Below, piece after piece: positions 1 through 64,000 of a stretch of DNA of 64,000 bases. Position 1 is the first letter of the stretch; each line of letters begins with the position of its first letter. A model generated the notes under the pieces. That model was not told the origin of the DNA, did not search any database, and saw only the letters and a list, made by a program, of their open reading frames with translations. The stretch spans positions 7,524-71,523 of the forward strand of contig DHKY01000014.1 of NCBI GenBank assembly GCA_002404995.1, read 5' to 3'. Source of the stretch: Bacillales bacterium UBA4682 (GTDB lineage Bacteria; Bacillota_I; Bacilli_A; RFN20; CAG-288). The position numbers and the translations under genes are program-made.

Positions 1-2
1 AT

Positions 3-1223
3 GTCCAATACGGTACGATTCCGACATATGACAAACAGTATCCAACTAGAGCCAAGGATGATGCCTATAGCTATGAATTCAGCGGATGGAATCCGTCAGT
101 CACGGCCGTGATTGGAAACCAAACTTATGTTGCTACTTTCTTCAAGACCAATAACCGGTATTTGGTTAAATTTGTCGATGAAGATGGTTCCCTTCTTCAA
201 AGCTCTTATGTAGACTATGGATCAACTCCATCGTTTAATCAATATTACAGTCCTAAAAAAGAGAGCACGGCCCAATATGACTATGTTTTTAAGGGATGGG
301 ACAAGGAACTATCTCCTGTTACGGAAGATGTAACATTTACAGCCGTATATAGCAAAAAAATCCGGTCGTATACCATAAAGTGGGTTGCGAATGGTTATAC
401 CATCAAAAGCGAACAGGTCGATTATGGCCAAATCCCAAATCAGCCTTCTTTGGCTGAGGTCCCAGATAAGAGTCCGTCCAATGAATACACATATCAATTC
501 AAGGGATGGGATAGAGAAATCGAAGCTGTAACCGGAAATACGACTTATACTGCCGTTTATGAAAGAAAAACAAGACAATATCTGGTTTCCTGGATGGGCG
601 AAAATGGAAACCTTCTTAAAAAAGAACAATGCGATTACCTGTCTTCCGTTGGCTCTTACACGCCTGATTTGACAGATAATCAGATTTTCATGGGATGGAA
701 GACCAATCAATCGAGGAGCGATTATTTGGCTTTCCCCTACACAATCACACAGGATGTTTCCTTTTATGCGACCATCGTGAACAAATTCGAGTTCACCTAC
801 CTACCACTTACCGATTCCTATTCCCTTACGAAGTCAGCTGGTACAAAAGACATGACTACTTTTCCCGCAACTTACGATGATGGGGTTCATGGCTTAAAGA
901 ACGTTACAGAAATCGGAACAAGTGCTTTTGAAGGCACTTCAATTACTTCCATGATCATTCCGGACACAGTTACATACATCCATGGTGAGGCATTCAAGAA
1001 TTGCGACTCTTTAGCAACTCTCTTCATTCCTTCCTCAGTCACCAACATCCAAGAAGGCGCTATTTACGGAGATTTGAATCTTTCTGTTTATTGTGAAGCT
1101 GAAAGAAAGCCAGAAACATGGGATGATTACTGGAATGTTGTTCACTATGTTTCTGGAAAGACTAATCATTTCTCAAATGATACCTTTAATAAAAATATCG
1201 AATGGGGCTATTCAAAAGGATAA
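3..1223 (+). CDS. Cell-surface protein, 5'-partial (reading frame is open from the window start). Has repeated Listeria-Bacteroides/InlB B-repeat (Flg_new-like) modules, motif Y.FKGWD....TYTAVY, and a C-terminal BspA-type leucine-rich repeat.
   Basis: Frame 3 has no stop from nt 3 and already encodes the repeat motif (YSYEFSGWNPSVTAVIGNQTY) upstream of the first ATG at 108. There are at least four tandem ~70-aa repeats. The C-terminus has the TpLRR-like 'IPDTVTYIHGEAFKNCDSLATLFIPSSVTNI'. Confidence 0.7.
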   Translation, partial: VQYGTIPTYDKQYPTRAKDDAYSYEFSGWNPSVTAVIGNQTYVATFFKTNNRYLVKFVDEDGSLLQSSYVDYGSTPSFNQYYSPKKESTAQYDYVFKGWDKELSPVTEDVTFTAVYSKKIRSYTIKWVANGYTIKSEQVDYGQIPNQPSLAEVPDKSPSNEYTYQFKGWDREIEAVTGNTTYTAVYERKTRQYLVSWMGENGNLLKKEQCDYLSSVGSYTPDLTDNQIFMGWKTNQSRSDYLAFPYTITQDVSFYATIVNKFEFTYLPLTDSYSLTKSAGTKDMTTFPATYDDGVHGLKNVTEIGTSAFEGTSITSMIIPDTVTYIHGEAFKNCDSLATLFIPSSVTNIQEGAIYGDLNLSVYCEAERKPETWDDYWNVVHYVSGKTNHFSNDTFNKNIEWGYSKG

Positions 1224-1325
1224 AGACCAAATAGTTTTTTGCACGTTATTCTAATCTAGAAATCAATTGGATAGACTGCTATTGGCAGTAATAATCTTCT
1301 TTTGAGTTTTCTAAGGATCTATTGG

Positions 1326-1410
1326 TTAACCCCGTGCAGGTTCAATTTCTGTCGTCCGCACCAACTCAAATGTAATGGCCTCCGATTCCTAGAAAGGAAA
1401 TCTCGGAGGT
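1326..1410 (+). repeat. Partial 3'-end copy (~85 bp) of the ncRNA-like element annotated at 3597..3928. It includes the tRNA-like 'GGTTCAATTyCTGTCGTCCGCACCA' and a hairpin/T-run terminator.
   Basis: GGATCtATTGG...CCGTGCAGGTTCAATTtCTGTCGTCCGCACCA + GCCTCCG-loop-CGGAGG-TTT aligns with 3831..3928. Sequence upstream of 1326 is unrelated. Confidence 0.6.
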
Positions 1411-1692
1411 CTTTATTATTTCCGAGCAGGTGTGGGTATGGACCCAAAATTCAACGCATATAAGGCTGGAATGGATATCGTTTTAGAAAGGTACCCTTGT
1501 GGTAGGGGAAACGGTCAAAGACGAGGTGCCGTTTATTACTAATGCAAATGCGATTGTGGAAAAGAGTTCATCGTTTCTGGCGATGAATTATCGCGCCACC
1601 CTTATTCTTGCGATTGCACGCCTAAACCAATTGTTGAAGGCGACCGTTCCAATGAGTGGGCTCTTGGGTTTCAGGATGGAACGGCTCTATGC

Positions 1693-1901
1693 ATGATTAA
1701 GCCGACAAGGAGAGTATATTTTTCATCGAAATCAGGCGTTTCTGGCATTGTCTGGGATGAGCGAAGAAAGAAATACTATGTGTCCGTTACCTTGTGTGGG
1801 AAGACCTATTTTCTAGGCTTTTTGCGGATAAAGATGAGTCCATAAAGGCCAGGGTTGCCGGCGAACAAAAATACCTCGATCCTTTATTGTCGAATCAATA
1901 G
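1693..1901 (+). pseudogene. AP2-domain protein remnant (HNH homing-endonuclease- or integrase-associated type), disrupted by a frameshift in a T5/T6 run.
   Basis: Frame 1 gives MIKPTRRVYFSSKSGVSGIVWDERRKKYYVSVTLCGKTYFLGF, then a frame slip, then ADKDESIKARVAGEQKYLDPLL. Together these make a canonical AP2 fold signature (YRGV.W....KW.A.I...GK...LG.F...EEAA.AY). Confidence 0.4.
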
Positions 1902-2126
1902 TTTGAGAAATCTTCTTTATAAAAGGTTCATGTGGTAAACTAATTATGCAGCCAACGAATCTTCAAGCTTCCGGGTTTGTGGAAGCCGACGAGCCAATCT
2001 TCTGTAATGCTATTAAGAGGATTACCCATTAGAGGTTCATAGCGATAGGTCGCTCTATCAGCTTGTCAAATGCATTCTTAAGCTGCAGACAGGAGGAAGA
2101 GTCTTTTTGCGTTCCCAAAACGCATT

Positions 2127-3059
2127 ATGAAGACTTCAGAACAAACTATGGATCTCAACAGAGAGACCGCTATGCGACTTTGGAATAAGCGTTATGGCAA
2201 AGCGACCACCGTGAAGGATTTCACTGGTCGTGAAATGGCCAAGGGCGCTTATAACGACCGCAATAGCGCAAAAGGGTGGAACGTAGATCACATCCTACCG
2301 CAAAGCAAAGGCGGTGCTACGGCCGAGCACAACTTGGCCATCTGCAACATTCAAACTAATGACGAGAAGGCGGATAAGTTCCCGAGCTTTAAAGCAAACG
2401 GAATCGTCTTTGATATCGTCAAAGTCCAGAACCATTACGAATATCGCAAACGCGAAGATTCTCCGAAAGTGGAAGAGGACGACGGGGATGTCAACTTCAT
2501 GGATTCCGCTTCCGGAATTCGCTTCTTTAAAGATTTGAAAGGAATCCAGAACAAGCCACGTTTTGTAGGTTCTATTCTAATCAGACTCAAGAATGTCGAG
2601 TCTACAGCGTTAATCGACATGATTGAAAAGTACTTCGACAAAGAGAACATCTCTTACTCTATGAGCAAAGCTTATTGCTCCGACGTAACCAGAATCATCG
2701 CCAAAAACTACAATATGCCGTTGAAAGATGATATTTCTGAACTACTTGATAAATGTATCGTCCTCAACACCTATTTGGGGCATTACTTCTTACCGATGAA
2801 ATATATCAGTGGTTACGATATTATTTTTAGAACAGATTACTTCGAACAGAAAGAGGAAATGTACATCAAGTCCCAAGGAATTGATTTCAGAGAAATCGAA
2901 AACACTGGATTCGACAATAAGCTGTTCATCAACTATATGGTTTGGAACAACAGCGAAGCCAAGGGGAAGATGCAATTCGACTCTTCTGGTTACGAAGCAT
3001 ACGATTACGTCTATACGGAATTAGCAAAAAACTTAGATAAGGAGGTTAATAGGGAGTAA
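2127..3059 (+). CDS. HNH-nuclease-domain protein. The HNH motif is N-terminal and is followed by a ~220-aa C-terminal domain of unknown function.
   Basis: GWNVDHILPQSKGGATAEHNLAICNIQTNDEKAD is a His-Me finger/HNH signature. The ORF is intact at 310 aa. Confidence 0.7.
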   Translation: MKTSEQTMDLNRETAMRLWNKRYGKATTVKDFTGREMAKGAYNDRNSAKGWNVDHILPQSKGGATAEHNLAICNIQTNDEKADKFPSFKANGIVFDIVKVQNHYEYRKREDSPKVEEDDGDVNFMDSASGIRFFKDLKGIQNKPRFVGSILIRLKNVESTALIDMIEKYFDKENISYSMSKAYCSDVTRIIAKNYNMPLKDDISELLDKCIVLNTYLGHYFLPMKYISGYDIIFRTDYFEQKEEMYIKSQGIDFREIENTGFDNKLFINYMVWNNSEAKGKMQFDSSGYEAYDYVYTELAKNLDKEVNRE

Positions 3060-3196
3060 GCAAGATACTCTGCCTCCTGAAAGCCATATAGAAGCGGTCA
3101 GCGACGACCGCTTTTTTCTATGAAGCAATCGACTATACCGAAACCAAACAAATTGCGAATAGTCGAGTGGTTTACTAATAAAAAGAGGAAAAACAT

Positions 3197-3427
3197 ATGG
3201 CCATTATTGAAACTGAAGAAGAGGTTGTTGAAGAAATTCCAAAAGTAGTCGAAGCCGAACCATTGACCCAAAAAGAAATCGAGACAATTGCAGGAGAACT
3301 TATCGAAGCAAATCCGGAAAAGCAAAAATTGATGGTTGATAACATCTACGCAAAGTCCGCTACCGTTTTTTTAAATGTGGAGTCCCCGGTTGATTTCCTG
3401 TCGCCTTTCCTGCATCTGAGGCCGTAG
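3197..3427 (+). CDS. Small acidic hypothetical protein (76 aa).
   Basis: ORF with an AG-rich RBS (aaaagaggaaaaacatATG). No recognisable domain. Confidence 0.3.
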   Translation: MAIIETEEEVVEEIPKVVEAEPLTQKEIETIAGELIEANPEKQKLMVDNIYAKSATVFLNVESPVDFLSPFLHLRP

Positions 3428-3563
3428 CTTATGATCTCGTTGTCCCAGAGATCCATGTAAAGGGTGAGCCCGCAAAAAAATGCGTCCACATACCTTAAAC
3501 AGAACACAATAGAATCCTTTCCTACCATCGAAAAAAGTTCGATGAAATCTTTGTTTTTTCCTA

Positions 3564-3591
3564 TTGTATTCGCATTTTGTTTTGTTATAAT
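3564..3591 (+). promoter_or_regulatory. Sigma-A-type promoter of ncRNA-like element copy 1: -35-like TTGTAT and an extended -10 TGtTATAAT.
   Basis: TTGTAT-N16-TGTTATAAT. The -10 element and the downstream start region are conserved in the inverted copy at ~6991. Confidence 0.5.
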
Positions 3592-3596
3592 GCTCT

Positions 3597-3928
3597 CAGG
3601 AACGAAGGCGGTTCCAACCGATGAAACACCATCGACTGGGAGGCTCTAAAGCAGAGCTTGCCATGGTTGTCCGCTTTTGTCCGCAGCCCGTCCGCAAAAG
3701 CCAATGTACGCAAGGTGTTGGCATTCTTTTTCGTACTTTGGGCTGGAAACAAATACGCTATTTTCCGTCCTGTTCCTATCATGTACTCTTTTGTCTTCTA
3801 AATTAAGGAAAAGGATATGTAGGACTTAGAATCCATTGGAGCAATCCGTGCAGGTTCAATTCCTGTCGTCCGCACCAGTAAAAATAAAAGCCTCCGGTTC
3901 CTTCTTGGGATAACCGGAGGCTTTTTTT
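3597..3928 (+). ncRNA. Unclassified structured ncRNA-like element, copy 1 (~330 nt). It runs from the promoter to an intrinsic terminator. It has a 5' hairpin GGAACGAAGGCGGUUCC and a tRNA-like 3' end ...GGUUCAAUUCCUGUCGUCCGCACCA, then a GCCUCCGG...CCGGAGGC-U7 terminator.
   Basis: No ORF. About 75-80% identical to the inverted copy at 6603..6985, with perfectly conserved blocks interspersed with substitutions. It has its own promoter and terminator. Confidence 0.5.
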
Positions 3929-3973
3929 CTACTTGCCAATAAAATGAAATAAACCAACATTTCTATTTTTCAA

Positions 3974-4674
3974 GAGAAGGATAAACAATAGTGTTGCTAT
4001 CCTCAGCATGCGGTATAATCCTTCTGCTATATCAGAGGGGTTCCGAGGCCAGCAACAGGCTGATATAGCAACTTTCTCCTGTGGAAGCGGAAGATGCAGA
4101 GAATCCCGGAAAACGCCTCGGACACAGTGCTTTCCGAAAAAGTCTGGGTTGACCACACCTACATAAACGCGCCGATGTCGGTACGGAAAGGAAAGAAAAA
4201 GTGTGGACTGTCGAAACACCTCCTCCAGGTCGCGGCAGGCATCGGCTCTCACGGCCATGTGCTTCTCCGGCTCGGGAGCTGGGGAATGGCCGGAACGGGC
4301 GATTCGAAGGATGCGTTCCTCGGACATATAGCCCCTAGCTCCGTCGTCTGCCACGACAAGGGGCACTTAGGCGGATGCTTCCCGGGGTGCTGGGAGGTGG
4401 CAGTGAACTCAGAGGACGGAGAAGCACATGGGCTCCTCAATCCGGTCAACCGGCTGTAAGCCCAGGTCAAGCGCAAGTTTACCGTGCACCTGCGGATCCA
4501 CCGCAAGAACGTTCCCCTATGGCTTAACGAGAAGGCGTTCCAGAGGGAAAGGATGGGGAGCCTGGGTTTCGACGGATACCTGTCGTTCTTCTATAAAACC
4601 ATCTTCCTATCCAGGAAAACACTCAGAAGACGCGAGGTTTTCGGGAATTAGCAACACTATTGTTTATCCTTCTC
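3974..4674. mobile_element. MITE-like non-autonomous element A (701 bp), bounded by 24-bp terminal inverted repeats GAGAAGGATAAACAATAGTGTTGC. The interior is GC-rich and non-coding.
   Basis: The left end GAGAAGGATAAACAATAGTGTTGC equals the reverse complement of the right end GCAACACTATTGTTTATCCTTCTC. The same terminal inverted repeats are found at 5714..5861 and 13255..13713. Confidence 0.55.
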
Positions 4675-5044
4675 ATAAAAAAAGATTATATCGAATTTTC
4701 CGATGCCATAATATGAAACTAACGTGTTGAATTTAAGGGGTGCTGACACATTTTATTCAGTCTTAATTCGTTACTGTAAAATGGTTTGGGTTTCCCGGTT
4801 CCTTCATTCTTTTCTATATTGTTTCTAACGTGATTTCGTAAAAGTAAGAACAAATAAGTCCTTTTCAGATGCTCGATATTGTAGAAGCCATCAATCCGGT
4901 TTAGAAGAATTCTAGCGGTTCATTTTGCATTGTCCTAGCTCATATTGTTTTCTTCGATTCTTAGTGCTGACCGAAAAGGTTTGAATGTCTGGGTCTGGAT
5001 TCTTTGCTTTGTTTCTTGTTTGGAATAGGAATTTTAATTTATCG

Positions 5045-5519
5045 GCCATGTACCCTCCTGGAAATATAAATATGCAAACAAATCAAAATCATACGAATTC
5101 AAATCGATGGAATAATAGCAATCTTGATTAGAAAGAGATCCCCCGTTCACAGAGGTGAACGGAGTTAACCAATTATCATTATCATCAACATAAGAAATCG
5201 GAGTGCCTGTAGCACCATCATGTGCATCTTTTAAACCGATAAAATAGATAAATTTACATCATTGCTTCGAAGTCTAACAATACAGTTAAGCGAATAAAAT
5301 GTCCCATTAATTCCATCTTCGACTACATTAATACCATTTGCATTCAAATAATCATCTTCTGAAATTTTACTAATAAAAAGTTCACAGGAAATCCTTGAAT
5401 CTCATGAATCTAAGCCATAATAATAACCAGCTGCAATTACATTATTTCTTTTTGAAACACAAGAAGATAGCAGGCAGATAGCGATGGATGCGACAAAGAG
5501 GCTAATTAATTTTTTGGCA
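5045..5519 (-). pseudogene. Lipoprotein pseudogene. A signal peptide with lipobox (MPKK)LISLFVASIAICLLSSC is encoded, but the frame is broken at an A6 run right after the start, and later by stops.
   Basis: Reverse-strand translation gives the AKKLISLFVASIAICLLSSCVSKRNN... signal. 'atgccaaaaaattaa' terminates in frame, and one fewer A restores MPKKLISLF. There are further in-frame stops. Confidence 0.35.
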
Positions 5520-5713
5520 TTTCGCCACCTCAATGATAATATAGCACACAGGCAATAGTTTTTTTTGCGCATATTGGTGTGACTTTGTCAATACAAATGT
5601 AACCGCCTTTCTGAAAAAAACGAGAATTCAAAAAAATTGGCTCGTATTTTGTGTCAGTTCCAACTACGTTACTCAGAGCATTATTTTTATCGCTAAAGGG
5701 GATATTTTGTATT

Positions 5714-5861
5714 GAGAAGGTTAAACAATAGTGTTCCCAGTTCTCGGGCGCAGTATAATTCCTGTATTACGTTGCTGTAGTTCCGAGGCCGGCCTCAGGA
5801 TGATATAGAAGAAAGATTATACCGCATGCTGAGGATAGCAACGCTATTGTTTATCCTTCTC
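5714..5861. mobile_element. MITE-like element B (148 bp), the minimal member of the same terminal-inverted-repeat family. It contains the palindrome GAGGCCGGCCTC.
   Basis: Terminal inverted repeats TTGAGAAGGTTAAACAATAGTGTT / AACGCTATTGTTTATCCTTCTCAA. The first ~65 nt (as reverse complement) are ~90% identical to element A's left end. The core is shared with element C. Confidence 0.55.
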
Positions 5862-5873
5862 AATAACATTGTC

Positions 5874-6509
5874 TTAAAAAACATATTCACCCCCCTTTTC
5901 AAATAATAATAATATCTCGCCCAAGCTATCATGAACTGAGCTAATGGTCGAAGTGCTGATACCTATTTCTCCTTTTCCTATTACAAAATCACAGCACATT
6001 AGTTGTAAATTAGAAGCGTTTGTCGCTTGTAGTCTATCCCACTCTACGCTAAAAGATAAATTTAATGGATTAACCTTATCAGCGAATTCATTTATATTAT
6101 GTAAGTTCAAGTCAATTGAAAACTCATCGCTATGCATTTCAACAGTCATCCTTTGACGGGGAAACACCAAATCGTATCGTTTATTATTTGCATCCTCCAA
6201 ATTGATTCCCTCGGATTTAAAACAATAAGTAACATTAAACTTATCACTATCAGCTGGAGTCCAATATCGTTGATAATTATTTGTTTTAAACACACTATAA
6301 AAAATAGAATATTCATCGAATGATTCGAAAATATATGTGCCAACAACTTTGCTGTTTGGACCGCCTTCAATAATTTTAACATCTGAAACATCATCACTGC
6401 TCAATGCACCATCACTCATTCCGCTGGAAGTATATGTGGTATGTGAAGTACAACTTGATAAGGAAAAAATCACCAGTAGAGTTGCAATTAACACTCTATC
6501 CTTTTTCAT
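5874..6509 (-). CDS. Lipoprotein (211 aa).
   Basis: MKKDRVLIATLLVIFSLSSC lipoprotein signal peptide and lipobox. Confidence 0.6.
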   Translation of the reverse strand: MKKDRVLIATLLVIFSLSSCTSHTTYTSSGMSDGALSSDDVSDVKIIEGGPNSKVVGTYIFESFDEYSIFYSVFKTNNYQRYWTPADSDKFNVTYCFKSEGINLEDANNKRYDLVFPRQRMTVEMHSDEFSIDLNLHNINEFADKVNPLNLSFSVEWDRLQATNASNLQLMCCDFVIGKGEIGISTSTISSVHDSLGEILLLFEKGGEYVF

Positions 6510-6602
6510 TTACGACCTCCTCTTGCAGAAAAAATTATAAATTAAATTTTTCTACCTTTTTCTCTTGACAAATATAATATAACATACTAAGAAAACGTTT
6601 AC

Positions 6603-6985
6603 AAAAACAAAAATAGACCACCCAACCCTACTATTGCTAATAGGATTAAGCGGTCTTTTATTATGCTTTAGCCAATGCTTTCTTAAGTGTGTTTATACTC
6701 GCCTCGATCTGGGCATTGATCTAGGTGTCGACGTCAACAAAGTTCTTGTTGATGTAGTCCTAGAGAAGGGGTTCATCCCTAAGGTTCCTTAAGGAGCTTA
6801 GAAGAGATAAAAGACGAATTTGAGCGCATTTGTTGCCAGTCAAGACAACGAAAAAGAATGCCAACCACTCGCTTTGATTGGCGTTGCGGACAGGCTGCGA
6901 ACAATAGCGGACGGCTATGGCAGGACCTGATTTTGAGACCCTTGAGCCGATGGAGTTTCACCAGTCGGAACCGCCTTCGTTCCTA
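6603..6985 (-). ncRNA. Unclassified structured ncRNA-like element, copy 2, in inverted orientation. It has the conserved -10 GCTATAATGC, the 5' hairpin GGAACGAAGGCGGUUCC, and ends in an intrinsic terminator (~6603-6660) about 95 nt upstream of the lipoprotein gene 6509..5874.
   Basis: The reverse complement aligns with 3470..3870 over ~350 nt, with identical blocks such as CCTTAAACAGAACACAATAGAA, GGAACGAAGGCGGTTCC and TTGGCATTCTTTTTCGT. It lacks the CCA-type 3' end of copy 1. Confidence 0.45.
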
Positions 6986-7347
6986 GTTGCATTATAGCAA
7001 ACGGAAATGCGTTTTCAAATAGAAATTTCATCGAATTTATCGAAACTTTTTGGATGCTAGAATAGGGTTCTATTGTGTTCTGTTTAAGGGCTATGGACGC
7101 ATTGGTTTTGCTTAAATTCATTCAATATCGATAGGTTATTTACTCTTCTTGAAAATCACTTTAACCGCCGTGGTACAATAAATATAGAATCACGTTTTCT
7201 AATATCAAATAATTAAGTGCTATGGTTCCAAGTTACTATTTAAGTAACTAATCTGGTGAAATTGCCAGATGCATTGCCGTTTGGAACTGTTGAAAAAATG
7301 GGGAAATACTTTGGTAGTGTTGAGACTTCATAAAAGGAGACATTAAA

Positions 7348-9162
7348 ATGGATGTAAACGCAGAAAAAATGAATTTCGATGTCAATAGTGTAAGTGTTGG
7401 CACTCTTCTTGGGTATGTTGAGGACAATACAATTGCAATTCCTGAAATTCAAAGACCTTATGTGTGGGAGGCTAAGCAAGTTCGTGATTTGATTGACTCT
7501 CTTTATAAAGGATATCCAATCGGATACATTATCACTTGGAAGAATCCTAACGTGAAGCTTAAGGATGGCTCAACGTCTGAGGGGAAACAAATTCTTATTG
7601 ATGGCCAACAAAGAGTCACTGCCCTTTCAGCGGCTCTTCTTGGAAAAGAAGTCCTTGATGCAGAGTACAAAAAGAAACGAATCAAAATCTCTTTTAACAT
7701 TAAGACCGAAACATTTGATGTTTGCAATCCTGCCAAGGAAAAAAGTCCGGAATGGATTTCGGACATTTCCCGTTTCCTCAAGCCTGGATTAGTGAATATG
7801 TATGAATTTTGTGGAGAATACGCGAAAATTTCTGGACTTGATGCCAATACAGTGAACAACAGAATATCCCGCCTTCTGAGTATTAAGGAATCGAGAGTAG
7901 GAAGAATTGAGTTATCTTCGGAAGCTGACATTGATACTGTAACTGAGATATTTGTGAGAATAAATTCACGTGGAAAGTCACTTTCTCAAGCGGATTTTGT
8001 CATGTCCAAAATCAGCGTTAATGAGAAATTCTCTGGAAATGACATAAGAAAGGCTATCGATTATTTTTCTCACTTTTTGCAAACGCCAACAGATTTTCCA
8101 CATATAAAAGATTGTGACACCGATTTTGCTTCTAAGGACATTTTCAGAAAGATGTCTTGGGCGGCTTCTTATTCAGATAATCTTTATAAGCCAGACTATT
8201 CTGACATGCTTAGAGTTGCTTTCACTTACAAATTCAAAAAAGGGAGACTTCAAGACTTGGTGAGTCTCCTTTCTGGTCGTGACTTTGAAACTAAAGAATA
8301 TAAAGAAGAGATTGCTCAGTCTAGTTTTGAAAGTCTTTATGATGGCGTCAAGGATTTTGTTAACGAAACCAATTACAATCGATACATCATGATTGTTAAA
8401 GGAACTGGAATTATAAACGAGTCCATTAAGCGGTCTCAGGGTGTTATTAATTTTGGATATATCCTTTATTTGCTCATGAAAGAGAAAAAATACCAGCCCT
8501 TTGATATTGAGAAATACGTAATGAAGTGGATTGTTTACTCTATTCTCACACAGCGATATTCTGGCTCTACTGAGACGGGTTTCGAGTACGATGTTAAGCG
8601 TTTAGATGCTTGTGGAAACATTCCCGAATATATTGATTCTCAAGCAGAAGCAGAACTTTCTGACGCTTTTTGGGAAAAGGTTCTTCCAGATCGTTTCAAT
8701 ACTTCAGTAGCTGGTAGTAGCTATTGGTATATTTTTCTTGCTGCACAAATAAAAGAAAATGATCATGCCTTTTTATCAAAAAGTAGTACTGTCAAAGACT
8801 TACTTGAGCAGAGAGGAGATGTTCATCATATTTTCCCGAAAAAATATTTGATTAAAAATGGTATAGATATTAAGCAGCGATATAATCAAATAGCAAATTA
8901 CGTTTATCTACAACAAGAAACAAATATTGCTATTAGCGACAGAGCACCCAACCAGTACTTTAAAGAATTAGAGGAACAGATAAATGGTGGCAAACAACGC
9001 TATGGATGCATACTTTCTCAAGACGAGCTGGAGGCCAATCTTGCCGAAAATGCTATCCCCTCAGGAATTCAGTCAATGGAATACGACTCATATGATAAAT
9101 TCCTTGAGGAACGCCGGAAACTTATGGCTGAAAAGATTAAGAAATATTTTCAAAGCTTTTAG
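7348..9162 (+). CDS. GmrSD-like type IV (modification-dependent) restriction endonuclease: N-terminal DUF262 (ParB-like NTPase/nuclease) and C-terminal DUF1524 (HNH/His-Me finger).
   Basis: N-terminal IAIPEIQRPYVWE...LIDGQQRVTAL (DUF262 motifs). C-terminal DVHHIFPKKYL...NYVYLQQETNIAIS (DUF1524). Confidence 0.8.
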   Translation: MDVNAEKMNFDVNSVSVGTLLGYVEDNTIAIPEIQRPYVWEAKQVRDLIDSLYKGYPIGYIITWKNPNVKLKDGSTSEGKQILIDGQQRVTALSAALLGKEVLDAEYKKKRIKISFNIKTETFDVCNPAKEKSPEWISDISRFLKPGLVNMYEFCGEYAKISGLDANTVNNRISRLLSIKESRVGRIELSSEADIDTVTEIFVRINSRGKSLSQADFVMSKISVNEKFSGNDIRKAIDYFSHFLQTPTDFPHIKDCDTDFASKDIFRKMSWAASYSDNLYKPDYSDMLRVAFTYKFKKGRLQDLVSLLSGRDFETKEYKEEIAQSSFESLYDGVKDFVNETNYNRYIMIVKGTGIINESIKRSQGVINFGYILYLLMKEKKYQPFDIEKYVMKWIVYSILTQRYSGSTETGFEYDVKRLDACGNIPEYIDSQAEAELSDAFWEKVLPDRFNTSVAGSSYWYIFLAAQIKENDHAFLSKSSTVKDLLEQRGDVHHIFPKKYLIKNGIDIKQRYNQIANYVYLQQETNIAISDRAPNQYFKELEEQINGGKQRYGCILSQDELEANLAENAIPSGIQSMEYDSYDKFLEERRKLMAEKIKKYFQSF

Positions 9163-9325
9163 TCTTCCAAATGTTTGACGAGACTATGTCCGCTTATAAG
9201 GCCAATTATCTGATATACTCATAAGTGCCATCTTCATAACCGGCAACAGGACGTCGGTTGTTGAGTAGTCATTTGAAGGAAAATCACGTATAGAGGCTTC
9301 TTTTTTCCTTTATGGCGCGCTGAAA

Positions 9326-10765
9326 ATGACAATAGGGGGATTTATGGATATTTATGAGAAATATAAGATTCATGTAATTAACGGTAGACGTTACTACGAA
9401 TATAACGTGGATGAAAAGCTCCCCTTCCTAGATAATACGATTCCCTATTATTTCAAATACAATGACATTGAAATCTACGATAACCGATGGATGTTTTTGG
9501 CTTTGAAGCTCGTTCAGGAATTGGATAAACGGAACCCAAAGACGGATGACTACTTATTAGGCATACGATATAGCTGGAGCAAGACTGACGTCTTTTCAAA
9601 AACAAAGAAGACGAATTATCTTCCTTTCAGAGATCTCTATCTAAATACTAACCATACTTCGACACACGCTTTGATGAGCATACAATGTCTTCTTCGTGCC
9701 TATGGTGTCAACCCCTCCGATTGTTTTCTCTTAATCAACCGTCATCCTGTCGCAGAACCGGTAGAGGTTAGAGATTACTTTATTGATCAAGAAAGACGCG
9801 GATTTTCCAAGGCTTTGTTGGCTAGACGTTTCAACTTTGCGAGAATAAGCAAGATTCTGTCCAATTTTGAGGTTATCAATAAGATACTGGCAAAGACAAC
9901 GCCGAGTTTTGACAACTTCTATCTTTTTGATGATTACAATTATTTCACAAACTACAAATGCAAAGTCATTGAAAAGGCTGAGATGGTCTATCAAGACAAG
10001 CCGCAGAATATCGTGCTGATTAAGAAATACCTCGACTATTACGATGATTATCTGAGAAACAAGAAGTTCTTCCAGGAATACGATAGCAAAGCCGTGTCCA
10101 TGGAATTCGAGGAACAGATCAAAAAGGAAATCGAATACCTGTTCTCCTCTTTGAAGTCCACAATCATCACTTCCTCTAAGATTTATTCACGCCTGAAGCT
10201 TTTGTATCCTGAGCAAATGAACCAGATAAAGTTCCTCGGCACCCCAAAGGATCTTTTCGAATTCCTTAAACTGAATTTCAACAACACCTACTATTTTCAG
10301 GAGCCTTATATTTCAAAGACTCCGATTTCGAATCTGACCACAGATGAAATCACCACGAACTATGCCTACTCATTGGATGGGTTCGATATCCGGAAACTCA
10401 ATGATTACGCTGACAAGATGCACATCAAACGCATCTCTAATTATTTGGTTTTCATCATCGATTCCTCTGAGGATTACGTCTTAGTCGGGCAGGGCATAAT
10501 GAAAAAGAAATCCCTACTTGATATTGATGACTCCTATTTATCAGAACTTGGCGATGCGCTTTCCTTCTATATCAATAGCTATGGAACTATCGATAGCCGG
10601 ACATACAAAGGATATTCATCCCTCCCTCAACCAAAGATTAATCAGAAAATGGATAAGAACCTTCTTTTTGGTTTGGCTTTATCGTATCTGAAGGACAAAT
10701 TCGATGTGGAGAGTCTAGGCGGAAAATACAAGGACTTTGAGTATCTAATAAAGGCTAAGAAATAA
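9326..10765 (+). CDS. Hypothetical protein (479 aa) with no recognisable motif, immediately downstream of GmrSD.
   Basis: Long intact ORF, Lys/Tyr/Asp-rich, same strand as GmrSD and 160 bp downstream of it. Confidence 0.5.
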   Translation: MTIGGFMDIYEKYKIHVINGRRYYEYNVDEKLPFLDNTIPYYFKYNDIEIYDNRWMFLALKLVQELDKRNPKTDDYLLGIRYSWSKTDVFSKTKKTNYLPFRDLYLNTNHTSTHALMSIQCLLRAYGVNPSDCFLLINRHPVAEPVEVRDYFIDQERRGFSKALLARRFNFARISKILSNFEVINKILAKTTPSFDNFYLFDDYNYFTNYKCKVIEKAEMVYQDKPQNIVLIKKYLDYYDDYLRNKKFFQEYDSKAVSMEFEEQIKKEIEYLFSSLKSTIITSSKIYSRLKLLYPEQMNQIKFLGTPKDLFEFLKLNFNNTYYFQEPYISKTPISNLTTDEITTNYAYSLDGFDIRKLNDYADKMHIKRISNYLVFIIDSSEDYVLVGQGIMKKKSLLDIDDSYLSELGDALSFYINSYGTIDSRTYKGYSSLPQPKINQKMDKNLLFGLALSYLKDKFDVESLGGKYKDFEYLIKAKK

Positions 10766-10848
10766 TAAATACAAAATATTTGCAAAATATTACGAAACTA
10801 TTGCCATTCATATGGCTGCTTTTGTATAATCTTTTCGGAGGTTGGAGC

Positions 10849-11076
10849 ATGGAAAACAAGAAAGAGAACTTCAAGCGCATCTCCGAAAACCGAGTTTCGA
10901 AGATCTTAGTGCTACTCTCTCAGCTAACCAATTTGAGCAACTCTTCTTATTACGAATACACGGATGAGGACATCGAGAAGATCTTTTCGGCTATCGAAGA
11001 AGAGACAAAAAAATCCAAAGAGCTGTTATTGAAAGGAAAGAACAACAAAAAGCGCCAGAAACGCTTTGAGTTGTAA
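10849..11076 (+). CDS. Small hypothetical protein (75 aa).
   Basis: Start chosen at the ATG preceded by GGAGGTTGGAGC. It is 13 bp upstream of the GHKL gene's RBS. Confidence 0.4.
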   Translation: MENKKENFKRISENRVSKILVLLSQLTNLSNSSYYEYTDEDIEKIFSAIEEETKKSKELLLKGKNNKKRQKRFEL

Positions 11077-11091
11077 GAGGAGGACATTTAT

Positions 11092-11970
11092 ATGGATGGA
11101 TTGAAATGGAGATTCCCTGCCGCTAACCACGGCGAAAAAAAGGGAATCAGTTCAGGGGACGCGGAAGCCTTCCGCAAATTCCCTTACCAGGCCTTTGCGC
11201 GAGAGATTCTTCAGAACTCTATCGACGCGAGAGCTTCCGACGAAGAACCGACACGGGTCGAATTCGCTTCTTTCGAAATAAAGAAGGAAGATCTCCCAGG
11301 ATATGCTGATTTGGAAGCCCAAGTGCGTCGCTGCAAAGAGTTCTATCAATATAAGGAAGAATATAAAGAGGCTTACGACAAGATCCTTTCGGTTTTCGAT
11401 AAGGAAACTATCCAGTGTCTCCGCGTCAGCGACTACAACACCAGTGGTTTAGTCGGCGTCGATTCCAACAGCTTGAAGGGAAACAAATTCAATGCCCTTG
11501 CCAAGGGAACAGGCCTTTCTGAGAAGAATGGCTCCCTGTCCGGCGGTTCAAAAGGCGTTGGAAAGAATGCAGCTTTCCTCATGTCTAAGATCAAAACGGT
11601 GTTCTATTCGACCAATGCTAATCAGGACACGGATGGGAATGCCTCTACTCATTTAGGATACATGGGCGTTTCGAACCTTGTTTCCGGTTGGATTGATGAA
11701 CAGCATAAGAACCCTGGAGATGATTACACTCAGGGAACTGGATACTTTTCCTCAGATGATTCAAATGATGCAATTCCCAGTGTATTGGATTTGGACCCAT
11801 CTTGCCACAGAAGAGAAAACCAAAGCGGAACGGATATTTATATTTTAGGGTTCGAGCCAGAATCGGAATGGAGAAACGAAATCATCTGCAGCATCCTGGA
11901 TTCGTTTATGGCTGCTATTACACGCAATCATCTATTGGTCTCCGTTGATGGCCGAGGGAATACTTCGTCG
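11092..11970 (+). pseudogene. GHKL-superfamily (HATPase_c, Hsp90/MORC/sacsin-like) ATPase, N-terminal part only. The ORF runs out of frame into a Fic C-terminal fragment.
   Basis: N-box EILQNSIDA, G1 box DYNTSGL, G2 box GSKGVGKNAAF. Homologous sequence ends around 11970, where frame +2 begins to encode unrelated Fic sequence. Confidence 0.55.
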
Positions 11971-11974
11971 CCCC

Positions 11975-12391
11975 GTTTTGTATCTGTCGTTGTACCTGAA
12001 AGCAAATCGTGTCGAGTATTACGACAGATTGAGTGAGGTCCGTGCCAAGGGCAACTACGAACAGTGGATCAAATTCTTTTTGCGCGGGATTATCGAAACT
12101 TGCGATGACGGCATCAAAACAATTGGAAAGATAAATTCGCTTGTCCGGTCGGACGAAGAAAAGCTTGCCAAAAAAGCCAAAACGGTTTCAATGGTTTTCG
12201 ATTATATCAAGCAGCATCCGATTATTTCTATCGGTGGAGCCGCAATCGCACTTGGGCTGTCCTACAATGGCGTATCCGGTGCAGTCAAAAAGATGGTTGA
12301 AGCTGGCATACTAAACGAAATCACGGCAAAGACCCGAGACCGGGTTTTCGAGTATTCGGGATATATCGATATCTTAAAATCGGGAACTTAA
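11975..12391 (+). pseudogene. C-terminal fragment of a Fic/DOC-family protein (winged-helix tail). The Fic catalytic core is absent.
   Basis: PVLYLSLYLKANRVEYYDRLSEVRAKGNYEQWIKFFLRGIIE... matches the conserved Fic C-terminal module (PILYLSRYI..NR.EYY..L......W..FFL). No upstream HPFx(D/E)GNGR region is present. Confidence 0.5.
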
Positions 12392-12479
12392 TACGCAGGG
12401 GCAACCATCGTTAACCGTTGACATCTCTCTTCCCTAACCAAGGGAAGAAAAAGTTGCTTCGATTACTCCGGCAATCGGA

Positions 12480-13130
12480 TTCTAGTTATGCTCCATCCTA
12501 TGCCGGAAAAGGACCTGTCCAGCCATCCCTTCTGGATCCCTCGGGACTTCTTCAGAAACCACTTGAAGTCGGAGAACAGATGACGAAGAGCTCAAAGCCT
12601 TCTCTTTCAAGGTCGTTGCTCCTTCGGAGTTCCCTTCCTGCTGTGATTGAAAATCCCTTCGCGTCAGCGCGTTCATGGATGACGGAAGTCCCCCTGACGA
12701 ATCCGGTCCTTCCACGCCTTTCTCAGCGGCTCAGCAGTCGGATGGCCGGTCTTGGCGATGTCCTCCTTCTGCGAGGATATACCAAATTTCTTTCCCTTCT
12801 CCTTCGTCTTTCTGCTCAGTCCTACATATAGGTCCCATCCACCTCTGCCTTTCCCAAGGAGACCGAAAACGTATGTCCACACTTCTTGCAGAGTTGTTTT
12901 CCCTGTCTTTGCCCGTAGCAGACGACCCTGCGCGAATGGCAGTAGGGACACAAATTCGGCTTCCTGCCGTTGACAACAGAAAGGAATCCGTCTCTGGCCT
13001 TCCGCGACTGGTATCTTCCGAGTGCGGAAAAAACGGCGACTATCATATGCGATGCTCCCGAGGGTTCCGGAATTCGAGGAAGCGGGAGTATCGCTAAATA
13101 TCTGCCTCTTCGGATTTCGGAACACTTATA
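12480..13130 (-). mobile_element. Degraded IS1595-family transposase remnant (N-terminal zinc ribbon is intact, the rest is frameshifted). The segment is GC-rich relative to its surroundings.
   Basis: Minus-strand ORF 13046..12822 encodes CPYCHSRRVVCYGQRQGKQLCKKCGHTFSVSLGK, i.e. Zn_Tnp_IS1595 (CPHCGS...C..CG..FSVTSGT). Multiple overlapping short ORFs and a local GC jump. Confidence 0.45.
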
Positions 13131-13254
13131 TTTAGCGAATCCTTTATAGCACAGGAAAGAGATACCAACACTTAACCAGGAATATATTAAAGCATACTAA
13201 AAACCCTCCTTTTTCATGAATTTGAGCAAAAGAAAAGAGCCCATGATTTAAAGC

Positions 13255-13713
13255 GAAGGATAAACCATAGTGTCCCAGTCCTCGGACGCAGTATAATTCC
13301 TGTATTACGTTGCTGTAGTTCCGAGGCCGGCCATGGGCATCGCCCGAAGCAGCACGGAAGAGAACACGGGAAATAAATATGGGTGTGCCATGGCTGCAAG
13401 AGGATATTCTCGGACAAAAGCTGCACGAGCCTGTCCTATACCAAGCTGAAAACCTCGCAGATCAGGATGCCCCCTGTTCATGATCTCGGAAGGGCCGACC
13501 CTAAGATAGGTGCTCACCAAGCGCATGTGTCATCTTCTGCGGAAGGAGTAAAGGCAGAAAATCCGGAAAACCGCCGGGAACAAGGTGATACTCCAACGGA
13601 GAAGTTGGGGACTTGTCGGGACATGCGCTTGATCTACCGATTGATCTTCTTTCCGGTAAAACATTCAGAAAATGGGGAGTATTTGGCCATTAGCAGCACT
13701 ATTGTTTGTCTTC
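13255..13713. mobile_element. MITE-like element C (459 bp) with the same terminal-inverted-repeat family (GAAGGATAAACCATAGTGTCCC ... GCAGCACTATTGTTTGTCTTC).
   Basis: The left ~75 nt are near-identical to element B (CGCAGTATAATTCCTGTATTACGTTGCTGTAGTTCCGAGGCCGGCC). The right ~60 nt are similar to element A's right end. Confidence 0.5.
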
Positions 13714-13852
13714 TAATTGATATTATATGTAAGCATCATTTTATCAGTTGAATAGCTCAACAATCATTCCTTTACAAAAGATAACAGCTAAACTAACATC
13801 AATAATTATGAAGAGAACAAGACAATAGTACCGACACGAAAAAGAAGAAATT

Positions 13853-14121
13853 ATGGCTACAGCAGATCTCACTGTAGAATTGGACGATGACTTAAAGAAA
13901 CGTTCTGAGGCATTATAGGATGAACTTGGGATTGACCTAACCACGGCTATCAATGTTTTCCTCCATAAATCCATAGCTGTAGGTGGTTTTCCCTTCGATG
14001 TAAGAATCGAGGAACCCAACAAGAAGACAACGCTTGCTTTGCACGAGGCAGAGAAATTAGCCAAAGCTCCTGGTATCAAGGACCTTAACGCCGAAGATGC
14101 CTTAAAAAGCCTTAAGAAATA
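13853..14121 (+). pseudogene. RelB/DinJ-family antitoxin gene with an in-frame TAG at codon 22.
   Basis: MATADLTVELDDDLKKRSEAL*DELGIDLTTAINVFLHKSIAVGGFPFDV... is the RHH DinJ signature. TAG is at 13916-13918. There is no toxin ORF downstream. Confidence 0.5.
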
Positions 14122-14239
14122 AACAGGAAGGTTGTATAGATATCTCGTTTCAAAAAGGACTATAAGCGGGGCCATCTCAATATAAACCTTTACATAACGC
14201 CATAAGTCCAAAATAGAATTAATATTGCAAGAAATAAGA

Positions 14240-14377
14240 TAGATGACAAAGGAACACTCTTTCTAGGCTTAAAGGAATTCCTTATCAATCCAGATTCCAT
14301 AAAATCCTAAAAGATCTTTTAAAACCACATTTGTTTTCTAAAACATAAAATTGCAAGAACTTGCAAAAATTTTAGTT
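14240..14377 (+). repeat. 138-bp direct repeat, identical to 15637..15774. It consists of the last ~38 codons of a COG1373 ATPase gene plus ~65 bp of 3' flank, including the palindrome TTGCAAGAACTTGCAA.
   Basis: Exact duplication. A third copy of 'TGCAAGAACTTGCAAAAATTTTAGTTA' at 14413..14441 sits between a TATATAAT box and the RBS of the ATPase gene. Confidence 0.8.
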
Positions 14378-14453
14378 ATAAATCTTTTTTGGCTTCTTCA
14401 AGTTATATAATAAATGTGCAAGAACTTGCAAAAATTTTAGTTAGGAGGCAGAT

Positions 14454-15704
14454 ATGATTGAAAGAAACGAATATCTGAGAAAGCTCATTGACCGAATGGG
14501 AAATGGAAGGATCAAGGTAATCACTGGCATCAGAAGATGCGGTAAATCCTATTTGTTATTTGAAATATTTTATAACTATCTGCTTGAAAACGGGGTTGAT
14601 AAGTCACATATCATCGCTTTACAACTAGATGACAGGCTGAATATCAAATTCCAAAATCCAGAATATTTGTGTCAATATGTTCATAATCAGATTACTGACG
14701 ACGGGAAGTACTATATACTTTTAGATGAAGTGCAATTCGTGGATCATTTTGAAAGGGTTTTGAATTCTTTCCTGCACATCAAAAACGCAGATGTTTATGT
14801 GACTGGAAGCAATGCGAAATTTCTTTCTTCGGACATTATTACTGAATTCAGAGGAAGAGGAGACCAAATTTATTTATCGCCGCTGTCTTTCAAAGAATAT
14901 TATGATTATTGCAAAATAGATTTTGATGATGCGTGGAATGAATATTCCATGTATGGAGGCATGCCTTTTCTTTTGACTTGCAAAACAGACGAACAAAAAG
15001 TTCATTATTTAGAAAACCTTTTCACTGAGACCTACATAAAAGATATTGTCAATCGTCACAATATCCGAGACACCGACGTTTTAGAAGATGTCCTGAATAT
15101 TGTTTCTTCAAGTGTCGGTTCATTGACAAACCCTAATAAGTTATCGAATTCATTCAAATCTATCAAGAGCATCGATGTGGCACCTAACACAATCAAGCAA
15201 TATCTTGATTATTGCATTGACTCCTTTTTGTTGCAAAAAGCATACCGGTACGATGTCAAAGGAAAGAAATACATTGACACGCCTTTAAAATACTATTTCA
15301 CCGATATAGGCTTAAGAAACGCAAGACTAGGATTCAGACAGCAGGAAGAAAACCACATCATGGAAAACATCCTATTTAACGAATTGGTAATCCGTGGATA
15401 TAAAGTAGACGTTGGTGTTGTAACCACCAGTGAAAAGAACCCAAATGGTAACTATGTAAGAAAAAACCGAGAAGTTGATTTTGTCTGTAATCTCGGATAT
15501 GAGAGATACTACATACAATCCGCGTTTGCTCTCGATGATGCAGAAAAGAAAGAGCAAGAAGAAAAATCCTTGCTGAATATCCATGACGGTTTTAAAAAAA
15601 TCATCATTGTAAGAAATAACATCAAGAAATGGATAGATGACAAAGGAACACTCTTTCTAGGCTTAAAGGAATTCCTTATCAATCCAGATTCCATAAAATC
15701 CTAA
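14454..15704 (+). CDS. AAA+ ATPase of the COG1373 / AAA_14-DUF4143 family (P-loop ATPase fused to a C-terminal PD-(D/E)xK-like domain).
   Basis: VITGIRRCGKSYLL Walker A at the N-terminus. C-terminal NREVDFVCNLGYERYYIQSAFAL (E.D..-type nuclease-fold motif). Paralog of 34833..36068. Confidence 0.8.
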   Translation: MIERNEYLRKLIDRMGNGRIKVITGIRRCGKSYLLFEIFYNYLLENGVDKSHIIALQLDDRLNIKFQNPEYLCQYVHNQITDDGKYYILLDEVQFVDHFERVLNSFLHIKNADVYVTGSNAKFLSSDIITEFRGRGDQIYLSPLSFKEYYDYCKIDFDDAWNEYSMYGGMPFLLTCKTDEQKVHYLENLFTETYIKDIVNRHNIRDTDVLEDVLNIVSSSVGSLTNPNKLSNSFKSIKSIDVAPNTIKQYLDYCIDSFLLQKAYRYDVKGKKYIDTPLKYYFTDIGLRNARLGFRQQEENHIMENILFNELVIRGYKVDVGVVTTSEKNPNGNYVRKNREVDFVCNLGYERYYIQSAFALDDAEKKEQEEKSLLNIHDGFKKIIIVRNNIKKWIDDKGTLFLGLKEFLINPDSIKS

Positions 15705-15774
15705 AAGATCTTTTAAAACCACATTTGTTTTCTAAAACATAAAATTGCAAGAACTTGCAAAAATTTTAGTTAGA
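15637..15774 (+). repeat. Downstream copy of the 138-bp direct repeat (3' end of the ATPase gene + flank with the TTGCAAGAACTTGCAA palindrome).
   Basis: Identical to 14240..14377. Confidence 0.8.
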
Positions 15775-15963
15775 ATGCTTGTCCTCAAAGAAAACTGCCG
15801 ATGTTGTCAGAGAGGGAACTGACGCAAATTTCACCAGTCCCTTATCCTGTTATGCGAGGAATGCACTTTAGTCTATTATTTGCACATATAAAGCACACGT
15901 TTAGCTACCTTCATTTCCCTCGAATCGTATAATGAAGTCAGATACAAGTAAGGAGGCATATAT

Positions 15964-16218
15964 ATGGCAAGTGTAAACGTCACAATTCGAATGGATGCGG
16001 ATGACAAGGTCAAGGCGGAGAAGCTCTTCTCCGAACTTGGACTCACAATGAATGATGCCTTCAATATGTTCGCTAAGCAGTCCATCAGAGAGCAGGGCAT
16101 CCCCTTCAAAGTCACAAAGAACACCGGCGTCCAATACATAGACCGAAGCCTTCTCGACAAAATGTTGGAAGAATCCGAAAAGAAGCACCACAAAATCTAT
16201 GAGGAACTAGCCAAATAG
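15964..16218 (+). CDS. RelB/DinJ-family type II antitoxin.
   Basis: MASVNVTIRMDADDKVKAEKLFSELGLTMNDAFNMFAKQSIREQGIPF is the DinJ RHH signature. Confidence 0.7.
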   Translation: MASVNVTIRMDADDKVKAEKLFSELGLTMNDAFNMFAKQSIREQGIPFKVTKNTGVQYIDRSLLDKMLEESEKKHHKIYEELAK

Positions 16219-16224
16219 GCTGTT

Positions 16225-16500
16225 ATTTCTCAAAAGATGACATACTCTTTATCTACTCAAAGCTGAAAGACGATTTCGAGGAAATGATGGAATCCGGGTG
16301 ATGGAATGCTGGACTCTGCGATAAACACGCAACTCCAGACCTTCGATTCTAGGAATCCGGATCCGACCGGCATCGACAAGATTGCAAGATTGTCTTTTGG
16401 ATTAGTCATCCTTTCATAGATGAAAACAAAGGAATCGCTGCTAAGGTCTTGGATATAGGCCTTGATATGAACAGCAGTTTCTTTAAGGCAACAAGCGAAG
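16225..16500 (+). pseudogene. Probable YafQ/RelE-family toxin remnant downstream of dinJ, broken by frameshifts and stops.
   Basis: Fragments SKLKDDFEEMMESG* and WNAGLCDKHATPDLRF* in different frames resemble the YafQ K/D-rich N-terminus and the W.GY.E.HI.PD.L core. No intact ORF. Confidence 0.3.
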
Positions 16501-16898
16501 AGATAATCGAGGAATTCCTCGGTCTGGCCGCTGGGAAAATCGACTATCCTAGTTTTCTTTCCTGGGTCAATTCGAAAATCTGATTTATTGAAGTACTGGG
16601 TTTTCCATACCAGAGGGCTTAAACGCATTCTTTTTATTTCTTGAAGAAGCTTTTTTGTCTGATAACGATACTCGAGTTCCTTCTGGTAGCAGACTCAAGT
16701 CCGATTCGAGTGATTGTTTAGGCTTTTATCTCAAACTTTAAGGGAGAATATAGGAGCGATAGTTTCTGAACTTGTAGGTTGCAACAGCTTCCTAACCTCT
16801 GTATTCTTTCTGTTTCTATTCTAAATACGTATTCGATTTCAAGGTAGAAGCGAAATCTTTTGCTCTTATTTGATTAAAAACAGTTCTTTATCCAATGG

Positions 16899-17489
16899 TT
16901 ATTTTAAAACGGTTAACAAAGTCTCTGTATCAATAACTCGGCTATCATAACAACGAGAGAAGTAATTCAGTCCATCTTCCTGCGTCCCAATCAGGAAAGT
17001 ACCACAGGCATCTGCTGGAACAATGGTCTTATATCCTAAATAATAGGCGCTCGCCAAGGTCTGCAAGACACAGATATTCGTATCCGCACCAAAAGCAATC
17101 AGGGTATCCACACCTAATTCCTTTAATAACAAATCAAGGTCCGTCTGGAAGAATCCGCTATAACGGCGTTTCGGAACAATGTAATCCTTATCCGTCACAT
17201 GGAAAGCAGCTAAGGGCTTAGCCGCCTCAGTCCCTTTGATTCCGTGTTCACCCCAAAGTTCCAATTCTTTGTCTAATCCTTTGATATGAGCATCACAGGA
17301 AAAGATAACTGGTATATCAAGTTCCCGAGCCTTGTTGACAATCTTCACTGCATTATGGACAACACCATCCAACGCTTGGATATTTCCTAAGGAACCCCCT
17401 AATAGATCAATGACTAAGACAGCGCATTTCTTCAAATCAATCTTCTGACTATTCTGCCAAGCAGTGTTCTGATGTTCTGGTAAATACAT
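16899..17489 (-). CDS. Isochorismatase-family (cysteine hydrolase, YcaC/PncA-like) protein.
   Basis: AVLVIDLLGG...PVIFSCDAH...TLIAFGADTNICV are isochorismatase-fold motifs, including the catalytic Cys. Confidence 0.75.
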   Translation of the reverse strand: MYLPEHQNTAWQNSQKIDLKKCAVLVIDLLGGSLGNIQALDGVVHNAVKIVNKARELDIPVIFSCDAHIKGLDKELELWGEHGIKGTEAAKPLAAFHVTDKDYIVPKRRYSGFFQTDLDLLLKELGVDTLIAFGADTNICVLQTLASAYYLGYKTIVPADACGTFLIGTQEDGLNYFSRCYDSRVIDTETLLTVLK

Positions 17490-17835
17490 GTTTATTGAAT
17501 ATCTCTTTCCTTCTAATTATAAGATAAAACACAACCTAGACAGATAAAATCAGCACTATCTTTTTTCTGACTTCCTAAAGATATTTGTTTTTTCAAAAAC
17601 ATTCTTTACCTTAATGAGACTAATAAAGGAGGGTCTTGCTTACGAATTTTAAAATTCATTTTATATTCTACCATCATTTCTAATTCCTGTTTCAATAGAA
17701 GAGAACCAACACATTTTCTTGCTGCCTATAAAGCAGCAGAAAGCATCAAAGAAACCATCTTGTCAGAAATATAAAAAACTGCCTTGGAAGTCTTTCCTTA
17801 TCCAGGCAGTTTTCCTCGTAATATTTAGGTAATCC

Positions 17836-18651
17836 CTACTGCTTCAGTTTCTTTTTCTTTCGGAAGGATACCCTTTGTTTTAAGAGGAACCTAATAAGAA
17901 GGAAAGCAATCGAGGTCCTTACGATCGTAGCACCAGGCTTCAAATCAAGGTGATAAGCAAGAATCAAGCCAATCAGCCTGGATGCAACGGAGAATAGTAC
18001 ACTGAAGATCCTTGTCCACTTATATCCTTTCTTCAACTGCAAAGCAATAGCAGTCGGAAGGACAACCAAGGAAGATACCACCAAGGATCCGACGACTTTG
18101 CTTCCTATTGCAATCGTAAGACTAAGCAGAAGGTCCCTGATGAAAGTAAGAAGATTTGTTTTGACTCCGTCAATCTTCGCCTCATTCTCGTTATAGAGGA
18201 CGGAAAACACCGGATAATAGAAGAGAAGGACAAAAGCCAGGATTACAAAAGCAAGGACAGCAGTGATAATCAGCTGAGTATCTGTGATAGTCAGAATGGA
18301 ACCGAAGAGATAGGCATCGAAGTTATTGGCCTTCGTAAAACTCGATAGAATGCCAGCAAGGCCAATGGAAGCACTCAGTACAATTGCCACACCGATTTCC
18401 GAAAACTTATTGAATTTCTTTCTCAGGATATCAATGAAAAGGAAAGCGATGACACAGGCAATCACACTCCTTAGCCTAGGAGATAGGCCGGCGGCAAGGC
18501 CAATAGCGACACCTGCCAAGGAAGAATGGGCCAGAGCATCTCCAGAAGAGGATAGCCGCCGGAAGACAGCAAAACTACCGACAAGCGGCAAGGCGATACC
18601 AAGCAGGAAACAGATAGCAAAGGCAACCTGCCTGAATTTATAGGTCAACAT
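17836..18651 (-). CDS. znuB: Metal (Zn/Mn) ABC transporter permease, ABC-3/ZnuB-like.
   Basis: Polytopic membrane protein of 271 aa. Operon with ZnuC- and ZnuA-like genes, divergent from a Fur-family regulator. Confidence 0.75.
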   Translation of the reverse strand: MLTYKFRQVAFAICFLLGIALPLVGSFAVFRRLSSSGDALAHSSLAGVAIGLAAGLSPRLRSVIACVIAFLFIDILRKKFNKFSEIGVAIVLSASIGLAGILSSFTKANNFDAYLFGSILTITDTQLIITAVLAFVILAFVLLFYYPVFSVLYNENEAKIDGVKTNLLTFIRDLLLSLTIAIGSKVVGSLVVSSLVVLPTAIALQLKKGYKWTRIFSVLFSVASRLIGLILAYHLDLKPGATIVRTSIAFLLIRFLLKQRVSFRKKKKLKQ

Positions 18652-19315
18652 GATGATGCCCTCTTTTCAGTTCATCTTGGTAAGACAGTACTTTTCCGCC
18701 CTCGATGAAATAGATAAGATCTGCGCTTTTGAGATCCTCCGGGTGATGGGAAACAAACAGAATGCCTTTTCCTTTCTTCTGGAGGCCTTCGATAATCGAT
18801 ATCAGGCTTTTATGGGTCTCTTCGTCAAGTCCAGCATCCGGTTCATCTAAGACAATCAAATCCGGATCCTTTATCAGAGCTTTCGCAACTTTGACTCTCT
18901 GCAGCTGTCCACCGGACAGTTCATTGACAAGCCGCTTTCTCAGCGGATAGAGACCGAATTCCTCAAGCCTTTCCTTCACTTTCTCTTTTCGTTCCTTAGG
19001 ATGAAAAAAGGATAAAGCGGATGGGAAACCTAAGGATACGATTTCCTCTACCGTCGCTGGAAAAGAACCATCCGAAAGAGAAGTAGTCTGGGCAATATAG
19101 CTGATTTTATTGACATTCCGTTCGATTTTTCCTTTCGTGGGTCGGATAAATCCTAAGGCAAGCTTAAGGAAAGTCGATTTACCACCTCCGTTCGGGCCTA
19201 AGATACCGATGAACTTATGATCCGGTAAATCTAAGGTAACATCATCCAACACCAAGGCATCGGAATAGGAAAAGGAAACATGATCAAATCGAATCATCAT
19301 TGCACGCCTTGACAA
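18638..19315 (-). CDS. znuC: Metal ABC transporter ATP-binding protein, ZnuC-like.
   Basis: GILGPNGGGKSTFLKL Walker A, LSGGQLQRVKVAKAL signature, ILDEP Walker B. Confidence 0.8.
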   Translation of the reverse strand: MSRRAMMIRFDHVSFSYSDALVLDDVTLDLPDHKFIGILGPNGGGKSTFLKLALGFIRPTKGKIERNVNKISYIAQTTSLSDGSFPATVEEIVSLGFPSALSFFHPKERKEKVKERLEEFGLYPLRKRLVNELSGGQLQRVKVAKALIKDPDLIVLDEPDAGLDEETHKSLISIIEGLQKKGKGILFVSHHPEDLKSADLIYFIEGGKVLSYQDELKRGHHHVDL

Positions 19316-20165
19316 TCTTTGATAGATTGTCTTCCCTTAAAGATACATAGTCGACTTTCCCCTCATCGCTTTCTTCGATACTCTCCAATGTATAAAGGGT
19401 ATCCGTCTTCACCTTTGCTTCTTCAGCGATTTTCTTTGCAATATCCGGGCTCACGGCATCTTCATAGAAGATGGTCGTAACATGGTATTCTTTGACCTTC
19501 TCGATAAGTTCCTCCCTCTTTTTCGCAGTCGGGGCAGCATCCGGTTCAAGACCGGCAATATAGATTTGTTCTAATCCATAATCGCTTGCAAGATAGCCAA
19601 AAGCAGCATGGGAAACTACAAGATATTTATTCTTAACACTGCTAAGCTGATCCGTATATTTTTTATCCAGTTCCTGGAAACGGACTAGTTCCTTGGAATA
19701 GTTTGCTTCATAGTAGTCTTTGTTCTCCCCATCGATGCCAACTAAAGTATTCTTAATGTTCAGTAGTTCCGTCCTGGCATTCTTGACAGACAGCCAGACA
19801 TGGGGGTCCGTTACACCATTTAACGTCTTAGGAGTAATGTCTTTGGTTACTACATAGGATTTCTCTTTCAGTTCCTTCGGAAGAGAATCACTCCATTTAT
19901 CGAGGCCTAATCCATTCAGAAGAAGAGCAGAAGAAGTGGTCCTGCCGGCTATTTCCTTTGCTGTCGGCTCATAATCGTGGGGTTCCTGCCCATAAGGAGT
20001 GAGGCATTTCACATCATACTTATCTCCGGCTACTTTCTTAGCCCTATCATAAATCGGAAAGAACGTAGTATAGATTGTTCGTTCATTACTTTCCTTTTTT
20101 CCGCAAGAAGCAAGAGCTAGAGGTAAGACAGATACCAGCAACATCATTTTCTTAGTAAGTTTCAT
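19284..20165 (-). CDS. znuA: Metal ABC transporter substrate-binding lipoprotein, ZnuA/TroA-like.
   Basis: MKLTKKMMLLVSVLPLALASC lipobox. Cluster-9 substrate-binding-protein fold motifs (HDYEPT, DPHVW, HAAFGYL). Confidence 0.8.
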   Translation of the reverse strand: MKLTKKMMLLVSVLPLALASCGKKESNERTIYTTFFPIYDRAKKVAGDKYDVKCLTPYGQEPHDYEPTAKEIAGRTTSSALLLNGLGLDKWSDSLPKELKEKSYVVTKDITPKTLNGVTDPHVWLSVKNARTELLNIKNTLVGIDGENKDYYEANYSKELVRFQELDKKYTDQLSSVKNKYLVVSHAAFGYLASDYGLEQIYIAGLEPDAAPTAKKREELIEKVKEYHVTTIFYEDAVSPDIAKKIAEEAKVKTDTLYTLESIEESDEGKVDYVSLREDNLSKIVKACNDDSI

Positions 20166-20180
20166 ATCGGTCCTTTCAAT

Positions 20181-20195
20181 TGCAAACGGTTTGCA
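20181..20195. promoter_or_regulatory. Candidate Zur/Fur-family operator: perfect 7-1-7 palindrome TGCAAACgGTTTGCA in the divergent znuA/zur intergenic region.
   Basis: Perfect inverted repeat 14 bp upstream of the znuA start and ~70 bp upstream of zur. Confidence 0.45.
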
Positions 20196-20265
20196 TTTGC
20201 AGCAACGCGGACTACTATACTCCTGGTGGATTGATTTGTAAAGACAAAAGTTTTAAAGTAAGAGC

Positions 20266-20676
20266 ATGATTGAAGACTTATTCAAAACCCACGGCTTGAA
20301 GACAACAAAGAGCCGCCTTGCTATCTATAAAGCCTTAGATACAAAGACTTACCCATGCACTGCGGAAGAGCTATCTAAGGATATCCAGGATGAAGAAATT
20401 AACCTTTCGACAATCTACCGTACTTTAAACGCCTTTGTAAAAGCCGGACTTGTAAAACTCGAAGTCAATGAACGCAAGGAGAACGTCTTCTCTTTGGACA
20501 AAAAAGAAGACAAACATATCCTTGTCTGCAAAAAATGCCATAAACGGATTCCCTTGAAGGGCTGTCCTTATCATAAGGTCAATGAAAGGATTGAAAAAGA
20601 GACCGGATTTCAGATTGAAGATCAGAGCACTGAAATCTATGGTCTCTGCCCGGATTGTCAGAAGAAACAGCGCTAA
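20266..20676 (+). CDS. zur: Fur-family metalloregulator (Zur-like).
   Basis: Fur N-terminal wHTH, HxC..C and C..C zinc sites (CKKCHKRIPLKGCPYH ... CPDC). Divergently paired with znuACB. Confidence 0.8.
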   Translation: MIEDLFKTHGLKTTKSRLAIYKALDTKTYPCTAEELSKDIQDEEINLSTIYRTLNAFVKAGLVKLEVNERKENVFSLDKKEDKHILVCKKCHKRIPLKGCPYHKVNERIEKETGFQIEDQSTEIYGLCPDCQKKQR

Positions 20677-20974
20677 GTCTTAAAATATCATTGTTCAATA
20701 ACATTGTTGCATAGCCAAGAATTCAAATAATCTACCACTTAATTCAATAAGATAACTATATTTCGAGCAATAATTGCTTTATCAAAACAGTCTTTTCAAA
20801 GATAAATGCGAGACGAAATATTTTTTGTGCAGATTTCATCACAATATTTTAAGTTTCAAAATTCCGATTATTTTGATTTTATAAATCGTCTTTTATAATT
20901 TTATGATTTGTTACTGCTTAACATTGAGTTTTTTTCTCAATTTTAATACAATATTTAAAATGGAGGCAGGATTT

Positions 20975-22240
20975 ATGCTTTTACAGTTCAATTTCGAAAA
21001 CTATGGTCCTTTCAAAGAAGAAGCATCGCTAAACCTTGAAGCAGCACCCTATGCTGAATTCAAAGAACAGATTCGAACAATCGGGAACAAGAAAATTCTT
21101 CCTTTAGCCGCTATCTATGGTGCAAATGCCAGTGGAAAGTCTTTTACCTACAACGCTTTCAATTACAGGAAGTTCAGGGTGCTTTTTTCCAGGAGCCTTG
21201 ATTTAGAAAAAAGCAAAACGACCCTTAATCCTTTTCCGGAAGCAGTGCCTTTCCGATTAGACAAAGAAAGTGAAAACAGTCCTTCCTCCTTTGAAGTGAT
21301 CTTAACCTCCGAAATAGACGGGAAAGAAATCACTCTTCAATATGGATTTTCTGTATTTCAGCGCCAGATTGTTAAAGAATGGCTTTATCAACTTCCTCAG
21401 CGGAGTACTTCTGCCGTAAAAGAATACCTCTTGCGAGACAGAGAAACTATTAGTATAAAGATTCCCGAATTAGATGATTCCATCAAAACAACTTTAGAGA
21501 AATCTACTCCTTCTTCAGCACTTGTCTTATCTTTTGGTTCCAGACTAAATGTGGAACCATTTAAAACTATTTTTAACTTTTTTAATATTTCCTTAGTTAC
21601 CGACTTTGGTAACCTTTCTGAAATGTTTTTCCGTGAGCACCTGCTTCCTATAGGTATAGCTGAAAACAAAGAAAGCCTATCGGATTGTGTTTCGTTTCTT
21701 CAGAGCTTCGAACCTTCTATCAAGAATATTCGATTAGAGGAAATCAAGCAGGACAATAATCAAAAGCAATATTTTATTAAAACCATACATAGAACGATAA
21801 ACGGAGAAGAAGTGGAATTTCGAAGGGAAAACGAATCCTCAGGAACAAAGAAAAGGTTCCAATTCTATAGTTTTCTTCGCCAGGCAATCAGTACGGGAAG
21901 TGTCCTTTTCGTTGATGAACTCAATTCACGTCTTCATCCTCTGCTTTTGCGGAATATTCTTCTGCTTTTTCTTTCCCAGGAAAAGAATCCAAACCATTCA
22001 CAGCTAATTTTCACTTGCCATGAGCCTTGGCTGTTAAGCGCAAAAATTCTACGCCGCGATGAAATTTACTTTACAAACAAAAATCTCAAAACCCAAGCTT
22101 CTGAGCTCTATTCCTTGGCTGAGTTCAAAGATGAAAAGGGAATGAAAATACGTTCCGATGAGGACTTTGAAAAGAATTACCTTCTCGGAAAATATGATGG
22201 AATCCCCGTTCTTTCAAATATGGGAATAAAAGGAGAATAG
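20975..22240 (+). CDS. AAA_21/OLD-type ATPase (AbiLi-like) of a two-gene abortive-infection-type module.
   Basis: FNFENYGPFKEEASLNL...IYGANASGKS N-terminal Walker A typical of AAA_21/AbiEii-like ATPases, and FVDELNSRLHP Walker B. Start chosen after the GGAGG RBS. The ORF track's upstream extension begins at 20903. Confidence 0.65.
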   Translation: MLLQFNFENYGPFKEEASLNLEAAPYAEFKEQIRTIGNKKILPLAAIYGANASGKSFTYNAFNYRKFRVLFSRSLDLEKSKTTLNPFPEAVPFRLDKESENSPSSFEVILTSEIDGKEITLQYGFSVFQRQIVKEWLYQLPQRSTSAVKEYLLRDRETISIKIPELDDSIKTTLEKSTPSSALVLSFGSRLNVEPFKTIFNFFNISLVTDFGNLSEMFFREHLLPIGIAENKESLSDCVSFLQSFEPSIKNIRLEEIKQDNNQKQYFIKTIHRTINGEEVEFRRENESSGTKKRFQFYSFLRQAISTGSVLFVDELNSRLHPLLLRNILLLFLSQEKNPNHSQLIFTCHEPWLLSAKILRRDEIYFTNKNLKTQASELYSLAEFKDEKGMKIRSDEDFEKNYLLGKYDGIPVLSNMGIKGE

Positions 22241-22244
22241 GCAA

Positions 22245-22895
22245 ATGGGACTTGGCAGACCAGGGAAAAAGCCCCGAAAGCAAGGGTCACGACGAGAACT
22301 TTTTGAAAATATCCTGATTGTTACGGATGGTGAGAAAACAGAAGCTAATTATTTTCAGGGACTACGTAATTCATTTCCTGAGCCTATCAGAAATAAGATA
22401 AGCATAAAAATCCTAGCTAAGCTTGATACACAAGAACTTGTTGAACGATCACTGAAAGAACAGAGAGAAGACCCTAGGGAACGGGAAATCTGGATAGTTT
22501 TCGATAAAGACAATCGGCCTGATGATTTTGACAGAATAATATCAAGTGCCAAAAAGCATGGTATTAATATTGCTTGGTCCAATCCCTGTATTGAGATTTT
22601 CTTTCACGCTTATTATGGGAAAAGGCCGAAAAACACAGATGCAAAGCAATGTATTTCTGCTTTTTCTATCGATTTTCAAAAAGCAACCAAGAAAGAATAC
22701 TTGAAAAACGACAAAGAAATTTATGATATCCTGTGTCATTCAGGAGATGAGAAGAAAGCTATTGAATTTTCCAAAAAGAAATTAAAGCAATCAATAAATG
22801 AAGCCGAAAGTAAAAAGCCTTCTTCTTATTGTCCGGGTTCTACTCTTCATGAATTAGTTGGTAAAATCACAAGCCATCGCCCGGAGAACAAATAA
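22245..22895 (+). CDS. RloB-like protein (TOPRIM-like, AbiLii-like partner).
   Basis: ILIVTDGEKTEANYFQGL matches the RloB N-terminal hallmark (ILIVcEGEKTEpnYF). It starts 4 bp after the ATPase stop. Confidence 0.65.
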   Translation: MGLGRPGKKPRKQGSRRELFENILIVTDGEKTEANYFQGLRNSFPEPIRNKISIKILAKLDTQELVERSLKEQREDPREREIWIVFDKDNRPDDFDRIISSAKKHGINIAWSNPCIEIFFHAYYGKRPKNTDAKQCISAFSIDFQKATKKEYLKNDKEIYDILCHSGDEKKAIEFSKKKLKQSINEAESKKPSSYCPGSTLHELVGKITSHRPENK

Positions 22896-22920
22896 GGAGA
22901 AGCGTTTATCCAGAATCTAA

Positions 22921-22957
22921 AAAAGACTATGGGATTTTACTCCCATAGTCCTTTTTA
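22921..22957. terminator. Bidirectional intrinsic terminator between convergent genes.
   Basis: AAAAAGACTATGGGA-ttttact-TCCCATAGTCCTTTTT. Confidence 0.6.
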
Positions 22958-22960
22958 AGA

Positions 22961-25855
22961 CTAGTTCTGTTTCTTAGACACAACGTAGGATGTGATAAGC
23001 CTAGCTAAGCCAGCAACAGCGATGACACCGAAGACAATTACACAGGTATTGAGAGTGATTTCCCACCAAGGAGTGACTTCCTTGATGACACTGTCGCCCT
23101 TGATACCATTCCTGGCCCAGGATTTGTTGGAGATAGTGTAAAGGATACGTTTGGCGGAATCACGGACCTTCTCACAGAAGGCAGCATTGTTCTTATAGTC
23201 TTTCAGATCATTCGCGCTTCCCATAAAGAGGTTCGTTCCACCCCTATAGCCGTCATCATAGACCCTATAGGTACCGCCATTGGAAACCGCCCTATCGGTA
23301 ATAGCATAGCCTTTGAAACCCCATTCTTTCTGCAGAATGTTGATAGAAAGATTCTCGTCTCCGCCTGTCCATAGACAGCCGGAACGATTGAAGGAAGACC
23401 TAATCGCACCGGTGTCGCCTTTCGTGACTGCGATTTCAAAAGGAGTCAAAAGAAGTTCACGGGCTTCCTGTTCATTTAACCAGATGCTGATACCATTTCG
23501 CTCTGTTTCGCATTCATTGAAGGCAAAGTGCTTCAAGTGGGCAACAACGCCTTTCCCCTGCAGGCCCTGAATCTCATAGGCAGCAGCAAGTCCGGTCAGC
23601 AGAGAGTCTTCAGAGAAGTATTCGTTGCTGCGTCCGATAAACGGAGTGCGATGGAGATTGACTCCTGGAGCATAGATACCATGGGTATCGGAAAGGATAA
23701 TGTCTTCAGCAAAGGCGTCTCCGACTTTCTTGATAAGATCAAGATTGAAGGAGGAAGCCCAGATACCTTCGCTCGGGAAGGAAGAATCGGTCTTTGTCGC
23801 TGTGACAGCCGTCGGACCATCCAAATCAACGGTTTCCGGCAAACCGACAGAAGCCAGAGTAGCTGTCGACCTTTGACCGGAAGTAACTAATTTAATCTGG
23901 TCTTCCTTTGACCTCGAATCAAGGAGAGTGTCCCAATACGGAGAATCAAATTCGACACCACGCAAAGAAGCGACGGTAAGCTTCTTTTCTCCTTCTGCAG
24001 TTTGATTATAGCTTGGCCTAGTGCCATCACTTGGCAAAGAGCGATGCGAGCTTAGATCTTTGATCCTCTGTTCTGTTGCGGTAAAGGAGATTGCCTGTTT
24101 CGGCCAGGTTCCGCTCCAGTCTTTCCGGGAGACATACGTAACCTTATTATCTCCTTTTCCTTCATATCGGTTCCTATCTGCATGATCAAGTTGGTTGGTG
24201 ATAGCTTCACCGGTTTCTTCGCTCTTCGAATAGGTTTCACTATCCGTCTTAGAAAAGCTGATCTTATAGGCAAAAGTGGATTTTCCTTCGCCAATCCTCT
24301 TAGAAGCATCGATGGAAGACTTATTCCTGAGGATGTTGTTCAATGCATCATGAGCATCACTGCCAAGAGAGAGATAATAGTCACCCTCTTCTAAAATGTA
24401 GGTCTTATACCCATCGGCATCATAGGTCTTAAACTGTGATTTCTCAACGGAGAGCTTAACGGTCTCCTTCTCGCCTGGTTCTAATTCTTTGGTCTTAGCG
24501 AAGCCGACAAGTTCAATGGCAGGTTTTTCAATGCCATGGTCTTTGTCATAGTTGGTATATGGTCTCTGCCTGTAGATCTCTACGGCATGCTTTCCTTTGA
24601 CTTCTCCGGTGTTTGTAACATCGAGGGAAATCTGATAGGTCTTCTCGTCACTGGAAGGAATGACCTTAAAGTCCGAATAGGCAAAGCTCGTATAGCTAAG
24701 GCCATAGCCAAAGGGGAAGGCAACATCGGCGCTGTAATCGTAATCGCCGTTGTTTCCCTGCTTTAGAACAGCATCCTCGTATCTTGTCTCATAATACCGG
24801 TAGCCAAGGTAGACGCCTTCGTTATAGACGCCATAGGAACGATTGGTCGAATTGAGTTTTGCCTTCTTCCAGTTCGTATAACCGGAAGCAAAGGATTTAT
24901 TGAAGTTCAGTTCCCAGCTTGCCCTCGCGGGAGAAGAGAAATTGTCCCGGCAATAGGTGTCGGAAAGACGACCGCTTGGATTAACGGTTCCATCGAGGAC
25001 TTTAGCTACGGCGTTCAATCCATAAGAACCGACATTCCCAACCCAGAGAAGAGCATCCACATCGATTCCTTCCCGGTAGAGATAATCCTGTTCGATTGGA
25101 TTGGCAGTATTCAGAAGAACAACGACTTTCTTCAGCTTTCCCTGTTTTTTCCTTTCGGTCAGTCCTTTTAGAAGGTCAAGCTCATCTTTGGAAAGCGACA
25201 GATAGGATCCGTCTTCGCCATCGCTTCCGCTGGTTGAAAGATCTTTTCCTTCTCCTGATTCACGGGAGAATGTCACAATAGCAGCATCCGAATACTGTTC
25301 GATGGAAGATAAGGTAGCCGCATCATATTTATCATAAGGGACTTCATTAATCGTATAGAGAGACGCAGAGGTCACTCGTCCGTAGTCTTTACCAGCACCA
25401 TTGGCATAAAAATCGGTCAGAGTGGGATTGACAGAAAAGCCTTCCTTTGTCAAAGCATCCTGAAATGTCACATATTTCGAAGAATCCGTGGAAGAAGAGC
25501 CGGAAGTGTTGTAATTGAAGCGGACAGAGGCTGTACCCAGAAGGGAGACTTTGCTTCCTTTGGCAAGCGGAAGGGCCTTGTTCGCATTCTTCAATAAGAC
25601 GAGTCCTTCTCCTTCGACCTCCTCGGCTGTTTTGCTGACATAGTCCTTCACGTCCTTTGCATCTGTATAGGTTCGCTTGAAATACTGGGCATCGGCATCA
25701 TTTCCTTTGTTGGTTGTCGTGATGCCCAGGGCATTATTGATAGCACCGGAATTGGCCTTAGCGATGCTTCTTCCAGAGAGAGTGATAACAAAAAGCGTAG
25801 AAGCCGAAAGGAAGAGAACGTTATACAGCTTGGAATGGGCAAATATCTTTTTCAT
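22961..25855 (-). CDS. Glycoside hydrolase family 3 (beta-glucosidase/xylosidase-like) surface enzyme with an N-terminal signal peptide and a C-terminal transmembrane anchor.
   Basis: GH3 N- and C-domain motifs (KHFAFNECETERNG, GYAITDRAVSNGG) and a fibronectin-like C-terminal domain. Hydrophobic tail ITLNTCVIVFGVIAVAGLARLI. Confidence 0.75.
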   Translation of the reverse strand: MKKIFAHSKLYNVLFLSASTLFVITLSGRSIAKANSGAINNALGITTTNKGNDADAQYFKRTYTDAKDVKDYVSKTAEEVEGEGLVLLKNANKALPLAKGSKVSLLGTASVRFNYNTSGSSSTDSSKYVTFQDALTKEGFSVNPTLTDFYANGAGKDYGRVTSASLYTINEVPYDKYDAATLSSIEQYSDAAIVTFSRESGEGKDLSTSGSDGEDGSYLSLSKDELDLLKGLTERKKQGKLKKVVVLLNTANPIEQDYLYREGIDVDALLWVGNVGSYGLNAVAKVLDGTVNPSGRLSDTYCRDNFSSPARASWELNFNKSFASGYTNWKKAKLNSTNRSYGVYNEGVYLGYRYYETRYEDAVLKQGNNGDYDYSADVAFPFGYGLSYTSFAYSDFKVIPSSDEKTYQISLDVTNTGEVKGKHAVEIYRQRPYTNYDKDHGIEKPAIELVGFAKTKELEPGEKETVKLSVEKSQFKTYDADGYKTYILEEGDYYLSLGSDAHDALNNILRNKSSIDASKRIGEGKSTFAYKISFSKTDSETYSKSEETGEAITNQLDHADRNRYEGKGDNKVTYVSRKDWSGTWPKQAISFTATEQRIKDLSSHRSLPSDGTRPSYNQTAEGEKKLTVASLRGVEFDSPYWDTLLDSRSKEDQIKLVTSGQRSTATLASVGLPETVDLDGPTAVTATKTDSSFPSEGIWASSFNLDLIKKVGDAFAEDIILSDTHGIYAPGVNLHRTPFIGRSNEYFSEDSLLTGLAAAYEIQGLQGKGVVAHLKHFAFNECETERNGISIWLNEQEARELLLTPFEIAVTKGDTGAIRSSFNRSGCLWTGGDENLSINILQKEWGFKGYAITDRAVSNGGTYRVYDDGYRGGTNLFMGSANDLKDYKNNAAFCEKVRDSAKRILYTISNKSWARNGIKGDSVIKEVTPWWEITLNTCVIVFGVIAVAGLARLITSYVVSKKQN

Positions 25856-25858
25856 AGT

Positions 25859-26353
25859 CTAGTTCTCCTTGGTGGTGACAAGTTTTACTTCGTCCTTAAC
25901 CGGCTTTTTGGAAAGGAAAACAGAAATCAGATCCGCAAGGAAAGCAAGGAAGAAGAAAATAACTGAGAAGAGGAAACCCATGGAAAAAGAAGAGCCGTCA
26001 ATGGCAACTAAGAGATTGGCGACATAATTCACCTGCGTTCCGATATAGCAGATAAAGCTATAGAGAGCGAAAAGATACGCAAACTCCCGAACCAGTTTCC
26101 ATTCCCTGATCCTTGAGAAGAGAGAGAGGGCAAGCGAGCAGGCAGTGGTGACAAAAAGAACAACAGAGTACTTCGGAGCAAACTCGTTTACTCCGGTAAG
26201 CGCATAGAGAACCAATGAAATCAGTGAGAAGACAAATCCAAGGGCAACAAAATAAAAGCCTTTCGTCCGTTCCTTGAAAAATTTCGCAAGCTTATCCATT
26301 TCCTTTTCCTCAGGCAAGATTATCCCTATGGGCATCAAAGGTAAGACCGACAT
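25859..26353 (-). CDS. Small polytopic membrane protein (4 predicted transmembrane segments).
   Basis: Hydrophobic segments. Starts 4 bp downstream of the GH3 gene on the same strand. Confidence 0.4.
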   Translation of the reverse strand: MSVLPLMPIGIILPEEKEMDKLAKFFKERTKGFYFVALGFVFSLISLVLYALTGVNEFAPKYSVVLFVTTACSLALSLFSRIREWKLVREFAYLFALYSFICYIGTQVNYVANLLVAIDGSSFSMGFLFSVIFFFLAFLADLISVFLSKKPVKDEVKLVTTKEN

Positions 26354-27545
26354 CCGAATAGCAGGTCAGACAGTCAATCCTTGGAGCTTCGGCAGCCCTT
26401 GTGCCACTAGCATCATGACGAGTAGAGTTATTCGTGATGAGCTTGATGACATTCTTTCCCTGCTTCAGGGAAAGGGAAGTAGAAAGCGTGAATTCCGAGA
26501 ATGCCTTCTTCCTCTTCACATCACGTCCCGAAGGAACATTGTCAAGGACAATGGTTCCATAATCAATGCTCTCTCCGTTGACCGAGACAATCCAGTTTTC
26601 CTTTGTGAAAGTCCTATCAAAATACTCGGCAGAAAGGGATGCCTTTAAAATCGCATCATCGGTAGCCTTATCGGCTTCGACATCGAATTGGATAAAGGCT
26701 TCTTTGTAATACAAATCACAGACGAAATGATCATTCGAGCAGCCGCCTTCCACAATCGAACCGCTGAAGATGAGACCGGTTCCGGAGACATCAGAAGAAT
26801 AGCCATGTCCGATTTTTTCTCCAAAGCCATTGATATTCTTGTCTTCATCGCTTGTCAGGCCATCGAGCTTCGTATATTCAGCTTCAAAAGTATCAATCTT
26901 AAACCAACGGGCATAGATATCGGCATCCGCATCGAATTTCTTGGTTTGTTTGACCGGATTAACAAACTCCGCAGAATCATACCAGTTCTTCAAATAATAT
27001 CCTTTGCGGTAAGGCTTTCCAGGGAATGCCTTTAAACGATCTCCCCTAGCCGCATTGGTCGACCTTGTGATGTAGATACTATCCCCCGAATGGAAATTGA
27101 CAGTATAGGCATCGTCCTTATCCTCAATCCAGTTTGCATATAGGATGATTCCTTCTTTGGCCGTGCTGGTCAGATCAAAGACATTCGCCCCCTTCTCATC
27201 GGTTGACCAATAAGAGAAAAGATAGCCTTCTCTTTCCCTAGCCGGGAAGGAAGAAAAAACCTGTCCTTTGATTTCCTTCACCCTCTTATCGCTAGGAGCT
27301 CCCTCATAGTTATACTTGAAGACAATGCTCACTTCATCTTCTTTGACATCCTGACTAGGAGAAGAGGTCGAGGCCACCGTATTCTCGGTTGTATCCTTCT
27401 CCTGAGAAGCAGAGGGTGCTTCGCTGATTCCTTCCCCGCCTTTATCCGAGACACTCGGCTGAGAAGCAGCTGATTCATTTCCACCGCATCCGACCAAGGC
27501 AAACAAAGCAAATAAGGCAATAGCAGATTTTCCGAATTTATTCAT
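26310..27545 (-). CDS. Lipoprotein with Listeria-Bacteroides repeat-like and carbohydrate-binding-like regions.
   Basis: MNKFGKSAIALFALFALVGCGG lipobox. YLFSYWSTDEKGANVFD...ILYANW resembles a B-repeat. Confidence 0.55.
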   Translation of the reverse strand: MNKFGKSAIALFALFALVGCGGNESAASQPSVSDKGGEGISEAPSASQEKDTTENTVASTSSPSQDVKEDEVSIVFKYNYEGAPSDKRVKEIKGQVFSSFPAREREGYLFSYWSTDEKGANVFDLTSTAKEGIILYANWIEDKDDAYTVNFHSGDSIYITRSTNAARGDRLKAFPGKPYRKGYYLKNWYDSAEFVNPVKQTKKFDADADIYARWFKIDTFEAEYTKLDGLTSDEDKNINGFGEKIGHGYSSDVSGTGLIFSGSIVEGGCSNDHFVCDLYYKEAFIQFDVEADKATDDAILKASLSAEYFDRTFTKENWIVSVNGESIDYGTIVLDNVPSGRDVKRKKAFSEFTLSTSLSLKQGKNVIKLITNNSTRHDASGTRAAEAPRIDCLTCYSDVGLTFDAHRDNLA

Positions 27546-27724
27546 GATATGGATTCTCCTTTAATGGCGGAAGCTTTCCCGCCGAGAATATTATTTCAAG
27601 TTGTGATTTCTAAGCGGTTACATTGAAAAATACAGAGTTGAAATGGGATAAAAAGATAAAATGTGTGCTAAAAAGCAGAAAACAGGGACAAACGTCCGCT
27701 AGAAAAATTTGTTTCTCAACAAGA

Positions 27725-27757
27725 TATGCAGCAGGCCAAGCTGGCCTGCTGCATAAG
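27725..27757. terminator. Intrinsic terminator downstream of the 1411-aa GH3 gene.
   Basis: TGCAGCAGGCCAAGCTGGCCTGCTGCA perfect hairpin. Confidence 0.55.
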
Positions 27758-27782
27758 GAAACATCAATCGATTCGACTCGGA

Positions 27783-30700
27783 TTACTTCTTCTTCTTGAA
27801 GACGAAGGCAACAGCAACCAATGCACCGACTAAGGCAACAACGCTGACAGTGGTAGCTGTAGCAACAAGAGCCGTATTGGATCCTGCACTAGTCGTTTCG
27901 CCTTTATCACCGGTATCGCCTTTGTCGCCCTTATCGCCTTTGTCACCCTTATCGCCTTTGTCGCCTTTTTCACCATTGGTGATGGTAGTCGAGGTTCCAT
28001 CGCTGTAATTGATGACAAATCCGTTATCGGTTTCGACAACAGAGACAATCGTCTTTTCTTCGGTCGGAGTGGTCGGATTGTTATCGGTGACAACATAGTT
28101 GACCGTGAAGTAGGCAACCTCATCCTTAGACTGAGATCCACCCATGCCTGGGAATCCGCCCGGGAAACCTCCACCAGGGAAGCCCATTCCTCCGCCGGAG
28201 GATTTGGCTTTGGCAGTGACCTTGAAGGTAACAGAGTAAGTTCCGCCTTTTGTCGGAGTACCGCTGACCAAGCCGTTTTCAGAAAGAGTCAGTCCCTCAG
28301 GGAGAGCAGATCCTTCATTGACTTCATATTTGACGGATTCGTATTTATCGGTAGAGAAGACATCGGACTCATACTGAATCATCGCCTGCGTACCGACAGT
28401 AAGCTTATCCTCTTCATCGGAGTCAGCATCTCTCTTAAAGGCAGAAGCAAGGGTGATGGAGAAGTCCGCTGTCTTAGTCACATAATTATCGATGGTAGCA
28501 GTAACCTTGAAGTCGAATTTTCCAATCTGGCTGGACTTGCCGGAAATCTTTCCAGTAAGCGGATCAAGAGAGAGACCATCCGGCAGTTTGCCTTCAGAGA
28601 TGGAATACTTGACAGAAGAGCCTACCGTCAGGGCATCCTTTTCAAGAGCGACCGAGTCCTCGAAGGAGGCATAAGCCGTTCCGTTCCTGTTCTTGCCAAG
28701 AAGCTGAAGCTCGGTATAGCCATTCTGGGCATTGGCAGAGTTTGCAGTTGCCCAAAGGACAGAGTGAGCCGTTGCACGGGCATAGTAGTACTGGTTCCAG
28801 GATTCTTTTGCGCTCTCGTTTGCATCGTTCTCGACAATCTTGTATTCGACATCGCCTTTTCCATCACGGAGAGATGGGTTCCAGGTTCCGGAAAGAGTGT
28901 CATACCAAGGTTCGGTCTTATAGACAATACCGTTACCGGCACGGACCATGAGATCAATCGTAGTGCACCAACGCCTTCCTAAGAAGCCATCGGTAATCCT
29001 GAAGCCATGCCATCCGTATTCTTTCTGAAGCAGGCCGGTCCTGAGATACCAGTTGGACTGGTTCGCAACACCGGTGATACGTCCATAGGCAGACCTGCCG
29101 GAGGTAGCTCCGCCTTCCTGAATAGCCCTCTGGAACTCCTTCCTTTCATACTGACGGAGATTCTGCTCGGAAGACCAGACATAGAGCGACTGACCGCCAC
29201 GGTTGGTTTCCTGGTCATTGAAGGCAAGATGCTTGATCATCGGGTTGCAGCCTGCGCTTCTTGCGCCCTTGACGACTTCGGCAGCAATGTAACCGCCCTG
29301 TAAAGCATCCTGAGAATAGTATTCGTTATTACGGCCGGAGAAAGCAGAACGATGCCTGTCCATACCCGGACCATACCATCCCGTACGACCCCTTAAGGTC
29401 GAGATTGAGCCATTGATGACACCTTCCTTATAGGCAAGATCCTTGTTCCAGGTAGAAGCAATCGTGACCTCGCAGCACCATTCATGGGTATTGCCGAAAT
29501 CGTTCGGGCCGTCTTCATCAACCGATTTATCCTTTCCGAAATCATTCAGGGCCGGAGTAGAAGCTCTCGATTCGGTCGAAAGCGAGCAGATTTCTTCCCA
29601 GGTAAGCTGGTTAAGGAACTCATCGTATTTCGGATCATCATAGTCACGTCCCATCAGATCGGCGAATTTCAATGTAACAGTACGATTCGTTGCACTTGCC
29701 GCCTGAGTCCAGGAAGCCGGAATCTCCTCTTTGGTCTTGTACCAAGGCTGGGAAGCGTCTTCCACAAGCTCCGTATTGACACGGAGTCCGTCGGAGGAAG
29801 TATCAATCTGCTTGGAAGGAACAGCCGTCAGACGGGCAATATCTCCATCCTGCCAGATCTTATAGACTTCATCCGTGAACTTGAGTCCAGCAGTAGTAGT
29901 TGCATTTTCGCCTTCTCCGGTGGTGAAAGTCTTCGGAGCTTTCGGGAAGGAGGCAACCTCGGCATCAGCCGTAGAGACATCGAAATCAGCACGGGTCCTT
30001 AAGACTTCCGGATCGCCATCGGCTCCCTCAGCCCTCCTATCGGAAGTACGGAGAGAGTTGTACCTCGTCTTTCCGTTCTTCTCGCCTTTGTACTTGCCGT
30101 TATCGGTCGTAAAGAGATTGGAGACACGGTTGCCAGAGAAATCATCCAGATGCTGATGGACATTGGCATCTAAGTTGAACTTGTATTCGTCAACTGCATT
30201 TTCCGAAGTGATGGCTTCGGAAAGATCACGGTGGGAAGTATCCCTGACACGGATGGTATACTCGCCCTTGTCAAGTTCATAGTCGCCCTTGACGGAGTCG
30301 CCGTTTGCATCCTTGTAATCCCAAGAGGCAAAGTCCTGGACATTGAATTCCACTACGACTCTCTCGCTCTGGCCAGGCTGAAGCTTGCTTGTCTTAGCAT
30401 AGCCGACCAAGTCTTCGGCCGCTTTTTCGATTCCACCCTTGGTGTAAGGAGCCTTGACGTAGACCTGGACTACTTCTTTGCCAGCGACAGAACCGGTGTT
30501 CTTAACATTGACTTCGACATAGAGCTTCTTGACCTTGGCTTCATTGGTATCCGAAGAGAGCTCTGCAGAGGTCAGCTGATGATCGACCTTCTTGGATTTT
30601 TCTTCATCCTTATAGACATCAACGATGTTCCTTGCGAACTTGGTGTAGGACCTTCCATCGCCAAAGCCATAGGCAACATTCTTCTTGTACCATTCCTGAG

Positions 30701-32018
30701 CAGCGCCCGGATTGTTGGCATACCTGTCCTCATAACGGGTCTGGTAGTACCGATAGCCGTTGTAGATATCCTCTTCATAGTCGACGCCAAGGTCAGTCCA
30801 GTCATCGGACTGGGCTCCCTGCTCGATTTCGTAGGTGAAGTAAGAGCCGTATTTGCTCTTGGTCTCTTCCGTTGCCGGAATCAGGTTTCCGTTCTCATCC
30901 TTCTTGTACTGCGGACGGTTGCACCTAAGGGAACCATCTGCTTTGTAATACTTGTGGGAAGAACCAGTCTGGGAGTTGTCGCCGAAGTTCTGCCAAGTCG
31001 GATCCGCAGTGAGATCCATCGGCCATTCATCGACAAGTTTGCCGGAAGGATTGATTTCACCGCTTAAGATCTTGGCGGTACCAAAGAGTCCGTCTTCGCC
31101 CGGACGCCCGATCCACCTCCTGGCATCGATACCGGAATCATTCTTCAGTTCTCCGACTTCCCTGACATTGGAAGTGTTCAATAAGACAATGACTTTCTTG
31201 AAGTTGGCTTTGACGTCCTTGATAAGAGCCCGCTCAGCTTCCGTAAGCCTTAAGGCATGCTTAGAGGTATAGGCTTCCTCTTCCGCAGCACCTGGGACAT
31301 CGACACGGTTGACCGGAGCAGAATCCTTGTTTCCGTCGGTAGAGAAATTCCATCCTCCGCCGCCAGTACCCTGGCTCTTCTTCTGATACGTGGCAAGCTG
31401 TTTATGGGAGGCGATGTCCTCTGCCGTTGCTTTTTCACCCGTGGCACGGGAGACATCGGAACCTTCGCCTGCGTTACGTCCTATGACAACAACCGCAGCA
31501 TCCGAGTACCTTCCGAAGGAGGTACGGACCGTTCCATCGAAGTCATTGAACTGATCAGAGATAGCTCCGCCAGAAGACCTAGGACCGCTGGTTGCCGAGA
31601 CACCCTGATTGGCATAGTGGGCTGCTAGGGCCTTGTTGACATGGAAGCCTTCCTTTTCCCTAGCATCGGCTAAAGTGACAGAAGTCTTACGATTGGACTT
31701 GGATGCAACACCGCCGCCGACTGGGGCATAGGCATTGGTTCCGAAAATGGAGACATAGGATCCGATGCCTAAAGGAAGCGTATTGTTTTCGTTCTTAAGT
31801 AAAACGTTTCCTTCGGCAGAGAGCTCAACATTGAGTTCCTGTGCTGCTTCCTGGGCTTCTTCTAACGTCGAAAATCCCGGATAATACTTATCGCCTTGTT
31901 TCTTCCTGGCAGTGGTACCGTTCAAACCGGTAAAACTGCCTGTTCCGCTAAACACCCTCGCGCCGACGGCAAGAGCAGATAGGGAGAATAGACACCTCTT
32001 CTTGGAATTGTTCTTCAT
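27783..32018 (-). CDS. Very large (1411 aa) GH3-family surface glycosidase with Big-like domains, a (GDK)n collagen-like stalk and a C-terminal transmembrane anchor.
   Basis: GH3 motifs. C-terminal GEKGDKGDKGDKGDKGDKGDTGDKGETT, then TALVATATTVSVVALVGALVAVAFVFKKKK. Confidence 0.75.
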   Translation of the reverse strand: MKNNSKKRCLFSLSALAVGARVFSGTGSFTGLNGTTARKKQGDKYYPGFSTLEEAQEAAQELNVELSAEGNVLLKNENNTLPLGIGSYVSIFGTNAYAPVGGGVASKSNRKTSVTLADAREKEGFHVNKALAAHYANQGVSATSGPRSSGGAISDQFNDFDGTVRTSFGRYSDAAVVVIGRNAGEGSDVSRATGEKATAEDIASHKQLATYQKKSQGTGGGGWNFSTDGNKDSAPVNRVDVPGAAEEEAYTSKHALRLTEAERALIKDVKANFKKVIVLLNTSNVREVGELKNDSGIDARRWIGRPGEDGLFGTAKILSGEINPSGKLVDEWPMDLTADPTWQNFGDNSQTGSSHKYYKADGSLRCNRPQYKKDENGNLIPATEETKSKYGSYFTYEIEQGAQSDDWTDLGVDYEEDIYNGYRYYQTRYEDRYANNPGAAQEWYKKNVAYGFGDGRSYTKFARNIVDVYKDEEKSKKVDHQLTSAELSSDTNEAKVKKLYVEVNVKNTGSVAGKEVVQVYVKAPYTKGGIEKAAEDLVGYAKTSKLQPGQSERVVVEFNVQDFASWDYKDANGDSVKGDYELDKGEYTIRVRDTSHRDLSEAITSENAVDEYKFNLDANVHQHLDDFSGNRVSNLFTTDNGKYKGEKNGKTRYNSLRTSDRRAEGADGDPEVLRTRADFDVSTADAEVASFPKAPKTFTTGEGENATTTAGLKFTDEVYKIWQDGDIARLTAVPSKQIDTSSDGLRVNTELVEDASQPWYKTKEEIPASWTQAASATNRTVTLKFADLMGRDYDDPKYDEFLNQLTWEEICSLSTESRASTPALNDFGKDKSVDEDGPNDFGNTHEWCCEVTIASTWNKDLAYKEGVINGSISTLRGRTGWYGPGMDRHRSAFSGRNNEYYSQDALQGGYIAAEVVKGARSAGCNPMIKHLAFNDQETNRGGQSLYVWSSEQNLRQYERKEFQRAIQEGGATSGRSAYGRITGVANQSNWYLRTGLLQKEYGWHGFRITDGFLGRRWCTTIDLMVRAGNGIVYKTEPWYDTLSGTWNPSLRDGKGDVEYKIVENDANESAKESWNQYYYARATAHSVLWATANSANAQNGYTELQLLGKNRNGTAYASFEDSVALEKDALTVGSSVKYSISEGKLPDGLSLDPLTGKISGKSSQIGKFDFKVTATIDNYVTKTADFSITLASAFKRDADSDEEDKLTVGTQAMIQYESDVFSTDKYESVKYEVNEGSALPEGLTLSENGLVSGTPTKGGTYSVTFKVTAKAKSSGGGMGFPGGGFPGGFPGMGGSQSKDEVAYFTVNYVVTDNNPTTPTEEKTIVSVVETDNGFVINYSDGTSTTITNGEKGDKGDKGDKGDKGDKGDTGDKGETTSAGSNTALVATATTVSVVALVGALVAVAFVFKKKK

Positions 32019-32201
32019 GTTTCCTCCTGAAGCGGGCTTGCGCCCTCAATTCGTATGGCTCTAGTTTAGGGAAAAGGAAGTAAGCGGTTTCAAAAATGGA
32101 AGAAGTGAGGCTTTCTGGGACAGAGAGAAACCGAAATGGGCTGAAAAACAGAAAAACGGGATGAACTATGCCATCCCGTTCGGCTTACTGTGCTCTTTTC
32201 G

Positions 32202-32930
32202 CTAAATCATCCTGTTCTTGGTCAGATCCCTGTACTTTCCGATGATTTCCTCATGGTTCTGCCGTGAAAGGGGAATCTTGGTCTGGTCCTTTAGAGTCAG
32301 GTACGTAGCTGAGAACTTATAGATGTACCGGTAATTGACCAGAAATCCTTTGTGGACACGGATGAAGCCGTAAGGAGAGAGTTCGTCTTCTAACTCAGAA
32401 ATCAGTTTTCTTACTTCAACTCTCTCCTTGCTCTCCGCCCTATGGAAACACTGGTAGTTGTGATTGCTCTCGATATACCTAATGCTGTCTAAGGGTAAGA
32501 GGATTGTCTCTCCATGGGATTTCACTTCGAGATGACGGACTTCTTTGCGGGAAGGAAGGACATCCTCAAAGAAGTGCTTCCTGATATTCTTCGTATCCTG
32601 GAAAAAATTCGTCTTCCGGATGAACCCAATCGGATTGTAGTTGAAACAGGAGAAGACATTGGTCTCGTTCGAGGAGATAAAGATCAAAGGGACTTCCTTA
32701 TCGATCTTTCTCAGTCTTTCCGCAAGTTCGATTCCATCCCTCGGCTTCCTGATAATATCGGAACAAACTAGGTCATAGAGATTGTCTTTCAGGGAATCAA
32801 GGAAGATTTCCCCACTAGTGAATCCTTTGATATTGACTTCCTGATGGAAGCTTTCGCAGAATGCAAGGAAGGCACCTTTTGCAATATCCAAAGATTCCTG
32901 TTCGTCATCAATCCTAGCAATATTAAGCAT
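32202..32930 (-). CDS. LytTR-family response regulator.
   Basis: Receiver domain followed by a LytTR DNA-binding domain (…FIRVHKGFLVNYRYI…). Start set at MLNIARIDDE, which has a GGAAGGAG RBS and overlaps the histidine kinase stop. Confidence 0.7.
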   Translation of the reverse strand: MLNIARIDDEQESLDIAKGAFLAFCESFHQEVNIKGFTSGEIFLDSLKDNLYDLVCSDIIRKPRDGIELAERLRKIDKEVPLIFISSNETNVFSCFNYNPIGFIRKTNFFQDTKNIRKHFFEDVLPSRKEVRHLEVKSHGETILLPLDSIRYIESNHNYQCFHRAESKERVEVRKLISELEDELSPYGFIRVHKGFLVNYRYIYKFSATYLTLKDQTKIPLSRQNHEEIIGKYRDLTKNRMI

Positions 32931-34278
32931 TCTTTTTTTCTCCTTCCGCAGCTTCCAAGTCCAGCCTGGCATCGGCAATGAAATGGTGGTTCTCTATTTT
33001 GAAGCTAATGTATCCGTTGCAGCTTGCAACAATGGACTTAACGATTTTGATTCCGTATCCGTGTCCTTCTCCGTTCTTGCTTGTCTTCAGGTCGATTTTT
33101 TCTTTATCGGTCGGATTTGCGACAGAAATGCGAAGATAGCTATCGGTGATGCCCCTTTTGATGTCGACAGAATCATCTTTTTCCTTCGGTTTGTAGTTCT
33201 CAAGCGCATTGTCGACAAGGTTGGTCCTTAACGCACAGAGCCTCGTCTCTTTAAAGGGAAGAACAGAGGGAACAGCAAGCAGGTACTTCAGAGGAATCTT
33301 CCTGATTCTGGCTTTCGATAGTTCCAGATTCCTGATAGAAGAGATGACACAGTTTCCGCAATCGACGATATGAAAGTCACCGAAGGCTTCCTCATTGGCG
33401 GAGGAAACATAGGCAAGGGCTTCTTCGTACTGTTTTTCCTTCAACAGGTTTTCGATATAAGCATAATGGTTCTTCAGGTCATGGCGTGCAATGGAGGTCC
33501 GCTCTATGCTCTCCTGGTTCAGTTTCAGCCTAGTATAAGCAGAATCGTTAAGCTTCACCCGGGCTTGCCTGACTAACCTGTTTTCCTGCTTTTTCTGGTT
33601 CTGGTAAAGGACCCTGTAGATTCCAACTTCCGTAACCAGAAAGAAGGAAAGGATAAGGACAATGGTGAGAGAAAGATACTTCGACTGGCTCTGATACAGC
33701 GATGGATTTATTTTACTGGTCCTAATTGTGATGATAAACAGCCTAAGGAAGACAAAAAGACTAAGAATAAGCGATGGAGTAGGAATCTCCAGATACCGGT
33801 TGATGTTGTTGATTCCGACGATTAGACCAGTGATCCTCCTCAGAAGGTTCGGAAGACAGCGGACGAAAAGGTTCAGAGATGTCGGAAAAGACGTACAAAG
33901 AAGATTGACCTGATGGCCGATTTCTGTCACAACATAGGCGCTAGAGACAAAAAGAAGCAGTTTAATCATCTTATGCGTATAGTTGCTATGTTCAAAGAAG
34001 AGTATGTAGACAGCACCCGGAACAATAATGGAGCCGACAATGATATAGGGCAGATACGCGCCACTGATAGGAAAGGAAGAGTAGACTGCACTAAGCAAAA
34101 GCATAGAGAGAAAAAGAGCGACAAAAGCGATTATTTTCTGGAGGATATATTTCTTTTTCAGATGCCTATGTCCCACACAGAAGGTAGCATCGAGTGAGGC
34201 ACAGATAAGCTGGAAACAGAAAGGCACTGAAAAGACGAAGGTAAAAAAGCGTTTGAACTGATAAATCCATTCCTGCAT
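32923..34278 (-). CDS. AgrC/LytS-like (HPK10-type) membrane sensor histidine kinase.
   Basis: Six to seven N-terminal transmembrane segments. H-box ARHDLKNH. GHKL ATPase at the C-terminus (GEGHGYGIKIVKSIV). Confidence 0.7.
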   Translation of the reverse strand: MQEWIYQFKRFFTFVFSVPFCFQLICASLDATFCVGHRHLKKKYILQKIIAFVALFLSMLLLSAVYSSFPISGAYLPYIIVGSIIVPGAVYILFFEHSNYTHKMIKLLLFVSSAYVVTEIGHQVNLLCTSFPTSLNLFVRCLPNLLRRITGLIVGINNINRYLEIPTPSLILSLFVFLRLFIITIRTSKINPSLYQSQSKYLSLTIVLILSFFLVTEVGIYRVLYQNQKKQENRLVRQARVKLNDSAYTRLKLNQESIERTSIARHDLKNHYAYIENLLKEKQYEEALAYVSSANEEAFGDFHIVDCGNCVISSIRNLELSKARIRKIPLKYLLAVPSVLPFKETRLCALRTNLVDNALENYKPKEKDDSVDIKRGITDSYLRISVANPTDKEKIDLKTSKNGEGHGYGIKIVKSIVASCNGYISFKIENHHFIADARLDLEAAEGEKKNA

Positions 34279-34765
34279 AACTGATTATCTCCTCCGTTTG
34301 GTTTGTTCTAGTTATTGATTCGAAGATATTGTAACCCTTTTCAAGAACAAAAAAAGAAGGTTTGTTTTCCACACTTTCATTCGAAACGATTTGTTTCCGT
34401 TATTTTGCCAACAAAACTCAAAATAATTATAGATATAAATATAATCTATAAGATGCTAAAGGATACATTGTCTATAAAATCAAACCATAAAAGATTCGTA
34501 GAAAAGCAATATTGATATTTTGTTTTTTGGATAGTTCAATTTATAGATACAAACACTGTTTTCGGCAATTGTTGCTTAATTTCGGATTTATACACATTTT
34601 GATAGGACCAAGAATTGCTTTACAAGCATACAGCATATCCTGATATTTCAGAAAAAATACGTTTCCATGAAACCAGTGTTCTAAAGCATTCAATAAACAA
34701 TGAATATTCCTTGATTTTCTCTTATCATACCAGACTGCAGTATCACCGGATAGTTAAACCATAGC

Positions 34766-34812
34766 ATGTGTTTTTCGTTGGAACTTTTACAATTTTGTTG
34801 AAATTCCAACGA
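34766..34812 (+). repeat. 47-bp direct repeat (second copy at 36069..36115) containing an 8-bp perfect inverted repeat CGTTGGAA-N20-TTCCAACG. It precisely brackets the COG1373 ATPase gene.
   Basis: TTTTCGTTGGAACTTTTACAATTTTGTTGAAATTCCAACGATAA is present 20 bp upstream of the ATG and again starting at the first base after the stop codon. Confidence 0.75.
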
Positions 34813-34832
34813 TAATTCGATATTCTATCTTT

Positions 34833-36068
34833 ATGGATAATATTATTTTACGGAAGCAATATCTCGATAAAATCCGGCCGTTTTATGATTCAAAATATAT
34901 TAAGGCTATTACCGGAATAAGACGTTGCGGAAAGTCCGAGCTCATTAAACAGATAATTAAAGAAATCAAAGATCGCGGAGTTGATGACCAACACATTATT
35001 TTCCTGGATTTGGAAGGAAGAAGCGGTGAAGGAATCACAACACGACTTAAACTAGAGAAGAAGCTTGATTCTATGATTACGGATGACAACAAATACTACA
35101 TTTTCATAGATGAAGTGCAGCACATCAAAAAATTCGAAGAAGCAATAGCATCTGTACGGATAAGTTATAATTGTTCCCTATTTGTTACAGGCAGCAATTC
35201 CAGATTGTTACATGGCAAATTGCAAGATAGATTGACAGGCCGTGCAAAAGAATTCGAGCTGTATCCTTTTTCTTATAAAGAAACTTTGGAATACAAAGCC
35301 GCAAGTGAAATAGAAATAAGTGATGATGATTTTCAAGACTATTTAGAGAACGGGGGAAGGCCTCAGCGATATGAGGAGCAAGACAAATCAGCAATAAAAG
35401 ATTACCTACGTTCCCTTTGTCATTTCATCATCGAAAAAGATGTCTTTGGCTCCCATAATAAAATAAATCGTTTGGAATTTGAAAATATAGCGAAATACAT
35501 TATTTCAACTACAGGCAAGCCTTTTTCGGCTTTATCAATTGCAAAACATTTAAGAAACACAAAGACAAAAGAAGAGCAAAAGAATCTTTCTCAAACAGTC
35601 AATAATTACGTTCAATATCTTCAGGATTGCTATTTCATCACAGCATGCAATCCATATTATCTAAAGGATAAAGAAAGACTAAACGGAGTGAAAAAATACT
35701 ATCCCGTTGATACTGGATTAAGAAGTGCATTCAATGAAACGATAGAATTTGACGACACCTTTGCCCTAGAAGCTGTTATCTTTAACGAATTGATTATGCG
35801 GGGATACGAAGTCAGTTACGGAAAGCTACGGGATGGAGAAATTGATTTCGTTGTAAAAAAAGACACAAGAAAATGTCTGATCCAGGTAGCCTATTCCATT
35901 TCAAACCAAACCACTTTTGACCGAGAATACAAAGCATTTGACAAGGTCAAGGATCATTCCCCGAAATATGTTCTTTCTCTTGATAAGAAAGACACCTCTA
36001 ATAATGGAATCACCCATCTGAATATAATTGATTTCTTGCTTGGAAAGAAAGATATCTGCCTTAGCTGA
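34833..36068 (+). CDS. AAA+ ATPase of the COG1373 / AAA_14-DUF4143 family (second paralog).
   Basis: AITGIRRCGKSELI Walker A. C-terminal DGEIDFVVKKDTRKCLIQVAYSI nuclease-fold motif. Confidence 0.8.
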   Translation: MDNIILRKQYLDKIRPFYDSKYIKAITGIRRCGKSELIKQIIKEIKDRGVDDQHIIFLDLEGRSGEGITTRLKLEKKLDSMITDDNKYYIFIDEVQHIKKFEEAIASVRISYNCSLFVTGSNSRLLHGKLQDRLTGRAKEFELYPFSYKETLEYKAASEIEISDDDFQDYLENGGRPQRYEEQDKSAIKDYLRSLCHFIIEKDVFGSHNKINRLEFENIAKYIISTTGKPFSALSIAKHLRNTKTKEEQKNLSQTVNNYVQYLQDCYFITACNPYYLKDKERLNGVKKYYPVDTGLRSAFNETIEFDDTFALEAVIFNELIMRGYEVSYGKLRDGEIDFVVKKDTRKCLIQVAYSISNQTTFDREYKAFDKVKDHSPKYVLSLDKKDTSNNGITHLNIIDFLLGKKDICLS

Positions 36069-36115
36069 TTTTCGTTGGAACTTTTACAATTTTGTTGAAA
36101 TTCCAACGATAAATC
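36069..36115 (+). repeat. Downstream copy of the 47-bp direct repeat with the CGTTGGAA/TTCCAACG palindrome.
   Basis: Identical over 45 of 47 nt to 34766..34812. Confidence 0.75.
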
Positions 36116-36277
36116 GTTTTGTTTCTTCCACATCTTGGAAAAACATTTGGATTTGCCGGATTTCTAGCATTCGTTTTTCCAGGCACCAAACAGGCATAGA
36201 CGTTGACAAATTACAATCAAACCGATATCTTTATTAGTCTATTAAGTTTTAATAAATATATAAAGGAGCACTAAACA

Positions 36278-38404
36278 ATGAAAAAAACAAAAACAGCATT
36301 GCTTTCTCTTCTCGCCTTTATTCTTCCCCTTAGGGCATGTGGGAAAAATGATCCTGTCAGCAATTCGAATAGCAACCCATCTGTTCCTTCTACTGAGAAA
36401 CCTTCTTTGACCGAAAAGCCTTCGGCTTCCCAGCAGCCATCTAGCGACAGCACGATCCATGTCGATAGCCGTCTTTCTCTCTTCAGGCAGGGAGATCTTT
36501 ACAAGGATGCCATCCGTGCTATCTACCTAAAGAGGGACGGCATCTCTGGTGAAATCGAATGGTCTTCCAACAACGAAGATATCGTTGCTATCGGAAGCAA
36601 TCCGATTAACGGAGCAAGGCCGGAAGTCAATCTGATTGCCAAAGATTACGGAACAGCAGTCATCACGGCAAAGCTGAAATCTGATCCGACCGTCTATTCC
36701 CAATATGAGGTCCTTGTCTCTGACGCCTTCACTCCTAGGAGCACAGAAAGGTTTGCCCTTGTTTCCTCTTCTAGGAAGAGGACAACGACGGAAACCTACT
36801 ATTCCTATGATGTCAACTATACAAAGAGCGAAAACGGAAAGAGTACGGGAGTCACGATCTTTGAGGAAAACGAAGAGCAGTCTTCCGGAAACAACCTTAC
36901 CGATGCCTATCAGATCAACGTCACGGAAAGGGATGGAAAAACCTTTGAAAAGAAGTATGTCCGGGATGGTCGTTATCTTGCTAGCGAATATCTTGATTTC
37001 CAGAACAATGTCCGGAAAAAGATTCTGACCAACACAGACGAGGATCAGACCCAAAGGTACTGGGAAACCTCTCCCTATTTCAACTATCTTGGCTATTCTT
37101 CTGTTGTCACCAAGGAAGACTTTGTCTCCTTCGATAATGGTTCCACCTATCACTTTGTCGGAGGCTATGAAGCCGCTGCACAGATCTGTCTGAACTTCTA
37201 TCAGGAAGACAGGACACCCGATGACAGGTATTTCACCGTCGAAAACGGAACTATCGCCTCTTTCCACGTTGTCATCGATCCGTATAAAGGAAACACCAAC
37301 GATTCCGAGAACATCCAGGTTAAGTACGGAAGGGAAATCACTTCTGTTTTATCCGAACTTGGAACTGCAAAAATCGAGCATCTCGCCAAATATCCTCATG
37401 AATCCTATCAGGATCCAATCACTCAGGCACTCAACACCAGGAAAGCATCGAAAAACTATGTTTCCAGCGTGACCCGCAAGACAAGCGGAAGCGCCGATGA
37501 AAAAACCGTCTATACCTATACGGAAGACACGATTGATATTGTCTATTCGGTCGGTAACCAAGTCCTTACCCACACCGGTGTCCATAAAGTCGATGACAAC
37601 AACTATTACGAATATGAGCACGACGATAGCACGAACACCACCACTATCACAAAGAAACACAACTCCGTGTTTGATGGCACCGACAGCAGCGGAAAGAAAG
37701 TCAACCGCTATCCGACCTTCGACTTTGCCCCAGAGATTTTCGATAAGACCAATGACACCAACACCTTTAATTCCCGTGGAAATACGGCGCAGTTCATCTC
37801 TTACTGTTCCTACATCCCGGCAACTTGGACCCTGCTCCACACCTATGTCGGTGACGGAACCATCGTCTTAGATGGAAACAGCCACTTAAGCAAAGCCAGT
37901 GCCAAGAGGACCGATGGCACTACGGACTACGACTTAAGCATCGACTATTCCTCCTTCGGAACCGCAGCCGTCAGCATCGACTTCTCGAAAGCCACCGAAC
38001 CCACCCTTCCGACTTCTTTCGAAGAAGCTTATCCTTCCTTAGCCAAGGAAAGGAAAGCATGGAACATTTATGATGCTGTTCCTTTCCTCTACTATGAGCC
38101 TGGATACAGCACAGCCGTTGAATGGGAGCGTGCCGACGACACGAATCCGGAATGCGCCTACATCCGGACCAACAGGCTCGACGATAGCCAGGCAGCTGTC
38201 TGCACAAAGTTCATCTCCGATTACAAACAGCTTCTCCTTGATACCGGCTATACCTTGACCGGAAGCAAGGACAAGCATGGCTATGATCTCTATGTAAAAG
38301 GAGATTATAAGATTTCTATCGGAAACGAGCTGAACTGGAACAATCAAGTCCGTCCTGCTGCCGTCATCCGTGTCTATTCCTCTCTTCTCACCAATCCAAA
38401 CTAA
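36278..38404 (+). CDS. Large surface lipoprotein (708 aa) with a Big_2-like Ig domain.
   Basis: MKKTKTALLSLLAFILPLRAC lipobox. S/P-rich linker. Ig-like domain (IEWSSNNEDIVAIG...AKLKSDP). Confidence 0.6.
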   Translation: MKKTKTALLSLLAFILPLRACGKNDPVSNSNSNPSVPSTEKPSLTEKPSASQQPSSDSTIHVDSRLSLFRQGDLYKDAIRAIYLKRDGISGEIEWSSNNEDIVAIGSNPINGARPEVNLIAKDYGTAVITAKLKSDPTVYSQYEVLVSDAFTPRSTERFALVSSSRKRTTTETYYSYDVNYTKSENGKSTGVTIFEENEEQSSGNNLTDAYQINVTERDGKTFEKKYVRDGRYLASEYLDFQNNVRKKILTNTDEDQTQRYWETSPYFNYLGYSSVVTKEDFVSFDNGSTYHFVGGYEAAAQICLNFYQEDRTPDDRYFTVENGTIASFHVVIDPYKGNTNDSENIQVKYGREITSVLSELGTAKIEHLAKYPHESYQDPITQALNTRKASKNYVSSVTRKTSGSADEKTVYTYTEDTIDIVYSVGNQVLTHTGVHKVDDNNYYEYEHDDSTNTTTITKKHNSVFDGTDSSGKKVNRYPTFDFAPEIFDKTNDTNTFNSRGNTAQFISYCSYIPATWTLLHTYVGDGTIVLDGNSHLSKASAKRTDGTTDYDLSIDYSSFGTAAVSIDFSKATEPTLPTSFEEAYPSLAKERKAWNIYDAVPFLYYEPGYSTAVEWERADDTNPECAYIRTNRLDDSQAAVCTKFISDYKQLLLDTGYTLTGSKDKHGYDLYVKGDYKISIGNELNWNNQVRPAAVIRVYSSLLTNPN

Positions 38405-38429
38405 TTTCACCGTACGTTTCCAAGCACAG

Positions 38430-38470
38430 AAAAAGCCTGCCTTAAAGTTCAAAGGCAGGCTTTTTGAGTT
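38430..38470. terminator. Bidirectional intrinsic terminator between convergent lipoprotein genes.
   Basis: AAAAAGCCTGCCTTtaaagttcaAAGGCAGGCTTTTT. Confidence 0.6.
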
Positions 38471-38477
38471 CAGAGGA

Positions 38478-40391
38478 TTAAGAAATACGGGTTGCCTTTA
38501 GCTGAACCCTGGCTCCGAATTCCTCGGAATTACCGGTAGCAAAGGAAATCTCAGCGTTTTTCCCGTTGTAGTAGAAGTCGGCGTTGTTGTTGGAATAAGT
38601 CCAGGTGACGCTACCATGGTCTAAGACAATCGTTGACCTCGTAAGGGAGACCGGACGATCTTGGAATCTTCCGTTCTCCAAGAACGTATAAGTGAAATCA
38701 TAGGCTTTGCCGACAATGAAAGTATATCCGGTTCCTTCCTTATTGAGAGTAAGAGTACCGGTTCCGTTCTCTTTATAAGTGACCGTAAAGGCATCCTTCA
38801 CCCTAGAAGAGTTATTCCTGGAAGGAACGTCTCCGACCCAGGAGCCGACAACATTGGCCTTCACTTCCGCAACTGTCTTCTTCTCTTCTACAAGATAGGA
38901 AACCGTAGTCTTGATGCTTGGATCCTTCTTGCTTCTTACTTCGACAGTTCCTTGTCCAAGTCCGATATTATGAAGAGAATAATATCCGTCATCGTCTTTC
39001 ACAACTTCGATGATATCTTGGGTGAGAGACACGACTTCGATTTCGTCTAAGGAATTATCCGGAGTCTTGGTGATATAGAGAGTCTCACTGTCTCCCTTAT
39101 AGTGGTAAGAAGAGTAGGTATTTGCCTTGATAGAAGTGAGCTTAGGAGAAACGACCTTGACAGAGACTTCTTTTTCAATTCCAGTTTCAGAAACAATTGT
39201 CAGTTTGGTTTCACCGACTCCGATTGCTTTGACAACTCCACTTGAGGCAACAGAGATGACATCATTATTGGTACTCTTCGTGATAGATAATTTGGAGTCA
39301 AGTGCTTTCTCAGGAACCACGGACTCAGCCTGAGCTTCGACATACCTGTTCACAGGGAAGGAAAGAGAGTCTTCTTTGTTCTTTTCGGTTCCGACTCCGT
39401 CCCAGGAGTAGAGGGCAGGAGTGTAATCCGTCCTGAAGTAATCGAGAGGATTGATGGCCTCTTTTCCTTGCCCCTTAAGAGCAGAATAGTCATAGCTGCC
39501 CTTGATTCCGAATTCAACGGATACTTGGTCTTTCGTCTCGCTTAGAAGATCAAGCTTTCCTGTGGCGTTGCCGTTTTCATCGGTCTCAGGCTGGTATTCC
39601 TGAAAATCATAGCTGTAAGAAGAAAGTCTTCCTTTGCTATCCAAAGTCAGATCGATGATGGCTGCAAATTTATACTTGTAGTCGCCGATCTGTTCTTCCC
39701 AGCCTTGGGTAAGATGATAGCTGACTAGATTGTCTTCAATCTTCGGCTCAATATCATCGACGCCAGCAATGATGTTCTTGCTGATCTTGGAAGCGTAGAA
39801 AGAATAGAGGGAATCTAATGCATTCAGATTCGTCTTTTTCTGATAGGTGGACAGATTGCTAGTTGAAACAGCCACCTTAGAAGCCTTGTCCTTCTCCTTG
39901 CCTTTTCCGTAGTCTAAGACGAAATAATAGGTACTGCCCTCGATCTGATTCAGGGAAAGATAAGTATCGTCTTCGATATCCTTATCGTCTTTGTAGTCAT
40001 AGGTTGTCGTCTTCTTCTCCGTTCCAGAGAGGAAGAGGGCGTGATTGGAAAACGCCTGTCCGTCTTCGCTCTTTTCCGTCACTTTGCTAGCATAGTAGCC
40101 AAGCTCATAGGAATAATAATCCCGATGATAGCTGACACCGGATTGGTTTTCCTCTTCCCGTGCCTGCTTGTTGAGATAATCAAAAAGCGAAGTTATCGTC
40201 TTGCTTGGCTCAAACTCAAGTCCGCTGCCTTGGCTGATAGAAGGAGTAACGCTTGTGGTTACTCTGTCACTCGCAGAGGGCTGTTCCGATACGGAAGGAG
40301 CAGAAGGAAGGGAAGGAGAAGATTGGGAGGAATTGGTGCATCCGCAAAGGGATAGAGAAAGGATCGATAAGATAATTAAATTCTTTTTCAT
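38478..40391 (-). CDS. Large surface lipoprotein (637 aa) with Big_2-like Ig domains.
   Basis: MKKNLIILSILSLSLCGC lipobox. S/P-rich linker. Ig-like repeats near the C-terminus. Confidence 0.6.
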   Translation of the reverse strand: MKKNLIILSILSLSLCGCTNSSQSSPSLPSAPSVSEQPSASDRVTTSVTPSISQGSGLEFEPSKTITSLFDYLNKQAREEENQSGVSYHRDYYSYELGYYASKVTEKSEDGQAFSNHALFLSGTEKKTTTYDYKDDKDIEDDTYLSLNQIEGSTYYFVLDYGKGKEKDKASKVAVSTSNLSTYQKKTNLNALDSLYSFYASKISKNIIAGVDDIEPKIEDNLVSYHLTQGWEEQIGDYKYKFAAIIDLTLDSKGRLSSYSYDFQEYQPETDENGNATGKLDLLSETKDQVSVEFGIKGSYDYSALKGQGKEAINPLDYFRTDYTPALYSWDGVGTEKNKEDSLSFPVNRYVEAQAESVVPEKALDSKLSITKSTNNDVISVASSGVVKAIGVGETKLTIVSETGIEKEVSVKVVSPKLTSIKANTYSSYHYKGDSETLYITKTPDNSLDEIEVVSLTQDIIEVVKDDDGYYSLHNIGLGQGTVEVRSKKDPSIKTTVSYLVEEKKTVAEVKANVVGSWVGDVPSRNNSSRVKDAFTVTYKENGTGTLTLNKEGTGYTFIVGKAYDFTYTFLENGRFQDRPVSLTRSTIVLDHGSVTWTYSNNNADFYYNGKNAEISFATGNSEEFGARVQLKATRIS

Positions 40392-40393
40392 TA

Positions 40394-42550
40394 TTAGTTG
40401 AAGCTCGAGAGGTCCTTGCGTTCTTCGCCTTTCCTAGAAAGAGTGAAGGTAGAAGAACCGGAATAGAGATAATTGATGAAGGTTCCAGTCGCCTCATCTT
40501 CACTAATAGCAGAGAAGGAAGTGAAGCCACGGTTGGTGTAGTAGCTGCCTTCGGCACCGATAATAGTGAAAGTCAAGGTAGCATCATCATAAGTCCAGGT
40601 GAAGCTTGCTTCGCTTTCGTAATAGCTGTACCTTCCATTCGAGGCTGTCTTGTACTTACCGGTTCCATCATCGCTGAAGTTGACGACACCTTTGAAATCG
40701 CTGCTTTCTCCATAGAAGGTCTTGCTTAAGACGTTCGCTTTGAAGGTGGCAGAGTTCGGTTTTTCGATGACATTGAAGGAAATTGTCTCCTTGATTTCAG
40801 CATTCTCAGCAGAAGCGACAACATAGGAAGCCTTTCCTAACTTCGTTCCTTTGACTAAATAAGAACCATCATCCTGCTTAGTGAATTCGGCTTCACCGAC
40901 CGAATCTTCGCTCTTAACAAAGGTGACTGCCTGATTTGCTTTCTCCGGAAGGACAGAAACGGTCCTTGCAGCCGTTTCATTGAGATAGATATTGCTCGGT
41001 GCCTTGATAGAAAGAGAGGCTGCCTTTGGCTGGATAGAGGAAATCTTGATTTTCTTTTCCTTCCCGAAGCCGTTATCAAAGACAAGGGTGAATTCTCCTT
41101 CTTTCAGGACAGCAAGGGTCTTCGTATCCACAAAGCCTTCTCCTTCTTCGACGCCTTTCAGATGTGGAAGAATCAAAGTAGGCTTGTTATCCTTCGGAAG
41201 GAAAGTGAAAGACAAGGTCGATCCGTTTTCGACAACGATCTTGGCACTGTCGGTGGCATGTTCCTCATCGGAGAGTGTGTAGTTGATGGAAACGTCATAG
41301 TCGTCCCTGGCAAAAGAGGAAATATCGCTCTTAGCTAACGTGGGCTTATATCCGCGTTCACTTGTAATCTGATAGGTTCCCTTTGCGGTCCCTTTAGCAG
41401 TATCAAGCGGAAGCTTTGTTGCTTCATCGCACTCATTCTCATCATAGCTGACTTTGCTAAGCTTTGCTTCCTTCAAGAAGCAATCCCCATCCCTAGTGAA
41501 GGAGATGTTGTAGACATCCGTCCCAGACCAGGAAGTATAGTAAGCCTTTAAGTCAAACGATACGCTCTTCTTGTCCTGGGAGATGGATTTATTGATATCC
41601 TTTAGATAATAGTTGTAGCTAGAAAGAGAATCTTCATAGTCCTTCAGGGCATAGGTTGCATTATCGGCAAAGAACCTGTTATAGATGTTCTTGGCTCCGC
41701 CGAACGAAGAATATCCGGCTTTGGCGTCGCTCTCTTTGATGTAGTCGAGTCCAACGGATTCACTGTCATCCGAAATGATTCCCTTAAAGGAATATGAAGT
41801 GGAAACTTCCGGAGAGCCTCCCAATGTAGAAGTTGAAGTGATCGAGTAGTAAGTGTCACCCTGTTTTCCGTTCTCCTGGGAATAGAAAGTGGAATAGCTA
41901 TCGCTGCTATTGCTCCTCTGGTGTCCTTTCACGACTAGAACATCGTTCTTTCCTGCCTCGATATCATAGTCATAATAGGAAACCCTTCCGGAGAAGTTGT
42001 CGTTGATGACCTTTCCTTTTTTGAAGTAGGTGCCTTCAACACTCCTAGCTTTGCTGAAATAGGATTTGAATGAAGCCACATTGTTCGGAAGTGAAGAAAC
42101 ATCGACATCTTTCACTTCTAGGATAGAAGGATCACCCAAGGCTTCGGATTTGACTTCGATTTCGACATCATGATTCGGCCTAGTGAAAAGATAGCTGCTT
42201 CCATTCTGAGCAAGATAGCAGGAAGAAGAAGTAACGGAAAGGATTTCTTCTTCACTGCTTGCTATGGTGAAGGAAATTCCTTCTCCGGGAAGAGCCTTGC
42301 CATCGTTTAGTCCAGTGACTTCAACACTGACTTTGTCGCTCTTAGTGAAAGAAACAGCATACTTGGTCTCTTCCTTGACACTTGCACTTGCGCTTGCAGT
42401 ATCTTCCTTAGAGGAAGAAATCGGAGCCGTAACAGACGGAGTTTCGGAAGGAAGAGCGGAAACACTGCTACTATTGCCTCCGCAGGAAGCAAGTGACCTG
42501 CTTCCTAAGGTAAGAAGAGAGAATAGGAATTTCTTTTTGTTTGTCTTCAT
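40394..42550 (-). CDS. Large surface lipoprotein (718 aa) with Big-like domains.
   Basis: MKTNKKKFLFSLLTLGSRSLASCGG lipobox. Starts 3 bp downstream of the upstream gene. Confidence 0.6.
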   Translation of the reverse strand: MKTNKKKFLFSLLTLGSRSLASCGGNSSSVSALPSETPSVTAPISSSKEDTASASASVKEETKYAVSFTKSDKVSVEVTGLNDGKALPGEGISFTIASSEEEILSVTSSSCYLAQNGSSYLFTRPNHDVEIEVKSEALGDPSILEVKDVDVSSLPNNVASFKSYFSKARSVEGTYFKKGKVINDNFSGRVSYYDYDIEAGKNDVLVVKGHQRSNSSDSYSTFYSQENGKQGDTYYSITSTSTLGGSPEVSTSYSFKGIISDDSESVGLDYIKESDAKAGYSSFGGAKNIYNRFFADNATYALKDYEDSLSSYNYYLKDINKSISQDKKSVSFDLKAYYTSWSGTDVYNISFTRDGDCFLKEAKLSKVSYDENECDEATKLPLDTAKGTAKGTYQITSERGYKPTLAKSDISSFARDDYDVSINYTLSDEEHATDSAKIVVENGSTLSFTFLPKDNKPTLILPHLKGVEEGEGFVDTKTLAVLKEGEFTLVFDNGFGKEKKIKISSIQPKAASLSIKAPSNIYLNETAARTVSVLPEKANQAVTFVKSEDSVGEAEFTKQDDGSYLVKGTKLGKASYVVASAENAEIKETISFNVIEKPNSATFKANVLSKTFYGESSDFKGVVNFSDDGTGKYKTASNGRYSYYESEASFTWTYDDATLTFTIIGAEGSYYTNRGFTSFSAISEDEATGTFINYLYSGSSTFTLSRKGEERKDLSSFN

Positions 42551-43005
42551 ATTGATTATCTCCTTTATAAATGAATATCAAAAAGTTCATCCGGCTTTTC
42601 ATAGTAGATTCGATTTTAATAGCCAAGAACTTAAAGCTATTCAGTTTACTAAAAATAATATATTAAATCAAGGAAAGGACCAGCCGATTCTTTTGCCAAA
42701 GGGCTTTAAAAACAGGAAAAGTATCTTTACCTGTTTAATACGCCCTATGAAATATCAATCTTATCTAATTACTTGAATTTGTTCTTCTTTTGCTGACTTT
42801 AATAATCAACTATTATATTTAAGAGAAGGACAAACTATCCTATCGCTTTTATTTTTTTCTTTCAGAAGGAATCTTTTTCGAACATAATTCCTATCGCCAG
42901 AAAACAATTGTATTTTTAGCACAATTTTTCACTTAAAATGAAATTATTCTTTACTCTCTTTTTTCTATACCTATAATAATTAAAAAAAGGGGGGGTAATA
43001 TTCTC

Positions 43006-44256
43006 ATGAAGAAAAAAGGCAAAGAGATGATATTATTGGCTGTTTCAATGCCGTTATTATTAGGCAGTTCCACAGAAGAAAGCCTTCCCAAAAAAGATGA
43101 TCCATATGAAACTGCTGGTTTCATTGTTAAGAACCTTGAAAAGTTTGTTTCTGAATATAACAAATCAAAGTCTGAAAATGGTATTGATGGTCCAGACTGG
43201 CTAGCATCTTCAGTAGAAGGAACCGCTAAAGGAATAGATATTGATGATAATAGTGATTGCATATATTTAGACTTCAATAACGATAACGGGTATGCGTTAG
43301 TCAGCAAAGATTATGAGATTTTAGACAGGTCAATCAGTCGTGATCTTGAGTTTGCTAAGGATGCAGATTGTCTGTATTGGTCCTCTTATGATGGATTTGT
43401 TTATTTAGAGGAAGACGATGACAATGAAAAGCATTATGTTAGTTATGAAACTTCTTTTCTAGACAATAACGAACTGAAAGAAATTGCTTTTCAAGGATAT
43501 CTGGGGCAAGTGAAAGGATATTCGGATGGGAGCGATGGTATTGAGGATATTTCGCCTTATAGGGAGGCAAGATACGGCAAAGGATGGTCATTCTCGTCTA
43601 ATGAATCAAAAACCATCTATAATTTTCAAAATGTAAATCAAGATGATTATGCCGTTGATTTAAAAGAGGGAAACTGTACACTTTCAGCCTATTTCGGAAT
43701 TTTCCGATATTTGCATGATTATGGTGGATTCAGTCAACTTCCCATGGAGTCATCGACTATTTTCTCTATCTTGGATTCAAAAGCATCTAAAGAAGTTCCG
43801 AAAACTTATGCCCTTTTGAGAGAAAACGCGAGGCAATACGGATACACTGACGGATCTTCCGCATGGACTTCTAGGAACATGGTAGTTTGGGGACGAAAAA
43901 CATTATCCGACTTAGGATACAAAGACAAATGGTACAAAACACTTATTAAACGGTATGTTTCATGGTCATTTGGACAACAGGTTGTAAAGAATATCAATCT
44001 AGGTTATCCTGTTATGTGGAACCAGGCAAGAGGAAACTATAACTGTCATTCCATGGTTTGTAAGGGTTATAAAACTTACAAGAAAACCAGTGGTTGGTTT
44101 ATTTTCTCTCATACAGAGAAGAAACACTTCATGGTCATCAATAACAACTGGGACACCAATCGGGATTATTATATCGACTTTGATGGTTATTCATCGGACT
44201 TAGTCAATGAAGGATTCGGAACATTTACAGTAGTGAGAGACAAAGCATGGTTTTAA
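43006..44256 (+). CDS. Secreted papain-like cysteine peptidase candidate (C10/C47-like Cys...His...Asn arrangement).
   Basis: Signal peptide. Putative nucleophile KEGNCTLSAYFGIF. Putative His in NYNCHSMVCKGY. Asn/Asp in VINNNWD. An A7G7 tract lies in the RBS. Confidence 0.4.
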   Translation: MKKKGKEMILLAVSMPLLLGSSTEESLPKKDDPYETAGFIVKNLEKFVSEYNKSKSENGIDGPDWLASSVEGTAKGIDIDDNSDCIYLDFNNDNGYALVSKDYEILDRSISRDLEFAKDADCLYWSSYDGFVYLEEDDDNEKHYVSYETSFLDNNELKEIAFQGYLGQVKGYSDGSDGIEDISPYREARYGKGWSFSSNESKTIYNFQNVNQDDYAVDLKEGNCTLSAYFGIFRYLHDYGGFSQLPMESSTIFSILDSKASKEVPKTYALLRENARQYGYTDGSSAWTSRNMVVWGRKTLSDLGYKDKWYKTLIKRYVSWSFGQQVVKNINLGYPVMWNQARGNYNCHSMVCKGYKTYKKTSGWFIFSHTEKKHFMVINNNWDTNRDYYIDFDGYSSDLVNEGFGTFTVVRDKAWF

Positions 44257-44858
44257 AGAAAAAATTTATTCTACTATCGATGGGGTTCTGCCTGCTTACC
44301 GGATGTGATTCCCGTGGCAGGTATAGACGAGCAGACGGATTTGTTTTTTATGGGGAAAGCACAGAGATTTGTCTCCAAACGAAGTCACAGACTATAACTG
44401 ATTCCTATGAATGTACCGAATTAGCTAAAATTACGAACGAAAAAATCGACTTTATCGATGATGGGGAACAATATGTAGCTTATGCGACGGTTAAGATCAT
44501 TCCTTCTATCCAGGACTTTATTCTTAGCAAACAACAAATTCGTTTTTGGGTAATTCCTCCTAACCGAAGCAATTGCGAAGACAATGAAAGTTCCTGCCTT
44601 CCAAAGAACATGCCGAAAGAATCGAATGACGAAAAGAACATTGAAGTTAATGGTTTAGATATTTTCACAACAAAGCTGAACCAAGAAATAGACTACACCT
44701 TCTGTTTCCTTTATCCTTATGCGGAATATTCAATAAATGATTTTGTCATTAAAGATCTGTTTTCCTCTGCCTTAGAAGTAAAAACAGGTCACTTCAATTC
44801 TTCAGCCTATTTTGTTCCCCTGACAAGAGAGGAACATTTGAAATGTTTAGGATACTGA
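44247..44858 (+). CDS. Small lipoprotein translationally coupled (ATGGTTTTAA overlap) to the upstream peptidase gene.
   Basis: MVLKKKFILLSMGFCLLTGC lipobox. Its start overlaps the upstream stop. Confidence 0.45.
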   Translation: MVLKKKFILLSMGFCLLTGCDSRGRYRRADGFVFYGESTEICLQTKSQTITDSYECTELAKITNEKIDFIDDGEQYVAYATVKIIPSIQDFILSKQQIRFWVIPPNRSNCEDNESSCLPKNMPKESNDEKNIEVNGLDIFTTKLNQEIDYTFCFLYPYAEYSINDFVIKDLFSSALEVKTGHFNSSAYFVPLTREEHLKCLGY

Positions 44859-45043
44859 ATAATAAGTCTCTCTAGTTCACGATGCTTCTCATCAATACAT
44901 TAACAAGATTAATTTCCATACTAAAAACCTCTGTGGAAAGAATGTAGTATCTACTTTTTCCTCTTTTTTCAGGAAATTGGTTGGTAGAGTGAACCACTTA
45001 CAGCTTGATTTTTTTAAAAGTGCAATCTAAATTACTAATTGTT

Positions 45044-45874
45044 ATGCTAAACCAGTATTCGCGCAGTGCTCTTCTCGTCGGAAGAGAAAAGCTCCACAAG
45101 CTCTGGAATAAGAGAGTCATCATCTTCGGTGTCGGTGGTGTCGGCGGAAACGTCGTCGAAGCCTTGGCCAGATTCGGTATCGGTTCCTTTGATTTAGTCG
45201 ATGACGATTTGGTCTGTCTAACTAACATCAACCGTCAGATTCTAGCAACAAGAAAAACTTACGGTAGATATAAAATCGATGTCGCTGAGGAAAGAATCCA
45301 CGATATCAATCCGAAAATCATCGTGAACAAACATCAGACTTTCTATCTTCCAGACAAGAAAGAAGAGTTTGATTTCTCATCTTTCGACTATGTGATTGAT
45401 GCCCTGGATACTGTCACTGCCAAGCTTTCCATTATTGAAAGCGCAAAGAAAGCAAATGTTCCGGTTATTTCAGCTAGGGGATGCGGAAACCGGCTTGATC
45501 CTACAAAGTTAGTTTTGTGTGATATATTTCAAACCAAAAGGGATCCGCTTAGCAAAGTCAGGCGCCGTGAACTACGGAAAAGAGGAATCACTTCCCTGAA
45601 AGTCGTTGCCTCTACGGAGCCTCCGACAAGACCGGATGAAAAAGAAACAGAGGATTCCTGCCTCTACCATTGTGTCTGCCCTCCGAACACAAAACGGAAA
45701 TGCACGGATCGGAGAGATATTCCTGGCTCTACCAGTTTTGTTCCACCGGTAGCCGGTACTCTCATTGCCTACCAAGTCGCCAAAGATTTGATGGAGACAG
45801 AAGAAGACCCTGAAAACCAAAGAGAAGACAATCCGTTTATTCAGGATAAGAGACCATCTTCTCATAATCTCTGA
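45044..45874 (+). CDS. tcdA: tRNA threonylcarbamoyladenosine dehydratase (TcdA/CsdL, ThiF/MoeB E1-like).
   Basis: VIIFGVGGVGGNVVEALARFGIGSFDLVDDDLVCLTNINRQ is a Rossmann E1-like motif typical of TcdA. Confidence 0.7.
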   Translation: MLNQYSRSALLVGREKLHKLWNKRVIIFGVGGVGGNVVEALARFGIGSFDLVDDDLVCLTNINRQILATRKTYGRYKIDVAEERIHDINPKIIVNKHQTFYLPDKKEEFDFSSFDYVIDALDTVTAKLSIIESAKKANVPVISARGCGNRLDPTKLVLCDIFQTKRDPLSKVRRRELRKRGITSLKVVASTEPPTRPDEKETEDSCLYHCVCPPNTKRKCTDRRDIPGSTSFVPPVAGTLIAYQVAKDLMETEEDPENQREDNPFIQDKRPSSHNL

Positions 45875-46805
45875 TAGCAAGCAAACAACAGTCTCTTAAA
45901 AACGGTCTGTATTTATCTACTTGATAATAAGCTTTCAGTAAATAGCTGCCTTGATTAAAAATCTAAGAATGCATTGAAACTGAAAACTTATTTTTAATAT
46001 CAGAAAGATAGTCAATCCGTGGAACAAAGATTTTCCTATATTTCTTCAATAGGAACGCACAGAAGTAAGAAAAAGTGTAGATTTTATTCTGATAACCCAT
46101 ATTCTTCACTGACAGCTTTAAGCCAAACCCGATGTCAATACTTATCCGATGAAATAAGTGCCCGAAGTGGCTTTGAATTACCGTTCTTAACTTTGACTTT
46201 TCTTAGGATTATTTCTGTAATAATAAAGCTTAGGCTCAGCTTAGACAAGTGCTTTTGCAAAAATGAATTCTTATTGGAGTGTTAAAAATATCAAAAATCA
46301 GTCACTTTTTGCAAAAATGTTCTCCCAATTTTCTTTTTATTGTGAATATCTCTGCAAAAAGTAAACATATTTTCTGCCTTAAAGCACATTTTTATAGCGA
46401 AAAAGCAGACTTCTTAGCACATTTTTCAAACGAGAGTTCAAAAGTCTGTATGTGTTCTCAAAAGTAGACTTCCCTCTGAAAGACTGCTTCGGAAAGGTCT
46501 AAAATAGTGTTTCAAGATTCTAGCCAATACGTTATTCTTGGCAAACTTTTTCCTATTAAAACGCTAACCGTATGTAATGGTTTTGATTGTTCTAATTTTC
46601 AAAAAAGTCAAATGATCGAATGGAGTTCTTTTTATAGCTCCAAGCTAATAGTTTGCCTTGACTTCCTTTCGATATACATTTCCTATTTGTTGACCATCAT
46701 TGATTGCTTCGAACTTCAGCTAAAGGTTTCTTTCATTTGACAAATGAGTTTAGGCATAGCTAAATTTGTTATAATATCTATGATGTTTTTTTGGGAGGAA
46801 TCATT

Positions 46806-47456
46806 ATGAAGAAAAGAATTATCATTCCGTTGTTTATTCTAACCAGTCTTCTTTCTGGTTGTGGGAAAACAAATCTTAAAAGCCTTGTGACTGGAAAAAT
46901 CGATTGTTTTTCTATCTCAGTAACAAACGGTGGAACTAAGATTTTTTCAGAAGAGTATAGTTCTTCCTACAATGGGGTTTATGAGTATAGAGACAATGAA
47001 GGAAAATCCATATTCCTCAGCCATCATCTCATTGGTACTTCCTCTAATTACGGAACAAGCGAAGAAGCAGAAATTCATGTGTTTGAGAGCAGATACAAGG
47101 AGCAATACTCAATTTATACCTTCTATAGTTTTATCGGCTGGCTAACAGTTGAGAACAACTATTATTATGATTTAGACGAAAACATTATCGATTGTGAAAC
47201 AAAATGGAGTCAGTATCTCTACGAAAAAGATCCCGGCGAGGAAAAAGGAGATAACGAAAAAGCCTATCAATGCGCTAAAAATTGTTATTTTCAAATAAAT
47301 ACAATTGGCTATCCGTTTCTGTTGCCAAAAGACTCTTCTTCAGGTAATTTCTATTACACTCTGAAAAAAGATAGGGAAGAGAGTTCTTTAGAACGTCACT
47401 CCTATATTCATCTCGGAAAAGATGATATGGTTTCTTATAAAGAAAAGTGGTTCTAA
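46806..47456 (+). CDS. Small lipoprotein, paralog of 55504..56133.
   Basis: MKKRIIIPLFILTSLLSGC lipobox. Shares IDC..I.VT.GG......YSSS.G.VYEYR.E.G.SI.LS....GT with the 55504 gene. Confidence 0.6.
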   Translation: MKKRIIIPLFILTSLLSGCGKTNLKSLVTGKIDCFSISVTNGGTKIFSEEYSSSYNGVYEYRDNEGKSIFLSHHLIGTSSNYGTSEEAEIHVFESRYKEQYSIYTFYSFIGWLTVENNYYYDLDENIIDCETKWSQYLYEKDPGEEKGDNEKAYQCAKNCYFQINTIGYPFLLPKDSSSGNFYYTLKKDREESSLERHSYIHLGKDDMVSYKEKWF

Positions 47457-47484
47457 TCACAATAGAAAAGAAGACAAAAAGGAA

Positions 47485-48087
47485 ATGAATTTAAAAGAAT
47501 ATCATCAAGTTAAGGATAGAACATATTTGGACTACTGCTATTATCTGCAGAAAAAATACGATATTCCTAAATCACCTTACTTTACGAAAAAATGGGTAAA
47601 AACTAAGGGATTATCCAGAACAAGCGAAGGTTTGTTCATTCACCACATCTACGAAGATCATGCCATCAGGCTCGGTGACCCCATATACGCATGTCACAAT
47701 CCATATCAATGGCAGATGCCAGAGAATCTTGCCTATTGTGATTTCCTAGAGCACCTTTTCCTTCACATTCTGATTTGCGAATACCCCTCCCCAGAACACA
47801 ACAAGAATGAAATAGTAGGGGTCGGAGGTGTTGTAAATTTCCTTGTTCCTGAACTTAACGATGTCTATTCGGGATTTGAACCTAAACTCCGATGGAAGCA
47901 AAACTGCTATAACGCAGTCATCATGGATAAAGATGTTTTCTTTGAACTTGTAAAACGCTTCAAACACAATGGTGACAGTGCTATCCGCCTTTATGAAGAC
48001 AGACTCTATCGAAGTTACAACGAATCGTTTGAACTTTGGTCCGCTGAGAAAGATAAAGATATCATTTCAGTCTTAAAGGAACTTTAA
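47485..48087 (+). CDS. Hypothetical cytoplasmic protein (200 aa) located just upstream of an orphan DinJ antitoxin gene.
   Basis: Intact ORF (start taken at MNLKEY). No known motif except HHIYEDH. It ends 52 bp before the dinJ-like gene. Confidence 0.4.
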   Translation: MNLKEYHQVKDRTYLDYCYYLQKKYDIPKSPYFTKKWVKTKGLSRTSEGLFIHHIYEDHAIRLGDPIYACHNPYQWQMPENLAYCDFLEHLFLHILICEYPSPEHNKNEIVGVGGVVNFLVPELNDVYSGFEPKLRWKQNCYNAVIMDKDVFFELVKRFKHNGDSAIRLYEDRLYRSYNESFELWSAEKDKDIISVLKEL

Positions 48088-48139
48088 TCAAAAACATTCT
48101 CAGTAAAAAACAACTCAATAAAAAGGAGAAATCTATCTA

Positions 48140-48382
48140 ATGCCAAGAATTGATTTTACAATCCAAATAGACCCAGAAATCAAAAAAGAAGCAGAAGCTG
48201 TCTTTGAGGATTTGGGCTTAAGCTTCAACAATGGACTCGATTTGCTTTTACGTCAGGTAATAAAAGAAAGACGAATTACTATTGCAGTTCCTGAGCCCAC
48301 TCAAGACGAGACCTCAGATCGTAAGCCATCCACCAAGGAACTTAATAATTACAGGATGCTATTCAGAGAAATCGATAAATAA
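48140..48382 (+). CDS. RelB/DinJ-family antitoxin (no canonical toxin downstream).
   Basis: MPRIDFTIQIDPEIKKEAEAVFEDLGLSFNNGLDLLLRQVIKERRI is the DinJ RHH signature. Confidence 0.7.
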   Translation: MPRIDFTIQIDPEIKKEAEAVFEDLGLSFNNGLDLLLRQVIKERRITIAVPEPTQDETSDRKPSTKELNNYRMLFREIDK

Positions 48383-48480
48383 TGAATTCTTGAGTAAAAG
48401 GAATATTTCTTTTCAGTGTATTTCCAGGAAACAAAAGAGAACACGGGTCCATATGATAAAATAGAAGCGAGGACACACAC

Positions 48481-48978
48481 ATGAACAAGAAATTATTATC
48501 CCTTCTGTTACCCGTATTCAGGCTTACAGGCTGTTCCAATCCGATTGATATCAGGGTGCAATACGGAGACGGAAAAATCGAAGATGATGAAATAGGAGTC
48601 AGCTATCGCATTGACGAACAGAGGAAAGACGGTTATGAAATCAAAGGCTATTCCTATGCTGCTAAGAATGCAAGACTGAGTGATAAGACCTACTTTTCCT
48701 TAGTCGACGTCTCTCCTCTTTACTCCGAATCCTATAACGAACATCTCCTTATCTCCTTCCGGAAACAGGACTATACGAAGAAAGACGATGGAACTTATCG
48801 CATTGACTTTACAATTAAATTGGAAAAGCTCTCCGATTATTTCGATAAAACAGATACCAATAAGAAAGCTTCTTTCTTTATCCATGGGGACGACTTCAAC
48901 CGCAGTGATATAACCACTTATAGCACGAGCGACTTCGAATACACCTTTGATGGTACAACTCTGAAGATTACCAAATAA
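48481..48978 (+). CDS. Small lipoprotein (165 aa).
   Basis: MNKKLLSLLLPVFRLTGC lipobox. Confidence 0.5.
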   Translation: MNKKLLSLLLPVFRLTGCSNPIDIRVQYGDGKIEDDEIGVSYRIDEQRKDGYEIKGYSYAAKNARLSDKTYFSLVDVSPLYSESYNEHLLISFRKQDYTKKDDGTYRIDFTIKLEKLSDYFDKTDTNKKASFFIHGDDFNRSDITTYSTSDFEYTFDGTTLKITK

Positions 48979-49139
48979 CCATTGACTCTTTTCTTTCTAC
49001 GACTATAATTCTCAATCGGAAATGATGTCTTCCAGATATAGGGTCTGCCTATATCAAACCGCTTTGGATTATAAAGCTGATGACGTCTATGCTGGTTTTC
49101 AGCATAGAGGAAATCAGCTTTTTTCATAGGAGGTAGAAG

Positions 49140-50393
49140 ATGTCTATTTTCTTCACTTTGTTTCTGATTATTTTCGGAGGTGTGGTTCTTAACAAGCTGG
49201 CAAAGAGGGTTCATGTTCCTCCTCTTGTTCTGTATCTGCTTTATGGCATTCTTCTTTCTGTATTAGAAGAAAAGTTCGATTCTTCCTTTACTTTCCTCGA
49301 TTCCGGAGTCAGGAATATTTCTTCAGCTATTCGGAAGGTCGCCTTAATTATCATTCTTCTTAAAGCAGGGCTCTCTCTTAATCTATCCGATTTAAAGAAA
49401 GTTGGTAGACCAGCTATTCTAAGGTCTTTTCTTCCAGCCTGTACGGAAAGGGTAGCCGTAGGTATCTTTGGCAAGAGGATTCTGGGTTTAAGCTACACTG
49501 AGAGTTTTCTTCTTGGTTCCGTGCTTGGCGCCGTTTCTCCGGCAGTTGTCATTCCGAGGATGTCAAAACTGAGGGATGAGAAATACGGTACCGAAAAAGG
49601 AATTCCACAGCTTGTCATTGCCGGAAGCAGTATCGATGACATTATCAGGATTGTCTTTTATCAATGCTTCTTGACTAGGGAAAAAGGAGGAAGCCTTTCA
49701 GTGAGGACTTTCCTGAATATCCCCATTTCCATTGTCACAGGTGTCGGTTTGGGAATCCTTTTGGGTAGGCTCTTATCTTTTGTCTTTGATAAAGCAAAAA
49801 GGAACGATACCCTAAAACTGCTACTTCTTCTTTCCATCTGTTTCGGGCTTACTTATTTAGAAGACCTTGTCTCTCCTTATTTTGGATATTCTTCCCTTCT
49901 TTCCATCATTACCTGTGCCATTGTCCTCCATAAGAAAATAGAACCGGTATCCTTAGATCTTAAGAATAAGTTCAATGAAATCTGGTACTTAGCTGAAATC
50001 TTCCTTTTTGTCTTAGTCGGAGCGGGAATCAAGATTGAATATGCCGGCAAATTCTTCCTGCCTGCCCTTCTCCTGCTTTTGATTTCCCTTGCCTTCCGCA
50101 GCTTAGCTGTTACTGGTTGTTTAGTAAAAACCAAGCTGAACTGGAAGGAAAGAGGCTTTGTTGTCATAAGCTATCTTCCGAAAGCGACAGTCCAGGCCGC
50201 TATTGGAGGAGGATTATTGGATCTTGGGAACCAGCTTCTGGCCTCGGGAGCTGCAAATGCAGAAAGTGTCATAGCCGCAGGCACGATTGTTTTATCCGTT
50301 TCAGTCCTTGCTATTCTTCTCACTGCGCCAGCTGCAGCAATTTCAAGGAACCTTCTTTATCCCCATAGGCTGAGAAGAGAAGAGTGCAAATAG
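49140..50393 (+). CDS. Cation:proton antiporter-like membrane transporter (CPA/NhaP-like).
   Basis: About 12 transmembrane segments, 417 aa. N-terminal pattern typical of Na+/H+ exchanger family proteins. Confidence 0.55.
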   Translation: MSIFFTLFLIIFGGVVLNKLAKRVHVPPLVLYLLYGILLSVLEEKFDSSFTFLDSGVRNISSAIRKVALIIILLKAGLSLNLSDLKKVGRPAILRSFLPACTERVAVGIFGKRILGLSYTESFLLGSVLGAVSPAVVIPRMSKLRDEKYGTEKGIPQLVIAGSSIDDIIRIVFYQCFLTREKGGSLSVRTFLNIPISIVTGVGLGILLGRLLSFVFDKAKRNDTLKLLLLLSICFGLTYLEDLVSPYFGYSSLLSIITCAIVLHKKIEPVSLDLKNKFNEIWYLAEIFLFVLVGAGIKIEYAGKFFLPALLLLLISLAFRSLAVTGCLVKTKLNWKERGFVVISYLPKATVQAAIGGGLLDLGNQLLASGAANAESVIAAGTIVLSVSVLAILLTAPAAAISRNLLYPHRLRREECK

Positions 50394-50413
50394 CTCTAGC
50401 TAGAACATCGACT

Positions 50414-51118
50414 CTAAGAATCTTTTTTCTTTTCCTTTTCCGCTAATTGCTTTTTCAGTTCTTCGATTTCCTTATCCTTGGCTTGCAAAGCTTCATTCTT
50501 CTTTTCATCTGTCTTTTTCTTTTTTTCAAGGAAAACGTAGGAAAAGATTCTATAGATTTCAAAGCAAAAGCCGAGCGTACAAGGAATGATGACACAAAAA
50601 GCCATTCCCTTCTTTGACGTCAGAAAAAGCATGAATTTTCCGAGAGGGAGGTTGACAGAGACAACTTTTCCAATGATTTCGCCGCTTCTTCCGTCGCTGT
50701 AAAGCACCTGGCAATCATCTTCGACCGCATCCCCTTTAACGACGTACCTAAAAGTGCCGTCTTCCATTTTCACCAGATCTTCGATGATTCGATGCGTAAC
50801 GGTTTCATTTCCGAGACTTGTATAATTGAATGTCAGGATATCTCCCTTTTTCAGGCTGGAATAGAAAGCATCACTGTTGTCATTTACTTCATCCTTGATA
50901 AGCGAACCAATAGGAATTGTCTTAATCGGATACTCACTTTGTTCTTCCCCATCCATTGAAGAAGAAATTACGACAAGGTATTGGCTGTTTCCGATTCTTC
51001 CTCCCGTCACTCTTGAGGTAATCGAAAGACCAGCAAGCAAAAGAAGCAACACCAAAAGAAAATAGAAAAGAACGTTTCCAGTGATACGGAAGAAGGTTTT
51101 GATTTTTCCTTTATTCAT
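50414..51118 (-). CDS. sipW: SipW-type (ER/archaeal-type) signal peptidase I.
   Basis: N-terminal transmembrane segment. Catalytic Ser in LVVISSSMDGEE and His in ETVTHRIIEDL, then a C-terminal transmembrane segment and a K/E-rich tail. Last gene of the operon with TasA-like genes. Confidence 0.7.
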   Translation of the reverse strand: MNKGKIKTFFRITGNVLFYFLLVLLLLLAGLSITSRVTGGRIGNSQYLVVISSSMDGEEQSEYPIKTIPIGSLIKDEVNDNSDAFYSSLKKGDILTFNYTSLGNETVTHRIIEDLVKMEDGTFRYVVKGDAVEDDCQVLYSDGRSGEIIGKVVSVNLPLGKFMLFLTSKKGMAFCVIIPCTLGFCFEIYRIFSYVFLEKKKKTDEKKNEALQAKDKEIEELKKQLAEKEKKKDS

Positions 51119-51214
51119 AATAAATTCTATTGATAATGCAGTAGCAATCGAGATCTAAGGCAATAATTTAAATAAATGAGGCAGAGAAAACTCTGCCTCA
51201 TTGCTGAAAAGACT

Positions 51215-53155
51215 TTAGCGGGTGAAAGCCTGCTTCACTCCATCAAGGTTAAAAACAACTTTGTCTGTCTTAGAGGGTCCGCCATTTCCTTCATAAGTGG
51301 AATTGCGAACGCCGAATAAGCCAGCCTTGCCATCAATTATTCCCTTTCCAAAGTTTCCAGACCAAGTCGATTTGTTGAAGTTGACAGTCCAGAGAGTATT
51401 CGGAGCCTGACCAGCAGAATTATCGAGAGAAATAACTGTATATTTCAGATCATTCTCGCTGCCAGCCTCATAAGGAGTCTCATTCGTGCTGACAAAGGTG
51501 CAGTCATTAATATCGACAATAACGCCCCTAGGTGCCTCTACATCCTTGAAAAGCTTGATTCCAGCTTTCTTTCCGGAGAAAGAGCAATTATTGAATTCGA
51601 AGTGGGTACCGGCATAAAGGTATACGTTATCGGATTCACTGATGAATTTGCAGCCATCAAAGACAGCCGAAGATCCCTCTTGTCCAGCTGCTCCGTTGGA
51701 GCCAAAGTTTTTCCTCAAGCCATTGATGGTGCAATGGTCAAAATGAAGTGAATTAGCCCGGACAAAGCCAATATTGTTGGAGCTGCCAGTTGCCATAAGG
51801 GTCCTATCTGCAAAGGAAGCATTAGCACCATTATCGAAGGCATAACTAGAAGAATCGGAAATGACAAGTTTAGAGTCTTCGCCTTTACCCTGGAATGCAA
51901 TGCGAACTCCATTGAATTTCGATCCGGCATCACCAAGGTTGAATTCGCCGGAAGGAAGGACAATTTCGTTCAAGGCATCTTTTACGATCGTAACATCCTT
52001 AAGCGAGCCGCCTTCCTGGATTTCAACGTGATTCTTCTTCTCCTGAACAACATAGTAATCACCATCCTGGACAACTTCATAGCCTTCGGCTACAAAGTTT
52101 GCAGCAACGCCGTCCGGTTCAGTCCTGGAATTCGAAGGATCATACTTATAGAAACGACCGCCTTTGACAACAATCTTTGCTGTACCAGCCGTGTAATTTT
52201 TGTCAAGACAATTCAAAGTCCACTTCGGAGTGACCGATTTGAAAGTGCCGCCGTTAATTTCGATTTCTCCTTCTTCGGCATAGATCAAATCATATTGGGA
52301 ATCCGTTCCAGTAACTTCCTGGGTATAGTAACCATCATTAATGACAATTTTTCCGCCATTAGAAACCATGACTGCCATGGCATATTTATTTGTCTCAAGA
52401 GCCGTAACTTTTCCATTGCCTTCGACAGTCAGGACAGAACCGGCCTTTTCATTCCGGATAACACCTGAGCCAGAACCGGTAATCTGTAAATTATCGATGT
52501 TCTTAACACCGTCTTTGACCGTGTAATCAGAAGTAACCGCATTGCTCTGAACCGCTTCCGTAACCAAGGAAAAAGCAAGACTGGGGTTCTCGACCTGAGT
52601 AGCGGTAGCTGGCATTTCGATAGTGAATTCGAAGCTGTCGATTGTTTTAGCAGCCGGAGAAGCCTCACTCCAGCGTCCAGTATTGAAATGCATATTGCTG
52701 GTTTCTGTAATTTTGAGCTGATTAAAGAAATCCCTGCTGGTTCCTTCGGCTAAAAGCATTTTCTGGCAATACTTAATCTTGACGGTACTATTATTGACAA
52801 TATCGACTTTCAGAACAACTTTATCACCCGGCCTCCTTTTATCAATAGAAACAACGTTTTCATCGACACTGGCGTTTCCGAAAGAAAGAGCAAGTTTCTT
52901 CTTTCCGCTATCATTCGTAAGAGTTTTCACATCCGAGTCAGCATAAGTTCCATCCATGTTGATATGTTTCAAATACGATGTGCTCTTAAGCGAAATGTTT
53001 TCTTCGACATTGACTTTTCCGGCAACAACGTTGATTTCTGCCTCAGCTTTGCTGGTAAAGAGAGCATAAGTCGCAGTCGCCGCAGCGGTTCCGAATGCAA
53101 GAGCTCCTAAAACAGATAGTAAAATACCCTTCCCTAATTTTTTTGTCTTTTTCAT
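51215..53155 (-). CDS. TasA/camelysin-like (SipW-cognate signal class) secreted protein, fused to a large C-terminal right-handed parallel beta-helix domain (646 aa).
   Basis: N-terminal LGALAFGTAAATATYALFTSKAEA matches the SipW-cognate motif (GGGTFAYFSD). The C-terminal ~350 aa show N..G...C.F/N.S beta-helix rungs (DHCTINGL, DGCKFISE, NNCSFSGK, NDCTFVST). Confidence 0.65.
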   Translation of the reverse strand: MKKTKKLGKGILLSVLGALAFGTAAATATYALFTSKAEAEINVVAGKVNVEENISLKSTSYLKHINMDGTYADSDVKTLTNDSGKKKLALSFGNASVDENVVSIDKRRPGDKVVLKVDIVNNSTVKIKYCQKMLLAEGTSRDFFNQLKITETSNMHFNTGRWSEASPAAKTIDSFEFTIEMPATATQVENPSLAFSLVTEAVQSNAVTSDYTVKDGVKNIDNLQITGSGSGVIRNEKAGSVLTVEGNGKVTALETNKYAMAVMVSNGGKIVINDGYYTQEVTGTDSQYDLIYAEEGEIEINGGTFKSVTPKWTLNCLDKNYTAGTAKIVVKGGRFYKYDPSNSRTEPDGVAANFVAEGYEVVQDGDYYVVQEKKNHVEIQEGGSLKDVTIVKDALNEIVLPSGEFNLGDAGSKFNGVRIAFQGKGEDSKLVISDSSSYAFDNGANASFADRTLMATGSSNNIGFVRANSLHFDHCTINGLRKNFGSNGAAGQEGSSAVFDGCKFISESDNVYLYAGTHFEFNNCSFSGKKAGIKLFKDVEAPRGVIVDINDCTFVSTNETPYEAGSENDLKYTVISLDNSAGQAPNTLWTVNFNKSTWSGNFGKGIIDGKAGLFGVRNSTYEGNGGPSKTDKVVFNLDGVKQAFTR

Positions 53156-53169
53156 CTTTATATTCCTTT

Positions 53170-53811
53170 CTATTTCGTCACCTGAACAACATGAACAGAG
53201 ATGTCGGCATCAAGGCTTTGGCCTTGAACAAGATTGTTTTCTTCGTCGTCAACAAACTCGAAGGAAAGCGAGAACTTCTTCTTTGCATTCTTATCGACAA
53301 TCGAATTATCCTGATCTTCCAATGAAAAATGAATCTGAGTAAGAATAGAAGCATCTTGCCCCAATTCTTTTCCATCCGCATCGTAGGCTTTCTTTGTCCT
53401 TGCAAGCTGATAGGTAAAGGCAACGTCACCCTGATTCACCAAGGTAAACTCAGCCTTTCCGCCCATCGTAGGAGCAATCTCCACCTGGGGGAACACGCTT
53501 TCCTTATATAATGACAAATCTACACCACCGATATCTTTGTCATATACGCTTTTCCCATCGGAAGTATACTTGCTCAAATCAATAGTCTTCTCGGATGGCC
53601 GTCCAGTAGACTGGTCAATTTCATCCCTTGTAAGAGACGTAAGATACAAGCCTGCCTTCACTCCCTGCCCAATAGTCAGATGAGCGTTCACCTTCTTCTG
53701 GCTTGAGAAAAGAGCATAGGTCGTACCCACGGCAGCACTAATTAAAAGCAGTGCCGCGGACCTGCTGGCAACAAATTTACTATGGAAACTAGGATTCTTC
53801 TTGTTTTCCAT
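53170..53811 (-). CDS. TasA/CalY/camelysin-like (peptidase M73 fold) SipW-cognate secreted protein (213 aa).
   Basis: AALLLISAAVGTTYALFSSQKKVNAHL is a SipW-cognate signal peptide. The size and position match tasA/calY-type fibre subunits. Confidence 0.65.
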   Translation of the reverse strand: MENKKNPSFHSKFVASRSAALLLISAAVGTTYALFSSQKKVNAHLTIGQGVKAGLYLTSLTRDEIDQSTGRPSEKTIDLSKYTSDGKSVYDKDIGGVDLSLYKESVFPQVEIAPTMGGKAEFTLVNQGDVAFTYQLARTKKAYDADGKELGQDASILTQIHFSLEDQDNSIVDKNAKKKFSLSFEFVDDEENNLVQGQSLDADISVHVVQVTK

Positions 53812-53844
53812 TTAACCTCCTTTTATATCTTTAACAGCGATTCT

Positions 53845-54405
53845 CTAGAAAAGTCGCTGAAAAAAGATCACCCTTATCTTTTCCCGGATTTCCAGGAAAA
53901 CACCATTGAGAAAAAGCAATCTTTCCCCCCAAACTTCTTCGGGGACATCCTCGGAGACCCGAAAATAGAAAGAATATTCAGTGGATTTATTTGCAGACAA
54001 AGAGGCCTTATCAATCGCCATAAGACCCCTAATATAAGAGAGGGATTTATTATCAATGATTTTTTCTTTGTCTCTGATTATTGAGACAGAAACATAAGGA
54101 TAAACGGATTCGGTCTCCTGTTTTTCAAACGAGAGGGAGACGTCAATGCTTCTGCTGACTTTGGAAACAAGCTTAATTTCCTTGCTCTTCTCTTGGCCTA
54201 ATCCAATTGTGCCAAGATTGACAGACGAAACAATCTTGTCTTCGGTTTTATCCATAACAAGAACATCATTCGAGTGGGAATTACAGAACGACAGCAAAGC
54301 GAGCGCAAAACAGAAAACAAACGTGAATATCAGAACGATAACGGCATACTTCCGTACATTCTTTTTCATTTTTATGGCTTCATGATACCCCCCCCCCGAA
54401 CCCAT
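53845..54405 (-). CDS. Membrane-anchored protein, first gene of the sipW-tasA-like operon. Its 5' end contains a G10 homopolymer (codons 3-6 if the ATG at 54405 is used; 18 nt upstream if MKKNVRK is the start).
   Basis: ATGGGTTCG-G9-TATCATGAAGCCATAAAAATGAAAAAG. MKKNVRKYAVIVLIFTFVFCFALALLSFC is a signal/anchor. Confidence 0.5.
   Translation of the reverse strand: MGSGGGYHEAIKMKKNVRKYAVIVLIFTFVFCFALALLSFCNSHSNDVLVMDKTEDKIVSSVNLGTIGLGQEKSKEIKLVSKVSRSIDVSLSFEKQETESVYPYVSVSIIRDKEKIIDNKSLSYIRGLMAIDKASLSANKSTEYSFYFRVSEDVPEEVWGERLLFLNGVFLEIREKIRVIFFQRLF
54388..54397. repeat. Poly(C)10/poly(G)10 homopolymeric tract, a candidate slipped-strand phase-variation switch.
   Basis: Only C/G homopolymer of 8 or more in the 64-kb window. 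Located at the 5' end of the fibre operon's first gene. Confidence 0.6.
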
Positions 54406-54711
54406 CTGTCAATTCTTTTTTTGTCCTTTCGGCGGCAAGTTATTTGATAAATTTTTTCTTTTTTTAATTATAAAAGCGGAAACATTCCTTGTTTTTCAGA
54501 TATTTTTAATAAAGCAACTTAATTTTTCAGAATGTAGATATCTACATAAAACTTTTAGAAATAAAATGTGTACCTTGTTTTGCTTCTTTTGCTTCATGCA
54601 GTCCATTCCTCAAGTCCAAGGAGTATTAACCCTTGGTTGGAGTCATGCGTTATACTGTCTCCCATTAATTCTGCAAACCACTGTTCTTTTCTATTTTTTG
54701 TTCAATGGAGG

Positions 54712-55389
54712 TTATTTTGCTAAAGAATAGCTTTCTTTTATTAGTTCTATGATTTCTTCATCCCTCCTTCTATCGTCAAGAAGGATGGTATACCAATGCT
54801 TTTTGTTCCTATGGTAGCCTGGGAAGAAACGTTTATTATCGATGGAAGAAATTCGGCTTTCCTCTCCTCTCAAATCCAGGACATCAAAGACTTGTTTTCC
54901 GTCTAGTCCTAGTTTCTCTGCTTCTACTTCCCTAAATAAGCAATACCATTTCCGGTTTCCCTTCTTCCGGATAATTGCATCCGTTGGGAACTTCGACCAA
55001 AGATGTTCTAAGCTATCCTGATAGTAGTCCGTGATAAATTCAATGATTCGTTCTTTCTGTGTCTTCTTTTTTATCGTGCAGGAAGACAGGATGTTTTCTG
55101 TGATCGTATCGTATTCTTCTTTCACAAGGCTTGCATAGCCACTAGCTCCGTTGACATCCACAAGTTCATACTCTTCACGAAAGTCATTATCAATCAGATG
55201 ACACTCCAGAACATTATCCTTCAAAGTATATTGGGCAGTAAAAGGATAGGACAGAAGAGGCTTCTCAAAGAAAAGTCCGACGTTCTTTTCCTCAAATCCT
55301 AGCTTGCGGAATCCATTTAAATCTACTTCTCTATTTTTCAGTTCTATTTTTCTCATTCTAGCTATCCTCTTCCCTAGTGATTTTATCAC
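54712..55389 (-). CDS. MmcQ/YjbR-family DNA-binding protein with an N-terminal extension.
   Basis: C-terminal RKKGNRKWYCLFREVEAE...KHWYTILLDD matches YjbR/MmcQ family hallmarks. Confidence 0.6.
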   Translation of the reverse strand: MIKSLGKRIARMRKIELKNREVDLNGFRKLGFEEKNVGLFFEKPLLSYPFTAQYTLKDNVLECHLIDNDFREEYELVDVNGASGYASLVKEEYDTITENILSSCTIKKKTQKERIIEFITDYYQDSLEHLWSKFPTDAIIRKKGNRKWYCLFREVEAEKLGLDGKQVFDVLDLRGEESRISSIDNKRFFPGYHRNKKHWYTILLDDRRRDEEIIELIKESYSLAK

Positions 55390-55503
55390 GGAAGCAGAGT
55401 CACCGAGCCTTCAGATAAGAATAGGGATACTCCCATTTCATAAACACTTGTTGTTTATGTGAATGGAAACCAATACAATAGATACAGAGGTGGAAATAAA
55501 AAG

Positions 55504-56133
55504 ATGAAAGGAAAAATCATTTTCGGTTTAAGGCTGTCTTGCTGCTTATTCGGATGTTCAAGCAATACCAGTGGCATCATCGACTGCTACACAATCGAAG
55601 TGACTAGCGGAGGAAAATCTGTTTTAAATAAGACCTATTCTTCAAGCTTTGGAAAAGTCTACGAATACAGAAACGAGAACGGGGATTCGATTTACCTCAG
55701 TAGTAATGTCAAAGGAACAGACTACTATTCTTCTTACTCTGATGATCAAGATGCCGAAATCCGTGTTTTCAAAGACAGATATACGACGGAATATACTACC
55801 TACACTTATCTAGGCTTTATCGGTTTTCTTACCATTGAGCAAAACTATTACTACAATACCATCCGTAAGATCATCGACTGCGAAACCAAATGCAGGGAGT
55901 ATCGGTATGAAAAAAATCCAGACAATCTGCAAGCAAATAATCCAAAAGCCTATGCCTGTGCAAAACAAGGATATTACAAGGTGAATTCGACAACCCAATC
56001 AAAAGACGCTTCTACCAAGAAGTTCTACTACCCTCTAATTCTGGACTTAGAAGATAAATCCTTAGTCAGGCATACCTATTTCAAGCTTGGCGAAGATAGT
56101 ATCGTCTCCTACAAAGTGAAGTGGTTCGAATAA
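55504..56133 (+). CDS. Small lipoprotein, paralog of 46806..47456.
   Basis: MKGKIIFGLRLSCCLFGC lipobox. Alignable with the 46806 gene over the full length (IDCYTIEVTSGGKSV...VYEYRNENGDSIYLS...IDCETKC). Confidence 0.6.
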   Translation: MKGKIIFGLRLSCCLFGCSSNTSGIIDCYTIEVTSGGKSVLNKTYSSSFGKVYEYRNENGDSIYLSSNVKGTDYYSSYSDDQDAEIRVFKDRYTTEYTTYTYLGFIGFLTIEQNYYYNTIRKIIDCETKCREYRYEKNPDNLQANNPKAYACAKQGYYKVNSTTQSKDASTKKFYYPLILDLEDKSLVRHTYFKLGEDSIVSYKVKWFE

Positions 56134-56309
56134 TCCGGCTACGAAGTCATTAAGATTGCGAAAACAAGCAAAAGCAAAAGATGATACTATAGAATTTAAT
56201 ATGCTGTTTTCCCTTTGATTTTGCTTGACAATAGTTGCAATTTAAAATATCATATTTATGTAATCGCTATCAACCTATTGAGTAGGGATCACTCAGGAAA
56301 GAGGTAAAA

Positions 56310-59177
56310 ATGAAAAAAATCAAAAAAGTTTTTGTAGTTTCTTCATTGCTGTTTTTCCCATTAACTGGAACACTGACAAGCTGTCAGCCAAAGACCAGCG
56401 AGGAAATCAAGTACGGAACTGTTTCGGTTGCTGAGGGCATCACCGGTGGCACAGTCAGTGCAACCAAGCTCGGCAATGTAGCTCTGGATACGGAAATCAC
56501 TATCCTTGCAAGTCCGGATGATGGATATGAAGTCGACTCCTACTTTTTAAATGATACAAAGCTTGACTCCAATACCTTTAAGGTAAAAGAAGGTTCGAAC
56601 ATCATCAAAGCCACTTTCAAGCAGACCACCCCGCTGACCGAATTCGGAACCGTGGAAGTCATTTCTGCCAAAGTCACAAACGGAACCATCGTAGCCAGAC
56701 TCGAAGACGGAACTCTCATCGATAAATCAAACAAGAGATTCAAAGCGGGTACCAAAGTCTTTGTCGAACCCACTCCAGTGAACAAAGCCTATCAGATTAC
56801 TTCGATCAAATTAAACGATACGACTGCCGTCAATAAAGATGCGGATGGAAAATATTCTTTCCTTGTTACAGAAGGAAAGAACTTCCTTGGTGCTGATTTC
56901 GGTTTGATTCATCCTGGAAAGGGTTTGATTGACTTAGATAGCTCCTATAAGAACGGAACCGTCGTTATCAAAAACGGAGACACCATCGTCAACAGCGGTG
57001 ATGCTATCGGCAAAGACACGGAATTAAAAATAACCGCTACCGCCGAGGATAAATACATTGTCCGCTATGTCAAAGTCAACGGAAAAGAGCTGACAAAAGG
57101 CGAGAACGAAGATAGCTATTCTTTCAAAGTCAACGAAGGCTTAGTCTCCATTGAAGTCAGCTTTGTTTTCAAAGCAACATCCCTATCCATCAACATTCCA
57201 GATAGCTGGATCAAGGTCGAAAGCCGTTGGGGAAACTATTATTTAGTCGAGCAAGGAGAAACCTATGACTTAGGAGTCACCCTTACACCAGAAGGCAGCT
57301 TTGCTGACTTATCCTGGAAGAAGGGCGATACCGATAAGGACATTGAAGTCAAGGACGGCAAACTCACAGTCCTTAATGCAAGCGAGAACACAAACACGAT
57401 TATCGTCAGTTTAACAGACAACGATTCCATTGAAGCGGAAGTCAATGTCAAGCCGATTTCAAGCGGAACAAGGCTCGCAAGGAAACTGAAAGACAAGCTG
57501 GAAGCGGCCAAGACCTATGAGATTGCAAACACGAAGAAAGTCACATTCCGTTCAATTGTCAATGATGACTATACGAATGAAAACAACCAGTTCGATTTTG
57601 AAACCTATTCCGATGGATATACGGTAACCAAGAAGACGGATAAAGAAGGTGCCTCAAGCTACCTCTATCAAGGCATCAACGATAATACGTTCTATACCTT
57701 AAAGAAGGAAGGCGCAAAGGTCTCTTCTTTGTCTAGCACGGATATTGATGACAGCAACAAAGCGGATTACCAGGATTATCTCAAGACCTTTGGTTCTGTT
57801 GAGTTCTTAGACAATAACGGATTAGGAACCAAATACACAGGTCTGGCAGATCTGTATCAGAAGAGGATTATTGACCAGACCTTCTCTCTCGATGGCGATC
57901 AGAAGGAAATCCGTGCTTCGCTTGTCGGATTGAAAGATGATGAAGGATACAAATTCACCTCCACCTGCACGACGACCGGTCTCCGTAGAGTGAAATATAA
58001 GACCGATGTCACTTCTCTCCTCTCCTTCAATGCTCAGGGCGGCATTGAATCCATCTCCTATAAACGCGTCGATCATCAGATTGACGATGACGGAAATCTT
58101 GTTGCCAGTGCCAAAGACCAGATTACCGAATATACTGCCACCATCGAATACGGTGCAAAAGAGGCCGATCCGAACCACTATTTCAATTTCAACGACTACT
58201 ACTACACTGCCTTTGATTTGAGTCTCTATACGAATAAATCCGATAAGGAAGGAAGCAAGCTGACTATGGATTCCGATGGAAAGTATCACCTTTATGTCTC
58301 CCAGTATGCTTACGGAAATCTCACCGGAATCGTTCCGGAAACTGCTTTATCCGATATTGACGACATCACGGTCACAAAGGATTCTGGAATCAATGCCTAC
58401 GGAAGCGTAAAGTACGGATATACCTTCTATTCGGTGAAAGCCGGCGAATACCACGTTACCCTTGCAAGCAAGAATGTGACAAAGACTCTTACTTTCGTTA
58501 TCGAATATGCACCGATTGAGAAAATCGAATTTAAAACCGTACCCGACTCCCTCTATTTCGATGCTAAGAGCGAAATCAAGGCAACAGTCTCTCCTAGCGG
58601 TGTCGAGAACAGCAATGTCACTTACACCATTGAAGGTGAAGACTTAGGCTGCTCGATTGTCAAAGAAGGAAGCAAGTACAGGCTTCAGGCGGGTTCGACG
58701 GCTGGAACAATCACTGTCAAGGCAACAGCCGATGGCGACAAGAGCAAATCCGTTGCTAAGTCAGTTGTAATCAAAGAGGTGCCTTCCATCTATGAGTCCA
58801 TCAAAGGAAATTCCTATAGGAAGTCAGAGATGGACTATAGCACTTATGACACTACCTATTACACGGTTTCCTTCACGGATGTTTCCAAAGATGTCCTCAA
58901 AGGTACCTTAGTCATCGAAACAGAAGGCTATTATTCGGAAAAGACTACCCTTGCTACCTTTACCTTCGATGTCCAAGTGAAGGGTGCTACCTTGACTCTC
59001 ACCAATATCACCTGCACCAATGATTCCTTGAAAGACAAGCTTTCCAGCACAAGGAGTGGAAATCTGAAGTCCGACGGAACTTTGGATAGCATTAACATTA
59101 CCTATAACGGAACAACTCTGAAACTGCCTAAGAAATCCTCTAGCAGGGAAGGCGGCGAAGGCGGCTTGGATTGGTAA
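56310..59177 (+). CDS. Very large surface lipoprotein (955 aa) with multiple Big-like/Ig-like domains.
   Basis: MKKIKKVFVVSSLLFFPLTGTLTSC lipobox. Repeated beta-rich modules. Confidence 0.6.
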   Translation: MKKIKKVFVVSSLLFFPLTGTLTSCQPKTSEEIKYGTVSVAEGITGGTVSATKLGNVALDTEITILASPDDGYEVDSYFLNDTKLDSNTFKVKEGSNIIKATFKQTTPLTEFGTVEVISAKVTNGTIVARLEDGTLIDKSNKRFKAGTKVFVEPTPVNKAYQITSIKLNDTTAVNKDADGKYSFLVTEGKNFLGADFGLIHPGKGLIDLDSSYKNGTVVIKNGDTIVNSGDAIGKDTELKITATAEDKYIVRYVKVNGKELTKGENEDSYSFKVNEGLVSIEVSFVFKATSLSINIPDSWIKVESRWGNYYLVEQGETYDLGVTLTPEGSFADLSWKKGDTDKDIEVKDGKLTVLNASENTNTIIVSLTDNDSIEAEVNVKPISSGTRLARKLKDKLEAAKTYEIANTKKVTFRSIVNDDYTNENNQFDFETYSDGYTVTKKTDKEGASSYLYQGINDNTFYTLKKEGAKVSSLSSTDIDDSNKADYQDYLKTFGSVEFLDNNGLGTKYTGLADLYQKRIIDQTFSLDGDQKEIRASLVGLKDDEGYKFTSTCTTTGLRRVKYKTDVTSLLSFNAQGGIESISYKRVDHQIDDDGNLVASAKDQITEYTATIEYGAKEADPNHYFNFNDYYYTAFDLSLYTNKSDKEGSKLTMDSDGKYHLYVSQYAYGNLTGIVPETALSDIDDITVTKDSGINAYGSVKYGYTFYSVKAGEYHVTLASKNVTKTLTFVIEYAPIEKIEFKTVPDSLYFDAKSEIKATVSPSGVENSNVTYTIEGEDLGCSIVKEGSKYRLQAGSTAGTITVKATADGDKSKSVAKSVVIKEVPSIYESIKGNSYRKSEMDYSTYDTTYYTVSFTDVSKDVLKGTLVIETEGYYSEKTTLATFTFDVQVKGATLTLTNITCTNDSLKDKLSSTRSGNLKSDGTLDSINITYNGTTLKLPKKSSSREGGEGGLDW

Positions 59178-59191
59178 GGAGATAGTAAAAA

Positions 59192-60313
59192 ATGAAAAAG
59201 ACAAAATTAATCACTCTGTTATCTCTTGTGCTCCTTTCCGGATGCGCAAAAGAAACTGTCAATGAAGTTAAGCTGAACGAATTAAAGGACATCGTCTGTC
59301 TCAAGGACACCTTAGTCCAAGGAGAACAGATTCAGCTAGCCGCCGAGGCTCCGTCCAACATCGATATCAAATGGTCGGTATCGAACGATTTGGCCTCGAT
59401 TACGGATCAAGGACTATTGACTGTCAAAAACAAAGACGGTTCCTTTATCGTAACTGCCAGCTATGGAGAGAAGGATGAGTTCAAAGCCTCCAAGCTCTTC
59501 ACAGTCCATACTCCTAGTATCAAAGAGCTGACAAGAATCAGGTACAATGCAGGAAGCGAATATAATTACACCGTCACTTGGACCGGTGAACTCCTTGACA
59601 GTAAGAAGAATCCAGTCACCAAGAACGATATCCAGAAGAACGAGAAAACGGATGGAGACAATGATCCTGTCTCGCTCTATGAGGACTTAGTCGAGAAAGG
59701 CAATGTCTATAAAGCGGAGAAGGATGGTTATTACTCTAAATACGGAATCGATGGAAACGGAAACGAATACGAGGGCGGAGGATATAACTCTCCGGATGGA
59801 TATGTCCACAACTATGATTTCGTCAATGGAAAGTTCACAGAGAGCGGCATCGATCAGTTCTTAGGAAGGGCAGGTATCCACGACTATAAAGAAGGATACA
59901 CGGGCGACCTATCCAAGTTCGCCGATGATGAGTTCAAGATTGAAGACTCTGGATTAGAATTGAACGAAGACAAATCCTATTTCATCTATGATTCAAAGAA
60001 AGACACAAACGACTACAAGGGTCTGACCTCGTACTCGATTGACTATTCTATTCCGCAGGTTGTCTTCAACACCGTGGATGGCTCCTATGCAAATAGCTTC
60101 AATAGCCAAGGATTCTTTGAAGATCTGAAGGGAAAGATTTCCTATACGGATAAAGAAGTCAACAGGGAATTCGATTTCAAGGATGTTGCCCTAAGCGATT
60201 CCGGGAATTCCTATACGTACCGGGCAAAGTTCAAGATTTCCGATGTCGGCACTACGGTTATTCCTGGACTTGCCGAACAGATTGCAAAAGACAAAGAGAA
60301 CTTGAAAAAGTAA
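59192..60313 (+). CDS. Surface lipoprotein (373 aa) with a Big_2-like domain.
   Basis: MKKTKLITLLSLVLLSGC lipobox. Ig-like IKWSVSNDLASITDQGLLTVKNKDGSFIVTASYG. Confidence 0.55.
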   Translation: MKKTKLITLLSLVLLSGCAKETVNEVKLNELKDIVCLKDTLVQGEQIQLAAEAPSNIDIKWSVSNDLASITDQGLLTVKNKDGSFIVTASYGEKDEFKASKLFTVHTPSIKELTRIRYNAGSEYNYTVTWTGELLDSKKNPVTKNDIQKNEKTDGDNDPVSLYEDLVEKGNVYKAEKDGYYSKYGIDGNGNEYEGGGYNSPDGYVHNYDFVNGKFTESGIDQFLGRAGIHDYKEGYTGDLSKFADDEFKIEDSGLELNEDKSYFIYDSKKDTNDYKGLTSYSIDYSIPQVVFNTVDGSYANSFNSQGFFEDLKGKISYTDKEVNREFDFKDVALSDSGNSYTYRAKFKISDVGTTVIPGLAEQIAKDKENLKK

Positions 60314-60314
60314 A

Positions 60315-62282
60315 ATGAAACGCAGAATCAAATTCCTTCTTTTTTCCTCTCTTCTTTTCTCCTCCGCTTCCGCTTTGGCTTCCTGCAATCCAGGGACTGT
60401 CATAGCAGAGCCTTTGAAGATCGAGGGAGATAGCAAAGCCTACCTAGGCAATACCTATCAATACAAGACCAATAAGGAAGGTGCTGTTTTTTCTGTCAGC
60501 GATGACTCTATTGCCATCATTTCAAACAAGGGAATCCTGACTCCGTTCAAAGAAGGCAAAGTGACAGTCTATGCCCAGTACCAAGACGAAAAAGCACAGA
60601 TCGATGTCACAATCTATCCTGAAAAGGACTATAAGACCTATGCCCTTGAGATTACCTCTCTTCCCTCTAAGCTTTCCTATAACACGGGAGATACTCTCGA
60701 TAAAACCGGTAGGAAGGTCAGTGTCGTCACCTATATCGAGGGTGAAGCCACTAAGAAGCAGGAAACGACGAACTATGAAACCGACTTTGATGGAAAGAAG
60801 TTCACCGAGGCTGGTGAAATCAAAGTCACGGTTTCCTCCAAGAATAATTACTTTGACATTGCATCCACAAGCTTCACTGTCAATGTGTCGGATACCTACA
60901 AAGGAATCCGAGATCAGATTTCCTCTCTGAGCACAAGGACAAACTATACCTTAGAATTCACGAACGGAACAATCAGCTACCTTGCCAAGTATACGGATAA
61001 AGGATTTTCAAACGGTATCTTTGACAAGAGCCATGGCTACATCGATATCAACGAGAAAAACGGAACTGTCAACCAGAGGGTTTTCCTCAACAAAGACGGA
61101 ATCCTGAATGCATCCTTCTACAAAGAGAACAATGTTCTGAAATACGAGGTCAACAACGACTATTATGTCGACTCAAGCACCGGAGAAAGATATAAGCCGG
61201 ATTCCTTATATTCCGTCTCCTCCTTCGATTTCCGTCCGCAGATTGATCAAGACGAGCTGAAGAAATCCCTCTCCAGCGATGATGCTTCCTACACTTTCTC
61301 GGGGTCTGCCCTTTCTTCTTTCTTCCAGGGGCTTGGTTTCAGCAAGGATGAAATTTCCAGCCTTACCCTTTCTGCACAAAAGGATCTAAACAAAGACAGC
61401 CAGATCTACTCAATCAGTAATTCGCTCCTCTCCCTAAAGGTCTATGATATCGGAAAAACCGAAATCACAGAGTTAAAGGATATCCGGGATACCTTAAAAG
61501 GCGTCAATCAGTACAGTCATATCATCGACTTCAGGAACGATATCAAATTAGAGGACGAACAGAGCTATACCTTAGAAGACTTTCCTTCCTTGGACGGAAC
61601 CTATAACTACTACCGCAACGATGACAATGAGAGCGACAACAGCTGTGCCCTAGTCGGCGAAGCAAGGAGCAATCCTCTTCCTGCTTTTGATGAAAAGAGG
61701 AAAAATCTTTCCTTTGATATCTCCTTGAAGCTGAACGACTACCAAGGTCTTAGCATCCGTCAGTACCTTTCCAAAGACAAGACCTGGCTTTTCTCCATCA
61801 GGTATGATGATACCAATCATCTTGTCTCCTATGTGGTCTTCTACTACCAGGGAAGCTTCGATAACTACCTGAGCAAAGACAAATACCACAGCCTCATTGA
61901 GAAACGTCTGGAACTGACATCTTCCTCTCTCTTCGATGAAGTCTATGATAAGGTCTGTTTCTTCTCCAATCGGTCCCTCTCGGATACTGTCTTAGAGAAG
62001 GCAAGCTACCGCCAGCTGAAAGACAAGAGCGGAAACAACCTTCTCCAGATCGAAACCGATGTCTTAGACGAGAAGACCGCAAAGACAGCCGTGAACACTA
62101 TCCAAAGCTTATTGGAAGCAAGCTCCTTTACGAAGAACGAAGTTAAAGACAAAGACGGAAATATCTCCCATATCTTCACAAAGCAGATGGATGGAAAAAC
62201 ATTAAGCGCCCAAGTCGGCTATCGCTTAGATACCTCTTCTGCCATTCCGTCCAACAAACTATTAGTTCTCTTCCAGAGTTAA
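60315..62282 (+). CDS. Surface lipoprotein (655 aa) with a Big_2-like domain.
   Basis: MKRRIKFLLFSSLLFSSASALASC lipobox. Starts 2 bp after the upstream stop. Confidence 0.55.
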   Translation: MKRRIKFLLFSSLLFSSASALASCNPGTVIAEPLKIEGDSKAYLGNTYQYKTNKEGAVFSVSDDSIAIISNKGILTPFKEGKVTVYAQYQDEKAQIDVTIYPEKDYKTYALEITSLPSKLSYNTGDTLDKTGRKVSVVTYIEGEATKKQETTNYETDFDGKKFTEAGEIKVTVSSKNNYFDIASTSFTVNVSDTYKGIRDQISSLSTRTNYTLEFTNGTISYLAKYTDKGFSNGIFDKSHGYIDINEKNGTVNQRVFLNKDGILNASFYKENNVLKYEVNNDYYVDSSTGERYKPDSLYSVSSFDFRPQIDQDELKKSLSSDDASYTFSGSALSSFFQGLGFSKDEISSLTLSAQKDLNKDSQIYSISNSLLSLKVYDIGKTEITELKDIRDTLKGVNQYSHIIDFRNDIKLEDEQSYTLEDFPSLDGTYNYYRNDDNESDNSCALVGEARSNPLPAFDEKRKNLSFDISLKLNDYQGLSIRQYLSKDKTWLFSIRYDDTNHLVSYVVFYYQGSFDNYLSKDKYHSLIEKRLELTSSSLFDEVYDKVCFFSNRSLSDTVLEKASYRQLKDKSGNNLLQIETDVLDEKTAKTAVNTIQSLLEASSFTKNEVKDKDGNISHIFTKQMDGKTLSAQVGYRLDTSSAIPSNKLLVLFQS

Positions 62283-62283
62283 T

Positions 62284-62325
62284 CAAAAAAGCCCTGTCCA
62301 ATTCATGAAACAGGGCTTTTTCTTT
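62284..62325. terminator. Intrinsic terminator after the lipoprotein operon.
   Basis: AAAAAAGCCCTGTCCaattcatgaaACAGGGCTTTTTCTTT. Confidence 0.6.
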
Positions 62326-62613
62326 GGATATATGATCTTTGTGTAATAGAAAAAGTTGATTGTCTGTCTTAGATGGATTGGAAAGTTTATTCCAACCTAT
62401 AGCTATCGGGTTCTCGAACGTTTCCTCAGAAAACTAAGTTTCCATCCTTTTTCTGCCTTAAGTCAGACCCGGTTTTTATATGGGTGATTAAGCATGATTT
62501 ATTCATTTCACCGAATAGAGTTTATTCAAAACACCGAATCTGTATTATTCATTTCACCGAATAACACGGAAAAGGGACGGCTTTCCTAATTTGGCAAGCC
62601 AGCCCTTTCCGCT

Positions 62614-64000
62614 TTACATTTTGCTGATTCTGTATTCGGAGATTTCTTTTTCCTTTTCTTTCCTATCGTAAATAGAAAGATGATCATCCCCGACGAGTTT
62701 GATGGAAGAAGTATCGATATGGATACGTACCTTGTCTCCAATCGAATAGCCTTCTTTATAAGGAACATAAAGATGTGAAATAGGAGATTCAAAGGATTCT
62801 TCGTAATTCAGGCTCCGGTTCAGTTCAAGACGAGAAAGACGCGTGGTTCCGTAAACGCCGTCCCCTTCATAAACCGCTTCAATTTCGCCATCTTCTTGGA
62901 AAGATACAGTATCCGGGGTTAGAACCCTCTTAACCCGATGGGCTCCATTTCGGTAGACAGGATGGAGTTCTTCTTTTTTAAGGAAATCAAGAGTGAGTTT
63001 CCTGCCATTTTCGAGAAGGAAATAGTAATCCCCGTTTTCTTCTTCCAAATAGCCTTTCCTTCCAAAGAGATTGCTCCGCGGAGTTAAGAAGAGAGATTTC
63101 TCATACCTCTCATCGTCTTCAAAGAAATGAATCTTTTCCGGAGGAATCCTGAGAGAAACAACATCGTCTTTATTAGCATCAACACGCCCTGGGACCTTGA
63201 TAACCAATGAAGTCTCGCTGTCGGAATTTGAAACATCCCCTCTCTCCAAATCAAAATCGGTATAGAGGATTGTTTCGTTGCCTAAGACTTCTAGGATATT
63301 AACTTTAGTTTTGAACAATCCATCTTCCGATACCTTGATATCATCCGGACGGATTCCAAGAATCCTCTTATGAGGATTCCCGTCAAGAACCTTACGATTA
63401 AGCTCTTTGAGTTTGGACAATGGGAACGCCCTTTCTCTCCCATGAGTAACAAAAACAAATTCATTTTCTTTCTTCTGTCCCATTCCTTCATAGAAGTTCC
63501 TCTGAGGAGTCCCTAAAAAGCCGGCAACAAAACGATTCTTCGGATAATCAAAGATATTTGTAGGAGTATCAACCTGCTGAACAACGCCTTTGTTCCTGAC
63601 CACAATCCGACTTCCCCTAGTCCTAGCTTCAACTTGATCGTGCGTAACATAGATGAATGTCGTCTTCAGTTTCTCGAAAAGACGTGTGATTTCGACCCGC
63701 CTTGTTGCTCTCAGCTTGGCATCAAGATTCGATAACGGTTCATCCAAAAGGAATATTTTCGGTCGGCGGACAATAGCACGTCCTAAAGCAACACGCTGAC
63801 GCTGTCCACCCGACATAGCCCCTGGCTTGCGATTGAGAAGTTCTTCAATATCAAGAATCTTAGCCGCTGCATGAATCCGTTGATCGATTTCTTCTTTCGG
63901 AACATGGCGGTTCTTTAATCCAAATGCCCTGTTCTGGTAAGCAGTCCTATGTGGGTAAAGAGCATAGTTCTGGAAGACCATGGCAATGTCTCGGTAGTTC
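62614..64000 (-). CDS. Sugar ABC transporter ATP-binding protein (MalK/MsmK/UgpC-like), 5'-partial. The N-terminus, including Walker A, lies beyond the window end.
   Basis: Q-loop [10 protein letters not shown], signature [14 protein letters not shown], Walker [14 protein letters not shown]-loop VTHD, and a C-terminal TOBE-like domain. The ORF is open to nt 64000. Confidence 0.8.

What the first reader, a model, noticed from the sequence alone, without database searches (positions are those of the whole stretch)
1326..3928. HNH-nuclease segment bracketed by direct repeats of the ncRNA 3' end plus terminator (island-like insertion scar)
A ~100-bp block is present at 1326..1410 and 3831..3928 in the same orientation. 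It comprises the tRNA-like ...CCGTGCAGGTTCAATTyCTGTCGTCCGCACCA end plus a GCCTCCG...CGGAGG-Tn terminator. The 2.4 kb in between carries a frameshifted AP2-domain gene (1693..1901), an HNH-domain gene (2127..3059) and a small acidic ORF. AP2 domains are common in HNH homing endonucleases. Duplicated 3' ends of small RNA genes are the classic signature of site-specific integration. However, the fragment lies upstream of the intact copy rather than downstream, which argues against a simple attL/attR model. Duplication followed by deletion is an alternative explanation.
Basis: partly seen in the sequence, partly recalled or inferred. Interest (0 to 1): 0.6.

Follow-up and report, generated by a model that had tools for sequence, protein, structure and literature searches.

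The report
tRNA-Leu half-repeats bracketing an HNH cassette
The two repeats are leftover 3' halves of a leucine tRNA gene, the usual scars of DNA elements that insert into tRNA genes, and they bound one gene cassette (a structured RNA plus an HNH nuclease) in a row of defence-gene cassettes that differs between strains and carries no visible integrase.

Summary
The repeat is real. Copies at 1311-1363 and 3825-3877 are each followed by a CCTCCG...CGGAGG-Tn hairpin that occurs nowhere else in the 64 kb.

It is not the end of "the ncRNA". It is the 3' half of tRNA-Leu(UAG), running from the anticodon loop to CCA. The same 28-mer ends intact tRNA-Leu genes in other genomes. Neither window copy has a 5' half.

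Related contigs carry arrays of 2-7 kb cassettes. Each is bounded by such halves and by a conserved arm of about 355 nt that holds a promoter and a candidate structured sRNA. The arm at the right end of the HNH segment is joined, exactly after GGACTTAG, to three different tRNA halves and neighbours in different strains. One strain equals the window plus a precise 2.6-kb cassette insertion. One related locus shows intact tRNA-Leu, 7 kb, then arm plus half.

The island reading is therefore essentially right. This is tandem accretion at a tRNA gene, which is a known kind.

Open points: I found no integrase, no empty site for the HNH segment itself, and no conserved arm left of copy 1. The cargo is a horizontally moved 1.27-kb module, Rfam Staphylococcus-1 RNA plus a 310-aa HNH protein, of unknown function.

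The parts
1311..1363 (+). tRNA-Leu 3' half, copy 1. It runs from the anticodon-loop position (CTAAGGA, a T-to-A change from CTTAGGA) through the variable arm, T arm and acceptor 3' strand CGTCCGC-A-CCA. There is no 5' half and no conserved arm on its left.
   Evidence: no tRNA by ARAGORN or Rfam
1379..1421 (+). Terminator-like hairpin CCTCCG..CGGAGG plus a T-rich tail that follows copy 1.
1438..1901 (+). Pseudogene with an in-frame stop at 1540-1542 and a frameshift near 1815-1822. It is related to the non-catalytic parts of phage 'HNH endonuclease' families. Degraded copies of the same gene follow the tRNA-Leu gene or half plus terminator in L030, L026, L029 and L022.
1886..3156 (+). Discrete 1.27-kb module: promoter region, Staphylococcus-1 RNA, HNH ORF and terminator. 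It is shared at 88-89% nucleotide identity with otherwise unrelated contigs.
1952..2082 (+). Staphylococcus-1 RNA (Rfam RF03112), 109.9 bits.
   Evidence: also present upstream of homologous HNH genes
2127..3059 (+). 310-aa protein. It has an N-terminal HNH nuclease motif (about residues 47-88) and a C-terminal domain (residues 120-310) that is confidently modelled as a ferredoxin-like fold.
3092..3118 (+). Terminator hairpin (AAGCGGTC..GACCGCTT plus a T run) at the end of the HNH module.
   Evidence: read; lies inside the conserved module
3197..3427 (+). 76-aa acidic ORF with no family match. It is conserved only in the same-species contigs and is not part of the 1.27-kb module.
3478..3824 (+). 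Conserved cassette arm ('P arm'), which ends in ..TGTAGGA next to the core.
   Evidence: alignments A2, A3, A9; 20 further loci
3598..3733 (+). Candidate structured sRNA inside the arm. It has a -10 box TATAAT at 3586-3591 and its own terminator at 3700-3722 plus a T run.
   Evidence: no Rfam match
3825..3877 (+). tRNA-Leu 3' half, copy 2 (CTTAGAA loop through CCA). The crossover core CTTAG is at 3825-3829.
3891..3928 (+). Terminator hairpin that follows copy 2.
   Evidence: (I11)
6790..7111 (-). Second copy of the arm plus sRNA, inverted and without a tRNA half. It departs from the other units right after ..TAGGACT.

Best explanation
The two repeats are 3' halves of a tRNA-Leu(UAG) gene, that is, att-type junctions left by elements that recombine site-specifically in the anticodon loop of tRNA-Leu.

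The window opens inside a strain-variable, defence-rich island built by accretion of small cassettes at that site. Each cassette has three parts:
- a tRNA-Leu 3' half plus terminator, often followed by a decayed phage-HNH-endonuclease-like gene;
- cargo;
- a conserved arm of about 355 nt, with a promoter and a structured sRNA, ending in GGA next to the core CTTAG.

The 2.5-kb segment 1311-3824 is one such cassette. Copy 1 is its own tRNA half. Copy 2 belongs to whatever lies to its right.

Shown: the identity of the repeats, the array architecture, and a precise polymorphic junction at CTTAG.

Inferred: recombination is carried out by a tyrosine-type integrase supplied in trans, because the cassettes encode none. 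It is also inferred that the HNH cassette itself arrived this way.

The cargo is a horizontally transferred two-part module, Staphylococcus-1 RNA plus an HNH protein. My best guess, at about 0.3 confidence, is that the RNA is a 5'-leader that controls or binds the nuclease, as in RNA-antitoxin or Abi-type defence modules.
For: 1. The 28-mer is the 3' end of ARAGORN-called tRNA-Leu(tag) genes in L011 and L012. Alignment A9 shows that homology of both window copies to intact tRNA-Leu genes begins exactly at CTTAG in the anticodon loop.
2. There is no tRNA or tmRNA in the window, and the acceptor 5' strand GCGGACG is absent upstream of either copy.
3. More than 20 units in independent assemblies have the arm followed, 241-256 nt after the sRNA start, by a tRNA-Leu half. 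Among them are at least 9 different acceptor strands, and the junction is GGACTTAG in nearly all of them.
4. The identical arm of the HNH cassette is joined to three different halves and neighbours. In the window it is variant CGTCCGC. In L013, L014, L015 and L032 it is TACGCCC plus an AAA_14/DUF4143 cassette. In L026 it is ACCCGGC plus an RNase III-like cassette.
5. L013 equals the window plus a 2.6-kb cassette. The distal unit of that cassette carries the window's own half and terminator. The two arms are only 73% alike and share just GTAGGACTTAG next to the junction. Homologous recombination would therefore have to cross over within 11-12 nt.
6. L030 shows the canonical layout: intact tRNA-Leu(tag), terminator, 7.2 kb, then arm plus tRNA half.
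7. Cargo in the related loci is defence-type: GmrSD, AAA_21, Wadjet, SLFN helicase, Eco57I, Fic and KAP.
8. The Staphylococcus-1 RNA precedes the HNH gene in every lineage examined, down to 61% amino-acid identity. The module is 88-89% identical in unrelated contexts.
Against: - No integrase or other recombinase lies in or near the cassettes. None was found among about 55 window ORFs. Among 62 ORF-cluster representatives from related loci, the only hit is a 226-aa tyrosine recombinase 9 kb from a unit.
- There is no empty site for the HNH segment. Its left junction is the same in all six contigs, lacks the conserved arm, and its loop reads CTAAG rather than CTTAG.
- No intact tRNA-Leu lies in the window or in the 7.9 kb upstream that L013 supplies.
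- The data are metagenome assemblies. Excision has not been observed.
- The function of the RNA/HNH module is untested. There were no PADLOC, PDB or phage-database matches.
Confidence: 0.65

Rival explanations
1. The tRNA halves and arms are ancient scars. Present-day cassette differences arise only by ordinary homologous recombination and horizontal transfer between the repeated arms, with no active site-specific system.
For: No integrase was found. The arms are 70-95% identical and could serve as substrates for homologous recombination. The tRNA halves and the adjacent gene are decayed: a mutated loop in copy 1, and pseudogenes in every copy examined.
Against: The window/L013 difference needs a crossover inside the 11-12 nt shared next to the junction, because the arms differ immediately to the left and the halves differ immediately to the right. 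The same sharp junction is seen with at least 9 tRNA-half variants.
Confidence: 0.2
2. Local duplication of a block of about 100 bp followed by deletion or insertion. Integration plays no part.
For: Only two copies lie in the window. The two hairpins are similar in design.
Against: The block is a tRNA-Leu 3' half that starts at the anticodon loop. The copies are only about 77-83% identical while the surrounding DNA is 99% conserved between strains. Many variant halves sit at equivalent junctions elsewhere.
Confidence: 0.05
3. The arm sRNA and the tRNA-like end form one functional chimeric RNA, a tmRNA-like or tRNA-like-tailed ncRNA. Copy 1 would then be a fragment of a second such gene.
For: The spacing between sRNA and tRNA half is constant at 241-256 nt. 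Both are on the same strand and a promoter lies upstream.
Against: - The sRNA has its own conserved terminator about 90 nt before the half.
- There is no acceptor 5' strand.
- No tmRNA or tRNA call was made, and G3-U70 is absent.
- The halves vary freely, with no compensating change in the arm.
- Paralog B and several other units lack the half.
Confidence: 0.05
4. The HNH gene is a free-standing homing endonuclease that inserted itself here together with its AP2-like neighbour.
For: The module has sharp boundaries and occurs in two unrelated contexts. The neighbouring pseudogene matches phage 'HNH endonuclease' families.
Against: There are no phage-database matches. The flanks in the two contexts share no homology, which homing would require. 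The protein is a conserved 310-aa two-domain family with a dedicated upstream RNA.
Confidence: 0.05

Closest known systems
Tandem accretion of integrative elements at tRNA or tmRNA genes. Examples are tycheposon islands in Prochlorococcus (bioRxiv 10.1101/2020.12.28.424599) and ssrA-linked islands in Dehalococcoides (PMC3146451, abstract).
   Same: Partial tRNA copies in direct orientation separate successive elements. Newer elements push older ones into the island, degenerate remnants persist, and the cargo is adaptive or defensive. The island is strain-variable.
   Different: In these loci none of the units carries an integrase. All units share a conserved arm with a promoter and a structured sRNA. 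Units are very small (2-7 kb). The intact tRNA was seen only in one related locus (L030).
Cis-mobilizable elements (CIMEs) and accretion at att sites in streptococcal ICE/IME systems. This rests on my own knowledge; the review PMC5704250 was listed but not read.
   Same: Integrase-less segments bounded by att sites, which can be moved by an integrase supplied by a related element.
   Different: No helper element has been identified here. The target is the anticodon loop of tRNA-Leu. The hosts are uncultured gut Bacilli/Mollicutes-like bacteria.
Integron gene-cassette arrays.
   Same: A row of short, promoter-poor, recombinase-less cassettes separated by recombination sites and differing between strains.
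   Different: No intI or attC was found. The sites are tRNA halves plus a 355-nt arm. This is an analogy only.
RNA-partnered toxin or nuclease modules: abiF-motif RNA RCd22 with AbiF (PMC12373285), and HEARO/omega RNA with IscB (PMC9755519, listed).
   Same: A conserved structured RNA is encoded directly upstream of, and on the same strand as, a nuclease or toxin gene that sits in mobile or defence contexts.
   Different: The protein has no RuvC domain, and only its roughly 40-aa HNH motif resembles Cas9d/IscB (27 and 15 bits against cut-offs of 375 and 175). It is not an Abi_2 protein. No interaction or guide function has been shown.

Membership tests
tRNA-targeting integrative element / genomic island | Flanking direct repeats are copies of the 3' part of a tRNA gene | tested here: met
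   The 28-mer is the 3' end of tRNA-Leu(tag) genes. Homology starts at the anticodon loop.
tRNA-targeting integrative element / genomic island | An intact tRNA gene at one end of the element or array | tested here: not met
   No tRNA lies in the window or in the 7.9 kb upstream supplied by L013. The feature is met only in related locus L030.
tRNA-targeting integrative element / genomic island | The element encodes its own integrase | tested here: not met
   Pfam scans of the cassette ORFs, the window ORFs and 62 ORF-cluster representatives from related loci.
tRNA-targeting integrative element / genomic island | Occupied versus empty site with breakpoints at the repeat | tested here: inconclusive
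   Met for the neighbouring cassette: the window is empty and L013 is occupied. Not found for the HNH segment itself.
tRNA-targeting integrative element / genomic island | Excision to a circular form | not testable with these tools
   Needs reads or PCR.
Intact tRNA or tmRNA gene (the 'ncRNA with a tRNA-like end') | A complete cloverleaf or tmRNA fold with an acceptor 5' strand | tested here: not met
   ARAGORN found 0 genes. Rfam gave no tRNA or tmRNA at E<=5. GCGGACG is absent upstream.
Rfam RF03112 Staphylococcus-1 RNA | Covariance-model score above the gathering threshold over the full model | tested here: met
   109.9 bits against 87.7, model positions 1-127.
HNH nuclease (Pfam HNH_4, PF13395) | Score above the curated cut-off | tested here: met
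   24.3 bits against 22, residues 49-86.
AP2 domain (Pfam PF00847) | A Pfam AP2 match in the broken gene | tested here: not met
   The repaired 154-aa product has no AP2 hit at E<=1. Only PHROG 'HNH endonuclease' families match.
IscB / Cas9-type RNA-guided nuclease | A RuvC domain plus a whole-protein score above the NCBIfam cut-off | tested here: not met
   Only the HNH motif matches: 27.4 bits against 375 (Cas9d) and 15 bits against 175 (IscB).
Known anti-phage defence systems (PADLOC-DB 2.0) | A match to any PADLOC model | tested here: not met
   0 families for the HNH protein.

The most novel reading that the evidence does not exclude
An integron-like platform anchored at tRNA-Leu in uncultured gut Bacilli. 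Integrase-less defence cassettes would be inserted and excised at tRNA-half sites by a recombinase supplied in trans. The structured sRNA encoded in every cassette arm would take part in, or regulate, that recombination. One cassette would carry a new RNA-partnered HNH nuclease system, with the Staphylococcus-1 RNA acting as antitoxin, sensor or guide.
Probability: 0.15. Interest if true: 0.75.

Novelty: new member of a known kind. Interest (0 to 1): 0.42.

Why it matters
- It replaces a puzzling repeat ('the fragment lies upstream of the intact gene') with the standard signature of tRNA-targeted integration.
- It shows that a defence island in an uncultured gut lineage is built from very small cassettes that lack a recombinase and have a shared architecture.
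- It yields two testable leads. The first is a conserved arm-encoded sRNA of unknown role. The second is a consistent pairing of the orphan Rfam family Staphylococcus-1 with a two-domain HNH protein family, which may give that RNA a functional context.

Tried and rejected
- tmRNA or a tRNA-like-tailed ncRNA. ARAGORN and Rfam were negative, there is no acceptor 5' strand, the end is G3-C70 rather than G3-U70, and the sRNA has its own terminator.
- Phage origin. There was no tblastn or blastn match for the HNH protein or the RNA in 50,697 phage records. Two IMG/VR pattern hits were unrelated chance matches, and the tRNA-half pattern gave none.
- Integrase hunt. Pfam was run on 62 ORF-cluster representatives and on the window ORFs. 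The single Phage_integrase hit, L037:2648-3328, is 9 kb from a unit. I infer it is unrelated.
- The left flank of copy 1 as a decayed arm. The alignment score was no better than shuffles, 75 of 500.
- A second tRNA-Ser copy bounding an island in L004. The 17-nt match lies inside an ORF and is probably chance.
- Literature on the Staphylococcus-1 RNA. Nothing was retrievable, and the main text of the 2017 discovery paper does not mention it.
Full report
**Observation**

The window has a 53-nt direct repeat at 1311-1363 and 3825-3877, 83% identical. BLAST extends it to about 80 nt at 77.5% identity. The 28-nt core GCAGGTTCAATTYCTGTCGTCCGCACCA occurs exactly twice in 64 kb, against none expected. 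Each copy is followed by a CCTCCG...CGGAGG hairpin and a T run. That hairpin also occurs only twice in the window, so the repeat is not a common dispersed terminator. ARAGORN finds no tRNA or tmRNA in the whole window. Rfam finds none either, even at E<=5 in 1200-4800.

**What the repeat is**

By eye, both copies read as the 3' half of a type-II tRNA: anticodon loop, long variable arm, T arm, acceptor 3' strand and CCA. A scan of one genome per species with the 28-mer found it as the 3' end of ARAGORN-called tRNA-Leu(tag) genes in two MAGs (L011 and L012). It also found a third, 5'-less copy in an uncultured Mollicutes MAG related to the window (L010).

Alignment of intact tRNA-Leu genes with the window copies shows that homology begins at CTTAG, the anticodon loop. 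Everything to the left is unrelated. The predicted acceptor 5' strand GCGGACG is absent upstream of either copy. Both copies are therefore tRNA-Leu(UAG) 3' halves, and neither is an intact gene.

**The 'ncRNA' is a separate thing**

The stretch 3478-3824 has a paralog on the minus strand at 7111-6790. The shared part holds a -10 box (TATAAT, 3586-3591) and an RNA of about 135 nt that starts at AGGAACGAAGGCGGTTCC (3598). That RNA ends in its own terminator, 3700-3722 plus a T run, about 90 nt before the tRNA half. The paralog has no tRNA half at all.

Across 18 distinct copies, a five-helix fold is 96.7% paired. Seven pairs show double changes, and only 3 of 500 shuffles reach that number. The fold far exceeds slid-partner controls. 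There is no Rfam match. I treat it as a candidate structured sRNA that belongs to the cassette arm, not to the tRNA.

**Related loci show an array**

The window's exact HNH protein lies on three other contigs (L013-L015). Window 1-3898 equals L013 7875-11770 at 99.4% identity. A metagenome scan with the start of the sRNA gave 20 more loci.

In the more than 20 units that carry a tRNA-Leu half, the half lies 241-256 nt after the sRNA start, and in nearly all of them the junction reads ...GGACTTAG|.... The halves carry at least nine different acceptor strands: CGTCCGC, TACGCCC, TACGCTC, CTAGTGC, ACCCGGC, ATCCGGC, CCAGGGC, ATGTGGC and CAGGCGC. Several contigs carry two or three units 2-2.6 kb apart. 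L014, for example, has a lone half at 772 and units at 3031, 5664 and 7213.

L030 gives the canonical picture. It has an intact tRNA-Leu(tag) at 5844-5927 with a terminator, then 7.2 kb of cargo, then the arm (12830) plus a tRNA half (13073).

Cargo in these loci is dominated by defence-type genes: GmrSD, AAA_21, Wadjet JetABCD, an SLFN-type helicase, Eco57I, KAP NTPase, Fic and an RNase III-like protein. The window itself adds GmrSD (7348-9162) and AAA_14/DUF4143 (14454-15704) before core genes begin near 16.9 kb.

**Evidence for a fixed crossover**

The arm at the right end of the HNH segment is identical in the window, L013/14/15/32 and L026, up to and including GGACTTAG. After that it continues into three different tRNA halves, terminators and neighbours.

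L013 equals the window plus a 2.6-kb cassette made of a variant-2 half, a terminator, AAA_14/DUF4143 and a second arm. That second arm is followed by the window's own half and terminator.

The two arms are only 73% identical and share just GTAGGACTTAG next to the junction. A RecA-type deletion would therefore have to cross over within 11-12 nt. A site-specific exchange in the anticodon loop explains the pattern directly. This is the classic target position of tRNA-directed tyrosine integrases; that statement rests on established knowledge and was not tested here.

**The HNH segment as a cassette**

Read this way, 1311-3824 is one cassette with these parts:
- its own tRNA half and terminator (1311-1421);
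- a decayed gene (1438-1901);
- the cargo (1886-3156);
- a small acidic ORF (3197-3427);
- the arm (3478-3824).

The decayed gene has an in-frame stop and a frameshift. It has no Pfam AP2 match but clear matches to phage families annotated 'HNH endonuclease'. Degraded copies of the same gene follow the tRNA gene or half plus terminator in L030, L026, L029 and L022. It is therefore part of the conserved cassette end rather than cargo.

**Weak points**

I found no integrase:
- none in any cassette;
- none among about 55 window ORFs scanned;
- among 62 ORF-cluster representatives from related loci, only a 226-aa tyrosine recombinase 9 kb from a unit.

The left junction of the HNH segment is the same in all six contigs that have it. 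It lacks the conserved arm, a resemblance of its flank to an arm is not significant, and its loop reads CTAAG. So there is no empty site for this particular segment.

L036 shares the upstream Eco57I-T5orf172 genes (98%) and the downstream arm plus variant-2 half with L013, but has different cargo between them. This shows replacement, though not a clean excision. No intact tRNA-Leu lies within the window or the 7.9 kb upstream that L013 supplies. All comparisons rest on metagenome assemblies.

**The cargo**

Rfam places a Staphylococcus-1 RNA (RF03112, 109.9 bits) at 1952-2082, 44 nt before the HNH ORF. The block 1886-3156 recurs at 88-89% nucleotide identity in contigs that share nothing else with the window. 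All five of the 87-90%-identical relatives that I could trace to a contig sit in that other context. The module has therefore moved horizontally as a unit.

The RNA is present at 105-127 bits upstream of homologs down to 61% amino-acid identity, again in island-like settings. One sits next to tRNA-Ser and a serine-recombinase element, another next to GmrSD.

An invariant AGGAGG lies about 30 nt before the start codon. A hairpin lies between them, and its sequence differs between lineages.

The protein family is large: 1388 hits in the first search, and 72 clusters at 50% identity with E<=1e-30. The N-terminal HNH part of about 100 aa also occurs fused to other C-termini. The C-terminal domain is modelled with pLDDT 80-96 as a ferredoxin-like fold, with only weak structural neighbours. 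The HNH part was modelled poorly.

Only the HNH motif resembles Cas9d or IscB. There are no PADLOC, PDB or phage-database matches. Function is unknown. An RNA that regulates or binds the nuclease, by analogy with the abiF-motif RNA RCd22 and AbiF (PMC12373285), is my preferred guess, held with low confidence.

**Comparison and verdict**

Partial tRNAs that separate successive elements, with newer insertions pushing older ones into an island, are described for Prochlorococcus tycheposons. Islands integrated at ssrA are described for Dehalococcoides. Integrase-less att-bounded segments are known as CIMEs (my own knowledge). The finding is therefore a new member of a known kind.

The unusual features are that every unit seen lacks a recombinase, that the arm is conserved and bears an sRNA, and that the orphan Staphylococcus-1 RNA is paired with an HNH protein. 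These are leads, not results.

Noticed in passing
window 3966-4682, and pieces at 5702-5865: A GC-rich (up to 62%) element bounded by 34-nt terminal inverted repeats. A full 1.03-kb copy with a 286-aa ORF lies inverted in L013 (15012-16042). In L014 and L015 the right end of the element abuts window position ~611, inside the LRR gene. ORF fragments carry an IS1595-type zinc-ribbon motif, recognised by eye. It is probably an active IS or MITE that remodels this island.
   Followed up: partly
window 3598-3733 (+) and 6984-6850 (-): A candidate new structured sRNA of about 135 nt, with a promoter, five helices, covariation and its own terminator. It is found in more than 20 cassette arms in related metagenome contigs and has no Rfam family. 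It carries 2-3 copies of (C)CGTCCGC at a period of about 10-11 nt, and the copy number varies between units.
   Followed up: partly
window 6790-7111 (-): An inverted arm copy without a tRNA half. It diverges from the other arms right after ..TAGGACT, the same place as the crossover. It may be a product of inversion or aberrant recombination.
   Followed up: no
window 2083-2135: Between the Staphylococcus-1 RNA and the HNH start codon lies an invariant AGGAGG about 30 nt upstream of ATG. A hairpin lies between them, and its outer stem pairs with the first codons. The hairpin is kept in other lineages with a different sequence.
   Followed up: partly
window 7348-9162, 14454-15704, 20903-22895 and 34833-36068: Further defence-type genes: GmrSD, two AAA_14/DUF4143 ATPases, and an AAA_21 + RloB pair.
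   Followed up: partly
window 49009-49096: A fluoride riboswitch (RF01734, 43.1 bits) upstream of an ORF of the Na/H-exchanger family (49140-50393).
   Followed up: no
L035 8626 (-): A unit in which the sRNA is cut short at GCCATGCCCGTCACACCA and followed by a terminator. It looks as if a CGTCC word inside the sRNA had been joined to a tRNA 3' end.
   Followed up: no
L004 9429-13718 and L006: A 66%-identical HNH homolog with its Staphylococcus-1 RNA lies 300 nt downstream of an intact tRNA-Ser(tga). Just beyond it, on the opposite strand, are an HTH_17 gene and a large serine recombinase gene.
   Followed up: partly

What the first reader, a model, noticed from the sequence alone, without database searches (positions are those of the whole stretch)
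3470..3928. Unclassified ~350-nt structured-RNA-like element with its own promoter and terminator, in two diverged inverted copies plus a 3' fragment
Region 3470..3928 (+) and the reverse complement of 6603..7140 align over ~350 nt. Perfectly conserved blocks (CCTTAAACAGAACACAATAGAA, the extended -10 TGTTATAAT/GCTATAATGC, the 5' hairpin GGAACGAAGGCGGTTCC, TTGGCATTCTTTTTCGT) are separated by heavily substituted stretches. That pattern fits selection on an RNA structure better than a decaying protein gene, and neither strand carries a credible ORF. Copy 1 ends in a tRNA-like T-arm/CCA (GGUUCAAUUCCUGUCGUCCGCACCA) followed by an intrinsic terminator. Copy 2 ends in a different terminator ~95 nt upstream of the lipoprotein gene 6509..5874, so it could alternatively act as a cis-regulatory leader. 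I could not match it to tmRNA, RNase P, SRP, 6S, T-box or the common riboswitch classes.
Basis: seen in the sequence. Interest (0 to 1): 0.8.

Follow-up and report, generated by a model that had tools for sequence, protein, structure and literature searches.

The report
Mobile-cassette attachment arm carrying a small RNA
The repeat is the conserved end-piece of small mobile gene cassettes, mostly carrying anti-phage defence genes, that slot into the anticodon loop of a leucine tRNA gene in uncultured gut bacteria; it also carries its own promoter and a roughly 135-base folded RNA that matches no catalogued RNA family.

Summary
Window 3476-3829 (+) and 7107-6753 (-) are about 76% identical. About 39 copies (32 distinct sequences) occur in 33 related loci from uncultured gut "Mollicutes"/Bacilli.

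The repeat is not a single 350-nt RNA. The "T-arm/CCA" end of copy 1 is a displaced 3' half of tRNA-Leu(UAG). It is joined to the conserved module exactly at the anticodon loop (TGTAGGA|CTTAG). Across loci, module variants and at least 8 different tRNA-Leu halves are freely reassorted at that point. Strains with 99% identical left flanks differ by whole 1.5-2.6-kb cassettes bounded by it.

This is the signature of site-specific recombination. The module is the conserved arm of tRNA-Leu-integrating islands and of their miniature, integrase-less derivatives, which stack into arrays. Only decayed tyrosine-integrase remnants, and one full-length relative, were found near such sites.

Inside the arm lies a conserved extended -10 promoter. 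It is followed by four hairpins that are kept only on the promoter strand, with compensatory and G-U changes. The last hairpin is an intrinsic terminator, giving a roughly 135-nt RNA with no Rfam match.

The RNA's role is unknown. Four CGTCCGCA boxes, three of them in helical phase, look like integrase arm sites. I rate this a new variant of a known kind, of moderate interest.

The parts
3476..3829 (+). Module copy 1. The conserved arm runs from the distal box ATGCGTCCAC to the core-proximal TGTAGGACTTAG.
   Evidence: Alignments A1-A3 and nhmmer. It is 100% identical to L002 module A up to the core.
3583..3591 (+). Extended -10 promoter TGtTATAAT of copy 1. The -35-like TTGTAT lies 16 nt upstream. 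The inferred transcript start is about 3598.
   Evidence: Read from the sequence. TTTG.TATAATGC is nearly invariant in 30 copies.
3598..3733 (+). Predicted small RNA of about 135 nt. It has invariant 5' hairpin H1 (3598-3615), hairpins H2 and H3, a single-stranded stretch with three GUCCGC repeats, and terminator hairpin H4 (3700-3722) plus AUUCUUUUU.
   Evidence: RNAalifold and pair counts. Consensus energy is -20.2 kcal/mol on this strand and -6.0 on the reverse complement. The terminator scan finds H4. Transcription itself is inferred, not shown.
3669..3696 (+). Three direct GTCCGC boxes starting at 3669, 3679 and 3690, spaced 10 and 11 bp apart. A fourth box lies at the left edge (3482-3487, GCGTCCAC). 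These are candidate arm-type binding sites for the recombinase or an accessory protein.
   Evidence: Some copies have lost exactly one 10-12-nt repeat unit. The binding role is an inference.
3818..3831 (+). Recombination core. TGTAGGA is the conserved end of the arm. CTTAGAA is the 7-nt anticodon loop of tRNA-Leu(UAG).
   Evidence: All copies break homology here. A three-way junction places the crossover within TGTAGGACTTAG.
3825..3877 (+). Displaced 3' half of tRNA-Leu(UAG), from the anticodon loop to CCA ('type A', acceptor strand CGTCCGC).
   Evidence: ARAGORN finds no complete tRNA in the window. The intact tRNA-Leu(tag) in L024 matches its module-linked fragment from CTTAG onward. BLAST hits to mycoplasma and phage sequences cover only this part of the query; no feature is annotated under those hits, and I read them as tRNA genes.
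3890..3928 (+). Intrinsic terminator that travels with the tRNA half, not with the module.
   Evidence: Fold. Each tRNA-half type has its own terminator sequence.
6753..7107 (-). Module copy 2, of the 'type 2' arm. Promoter TTGAAA-16-TGcTATAAT lies at 7018-6991. H1 is at 6984-6967. Terminator H4 is at 6882-6860. The arm ends in TCTAGGACT, after which non-tRNA sequence follows.
6603..6752 (-). Right-hand flank of copy 2. It is not tRNA-derived and is not part of the conserved module. It includes the hairpin and T run at 6656-6615.
   Evidence: right-side cluster R3, unique to this locus.
4681..4760 (-). Truncated third module. Only the upstream ~80 nt remain. It is cut off where the IS1595-like remnant ends (4675).
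   Evidence: nhmmer E=8e-6, model positions 33-114; sequence.
1311..1418 (+). Module-less tRNA-Leu 3' half (CTAAGGA...CGTCCGCACCA, 1311-1363) with its terminator. It marks the left end of the 2.5-kb cassette that ends in module copy 1.
1438..1836 (+). Pseudogene of the AP2-like 160-aa protein. In related loci this is the first gene after a tRNA-Leu 3' end.
   Evidence: tblastn shows 54% identity over 138 aa. The gene sits at this position in L015, L023, L060 and L067. The AP2 Pfam hit is weak, E=7e-4.

Best explanation
The repeat is the conserved right-hand attachment-site arm (a 'P arm') of a family of genomic islands, and of their integrase-less miniature derivatives. These insert by site-specific recombination into the anticodon loop of tRNA-Leu(UAG) in uncultured gut Bacilli/'Mollicutes'.

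Each element has three parts: a tRNA-Leu 3' half with its terminator, cargo that is mostly anti-phage defence genes, and the ~355-bp module ending in TGTAGGA-CTTAG. I infer that integration rebuilds the tRNA with the element's own 3' half and pushes the previous 3' half behind the module. Repeated events then stack cassettes into arrays whose joints are 'module + someone else's tRNA half'.

The recombinase is most likely a tyrosine integrase. Full-size islands would supply it in cis, and the 1.5-2.6-kb cassettes would receive it in trans. This step is inferred. The four CGTCCGCA boxes, three of them in helical phase, are the likely arm-type protein-binding sites. That is also inferred.

Embedded in the arm is a conserved extended -10 promoter. 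It reads towards the core and should produce a ~135-nt RNA with three 5' hairpins, a GUCCGC-repeat linker and an intrinsic terminator. The structure conservation is shown here; transcription is inferred. My best guess for the RNA's role is that it is an element-borne regulatory RNA tied to the recombination or maintenance of the cassettes, rather than to any cargo gene.
For: 1. Homology between all copies ends at one point, TGTAGGA|CTTAG(G/A)A. To its right each copy carries one of at least 8 different tRNA-Leu(UAG) 3' halves, or non-tRNA DNA in a few copies.
2. Arms and right-hand sides are reassorted: arm L0 occurs with R0, R1 and R11; R0 with L0, L2 and L16; R1 with L0, L4 and L5.
3. Strains whose left flank is 99-99.5% identical to window 1-3829 carry four different arrays to the right of the core. 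L002 has exactly one extra 2,622-bp cassette. In the three-way junction the window equals module A (100%) on the left and the right flank of module B on the right. The crossover lies within the 12-bp TGTAGGACTTAG.
4. L024 has an intact tRNA-Leu(tag), then ~6.9 kb of island, then a module whose tRNA part repeats the intact gene from CTTAG onward.
5. Cargo is dominated by defence genes.
6. Integrase traces exist. A truncated Phage_integrase (E=6e-23) lies in the module-bearing array L033. Differently truncated homologues lie 4.3 kb from an intact tRNA-Leu(tag) in L060 and L061. A full-length 321-aa relative sits next to a homologue of the window's HNH gene, 3.4 kb from a tRNA 3' end.
7. RNA evidence. 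The promoter is conserved. In the first count 95.6% of pair cells are paired, against 29-54% when partners are slid. Double changes number 14 to 26 cells, against 5 to 12 in shuffles. Consensus folding energy is -24.6 kcal/mol on the promoter strand and -7.1 on the other strand. The H4 terminator is found in both window copies.
8. There is no coding signature.
Against: - No intact integrase is linked to any module in the sequence I examined: about 425 kb of the window and related loci for the motif scan, and a subset of that for Pfam. None lies in the 64-kb window. The enzyme and current activity are therefore not shown.
- The integrase remnants are not adjacent to a module.
- The diversity of acceptor-stem sequences within one array is hard to reconcile with every insertion rebuilding a working tRNA. 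Insertion may instead occur at existing module cores.
- A 355-bp one-sided arm is long for a tyrosine-recombinase att site.
- Covariation rests on 24 closely related sequences. Only 6 to 9 pairs show double changes, and the shuffle control ignores relatedness.
- H1 is invariant, so it is uninformative.
- No expression data exist.
- No empty site could be demonstrated for L024 against L051.
Confidence: 0.6

Rival explanations
1. The module is a free-standing small-RNA gene family. It is a multicopy trans-acting or protein-sequestering sRNA that merely sits in a recombination hotspot. In this view its DNA has no role in recombination.
For: The promoter, strand-specific hairpins and internal terminator are conserved. 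The RNA segment is the best conserved part of the module, with mean column entropy 0.43 against 0.54 upstream and 0.67 downstream. Three single-stranded GUCCGC repeats could titrate a protein.
Against: Conservation extends ~120 nt upstream of the promoter and ~100 nt past the terminator, right up to the crossover point. The module always ends at the core. The 10-11-bp phasing of the boxes, plus a fourth box outside the transcript, points to DNA binding. The RNA hypothesis alone does not explain cassette gain and loss exactly at the module edge.
Confidence: 0.15
2. The module is an outward-facing promoter plus a regulated leader or attenuator. After excision, the circular form would place the module upstream of the element's left-end genes (AP2-like gene, integrase). 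Read-through past H4 would then switch those genes on, as with junction promoters of IS elements and Tn916. In arrays it would read into the next cassette.
For: The promoter points at the core in every copy. H4 is a modest terminator that could be regulated. The AP2-like gene is the first gene after the tRNA half in many loci.
Against: A second, strong terminator follows every tRNA half and would block read-through. Many cassettes have no AP2-like or integrase gene downstream. Downstream genes often lie on the opposite strand.
Confidence: 0.1
3. The module RNA is a guide or bridge RNA for an RNA-directed recombinase or nuclease, like an IS110 bridge RNA or a TnpB/IscB omega RNA. In this view the scaffold is the conserved module and the variable flank acts as the guide.
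For: The RNA is encoded at an element end and is transcribed towards a sharp boundary, after which the sequence is target-derived.
Against: I saw no IS110-type, TnpB or IscB family next to any module, though only the 25 commonest Pfam families of the 118 neighbour ORFs were visible, so a single occurrence is not excluded. The predicted RNA terminates ~90 nt before the boundary. Variable hairpins H2 and H3 do not co-vary with the tRNA-half type or with flank sequences, by inspection of A3 and the table.
Confidence: 0.04
4. The modules are only homologous-recombination anchors. In this view they are repeats that let cassettes be swapped by RecA after DNA uptake, with no site-specific step.
For: Repeats of ~355 bp at 76-95% identity flank variable cargo.
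Against: The one clean junction has its crossover in the last 12 bp of the module, next to where homology ends, and the module itself is not chimeric. All copies share the same sharp right-hand boundary inside a tRNA anticodon loop. Duplicated tRNA halves are the hallmark of integrase action (PMC4383910).
Confidence: 0.06
5. The hairpins function in single-stranded DNA. They could act as a single-strand origin or as an HUH-transposase end recognised on one strand during transfer, and not as RNA.
For: The structure is kept on one strand only, and G-T pairs are tolerated. The element is mobile.
Against: A canonical double-stranded promoter sits exactly in front of H1 and a terminator after H4. 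The hairpins lie 100-230 nt from the element end, unlike IS200/IS605 ends. I saw no HUH or Rep family among the neighbours, with the same top-25 limit as above.
Confidence: 0.03

Closest known systems
Genomic islands integrated in tRNA or tmRNA genes by tyrosine integrases (the principle used by the Islander database, PMC4383910)
   Same: The target is a tRNA gene. The element carries a replacement 3' part. The displaced tRNA fragment marks the far end. The crossover lies in the anticodon loop, flanked by the anticodon stem.
   Different: Most units here are 1.5-7 kb and have no integrase. One end is a ~355-bp module conserved across otherwise unrelated cargo, and that module contains a promoter and a structured RNA.
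Tycheposon arrays in Prochlorococcus islands (bioRxiv 10.1101/2020.12.28.424599)
   Same: Successive integrations occur at one tRNA. [quoted passage not shown] Newer elements push older ones inward. Fragmented integrases and extra partial tRNAs are scattered in the island.
   Different: The host lineage and the tRNA differ. Tycheposons usually carry their own recombinase (474 of 501). As far as I read that paper, no conserved RNA-bearing arm is described.
CIMEs, the cis-mobilisable elements of Streptococcus thermophilus ICESt1/ICESt3 (accretion-mobilisation model; from my own knowledge, not checked here)
   Same: Both are integrase-less DNA segments bounded by att sites. Both are thought to be moved in trans by a related element's integrase, and both build tandem arrays.
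   Different: CIMEs sit at the 3' end of fda, not at a tRNA. No embedded small RNA is known there.
Integron gene cassettes (from my own knowledge)
   Same: Both form arrays of small cassettes that lack a recombinase. One recombination site per cassette marks each joint, and insertion occurs at a fixed chromosomal site.
   Different: I saw no IntI gene or attI site. The site here is ~355 bp with conserved sequence, not a 60-140-nt attC hairpin conserved in structure only. The cassettes here have terminators and a promoter.
Phage lambda attP arm-type sites (P1, P2, P'1-P'3; from my own knowledge)
   Same: Short direct repeats in helical phase, plus a distal copy, lie 130-340 bp from the core on an arm needed only in attP and attR.
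   Different: Binding was not tested here. The arm is longer and is transcribed.
IS110 bridge RNAs and TnpB/IscB omega RNAs (from my own knowledge)
   Same: A non-coding RNA is encoded at the end of a mobile element and points at the element boundary.
   Different: I saw no matching recombinase or nuclease. The RNA ends before the boundary. There is no guide-like covariation.

Membership tests
Any Rfam 15 family (tmRNA, RNase P, SRP, 6S, T-box, riboswitches, known sRNAs) | A covariance-model match at or near the family's gathering score | tested here: not met
   There is no hit on either copy at gathering threshold. In E-value mode the hits overlapping a copy are all at or beside the terminator after copy 1's tRNA half, the best being Phe_leader at 25.5 bits against a cut-off of 55. 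Seven further loci with modules give 0 hits at E<=1.
Complete tRNA gene or tmRNA | A full cloverleaf, with 5' and 3' halves that pair in the acceptor stem | tested here: not met
   ARAGORN finds no tRNA or tmRNA in the window. No complement of the acceptor strand (GCGGACG) occurs in the module. Only the part from the anticodon loop to CCA is present.
tRNA-gene-integrating genomic island (att site) | A displaced tRNA 3' fragment that repeats the 3' part of an intact copy of the same tRNA at the other end of the island | tested here: met
   L024 has an intact tRNA-Leu(tag) at 5844-5927. Its module-linked fragment at 13039-13098 matches from CTTAG through the T-arm, and two bases differ in the acceptor strand. 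The intact tRNA for the window's own array lies outside the window.
tRNA-gene-integrating genomic island (att site) | Presence/absence polymorphism of the element with breakpoints exactly at the core | tested here: met
   The window and L002 differ by one 2,622-bp cassette, with the crossover inside TGTAGGACTTAG. Four array variants follow a 99% identical left flank.
tRNA-gene-integrating genomic island (att site) | An integrase gene inside the element | tested here: inconclusive
   I found none in the window or in most cassettes. A truncated Phage_integrase lies in array L033, and further remnants lie next to an intact tRNA-Leu in L060 and L061. A full-length relative lies in L067-69. None is directly linked to a module.
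tRNA-gene-integrating genomic island (att site) | Recombinase binding to core and arm sites, and excision to a circle | not testable with these tools
   This needs protein-DNA binding assays, PCR, or split-read analysis of raw reads.
Integron | An IntI integrase with an adjacent attI site, and attC sites that fold as imperfect hairpins | tested here: not met
   I saw no integrase at the array start in L024, L050 or L051. The module consists of several small local hairpins with conserved sequence, not one long attC-type hairpin.
IS110 bridge RNA or IS200/605 omega RNA | An adjacent DEDD recombinase, TnpB or IscB, and RNA loops or a 3' guide matching the target and donor flanks | tested here: not met
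   No such Pfam family appears among the 25 most frequent families of 118 neighbour ORFs, nor in 37 ORFs from related loci scanned one by one; singletons are not excluded. The RNA terminates ~90 nt before the boundary. There is no covariation with the flanks.
Bacterial small RNA gene (generic) | Own promoter, conserved strand-specific structure, intrinsic terminator, and no coding signal | tested here: met
   Transcription itself was not tested because no expression data are available.

The most novel reading that the evidence does not exclude
Cassettes without an integrase form an integron-like, tRNA-anchored array of defence genes. The ~135-nt RNA embedded in every cassette's attachment arm would be a working part of the recombination machinery. 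It could be a cofactor or a switch that lets a recombinase supplied in trans recognise or time recombination at the anticodon-loop core. That would be a new RNA-assisted cassette-capture system in uncultured gut Bacilli.
Probability: 0.12. Interest if true: 0.85.

Novelty: new variant of a known kind. Interest (0 to 1): 0.55.

Why it matters
If this reading is right, these small-genome gut bacteria keep a swappable rack of mostly anti-phage defence genes at one tRNA-Leu gene. The rack is built from miniature cassettes that share a single conserved end-piece.

- **Marker.** The end-piece offers a simple sequence tag, AGGAACGAAGGCGGTTC ... TGTAGGACTTAG, for finding such racks and their cargo in metagenomes. 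That cargo includes many genes of unknown function that may be new defence systems.
- **Open question.** It raises a concrete, testable question about how integrase-less cassettes move.
- **RNA candidate.** It adds an uncatalogued, well-delimited small RNA whose constant link to a recombination site suggests a role in controlling mobility.
- **Annotation caution.** A tRNA-like 3' end next to a conserved non-coding block can be a recombination scar rather than part of an RNA gene.

Tried and rejected
- **Rfam.** The window at gathering threshold, the region at E<=10, and seven other module loci at E<=1 gave nothing relevant.
- **Phage and plasmid collections.** BLAST matched only the tRNA half.
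- **IMG/VR viral contigs.** Three pattern scans gave only chance matches, checked with nhmmer.
- **GTDB genomes.** The exact 22-mer gave 0 hits. A degenerate H1/H2 pattern then gave 4 loci.
- **Protein-coding reading.** A 95-108-codon frame runs from ATGAAATC to the anticodon TAG and is open in many copies. I rejected it because there is no third-position bias, no Shine-Dalgarno sequence, and indels break the frame.
- **Split or permuted tRNA, or a group I intron in the anticodon loop.** I rejected these because no 5' half or acceptor complement occurs upstream, and the anticodon-stem pairing with TAGGA is inconsistent between half types.
- **Guide or bridge RNA.** I found no covariation with the flanks and saw no partner enzyme.
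- **Search for the recombinase.** Pfam on the window's ORFs of at least 150 aa, apart from internal ORFs overlapping longer genes, and on 118 neighbour ORFs, plus a motif scan of 425 kb, found only one truncated integrase.
- **Following the integrase's homologues.** This gave decayed copies next to an intact tRNA-Leu and one full-length relative, but none next to a module.
- **Walking from the DegV gene beside tRNA-Leu.** This gave two more intact tRNA-Leu loci with variable islands, but no module and no clean empty site.
- **Long-range pairing.** GUCC with the core's GGAC, and an alternative 5' helix seen in the single-sequence fold, are not supported by variation.
Full report
**1. The observation**

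Window 3472-3759 (+) and the reverse complement of 6823-7111 align without gaps at 76% identity, E=1e-53. Copy 1 continues into a T-arm, an acceptor 3' strand and CCA. A long GC-rich hairpin with a U run follows. Copy 2 continues into unrelated sequence with a different terminator-like hairpin, about 105 nt before the lipoprotein gene. The '3' fragment' is at 1311-1418. I found one more piece at 4681-4760 (-): the first ~80 nt of a module, cut off by an IS remnant. No Rfam family matches, and ARAGORN finds no tRNA or tmRNA.

**2. Relatives elsewhere**

Contigs that encode the neighbouring HNH protein (2127-3059) carry two or three further copies each. All lie on one strand, 1.5-2.6 kb apart, with different genes in between. 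A degenerate pattern taken from the invariant hairpin found more loci:

- 4 loci in GTDB genomes, titled 'uncultured Mollicutes bacterium' UMGS153 and UMGS237, 'Bacillales bacterium UBA4694', and a 'Roseburia hominis' bin.
- 25 metagenome loci.

nhmmer finds 39 more or less complete copies with 32 distinct sequences. None is in the phage, plasmid or IMG/VR collections. Those collections matched only the tRNA part or gave chance words.

**3. What the 3' end is**

In the 30-sequence alignment conservation runs from about ATGCGTCCGCA..CCTTAAATAGAAC to TATGTAGGACTTAG and stops there. To the right, each copy has a different sequence. Most are unmistakably the 3' half of a tRNA-Leu(UAG): anticodon loop CTTAG(G/A)A, a long variable arm, the T-arm GCAGGTTCRAWTCCTG, an acceptor strand and CCA. 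At least eight different acceptor strands occur, each with its own terminator. Three copies, including window copy 2, have non-tRNA DNA, or only a few tRNA bases, after the core.

L024 holds an intact tRNA-Leu(tag). About 6.9 kb downstream lies a module whose tRNA part repeats the intact gene from CTTAG onward. This arrangement is the textbook mark of integration into a tRNA gene. The island restores the gene, and the displaced fragment marks the far end (PMC4383910).

**4. Recombination happens at that point**

Clustering left arms and right sides separately shows free reassortment. Arm L0 occurs with right sides R0, R1 and R11. R0 occurs with L0, L2 and L16. R1 occurs with L0, L4 and L5.

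Loci L002/L027, L003/L004 and L019 are 99.0-99.5% identical to window 1-3829 but carry different arrays to the right of the core:

| Locus | Array to the right of module A's core |
|---|---|
| L019 | tRNA half C, then an AP2-like remnant and an RNase III-like gene |
| Window | tRNA half A, then an IS remnant |
| L002 | a 2,622-bp cassette (half B, AAA_14/DUF4143 gene, two small ORFs, module B), then the window's half A |
| L003 | two cassettes, of 2,634 and 1,549 bp |

Sources for the table are.

In the three-way alignment the window equals L002 module A (100%) up to TGTAGGACTTAG. From there on it equals the right flank of L002 module B. Modules A and B differ at many positions to the left of that point. 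The crossover is therefore confined to 12 bp at the very edge of the repeat. That argues for site-specific rather than homologous recombination.

The window's own left-hand cassette runs from the module-less tRNA half at 1311 to the core at 3829. It holds an AP2-like pseudogene, a Staphylococcus-1 RNA, the HNH gene, a 76-aa ORF and module copy 1.

**5. Cargo and recombinase**

Genes between modules are mostly defence-type:

- GmrSD
- AAA_21
- ResIII
- SMC_N
- Schlafen-type helicase
- Eco57I/N6_Mtase
- KAP NTPase
- Wadjet JetA/JetD
- nSTAND3
- Fic
- AAA_14/DUF4143

I saw no recombinase family in the window's ORFs of at least 150 aa. A motif scan of 425 kb of loci found a single tyrosine-recombinase fragment, in L033, confirmed as Phage_integrase at E=6e-23. 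It lies 9 kb from a module. Its close homologues (64-98% identity) are all truncated at different N-terminal points, so they are decaying genes.

In L060 and L061 such a remnant lies 4.3 kb from an intact tRNA-Leu(tag). The gene order there is tRNA, AP2-like gene, 969-aa gene, 226-aa gene, integrase remnant. A full-length 321-aa relative (52% identity) lies in L067-69. It sits directly upstream of a Staphylococcus-1-like leader and a homologue (55% identity) of the window's HNH gene. It is 3.4 kb from a tRNA 3' end that is again followed by an AP2-like gene.

This fits a picture in which full-size islands with an integrase insert at tRNA-Leu, decay, and leave miniature derivatives that keep both ends. 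The window's 2.5-kb cassette looks like such a derivative of an island of the L067 type. Tandem stacking with partial tRNAs and fragmented integrases is described for tycheposons (bioRxiv 10.1101/2020.12.28.424599). Which enzyme moves the small cassettes today remains unknown.

**6. The arm as DNA**

Three GTCCGC boxes start at 3669, 3679 and 3690, spaced 10 and 11 bp apart. A fourth lies at the module's left edge. The boxes are nearly invariant, and some copies have lost exactly one 10-12-nt unit. Direct repeats in helical phase plus a distal copy resemble the arm-type sites of lambda-like attP regions. This comparison comes from my own knowledge, and binding was not tested. The motif also equals the acceptor 3' strand of tRNA half A. 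It does not change in hosts with other acceptor stems, so I treat that match as coincidence.

**7. The arm as an RNA gene**

TTTG.TATAATGC, an extended -10, is nearly invariant. Type 2 copies add a good -35, and the scan scores copy 2 at 11 of 12. Seven bases downstream starts the invariant AGGAACGAAGGCGGTTCC.

RNAalifold on 23 copies predicts the following helices:

- H1 at columns 2-6/14-18, which is invariant.
- H2 at 22-26/34-38.
- H3 at 45-50/59-64.
- H4 at 105-110/122-127.

The terminator scan finds H4 independently in both window copies, as GCCAAT..ATTGGC followed by ATTCUUUUU.

Pair counts are as follows. In the first count 95.6% of cells pair, against 29-54% when partners are slid. 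The covariation score is 0.22, against 0.04-0.09 for slid partners. Cells with double changes number 14, rising to 26 with extended helices, against 5 and 12 in shuffles, and 0 of 500 shuffles reach the observed value. Many positions alternate G-U with G-C or A-U. Accordingly the consensus energy is -24.6 kcal/mol on the promoter strand and -7.1 on the reverse complement. For the first 135 nt the values are -20.2 and -6.0.

The last ~100 nt before the core show almost no consensus structure, at -1.8 kcal/mol. Substitutions show no codon periodicity.

The conserved structure therefore belongs to a ~135-nt RNA (3598 to about 3733, and 6984 to about 6850) rather than to the whole 350 nt. The evidence has limits. 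The sequences are closely related, only 6 to 9 pairs show double changes, and there are no expression data.

**8. How it most likely works**

The following is shown:

- a sharp common boundary in the tRNA-Leu anticodon loop
- reassortment of arms and right-hand sides
- cassette-sized polymorphism with the crossover in 12 bp
- promoter and structure conservation on one strand

The following is inferred:

- A tyrosine integrase, acting in cis for full islands and in trans for mini-cassettes, exchanges strands in CTTAG(G/A)A next to TGTAGGA.
- The CGTCCGCA boxes are arm sites for the integrase or for an accessory protein such as the AP2-like protein encoded beside the tRNA half.
- The small RNA is made from every cassette end and acts on recombination or maintenance rather than on cargo.

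I put about 0.6 on this composite. The rivals are listed with their evidence: a plain sRNA family, an outward promoter with an attenuator, a guide RNA, homologous-recombination anchors, and single-stranded DNA structure.

**9. Novelty**

Integration into tRNA genes, tandem accretion and integrase-less derivatives are all known. I did not find two features described elsewhere. The first is a ~355-bp conserved arm shared by many otherwise unrelated mini-cassettes. The second is the uncatalogued small RNA inside that arm. I rate the finding a new variant of a known kind, with interest 0.55. It is an ordinary class of phenomenon with an unusual, testable twist, in an uncultured lineage.

Noticed in passing
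window 1952-2082 (+): A Staphylococcus-1 RNA (RF03112, 109.9 bits against a cut-off of 87.7) lies directly upstream of the HNH-type gene 2127-3059. A similar leader precedes the HNH homologue in L067 (about 4560-4700), right after a full-length integrase gene. The RNA and the HNH gene therefore look like a conserved pair carried by these islands.
   Followed up: partly
window 3975-4675 and 5715-5865: A GC-rich ~700-bp element is bounded by 24-bp inverted repeats (GAGAAGGATAAACAATAGTGTTGC). A ~150-bp miniature with the same ends lies at 5715-5865. The longer one matches an IS1595-type transposase region in L002 (15012-16039) at 85-94% identity, so these are deletion derivatives of an IS. The longer one truncates a third module copy.
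   Followed up: partly
L015, L019, L021, L024, L031, L050 (for example L024:6369-7340 (-)); AP2-like gene for example L060:4362-4847: A 324-aa RNase III-like protein with a dsRNA-binding domain, and a 160-aa protein with a zinc-ribbon-like motif and a weak AP2 domain, are the recurrent first genes after a tRNA-Leu 3' end. Their function is unknown. They could be accessory factors of the island or a defence module.
   Followed up: partly
window 49009-49096 (+): A fluoride riboswitch (RF01734, 43.1 bits) lies upstream of a Na+/H+ exchanger-family gene (49140-50393). This is an ordinary arrangement.
   Followed up: no
window 20903-22895 (+): An AAA_21 ATPase and an RloB-like protein form a pair of likely defence genes. 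They lie outside the cassette array, beyond the zinc ABC transporter genes.
   Followed up: no
L024:13190-13290: Just after the module-linked tRNA fragment there are about four tandem ~22-bp repeats (GGAAACAAAAAACCACAAAAGTT). They look like iterons and could be an origin or a binding array of the next element.
   Followed up: no
L033:1-3328 (-), L060:95-4329 (+), L058, L062: The decayed integrase is always followed by a ~200-aa protein and a ~950-aa protein. The 969-aa protein in L060 ends in what looks, by eye, like a Hint-type domain. The trio is conserved although the integrase part is broken in different ways.
   Followed up: no
window 3481-3829 and homologues (alignment A3): The module is unusually free of stop codons in several frames on both strands. 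The longest frame ends exactly on the anticodon TAG. It shows no coding signature, and I have no explanation beyond base composition.
   Followed up: partly

What the first reader, a model, noticed from the sequence alone, without database searches (positions are those of the whole stretch)
3974..5861. Family of MITE-like elements with 24-bp terminal inverted repeats, three size variants (148, 459, 701 bp)
Terminal inverted repeats GAGAAGGATAAACAATAGTGTTGC / GCAACACTATTGTTTATCCTTCTC bound elements at 3974..4674, 5714..5861 and 13255..13713. The members share ~65-75-nt subterminal blocks but differ in interior length. The long ones have GC-rich interiors with no intact ORF, consistent with internally deleted derivatives of an autonomous IS. 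The shared core contains strong palindromes (GAGGCCGGCCTC in B, and GCTATATCAG...CTGATATAGC in A) and TATAAT-like boxes (GCGGTATAATCC, GCAGTATAATTCC). These could make the elements mobile promoters or small RNAs. No clear target-site duplication is visible.
Basis: seen in the sequence. Interest (0 to 1): 0.55.

Follow-up and report, generated by a model that had tools for sequence, protein, structure and literature searches.

The report
Decayed IS1595-type insertion sequences plus MITE
The repeats are real, but they are ordinary genomic debris: broken copies and one miniature derivative of a 1-kb jumping gene of the IS1595 family that is common in uncultured gut Bacilli. The only mildly new point is a conserved RNA-like structure in front of its transposase gene.

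Summary
The 24-nt inverted repeats bound three elements: A at 3974-4674, B at 5714-5861 and C, corrected to 13253-13715. Shuffled sequence gives no such match.

The GC-rich interiors are not RNA genes. They are remnants of a transposase gene. The intact parent was recovered from gut and fermenter metagenomes. It is 1028 bp with the same ends and one 286-aa ORF. That ORF has an N-terminal CxxC...CxxC zinc ribbon and a D-D-N(K) catalytic domain, distantly related to annotated IS1595-family transposases.

- **A** is the parent minus 318 bp (start codon, zinc ribbon, helix-turn-helix) plus one in-frame stop.
- **C** is an older relic with several deletions.
- **B** is a true MITE, made of a left end joined to an inverted, diverged left end. 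Two other genomes carry MITEs of the same design.

The helices are absent from Rfam.

Target-site duplications are unclear. There is one exact 8-bp case in 16 two-ended elements, yet a 9-nt A/T-only zone abuts all 60 distinct termini.

Verdict: a new member of a known kind, of low interest.

The parts
3974..4674 (+). Element A: a non-autonomous, internally deleted copy (701 bp) of the 1028-bp IS. It lacks parent positions 111-428.
   Evidence: blastn to the full-length element of L006: 1-110 at 93.6% and 429-1027 at 84.3%. The two 24-nt TIRs are identical.
3974..3997 (+). Left terminal inverted repeat of A.
   Evidence: Exact match. The same sequence ends elements in L006, L022, L023 and others.
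4651..4674 (-). Right terminal inverted repeat of A. The transposase stop codon TAG lies at 4649-4651 and overlaps its inner edge.
4014..4019 (+). TATAAT box, the putative -10 of the transposase promoter, pointing into the element. No consensus -35 was found.
   Evidence: A TATAAT-like hexamer (TATAAT in most, e.g. TTTAAT in L003, TATACC in L004) sits 6-7 nt before helix P1 in the IS variants examined. The sigma-70 scan did not call it.
4026..4084 (+). Leader structure remnant in A: P1 5' arm at 4026-4035, P2 5' arm at 4040-4059, P1 3' arm at 4060-4069. Only the first 7 nt of the P2 3' arm survive (4078-4084), before the deletion junction.
   Evidence: Covariation test on alignment A3. Covariance-model hit at 4026-4115, E 1.5e-4.
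4079..4084 (+). Deletion junction. The CTGTGG microhomology is present at both parent breakpoints, and 318 bp are lost between them.
   Evidence: The two blastn segments overlap at 4076-4084. Parent sequence read.
4076..4651 (+). Transposase pseudogene corresponding to residues 96-286. One reading frame, with an in-frame TAA at 4457-4459 replacing the nearly invariant Cys223.
   Evidence: blastx 81.6% to P0001 residues 96-285. Translation. ORF list.
5714..5861 (.). Element B: a 148-bp MITE. A type-2 left end (5714-about 5794) is joined head-to-head to an inverted type-1 left end (5801-5861).
   Evidence: MITEs of the same design are at L003 948-1137 and L031 8446-8634. The fold z-score is -5.9.
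5785..5796 (.). Palindrome GAGGCCGGCCTC, formed by the 5' strand of leader helix P2 fused directly to its 3' strand. It is the symmetry centre of the MITE.
   Evidence: Sequence compared with the leaders.
13253..13715 (+). Element C: an old relic of a diverged sister IS (about 463 bp) with degenerate TIRs, a type-2 left end and at least two internal deletions.
   Evidence: The TIR cores have 3 mismatches each. blastx gives 42-48% to residues 25-91 only. It is 65.6% identical to parent positions 214-481 at the nucleotide level. Its right end is 76% identical to A's right end.
12440..13188 (-). Element D, not in the finding: a heavily decayed fourth relic, head-to-head with C. Its outer left TIR is lost and its limits are approximate.
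   Evidence: tblastn zinc-ribbon remnant at 12852-12950, E about 1e-5. Leader covariance-model hit at 13044-13136 (-), E 3.3e-5. Sequence read.

Best explanation
The elements are fossils of a small DDE insertion sequence. It belongs to a divergent, uncatalogued subgroup of the IS1595 family.

**The intact element.** It is 1028 bp, with ends RAGAAGGATAAACAATAGTGTTGC...CCTTCTC. It carries one gene for a 286-aa transposase with three parts: a four-cysteine zinc ribbon, a helix-turn-helix-like region, and an RNase-H-type D-D-N(K) catalytic core.

**How it should move (inferred from the family).** The transposase binds the two terminal inverted repeats through its N-terminal domains. It then moves the element into short A/T-only targets, normally duplicating 8 bp.

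**The copies in this window.**
- A lost 318 bp by a microhomology deletion. That removed the ribosome-binding site, start codon, zinc ribbon and helix-turn-helix. A also acquired a stop codon, so it cannot move itself. Its ends are perfect, so a full copy elsewhere could still move it.
- B is a 148-bp MITE made only of two left ends facing each other.
- C and D are older relics with damaged ends and are probably immobile.

The TATAAT box and the palindromes belong to the transposase promoter and leader. The mRNA would start about at helix P1. The leader can form either P1 (10 bp) or a 20-bp helix P2, which ends 4-5 nt before the Shine-Dalgarno GGAAAGG. Both helices are kept by compensatory changes across IS variants.

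**Inferred, not shown.** The leader most likely limits transposase translation or mRNA stability. The P2 inverted repeat may also be the point at which palindromic MITEs such as B arise.
For: **Parent element.** L006 19-1046 (-) is 1028 bp with an intact 286-aa ORF and the same TIRs. Near-identical copies are in L023, L024, L025, L038 and L045. A copy 87% identical at the nucleotide level, whose transposase P0003 is 85% identical, is in L022.

**Multi-copy behaviour.**
- Contigs L024 and L025 are 1029 and 1027 bp, that is, just the element.
- 13 of 27 metagenome hits end 50-54 nt inside the element.
- The termini abut 60 distinct flanks.

**Family assignment.**
- NCBIfam IS1/IS1595 zinc domain: 46 bits, cutoff 28.
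- NCBIfam transpos_IS1595: E 1.3e-13 over model positions 1-214 of 215.
- Precomputed PF12762 hits on P0020, P0021, P0026, P0034 and P0039.
- tblastn against plasmids: 13 of the 15 top records are annotated IS1595 family (or IS1595-like ISCaje5) transposase and two carry no annotation; 26-31% identity, E down to 1e-15.
- Alignment with three of these keeps C21, C24, C43 and D121 invariant; C46, D189 and N220 are kept in at least 90% of sequences, and N220 is followed 7 residues later by K/Q227.

**A as a pseudogene.** blastx gives 81.6% in one frame to residues 96-285, with a single in-frame stop.

**Other deletion derivatives.** Different internal deletions occur in L020, L047, L058 and L059.

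**MITE design.** The same design recurs in L003 and L031.

**Leader.**
- 88.6% of cells are paired, against 36-41% when partners are slid by 1-3 columns.
- 20 of 30 pairs show changes on both sides, a count reached by 0 of 500 shuffles.
- P2 is the minimum-energy fold, with z -5.3 to -5.8 in L004 and L064.
- The covariance model finds it in the family IS copies that retain a left end, plus relic D, and not in the canonical IS1595 loci L065-L067.

**Targets.** A 9-nt A/T-only zone abuts all termini. One exact 8-bp duplication, AATATTTA, flanks L048 3889-4909.
Against: **Domain scores.** The catalytic-domain scores are below curated thresholds. NCBIfam transpos_IS1595 scores 51 bits against a cutoff of 75. 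Pfam PF12762 and PF12760 reach only E about 0.03 for the L006 protein.

**Target-site duplications.** The family's usual 8-bp duplication is absent at A, B and C, and at 12 of the 13 two-ended relatives examined. In A/T-only flanks a single 8/8 match has a chance probability of roughly 0.4% per element (my estimate, assuming about 50% identity per A/T-only position), so one case in 16 is weak evidence.

**Autonomous copy.** No intact copy lies in this 64-kb window, so trans-mobilisation here is conjecture.

**Leader.**
- The promoter has no recognisable -35.
- Nothing shows that the leader acts as RNA.
- The G-U over A-C excess on the sense strand is only 26 to 15.
- P1 and the full P2 cannot form together.
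Confidence: 0.9

Rival explanations
1. The GC-rich interiors are a structured non-coding RNA cargo, for example an intron-like or guide-type RNA, carried by a TIR-bounded mobile element. On this view they are not dead protein-coding sequence.
For: The interior is 56-62% GC in a much lower-GC neighbourhood. There is no long intact ORF. The left end does contain covarying helices.
Against: - A's interior translates in one frame to 190 residues that are 81.6% identical to an intact transposase.
- No Rfam family matches the interiors, even at E up to 10.
- The covarying helices occupy only about 75 nt of the leader.
- IS variants range from 30 to 58% GC, so high GC is not intrinsic to the element.
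Confidence: 0.02
2. The three copies stem from one ancient segmental duplication in this genome, not from transposition.
For: A, B and C have no target-site duplications. All lie within 10 kb of each other.
Against: - The flanks of A, B and C are unrelated.
- The three have different internal structures and belong to two diverged left-end types.
- The same ends occur at 60 different flanks in other genomes and metagenomes.
- Assemblies break at the element, as they do at multi-copy repeats.
Confidence: 0.02
3. The element belongs to the IS1 family, or to a separate new family of the IS1/IS1595 superfamily, and not to IS1595 proper. It may also transpose without an 8-bp duplication.
For: - The NCBIfam IS1 transposase model hits with E 1e-11.
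- The IS1595 catalytic model stays below its cutoff, and the Pfam IS1595 domains are marginal.
- A faint PF03811 (InsA zinc ribbon) hit is recorded on P0039.
- Duplications are missing in 15 of 16 elements.
Against: - The IS1 hit covers only the N-terminal 82 of 199 model positions, the shared zinc/HTH region. The IS1595 model is covered end to end.
- There is a single ORF with no InsA/InsB frameshift arrangement.
- The annotated hits among the top plasmid records are all IS1595-family.
- The D-D-N(K) spacing aligns with the IS1595 proteins.
- The uninterrupted site in L036 has an A/T-only tract on one side of the junction only. That fits duplication better than blunt insertion.
Confidence: 0.12
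4. The relics have been co-opted. A and B act as mobile promoters or produce small hairpin RNAs from their TATAAT boxes, which would affect neighbouring genes.
For: The TATAAT boxes are intact in A, in both arms of B, and in C. B would give convergent transcripts forming a stable hairpin of -55.8 kcal/mol, z -5.9.
Against: - All boxes point into the elements, not outwards.
- No consensus -35 was found.
- The sequence features are fully accounted for as transposase promoter and leader, conserved in intact copies.
- The region between A and B has no convincing gene.
Confidence: 0.1

Closest known systems
IS1595 family of insertion sequences (Siguier, Gagnevin and Chandler 2009, as summarised in PMC8101967), specifically the zinc-finger-bearing groups with a D-D-N(K) motif
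   Same: - About 1 kb long, with a single transposase gene.
- N-terminal four-cysteine zinc ribbon.
- C-terminal DDE-type domain that aligns end to end with the NCBIfam IS1595 model.
- Short terminal inverted repeats.
- One example with an 8-bp target duplication.
- Preference for A/T-rich targets.
   Different: - Only 26-31% identical to annotated members.
- Below the Pfam and NCBIfam curated cutoffs for the catalytic domain.
- The ends (GAGAAGG...) differ from the subgroup end motifs I recall from ISfinder (memory, not tested).
- Duplications are missing at most copies.
- It carries a covarying two-helix leader that the three canonical members examined lack.
IS1 family
   Same: Shares the N-terminal zinc-ribbon and helix-turn-helix region (NCBIfam NF050000 and NF033558 hits). 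Similar small size.
   Different: IS1 makes its transposase by a programmed frameshift between insA and insB (my knowledge). Here there is one continuous ORF, and the catalytic part matches IS1595 and not IS1.
Prokaryotic MITEs (review PMC10969869)
   Same: - B is under 500 bp and has TIRs within the usual 4-30 nt range.
- It has no coding capacity.
- It sits in an A/T-rich intergenic region.
- It folds into a stable hairpin.
- It shares its ends with an autonomous IS.
   Different: - No flanking direct repeats.
- B is not a simple internal deletion of the IS. It is two diverged left ends in inverted orientation, joined at the leader palindrome.
- A (701 bp) and C (about 463 bp) are pseudogene copies, not MITEs in the strict sense.
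Cis-acting leader structures that restrain transposase expression in other IS, such as the IS10/IS50 fold-back inhibition of read-through transcripts and the IS200 5'-UTR stem-loop (my knowledge, not tested here)
   Same: A conserved secondary structure lies between the weak internal promoter and the ribosome-binding site of the transposase gene.
   Different: There are two mutually exclusive or pseudoknotted helices. Neither directly covers the Shine-Dalgarno sequence. No sequence or Rfam relationship was found. The function is untested.

Membership tests
IS1595 family | Single transposase gene in an element of roughly 0.7-1.1 kb bounded by terminal inverted repeats. | tested here: met
   L006 19-1046 is 1028 bp with one 286-aa ORF and 24-26-nt TIRs. 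The same holds in L022, L023, L045, L048, L060 and L061.
IS1595 family | N-terminal zinc-finger domain (absent only in the IS1016 group) (PMC8101967). | tested here: met
   NCBIfam NF050000 IS1/IS1595 zinc-binding domain scores 46 bits against a cutoff of 28. C21, C24 and C43 are invariant and C46 nearly invariant in the alignment with annotated IS1595 transposases. Pfam PF12760 reaches only E 0.029.
IS1595 family | C-terminal DDE_Tnp_IS1595 catalytic domain. | tested here: inconclusive
   - NCBIfam NF033547: E 1.3e-13 and full model coverage, but 51 bits against a cutoff of 75.
- Pfam PF12762: E 0.031 for the L006 protein, though recorded for five family members.
- tblastn hits to annotated IS1595 transposases: E down to 1e-15 at 26-31% identity.
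- D121, D189 and N220 (+K/Q227) align with them.
Homology is clear, but curated thresholds are not reached.
IS1595 family | 8-bp target-site duplication (PMC8101967). | tested here: inconclusive
   - An exact 8-bp duplication occurs only at L048 3889-4909. None occurs at A, B, C or 12 other two-ended elements.
- Matched flanks are 4.67/9 identical, against 3.9/9 for mismatched pairs.
- A 9-nt A/T-only zone abuts every terminus.
- One uninterrupted site (L036) is compatible with duplication.
IS1 family | Transposase produced from two overlapping frames (insA/insB) and an IS1-type catalytic domain. | tested here: not met
   There is one continuous ORF. The NCBIfam IS1 model matches only its first 82 of 199 positions.
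Prokaryotic MITE | Under 500 bp, non-coding, with TIRs matching an autonomous element (PMC10969869). | tested here: met
   - B is 148 bp with TIRs 22/24 and 23/24 identical to the IS ends. It has no ORF.
- C is under 500 bp but carries transposase remnants.
- A is 701 bp and is a pseudogene copy.
Prokaryotic MITE | Flanking direct repeats (present in young copies, fading with age; PMC10969869). | tested here: not met
   No direct repeat flanks B, or the related MITEs in L003 and L031.
Prokaryotic MITE | Multiple copies at different sites, or mobilisation in trans. | tested here: inconclusive
   MITEs of the same two-arm design occur at one site each in three genomes: the window, L003 (same site as L049, L051 and L052) and L031. 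Copy number within a genome and insertion polymorphism could not be measured.
Any described RNA family (Rfam 15) | Covariance-model match to the elements or their leader. | tested here: not met
   There is no match in A, B or C at the gathering threshold or at E up to 10. There is none in L006, L020, L003 or L004 apart from an unrelated tmRNA.

The most novel reading that the evidence does not exclude
The transposase leader of this IS1595-like subgroup may be an undescribed cis-regulatory RNA. It would consist of two covarying, mutually exclusive (or partly pseudoknotted) helices, P1 and P2. These sit between the weak promoter and the Shine-Dalgarno sequence and would switch transposase translation or mRNA stability. 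The 20-bp P2 inverted repeat may also be the breakpoint at which palindromic left-end/left-end MITEs such as B are generated. In addition, this subgroup may insert into 9-nt A/T-only targets, often leaving no recognisable duplication.
Probability: 0.4. Interest if true: 0.4.

Novelty: new member of a known kind. Interest (0 to 1): 0.25.

Why it matters
- **Annotation.** The GC-rich non-coding stretches and palindromes in this window are explained as transposon debris and need not be pursued as RNA genes or regulatory elements.
- **Cataloguing.** A divergent IS1595-type subgroup falls below the Pfam and NCBIfam cutoffs. It seems widespread in uncultured pig-gut and fermenter Bacilli, where it breaks metagenome assemblies. 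A curated entry and model would improve annotation of those MAGs.
- **Biology.** The covarying leader is a compact, testable case of transposase self-restraint. The left-end/left-end MITEs hint at how a hairpin in an IS can seed a MITE. Neither point would surprise a specialist.

Tried and rejected
**Searches that found nothing.**
- Rfam at the gathering threshold over the whole window, and at E up to 10 over 3700-6000, found nothing in the elements. Rfam on four related loci likewise found nothing relevant.
- ARAGORN found no tRNA or tmRNA. Rfam at E up to 0.1 over 1100-7400 found no tmRNA, so the tRNA-like repeats near A are fragments only.
- Pfam on the longest ORFs inside A and C gave nothing. 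Their nature emerged only after the intact parent was found.
- An exact-protein look-up of a window gene, tried to identify the genome, found no record. The window's genome also seems absent from the GTDB representative set, because no scanned locus held two TIR matches.
- No viral contig carries the TIR.

**Target-site duplications.**
- I tried fixed offsets of 0-3 nt and lengths of 4-10.
- I compared the longest common substring in 25-nt flanks against a mismatched-pair background.
- I scored direct and inverted symmetry. Only L048 was convincing, and the apparent inverted symmetry of flanks is no greater than background.

**Empty sites.**
- The empty-site search among all fetched loci gave one partial case, L036/L033 against L023. 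The left flank of L023 does not match it.
- The last contig look-up (P0032, 24 contigs) returned a single fixed site, so it added only one more element without a duplication.

**Readings considered and dropped.** A TA-target IS630/mariner-type element (no consistent TA), a group II intron, an omega/bridge-RNA-type cargo, and a composite transposon bounded by A-left and B-right (no duplication; the intervening DNA is A/T-rich non-coding).

**Not attempted.** Structure prediction of the transposase, because the sequence evidence sufficed.
Full report
**1. The observation**

The 24-nt sequence GAGAAGGATAAACAATAGTGTTGC occurs at 3974 (+) and 4674 (-) without mismatch. It occurs at 5714 (+) and 5861 (-) with 2 and 1 mismatches. 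No shuffle of the window gives a single match. A 20-nt core with up to three mismatches also recovers both ends of the third element: six matches against 0.02 expected.

Element A is 701 bp (3974-4674) and B is 148 bp (5714-5861). C runs from 13253 to 13715, two bases further out at each end than reported.

The shared blocks are real but arranged in a particular way.
- The first 61 nt of A recur inverted as the right part of B (95%).
- The left part of B equals the left end of C (94-97%).
- The right ends of A and C are 76% alike.
- The left ends of A and B are diverged versions of one sequence (72% over 95 nt).

The interiors of A and C are GC-rich, up to 0.62, in surroundings of 0.33-0.45.

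**2. What the interiors are**

No RNA family matches the elements, at Rfam gathering scores or at E up to 10. The ORFs inside them have no Pfam domain.

A scan of one genome per GTDB species with a degenerate TIR pattern gave 21 loci. The true relatives came from uncultured Bacilli, "Mollicutes", Erysipelotrichaceae and Solobacterium MAGs.

In one of them, L006 positions 19-1046 on the minus strand form a 1028-bp element with the same ends and one intact 286-aa ORF. A aligns to it as positions 1-110 (93.6%) and 429-1027 (84.3%). The two segments overlap at CTGTGG, which is present at both parent breakpoints. A is therefore the parent minus 318 bp, lost by a microhomology deletion.

The deletion removed several features:
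- part of the leader;
- the Shine-Dalgarno sequence and the start codon;
- the first 95 codons.

The rest of A reads in one frame and is 81.6% identical to residues 96-285. A single TAA at 4457-4459 replaces a nearly invariant cysteine.

C matches only residues 25-91, at 42-48%, plus a stretch of the right end. It lacks the middle of the gene and most of the leader, so it is an older relic of a diverged sister element.

tblastn also revealed a fourth relic, D, on the minus strand next to C. It keeps a zinc-ribbon remnant at 12852-12950. My leader model hits 13044-13136 with E 3.3e-5. Its outer TIR is gone.

**3. The parent element**

*Protein family.* The protein family has 67 clusters at 90% identity. 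Almost all come only from metagenome assemblies or raw-read assemblies, with four also in NCBI records, and many are truncated.
- NCBIfam places the N-terminus in the IS1/IS1595 zinc-binding domain: 46 bits, cutoff 28.
- NCBIfam aligns the rest end to end with its IS1595 transposase model at E 1.3e-13, but at 51 bits this is below the cutoff of 75.
- The Pfam IS1595 domains are marginal for this protein, yet are on record for five relatives.
- Against 72,556 plasmids, 13 of the 15 top records are annotated IS1595 family (or IS1595-like ISCaje5) transposase and two carry no annotation, at 26-31% identity and E down to 1e-15.
- In an alignment with three of these, C21, C24, C43 and D121 (in DxTY) are invariant. 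C46, D189 and N220 are kept in at least 90% of sequences, and N220 is followed seven residues later by K or Q. This is a D-D-N(K) arrangement.

As summarised in PMC8101967, the family is defined by a single transposase gene, an N-terminal zinc finger, the DDE_Tnp_IS1595 domain and usually 8-bp target duplications.

*Evidence of mobility.* The element behaves as a multi-copy mobile sequence.
- Two contigs are 1027 and 1029 bp long and consist of the element alone.
- 13 of 27 metagenome hits end 50-54 nt inside it, as assemblers do at repeats.
- The termini abut 60 different flanks.
- Other loci carry other internal deletions.
- No viral contig carries it.

**4. The MITE**

B has no coding remnant. 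Read from its right end, it follows the parent's left end through the TIR, the TATAAT box and the first arm of the leader hairpin, up to GAGGCC. It then turns directly into GGCCTC and continues as an inverted, diverged left end of the type also seen in C.

Elements of the same design occur in two other places:
- "Bacillales bacterium UBA784" (L003 948-1137, the same site in three other assemblies);
- L031 8446-8634.

They pair a type-1 arm with a type-2 arm carrying the GTGTTCCC signature, and are 189-190 bp long.

B's arms are nevertheless closest to the local copies A and C. Whether such MITEs spread as units or form repeatedly at the palindrome is therefore open.

**5. The TATAAT boxes and palindromes**

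Across six or more IS variants, including ones whose transposases are only 43-50% identical, the left end has the same layout:
- the TIR;
- a TATAAT-like box;
- 6-7 nt of spacer;
- a 10-nt arm (P1 5');
- 4 nt;
- a 20-nt arm (P2 5');
- the P1 3' arm;
- about 8 nt (AAYTTYCC);
- the P2 3' arm;
- 4-5 nt;
- GGAAAGG;
- 8-12 nt;
- ATG.

On a 12-sequence alignment, 88.6% of cells pair, against 36-41% when partners are slid by 1-3 columns. Changes on both sides occur in 5 of 10 P1 pairs and 15 of 20 P2 pairs. No shuffle out of 500 reaches the observed counts. The structure was derived from these same sequences, which inflates the contrast, but the number of compensatory changes is large.

P2 is the minimum-energy fold, with z of -5.3 to -5.8 in two variants. 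The 3' arm of P1 lies in the P2 loop, and the connecting loops are 4 and 0 nt. The two helices therefore cannot both form fully.

G-U pairs outnumber A-C mismatches 26 to 15 in P2, a weak hint that the sense strand folds.

A covariance model of the leader finds it in the family copies that retain a left end and in relic D. It does not find it upstream of three canonical IS1595 transposases.

The consensus scan did not call the TATAAT boxes as promoters because no -35 is present. Their fixed position in the variants examined is the argument for a weak -10.

That this leader restrains transposase synthesis is my inference, by analogy with other IS. It is not shown.

**6. Target sites**

Neither A, B nor C, nor 12 of the 13 two-ended relatives, has a direct repeat at the ends. 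Only L048 3889-4909 has an exact 8-bp duplication, AATATTTA. Matched flanks are barely more alike than mismatched ones: 4.67 against 3.9 of 9.

Yet in 60 distinct termini the nine positions outside the outermost base are almost purely A/T. C+G is at most about 10% at seven of the nine positions and 21-27% at the other two. The next six positions have ordinary composition.

One locus (L036, also L033) carries the uninterrupted sequence across an insertion junction seen in L023, CCTTACCT|TATTAAAATTAAAG. Its A/T-only tract lies on one side only, which fits duplication of an 8-9-nt A/T target better than blunt insertion.

Two things could scramble the flanks of 1-kb copies. One is chimeric short-read assembly across a repeat. 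The other is recombination between copies; for example, the L022 right-end flank is joined to a left end in L032. Neither readily explains the MITEs, so this point stays unexplained.

**7. Comparison and verdict**

The elements work like, and by homology belong with, the zinc-finger-bearing IS1595 family. Membership is supported by architecture, the zinc domain and end-to-end homology of the catalytic domain. It falls short of curated score thresholds, and the 8-bp duplication test is inconclusive.

IS1 membership fails: there is one ORF, and only the N-terminal part matches.

B meets the size, TIR and non-coding criteria of prokaryotic MITEs (PMC10969869) but lacks direct repeats.

This is a new, divergent member of a known kind, and the window holds only its fossils. 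The most novel reading left open is that the leader is an undescribed regulatory RNA and a MITE-forming hotspot. That would be of moderate interest at best.

Noticed in passing
window 12440-13188 (-): A fourth, heavily decayed relic of the same IS family (D) lies head-to-head with C. It keeps a zinc-ribbon remnant at 12852-12950 and leader helices at 13044-13136. Its outer TIR is lost. Window 11951-12643 is also 87% identical to L031 3118-3809, so part of this region is shared with another genome.
   Followed up: partly
window 1311-1363 and 3825-3877; L022 768-817: These are direct repeats (83%) of what looks like the 3' part of a tRNA-Leu(UAG), ending ...GGTTCAATTCCTGTCGTCCGCACCA. ARAGORN and Rfam call no tRNA or tmRNA there. 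They bracket a 2.5-kb segment holding an HNH-domain ORF (2127-3059) and the Staphylococcus-1 RNA, like att remnants of an integrated element. The same 50 nt (96%) lie 2 kb from the IS in L022.
   Followed up: partly
window 1952-2082 (+): Full-length match to Rfam Staphylococcus-1 RNA (RF03112): 109.9 bits against a gathering score of 87.7.
   Followed up: no
window 3474-3637 / 6945-7108 and 3697-3759 / 6823-6885: Long imperfect inverted repeats (164 nt at 77%, 63 nt at 78%) enclose the whole A-B region and the ORF at 5874-6509. Their nature is unknown.
   Followed up: no
window 14238-14386 / 15632-15780, and 14345-14449: 149-nt direct repeats (98%) flank an AAA_14/DUF4143 ATPase ORF (14454-15704). 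A 40-nt motif (ATAAAATTGCAAGAACTTGCAAAAATTTTAGTTA...) occurs three times. An AAA_14/DUF4143 gene also sits beside the IS in L022.
   Followed up: no
window 7348-9162 (+): A 604-aa ORF carries GmrSD N-terminal (E 1e-35) and weak C-terminal domains. It is a type IV restriction-like defence gene in the same island-like region.
   Followed up: no
window 49009-49096 (+): Fluoride riboswitch (RF01734), 43.1 bits against a gathering score of 34.
   Followed up: no
window 42823-42846 (+): GAGAAGGACAAACTATCCTATCGC resembles the outer 13-14 nt of the TIR but has no partner and no adjacent IS sequence. It is either a solo end remnant or chance.
   Followed up: partly
60 termini in loci L003-L064 and the window: A sharply bounded 9-nt A/T-only zone abuts every IS terminus, yet exact target duplications are almost never seen, even for the 148-190-bp MITEs.
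   Followed up: partly
L022 3885-4003, L032 56-174, L058 886-1004: The same flank is joined at the same junction to a right end in two samples and to a left end in a third. This suggests inversion between IS copies, or a left-left element at that site.
   Followed up: no
L062 (30% GC), L061 (49%), L006 (56%), L064 (58%): Variants of this IS family span 30-58% GC while keeping the same ends and leader layout. The copy in this window is much more GC-rich than its host DNA.
   Followed up: no
window 27898-27987: A run of seven overlapping copies with a 9-nt period (TCGCCTTTGTCGCCCTTA...), presumably a three-residue-repeat coding segment on the opposite strand.
   Followed up: no
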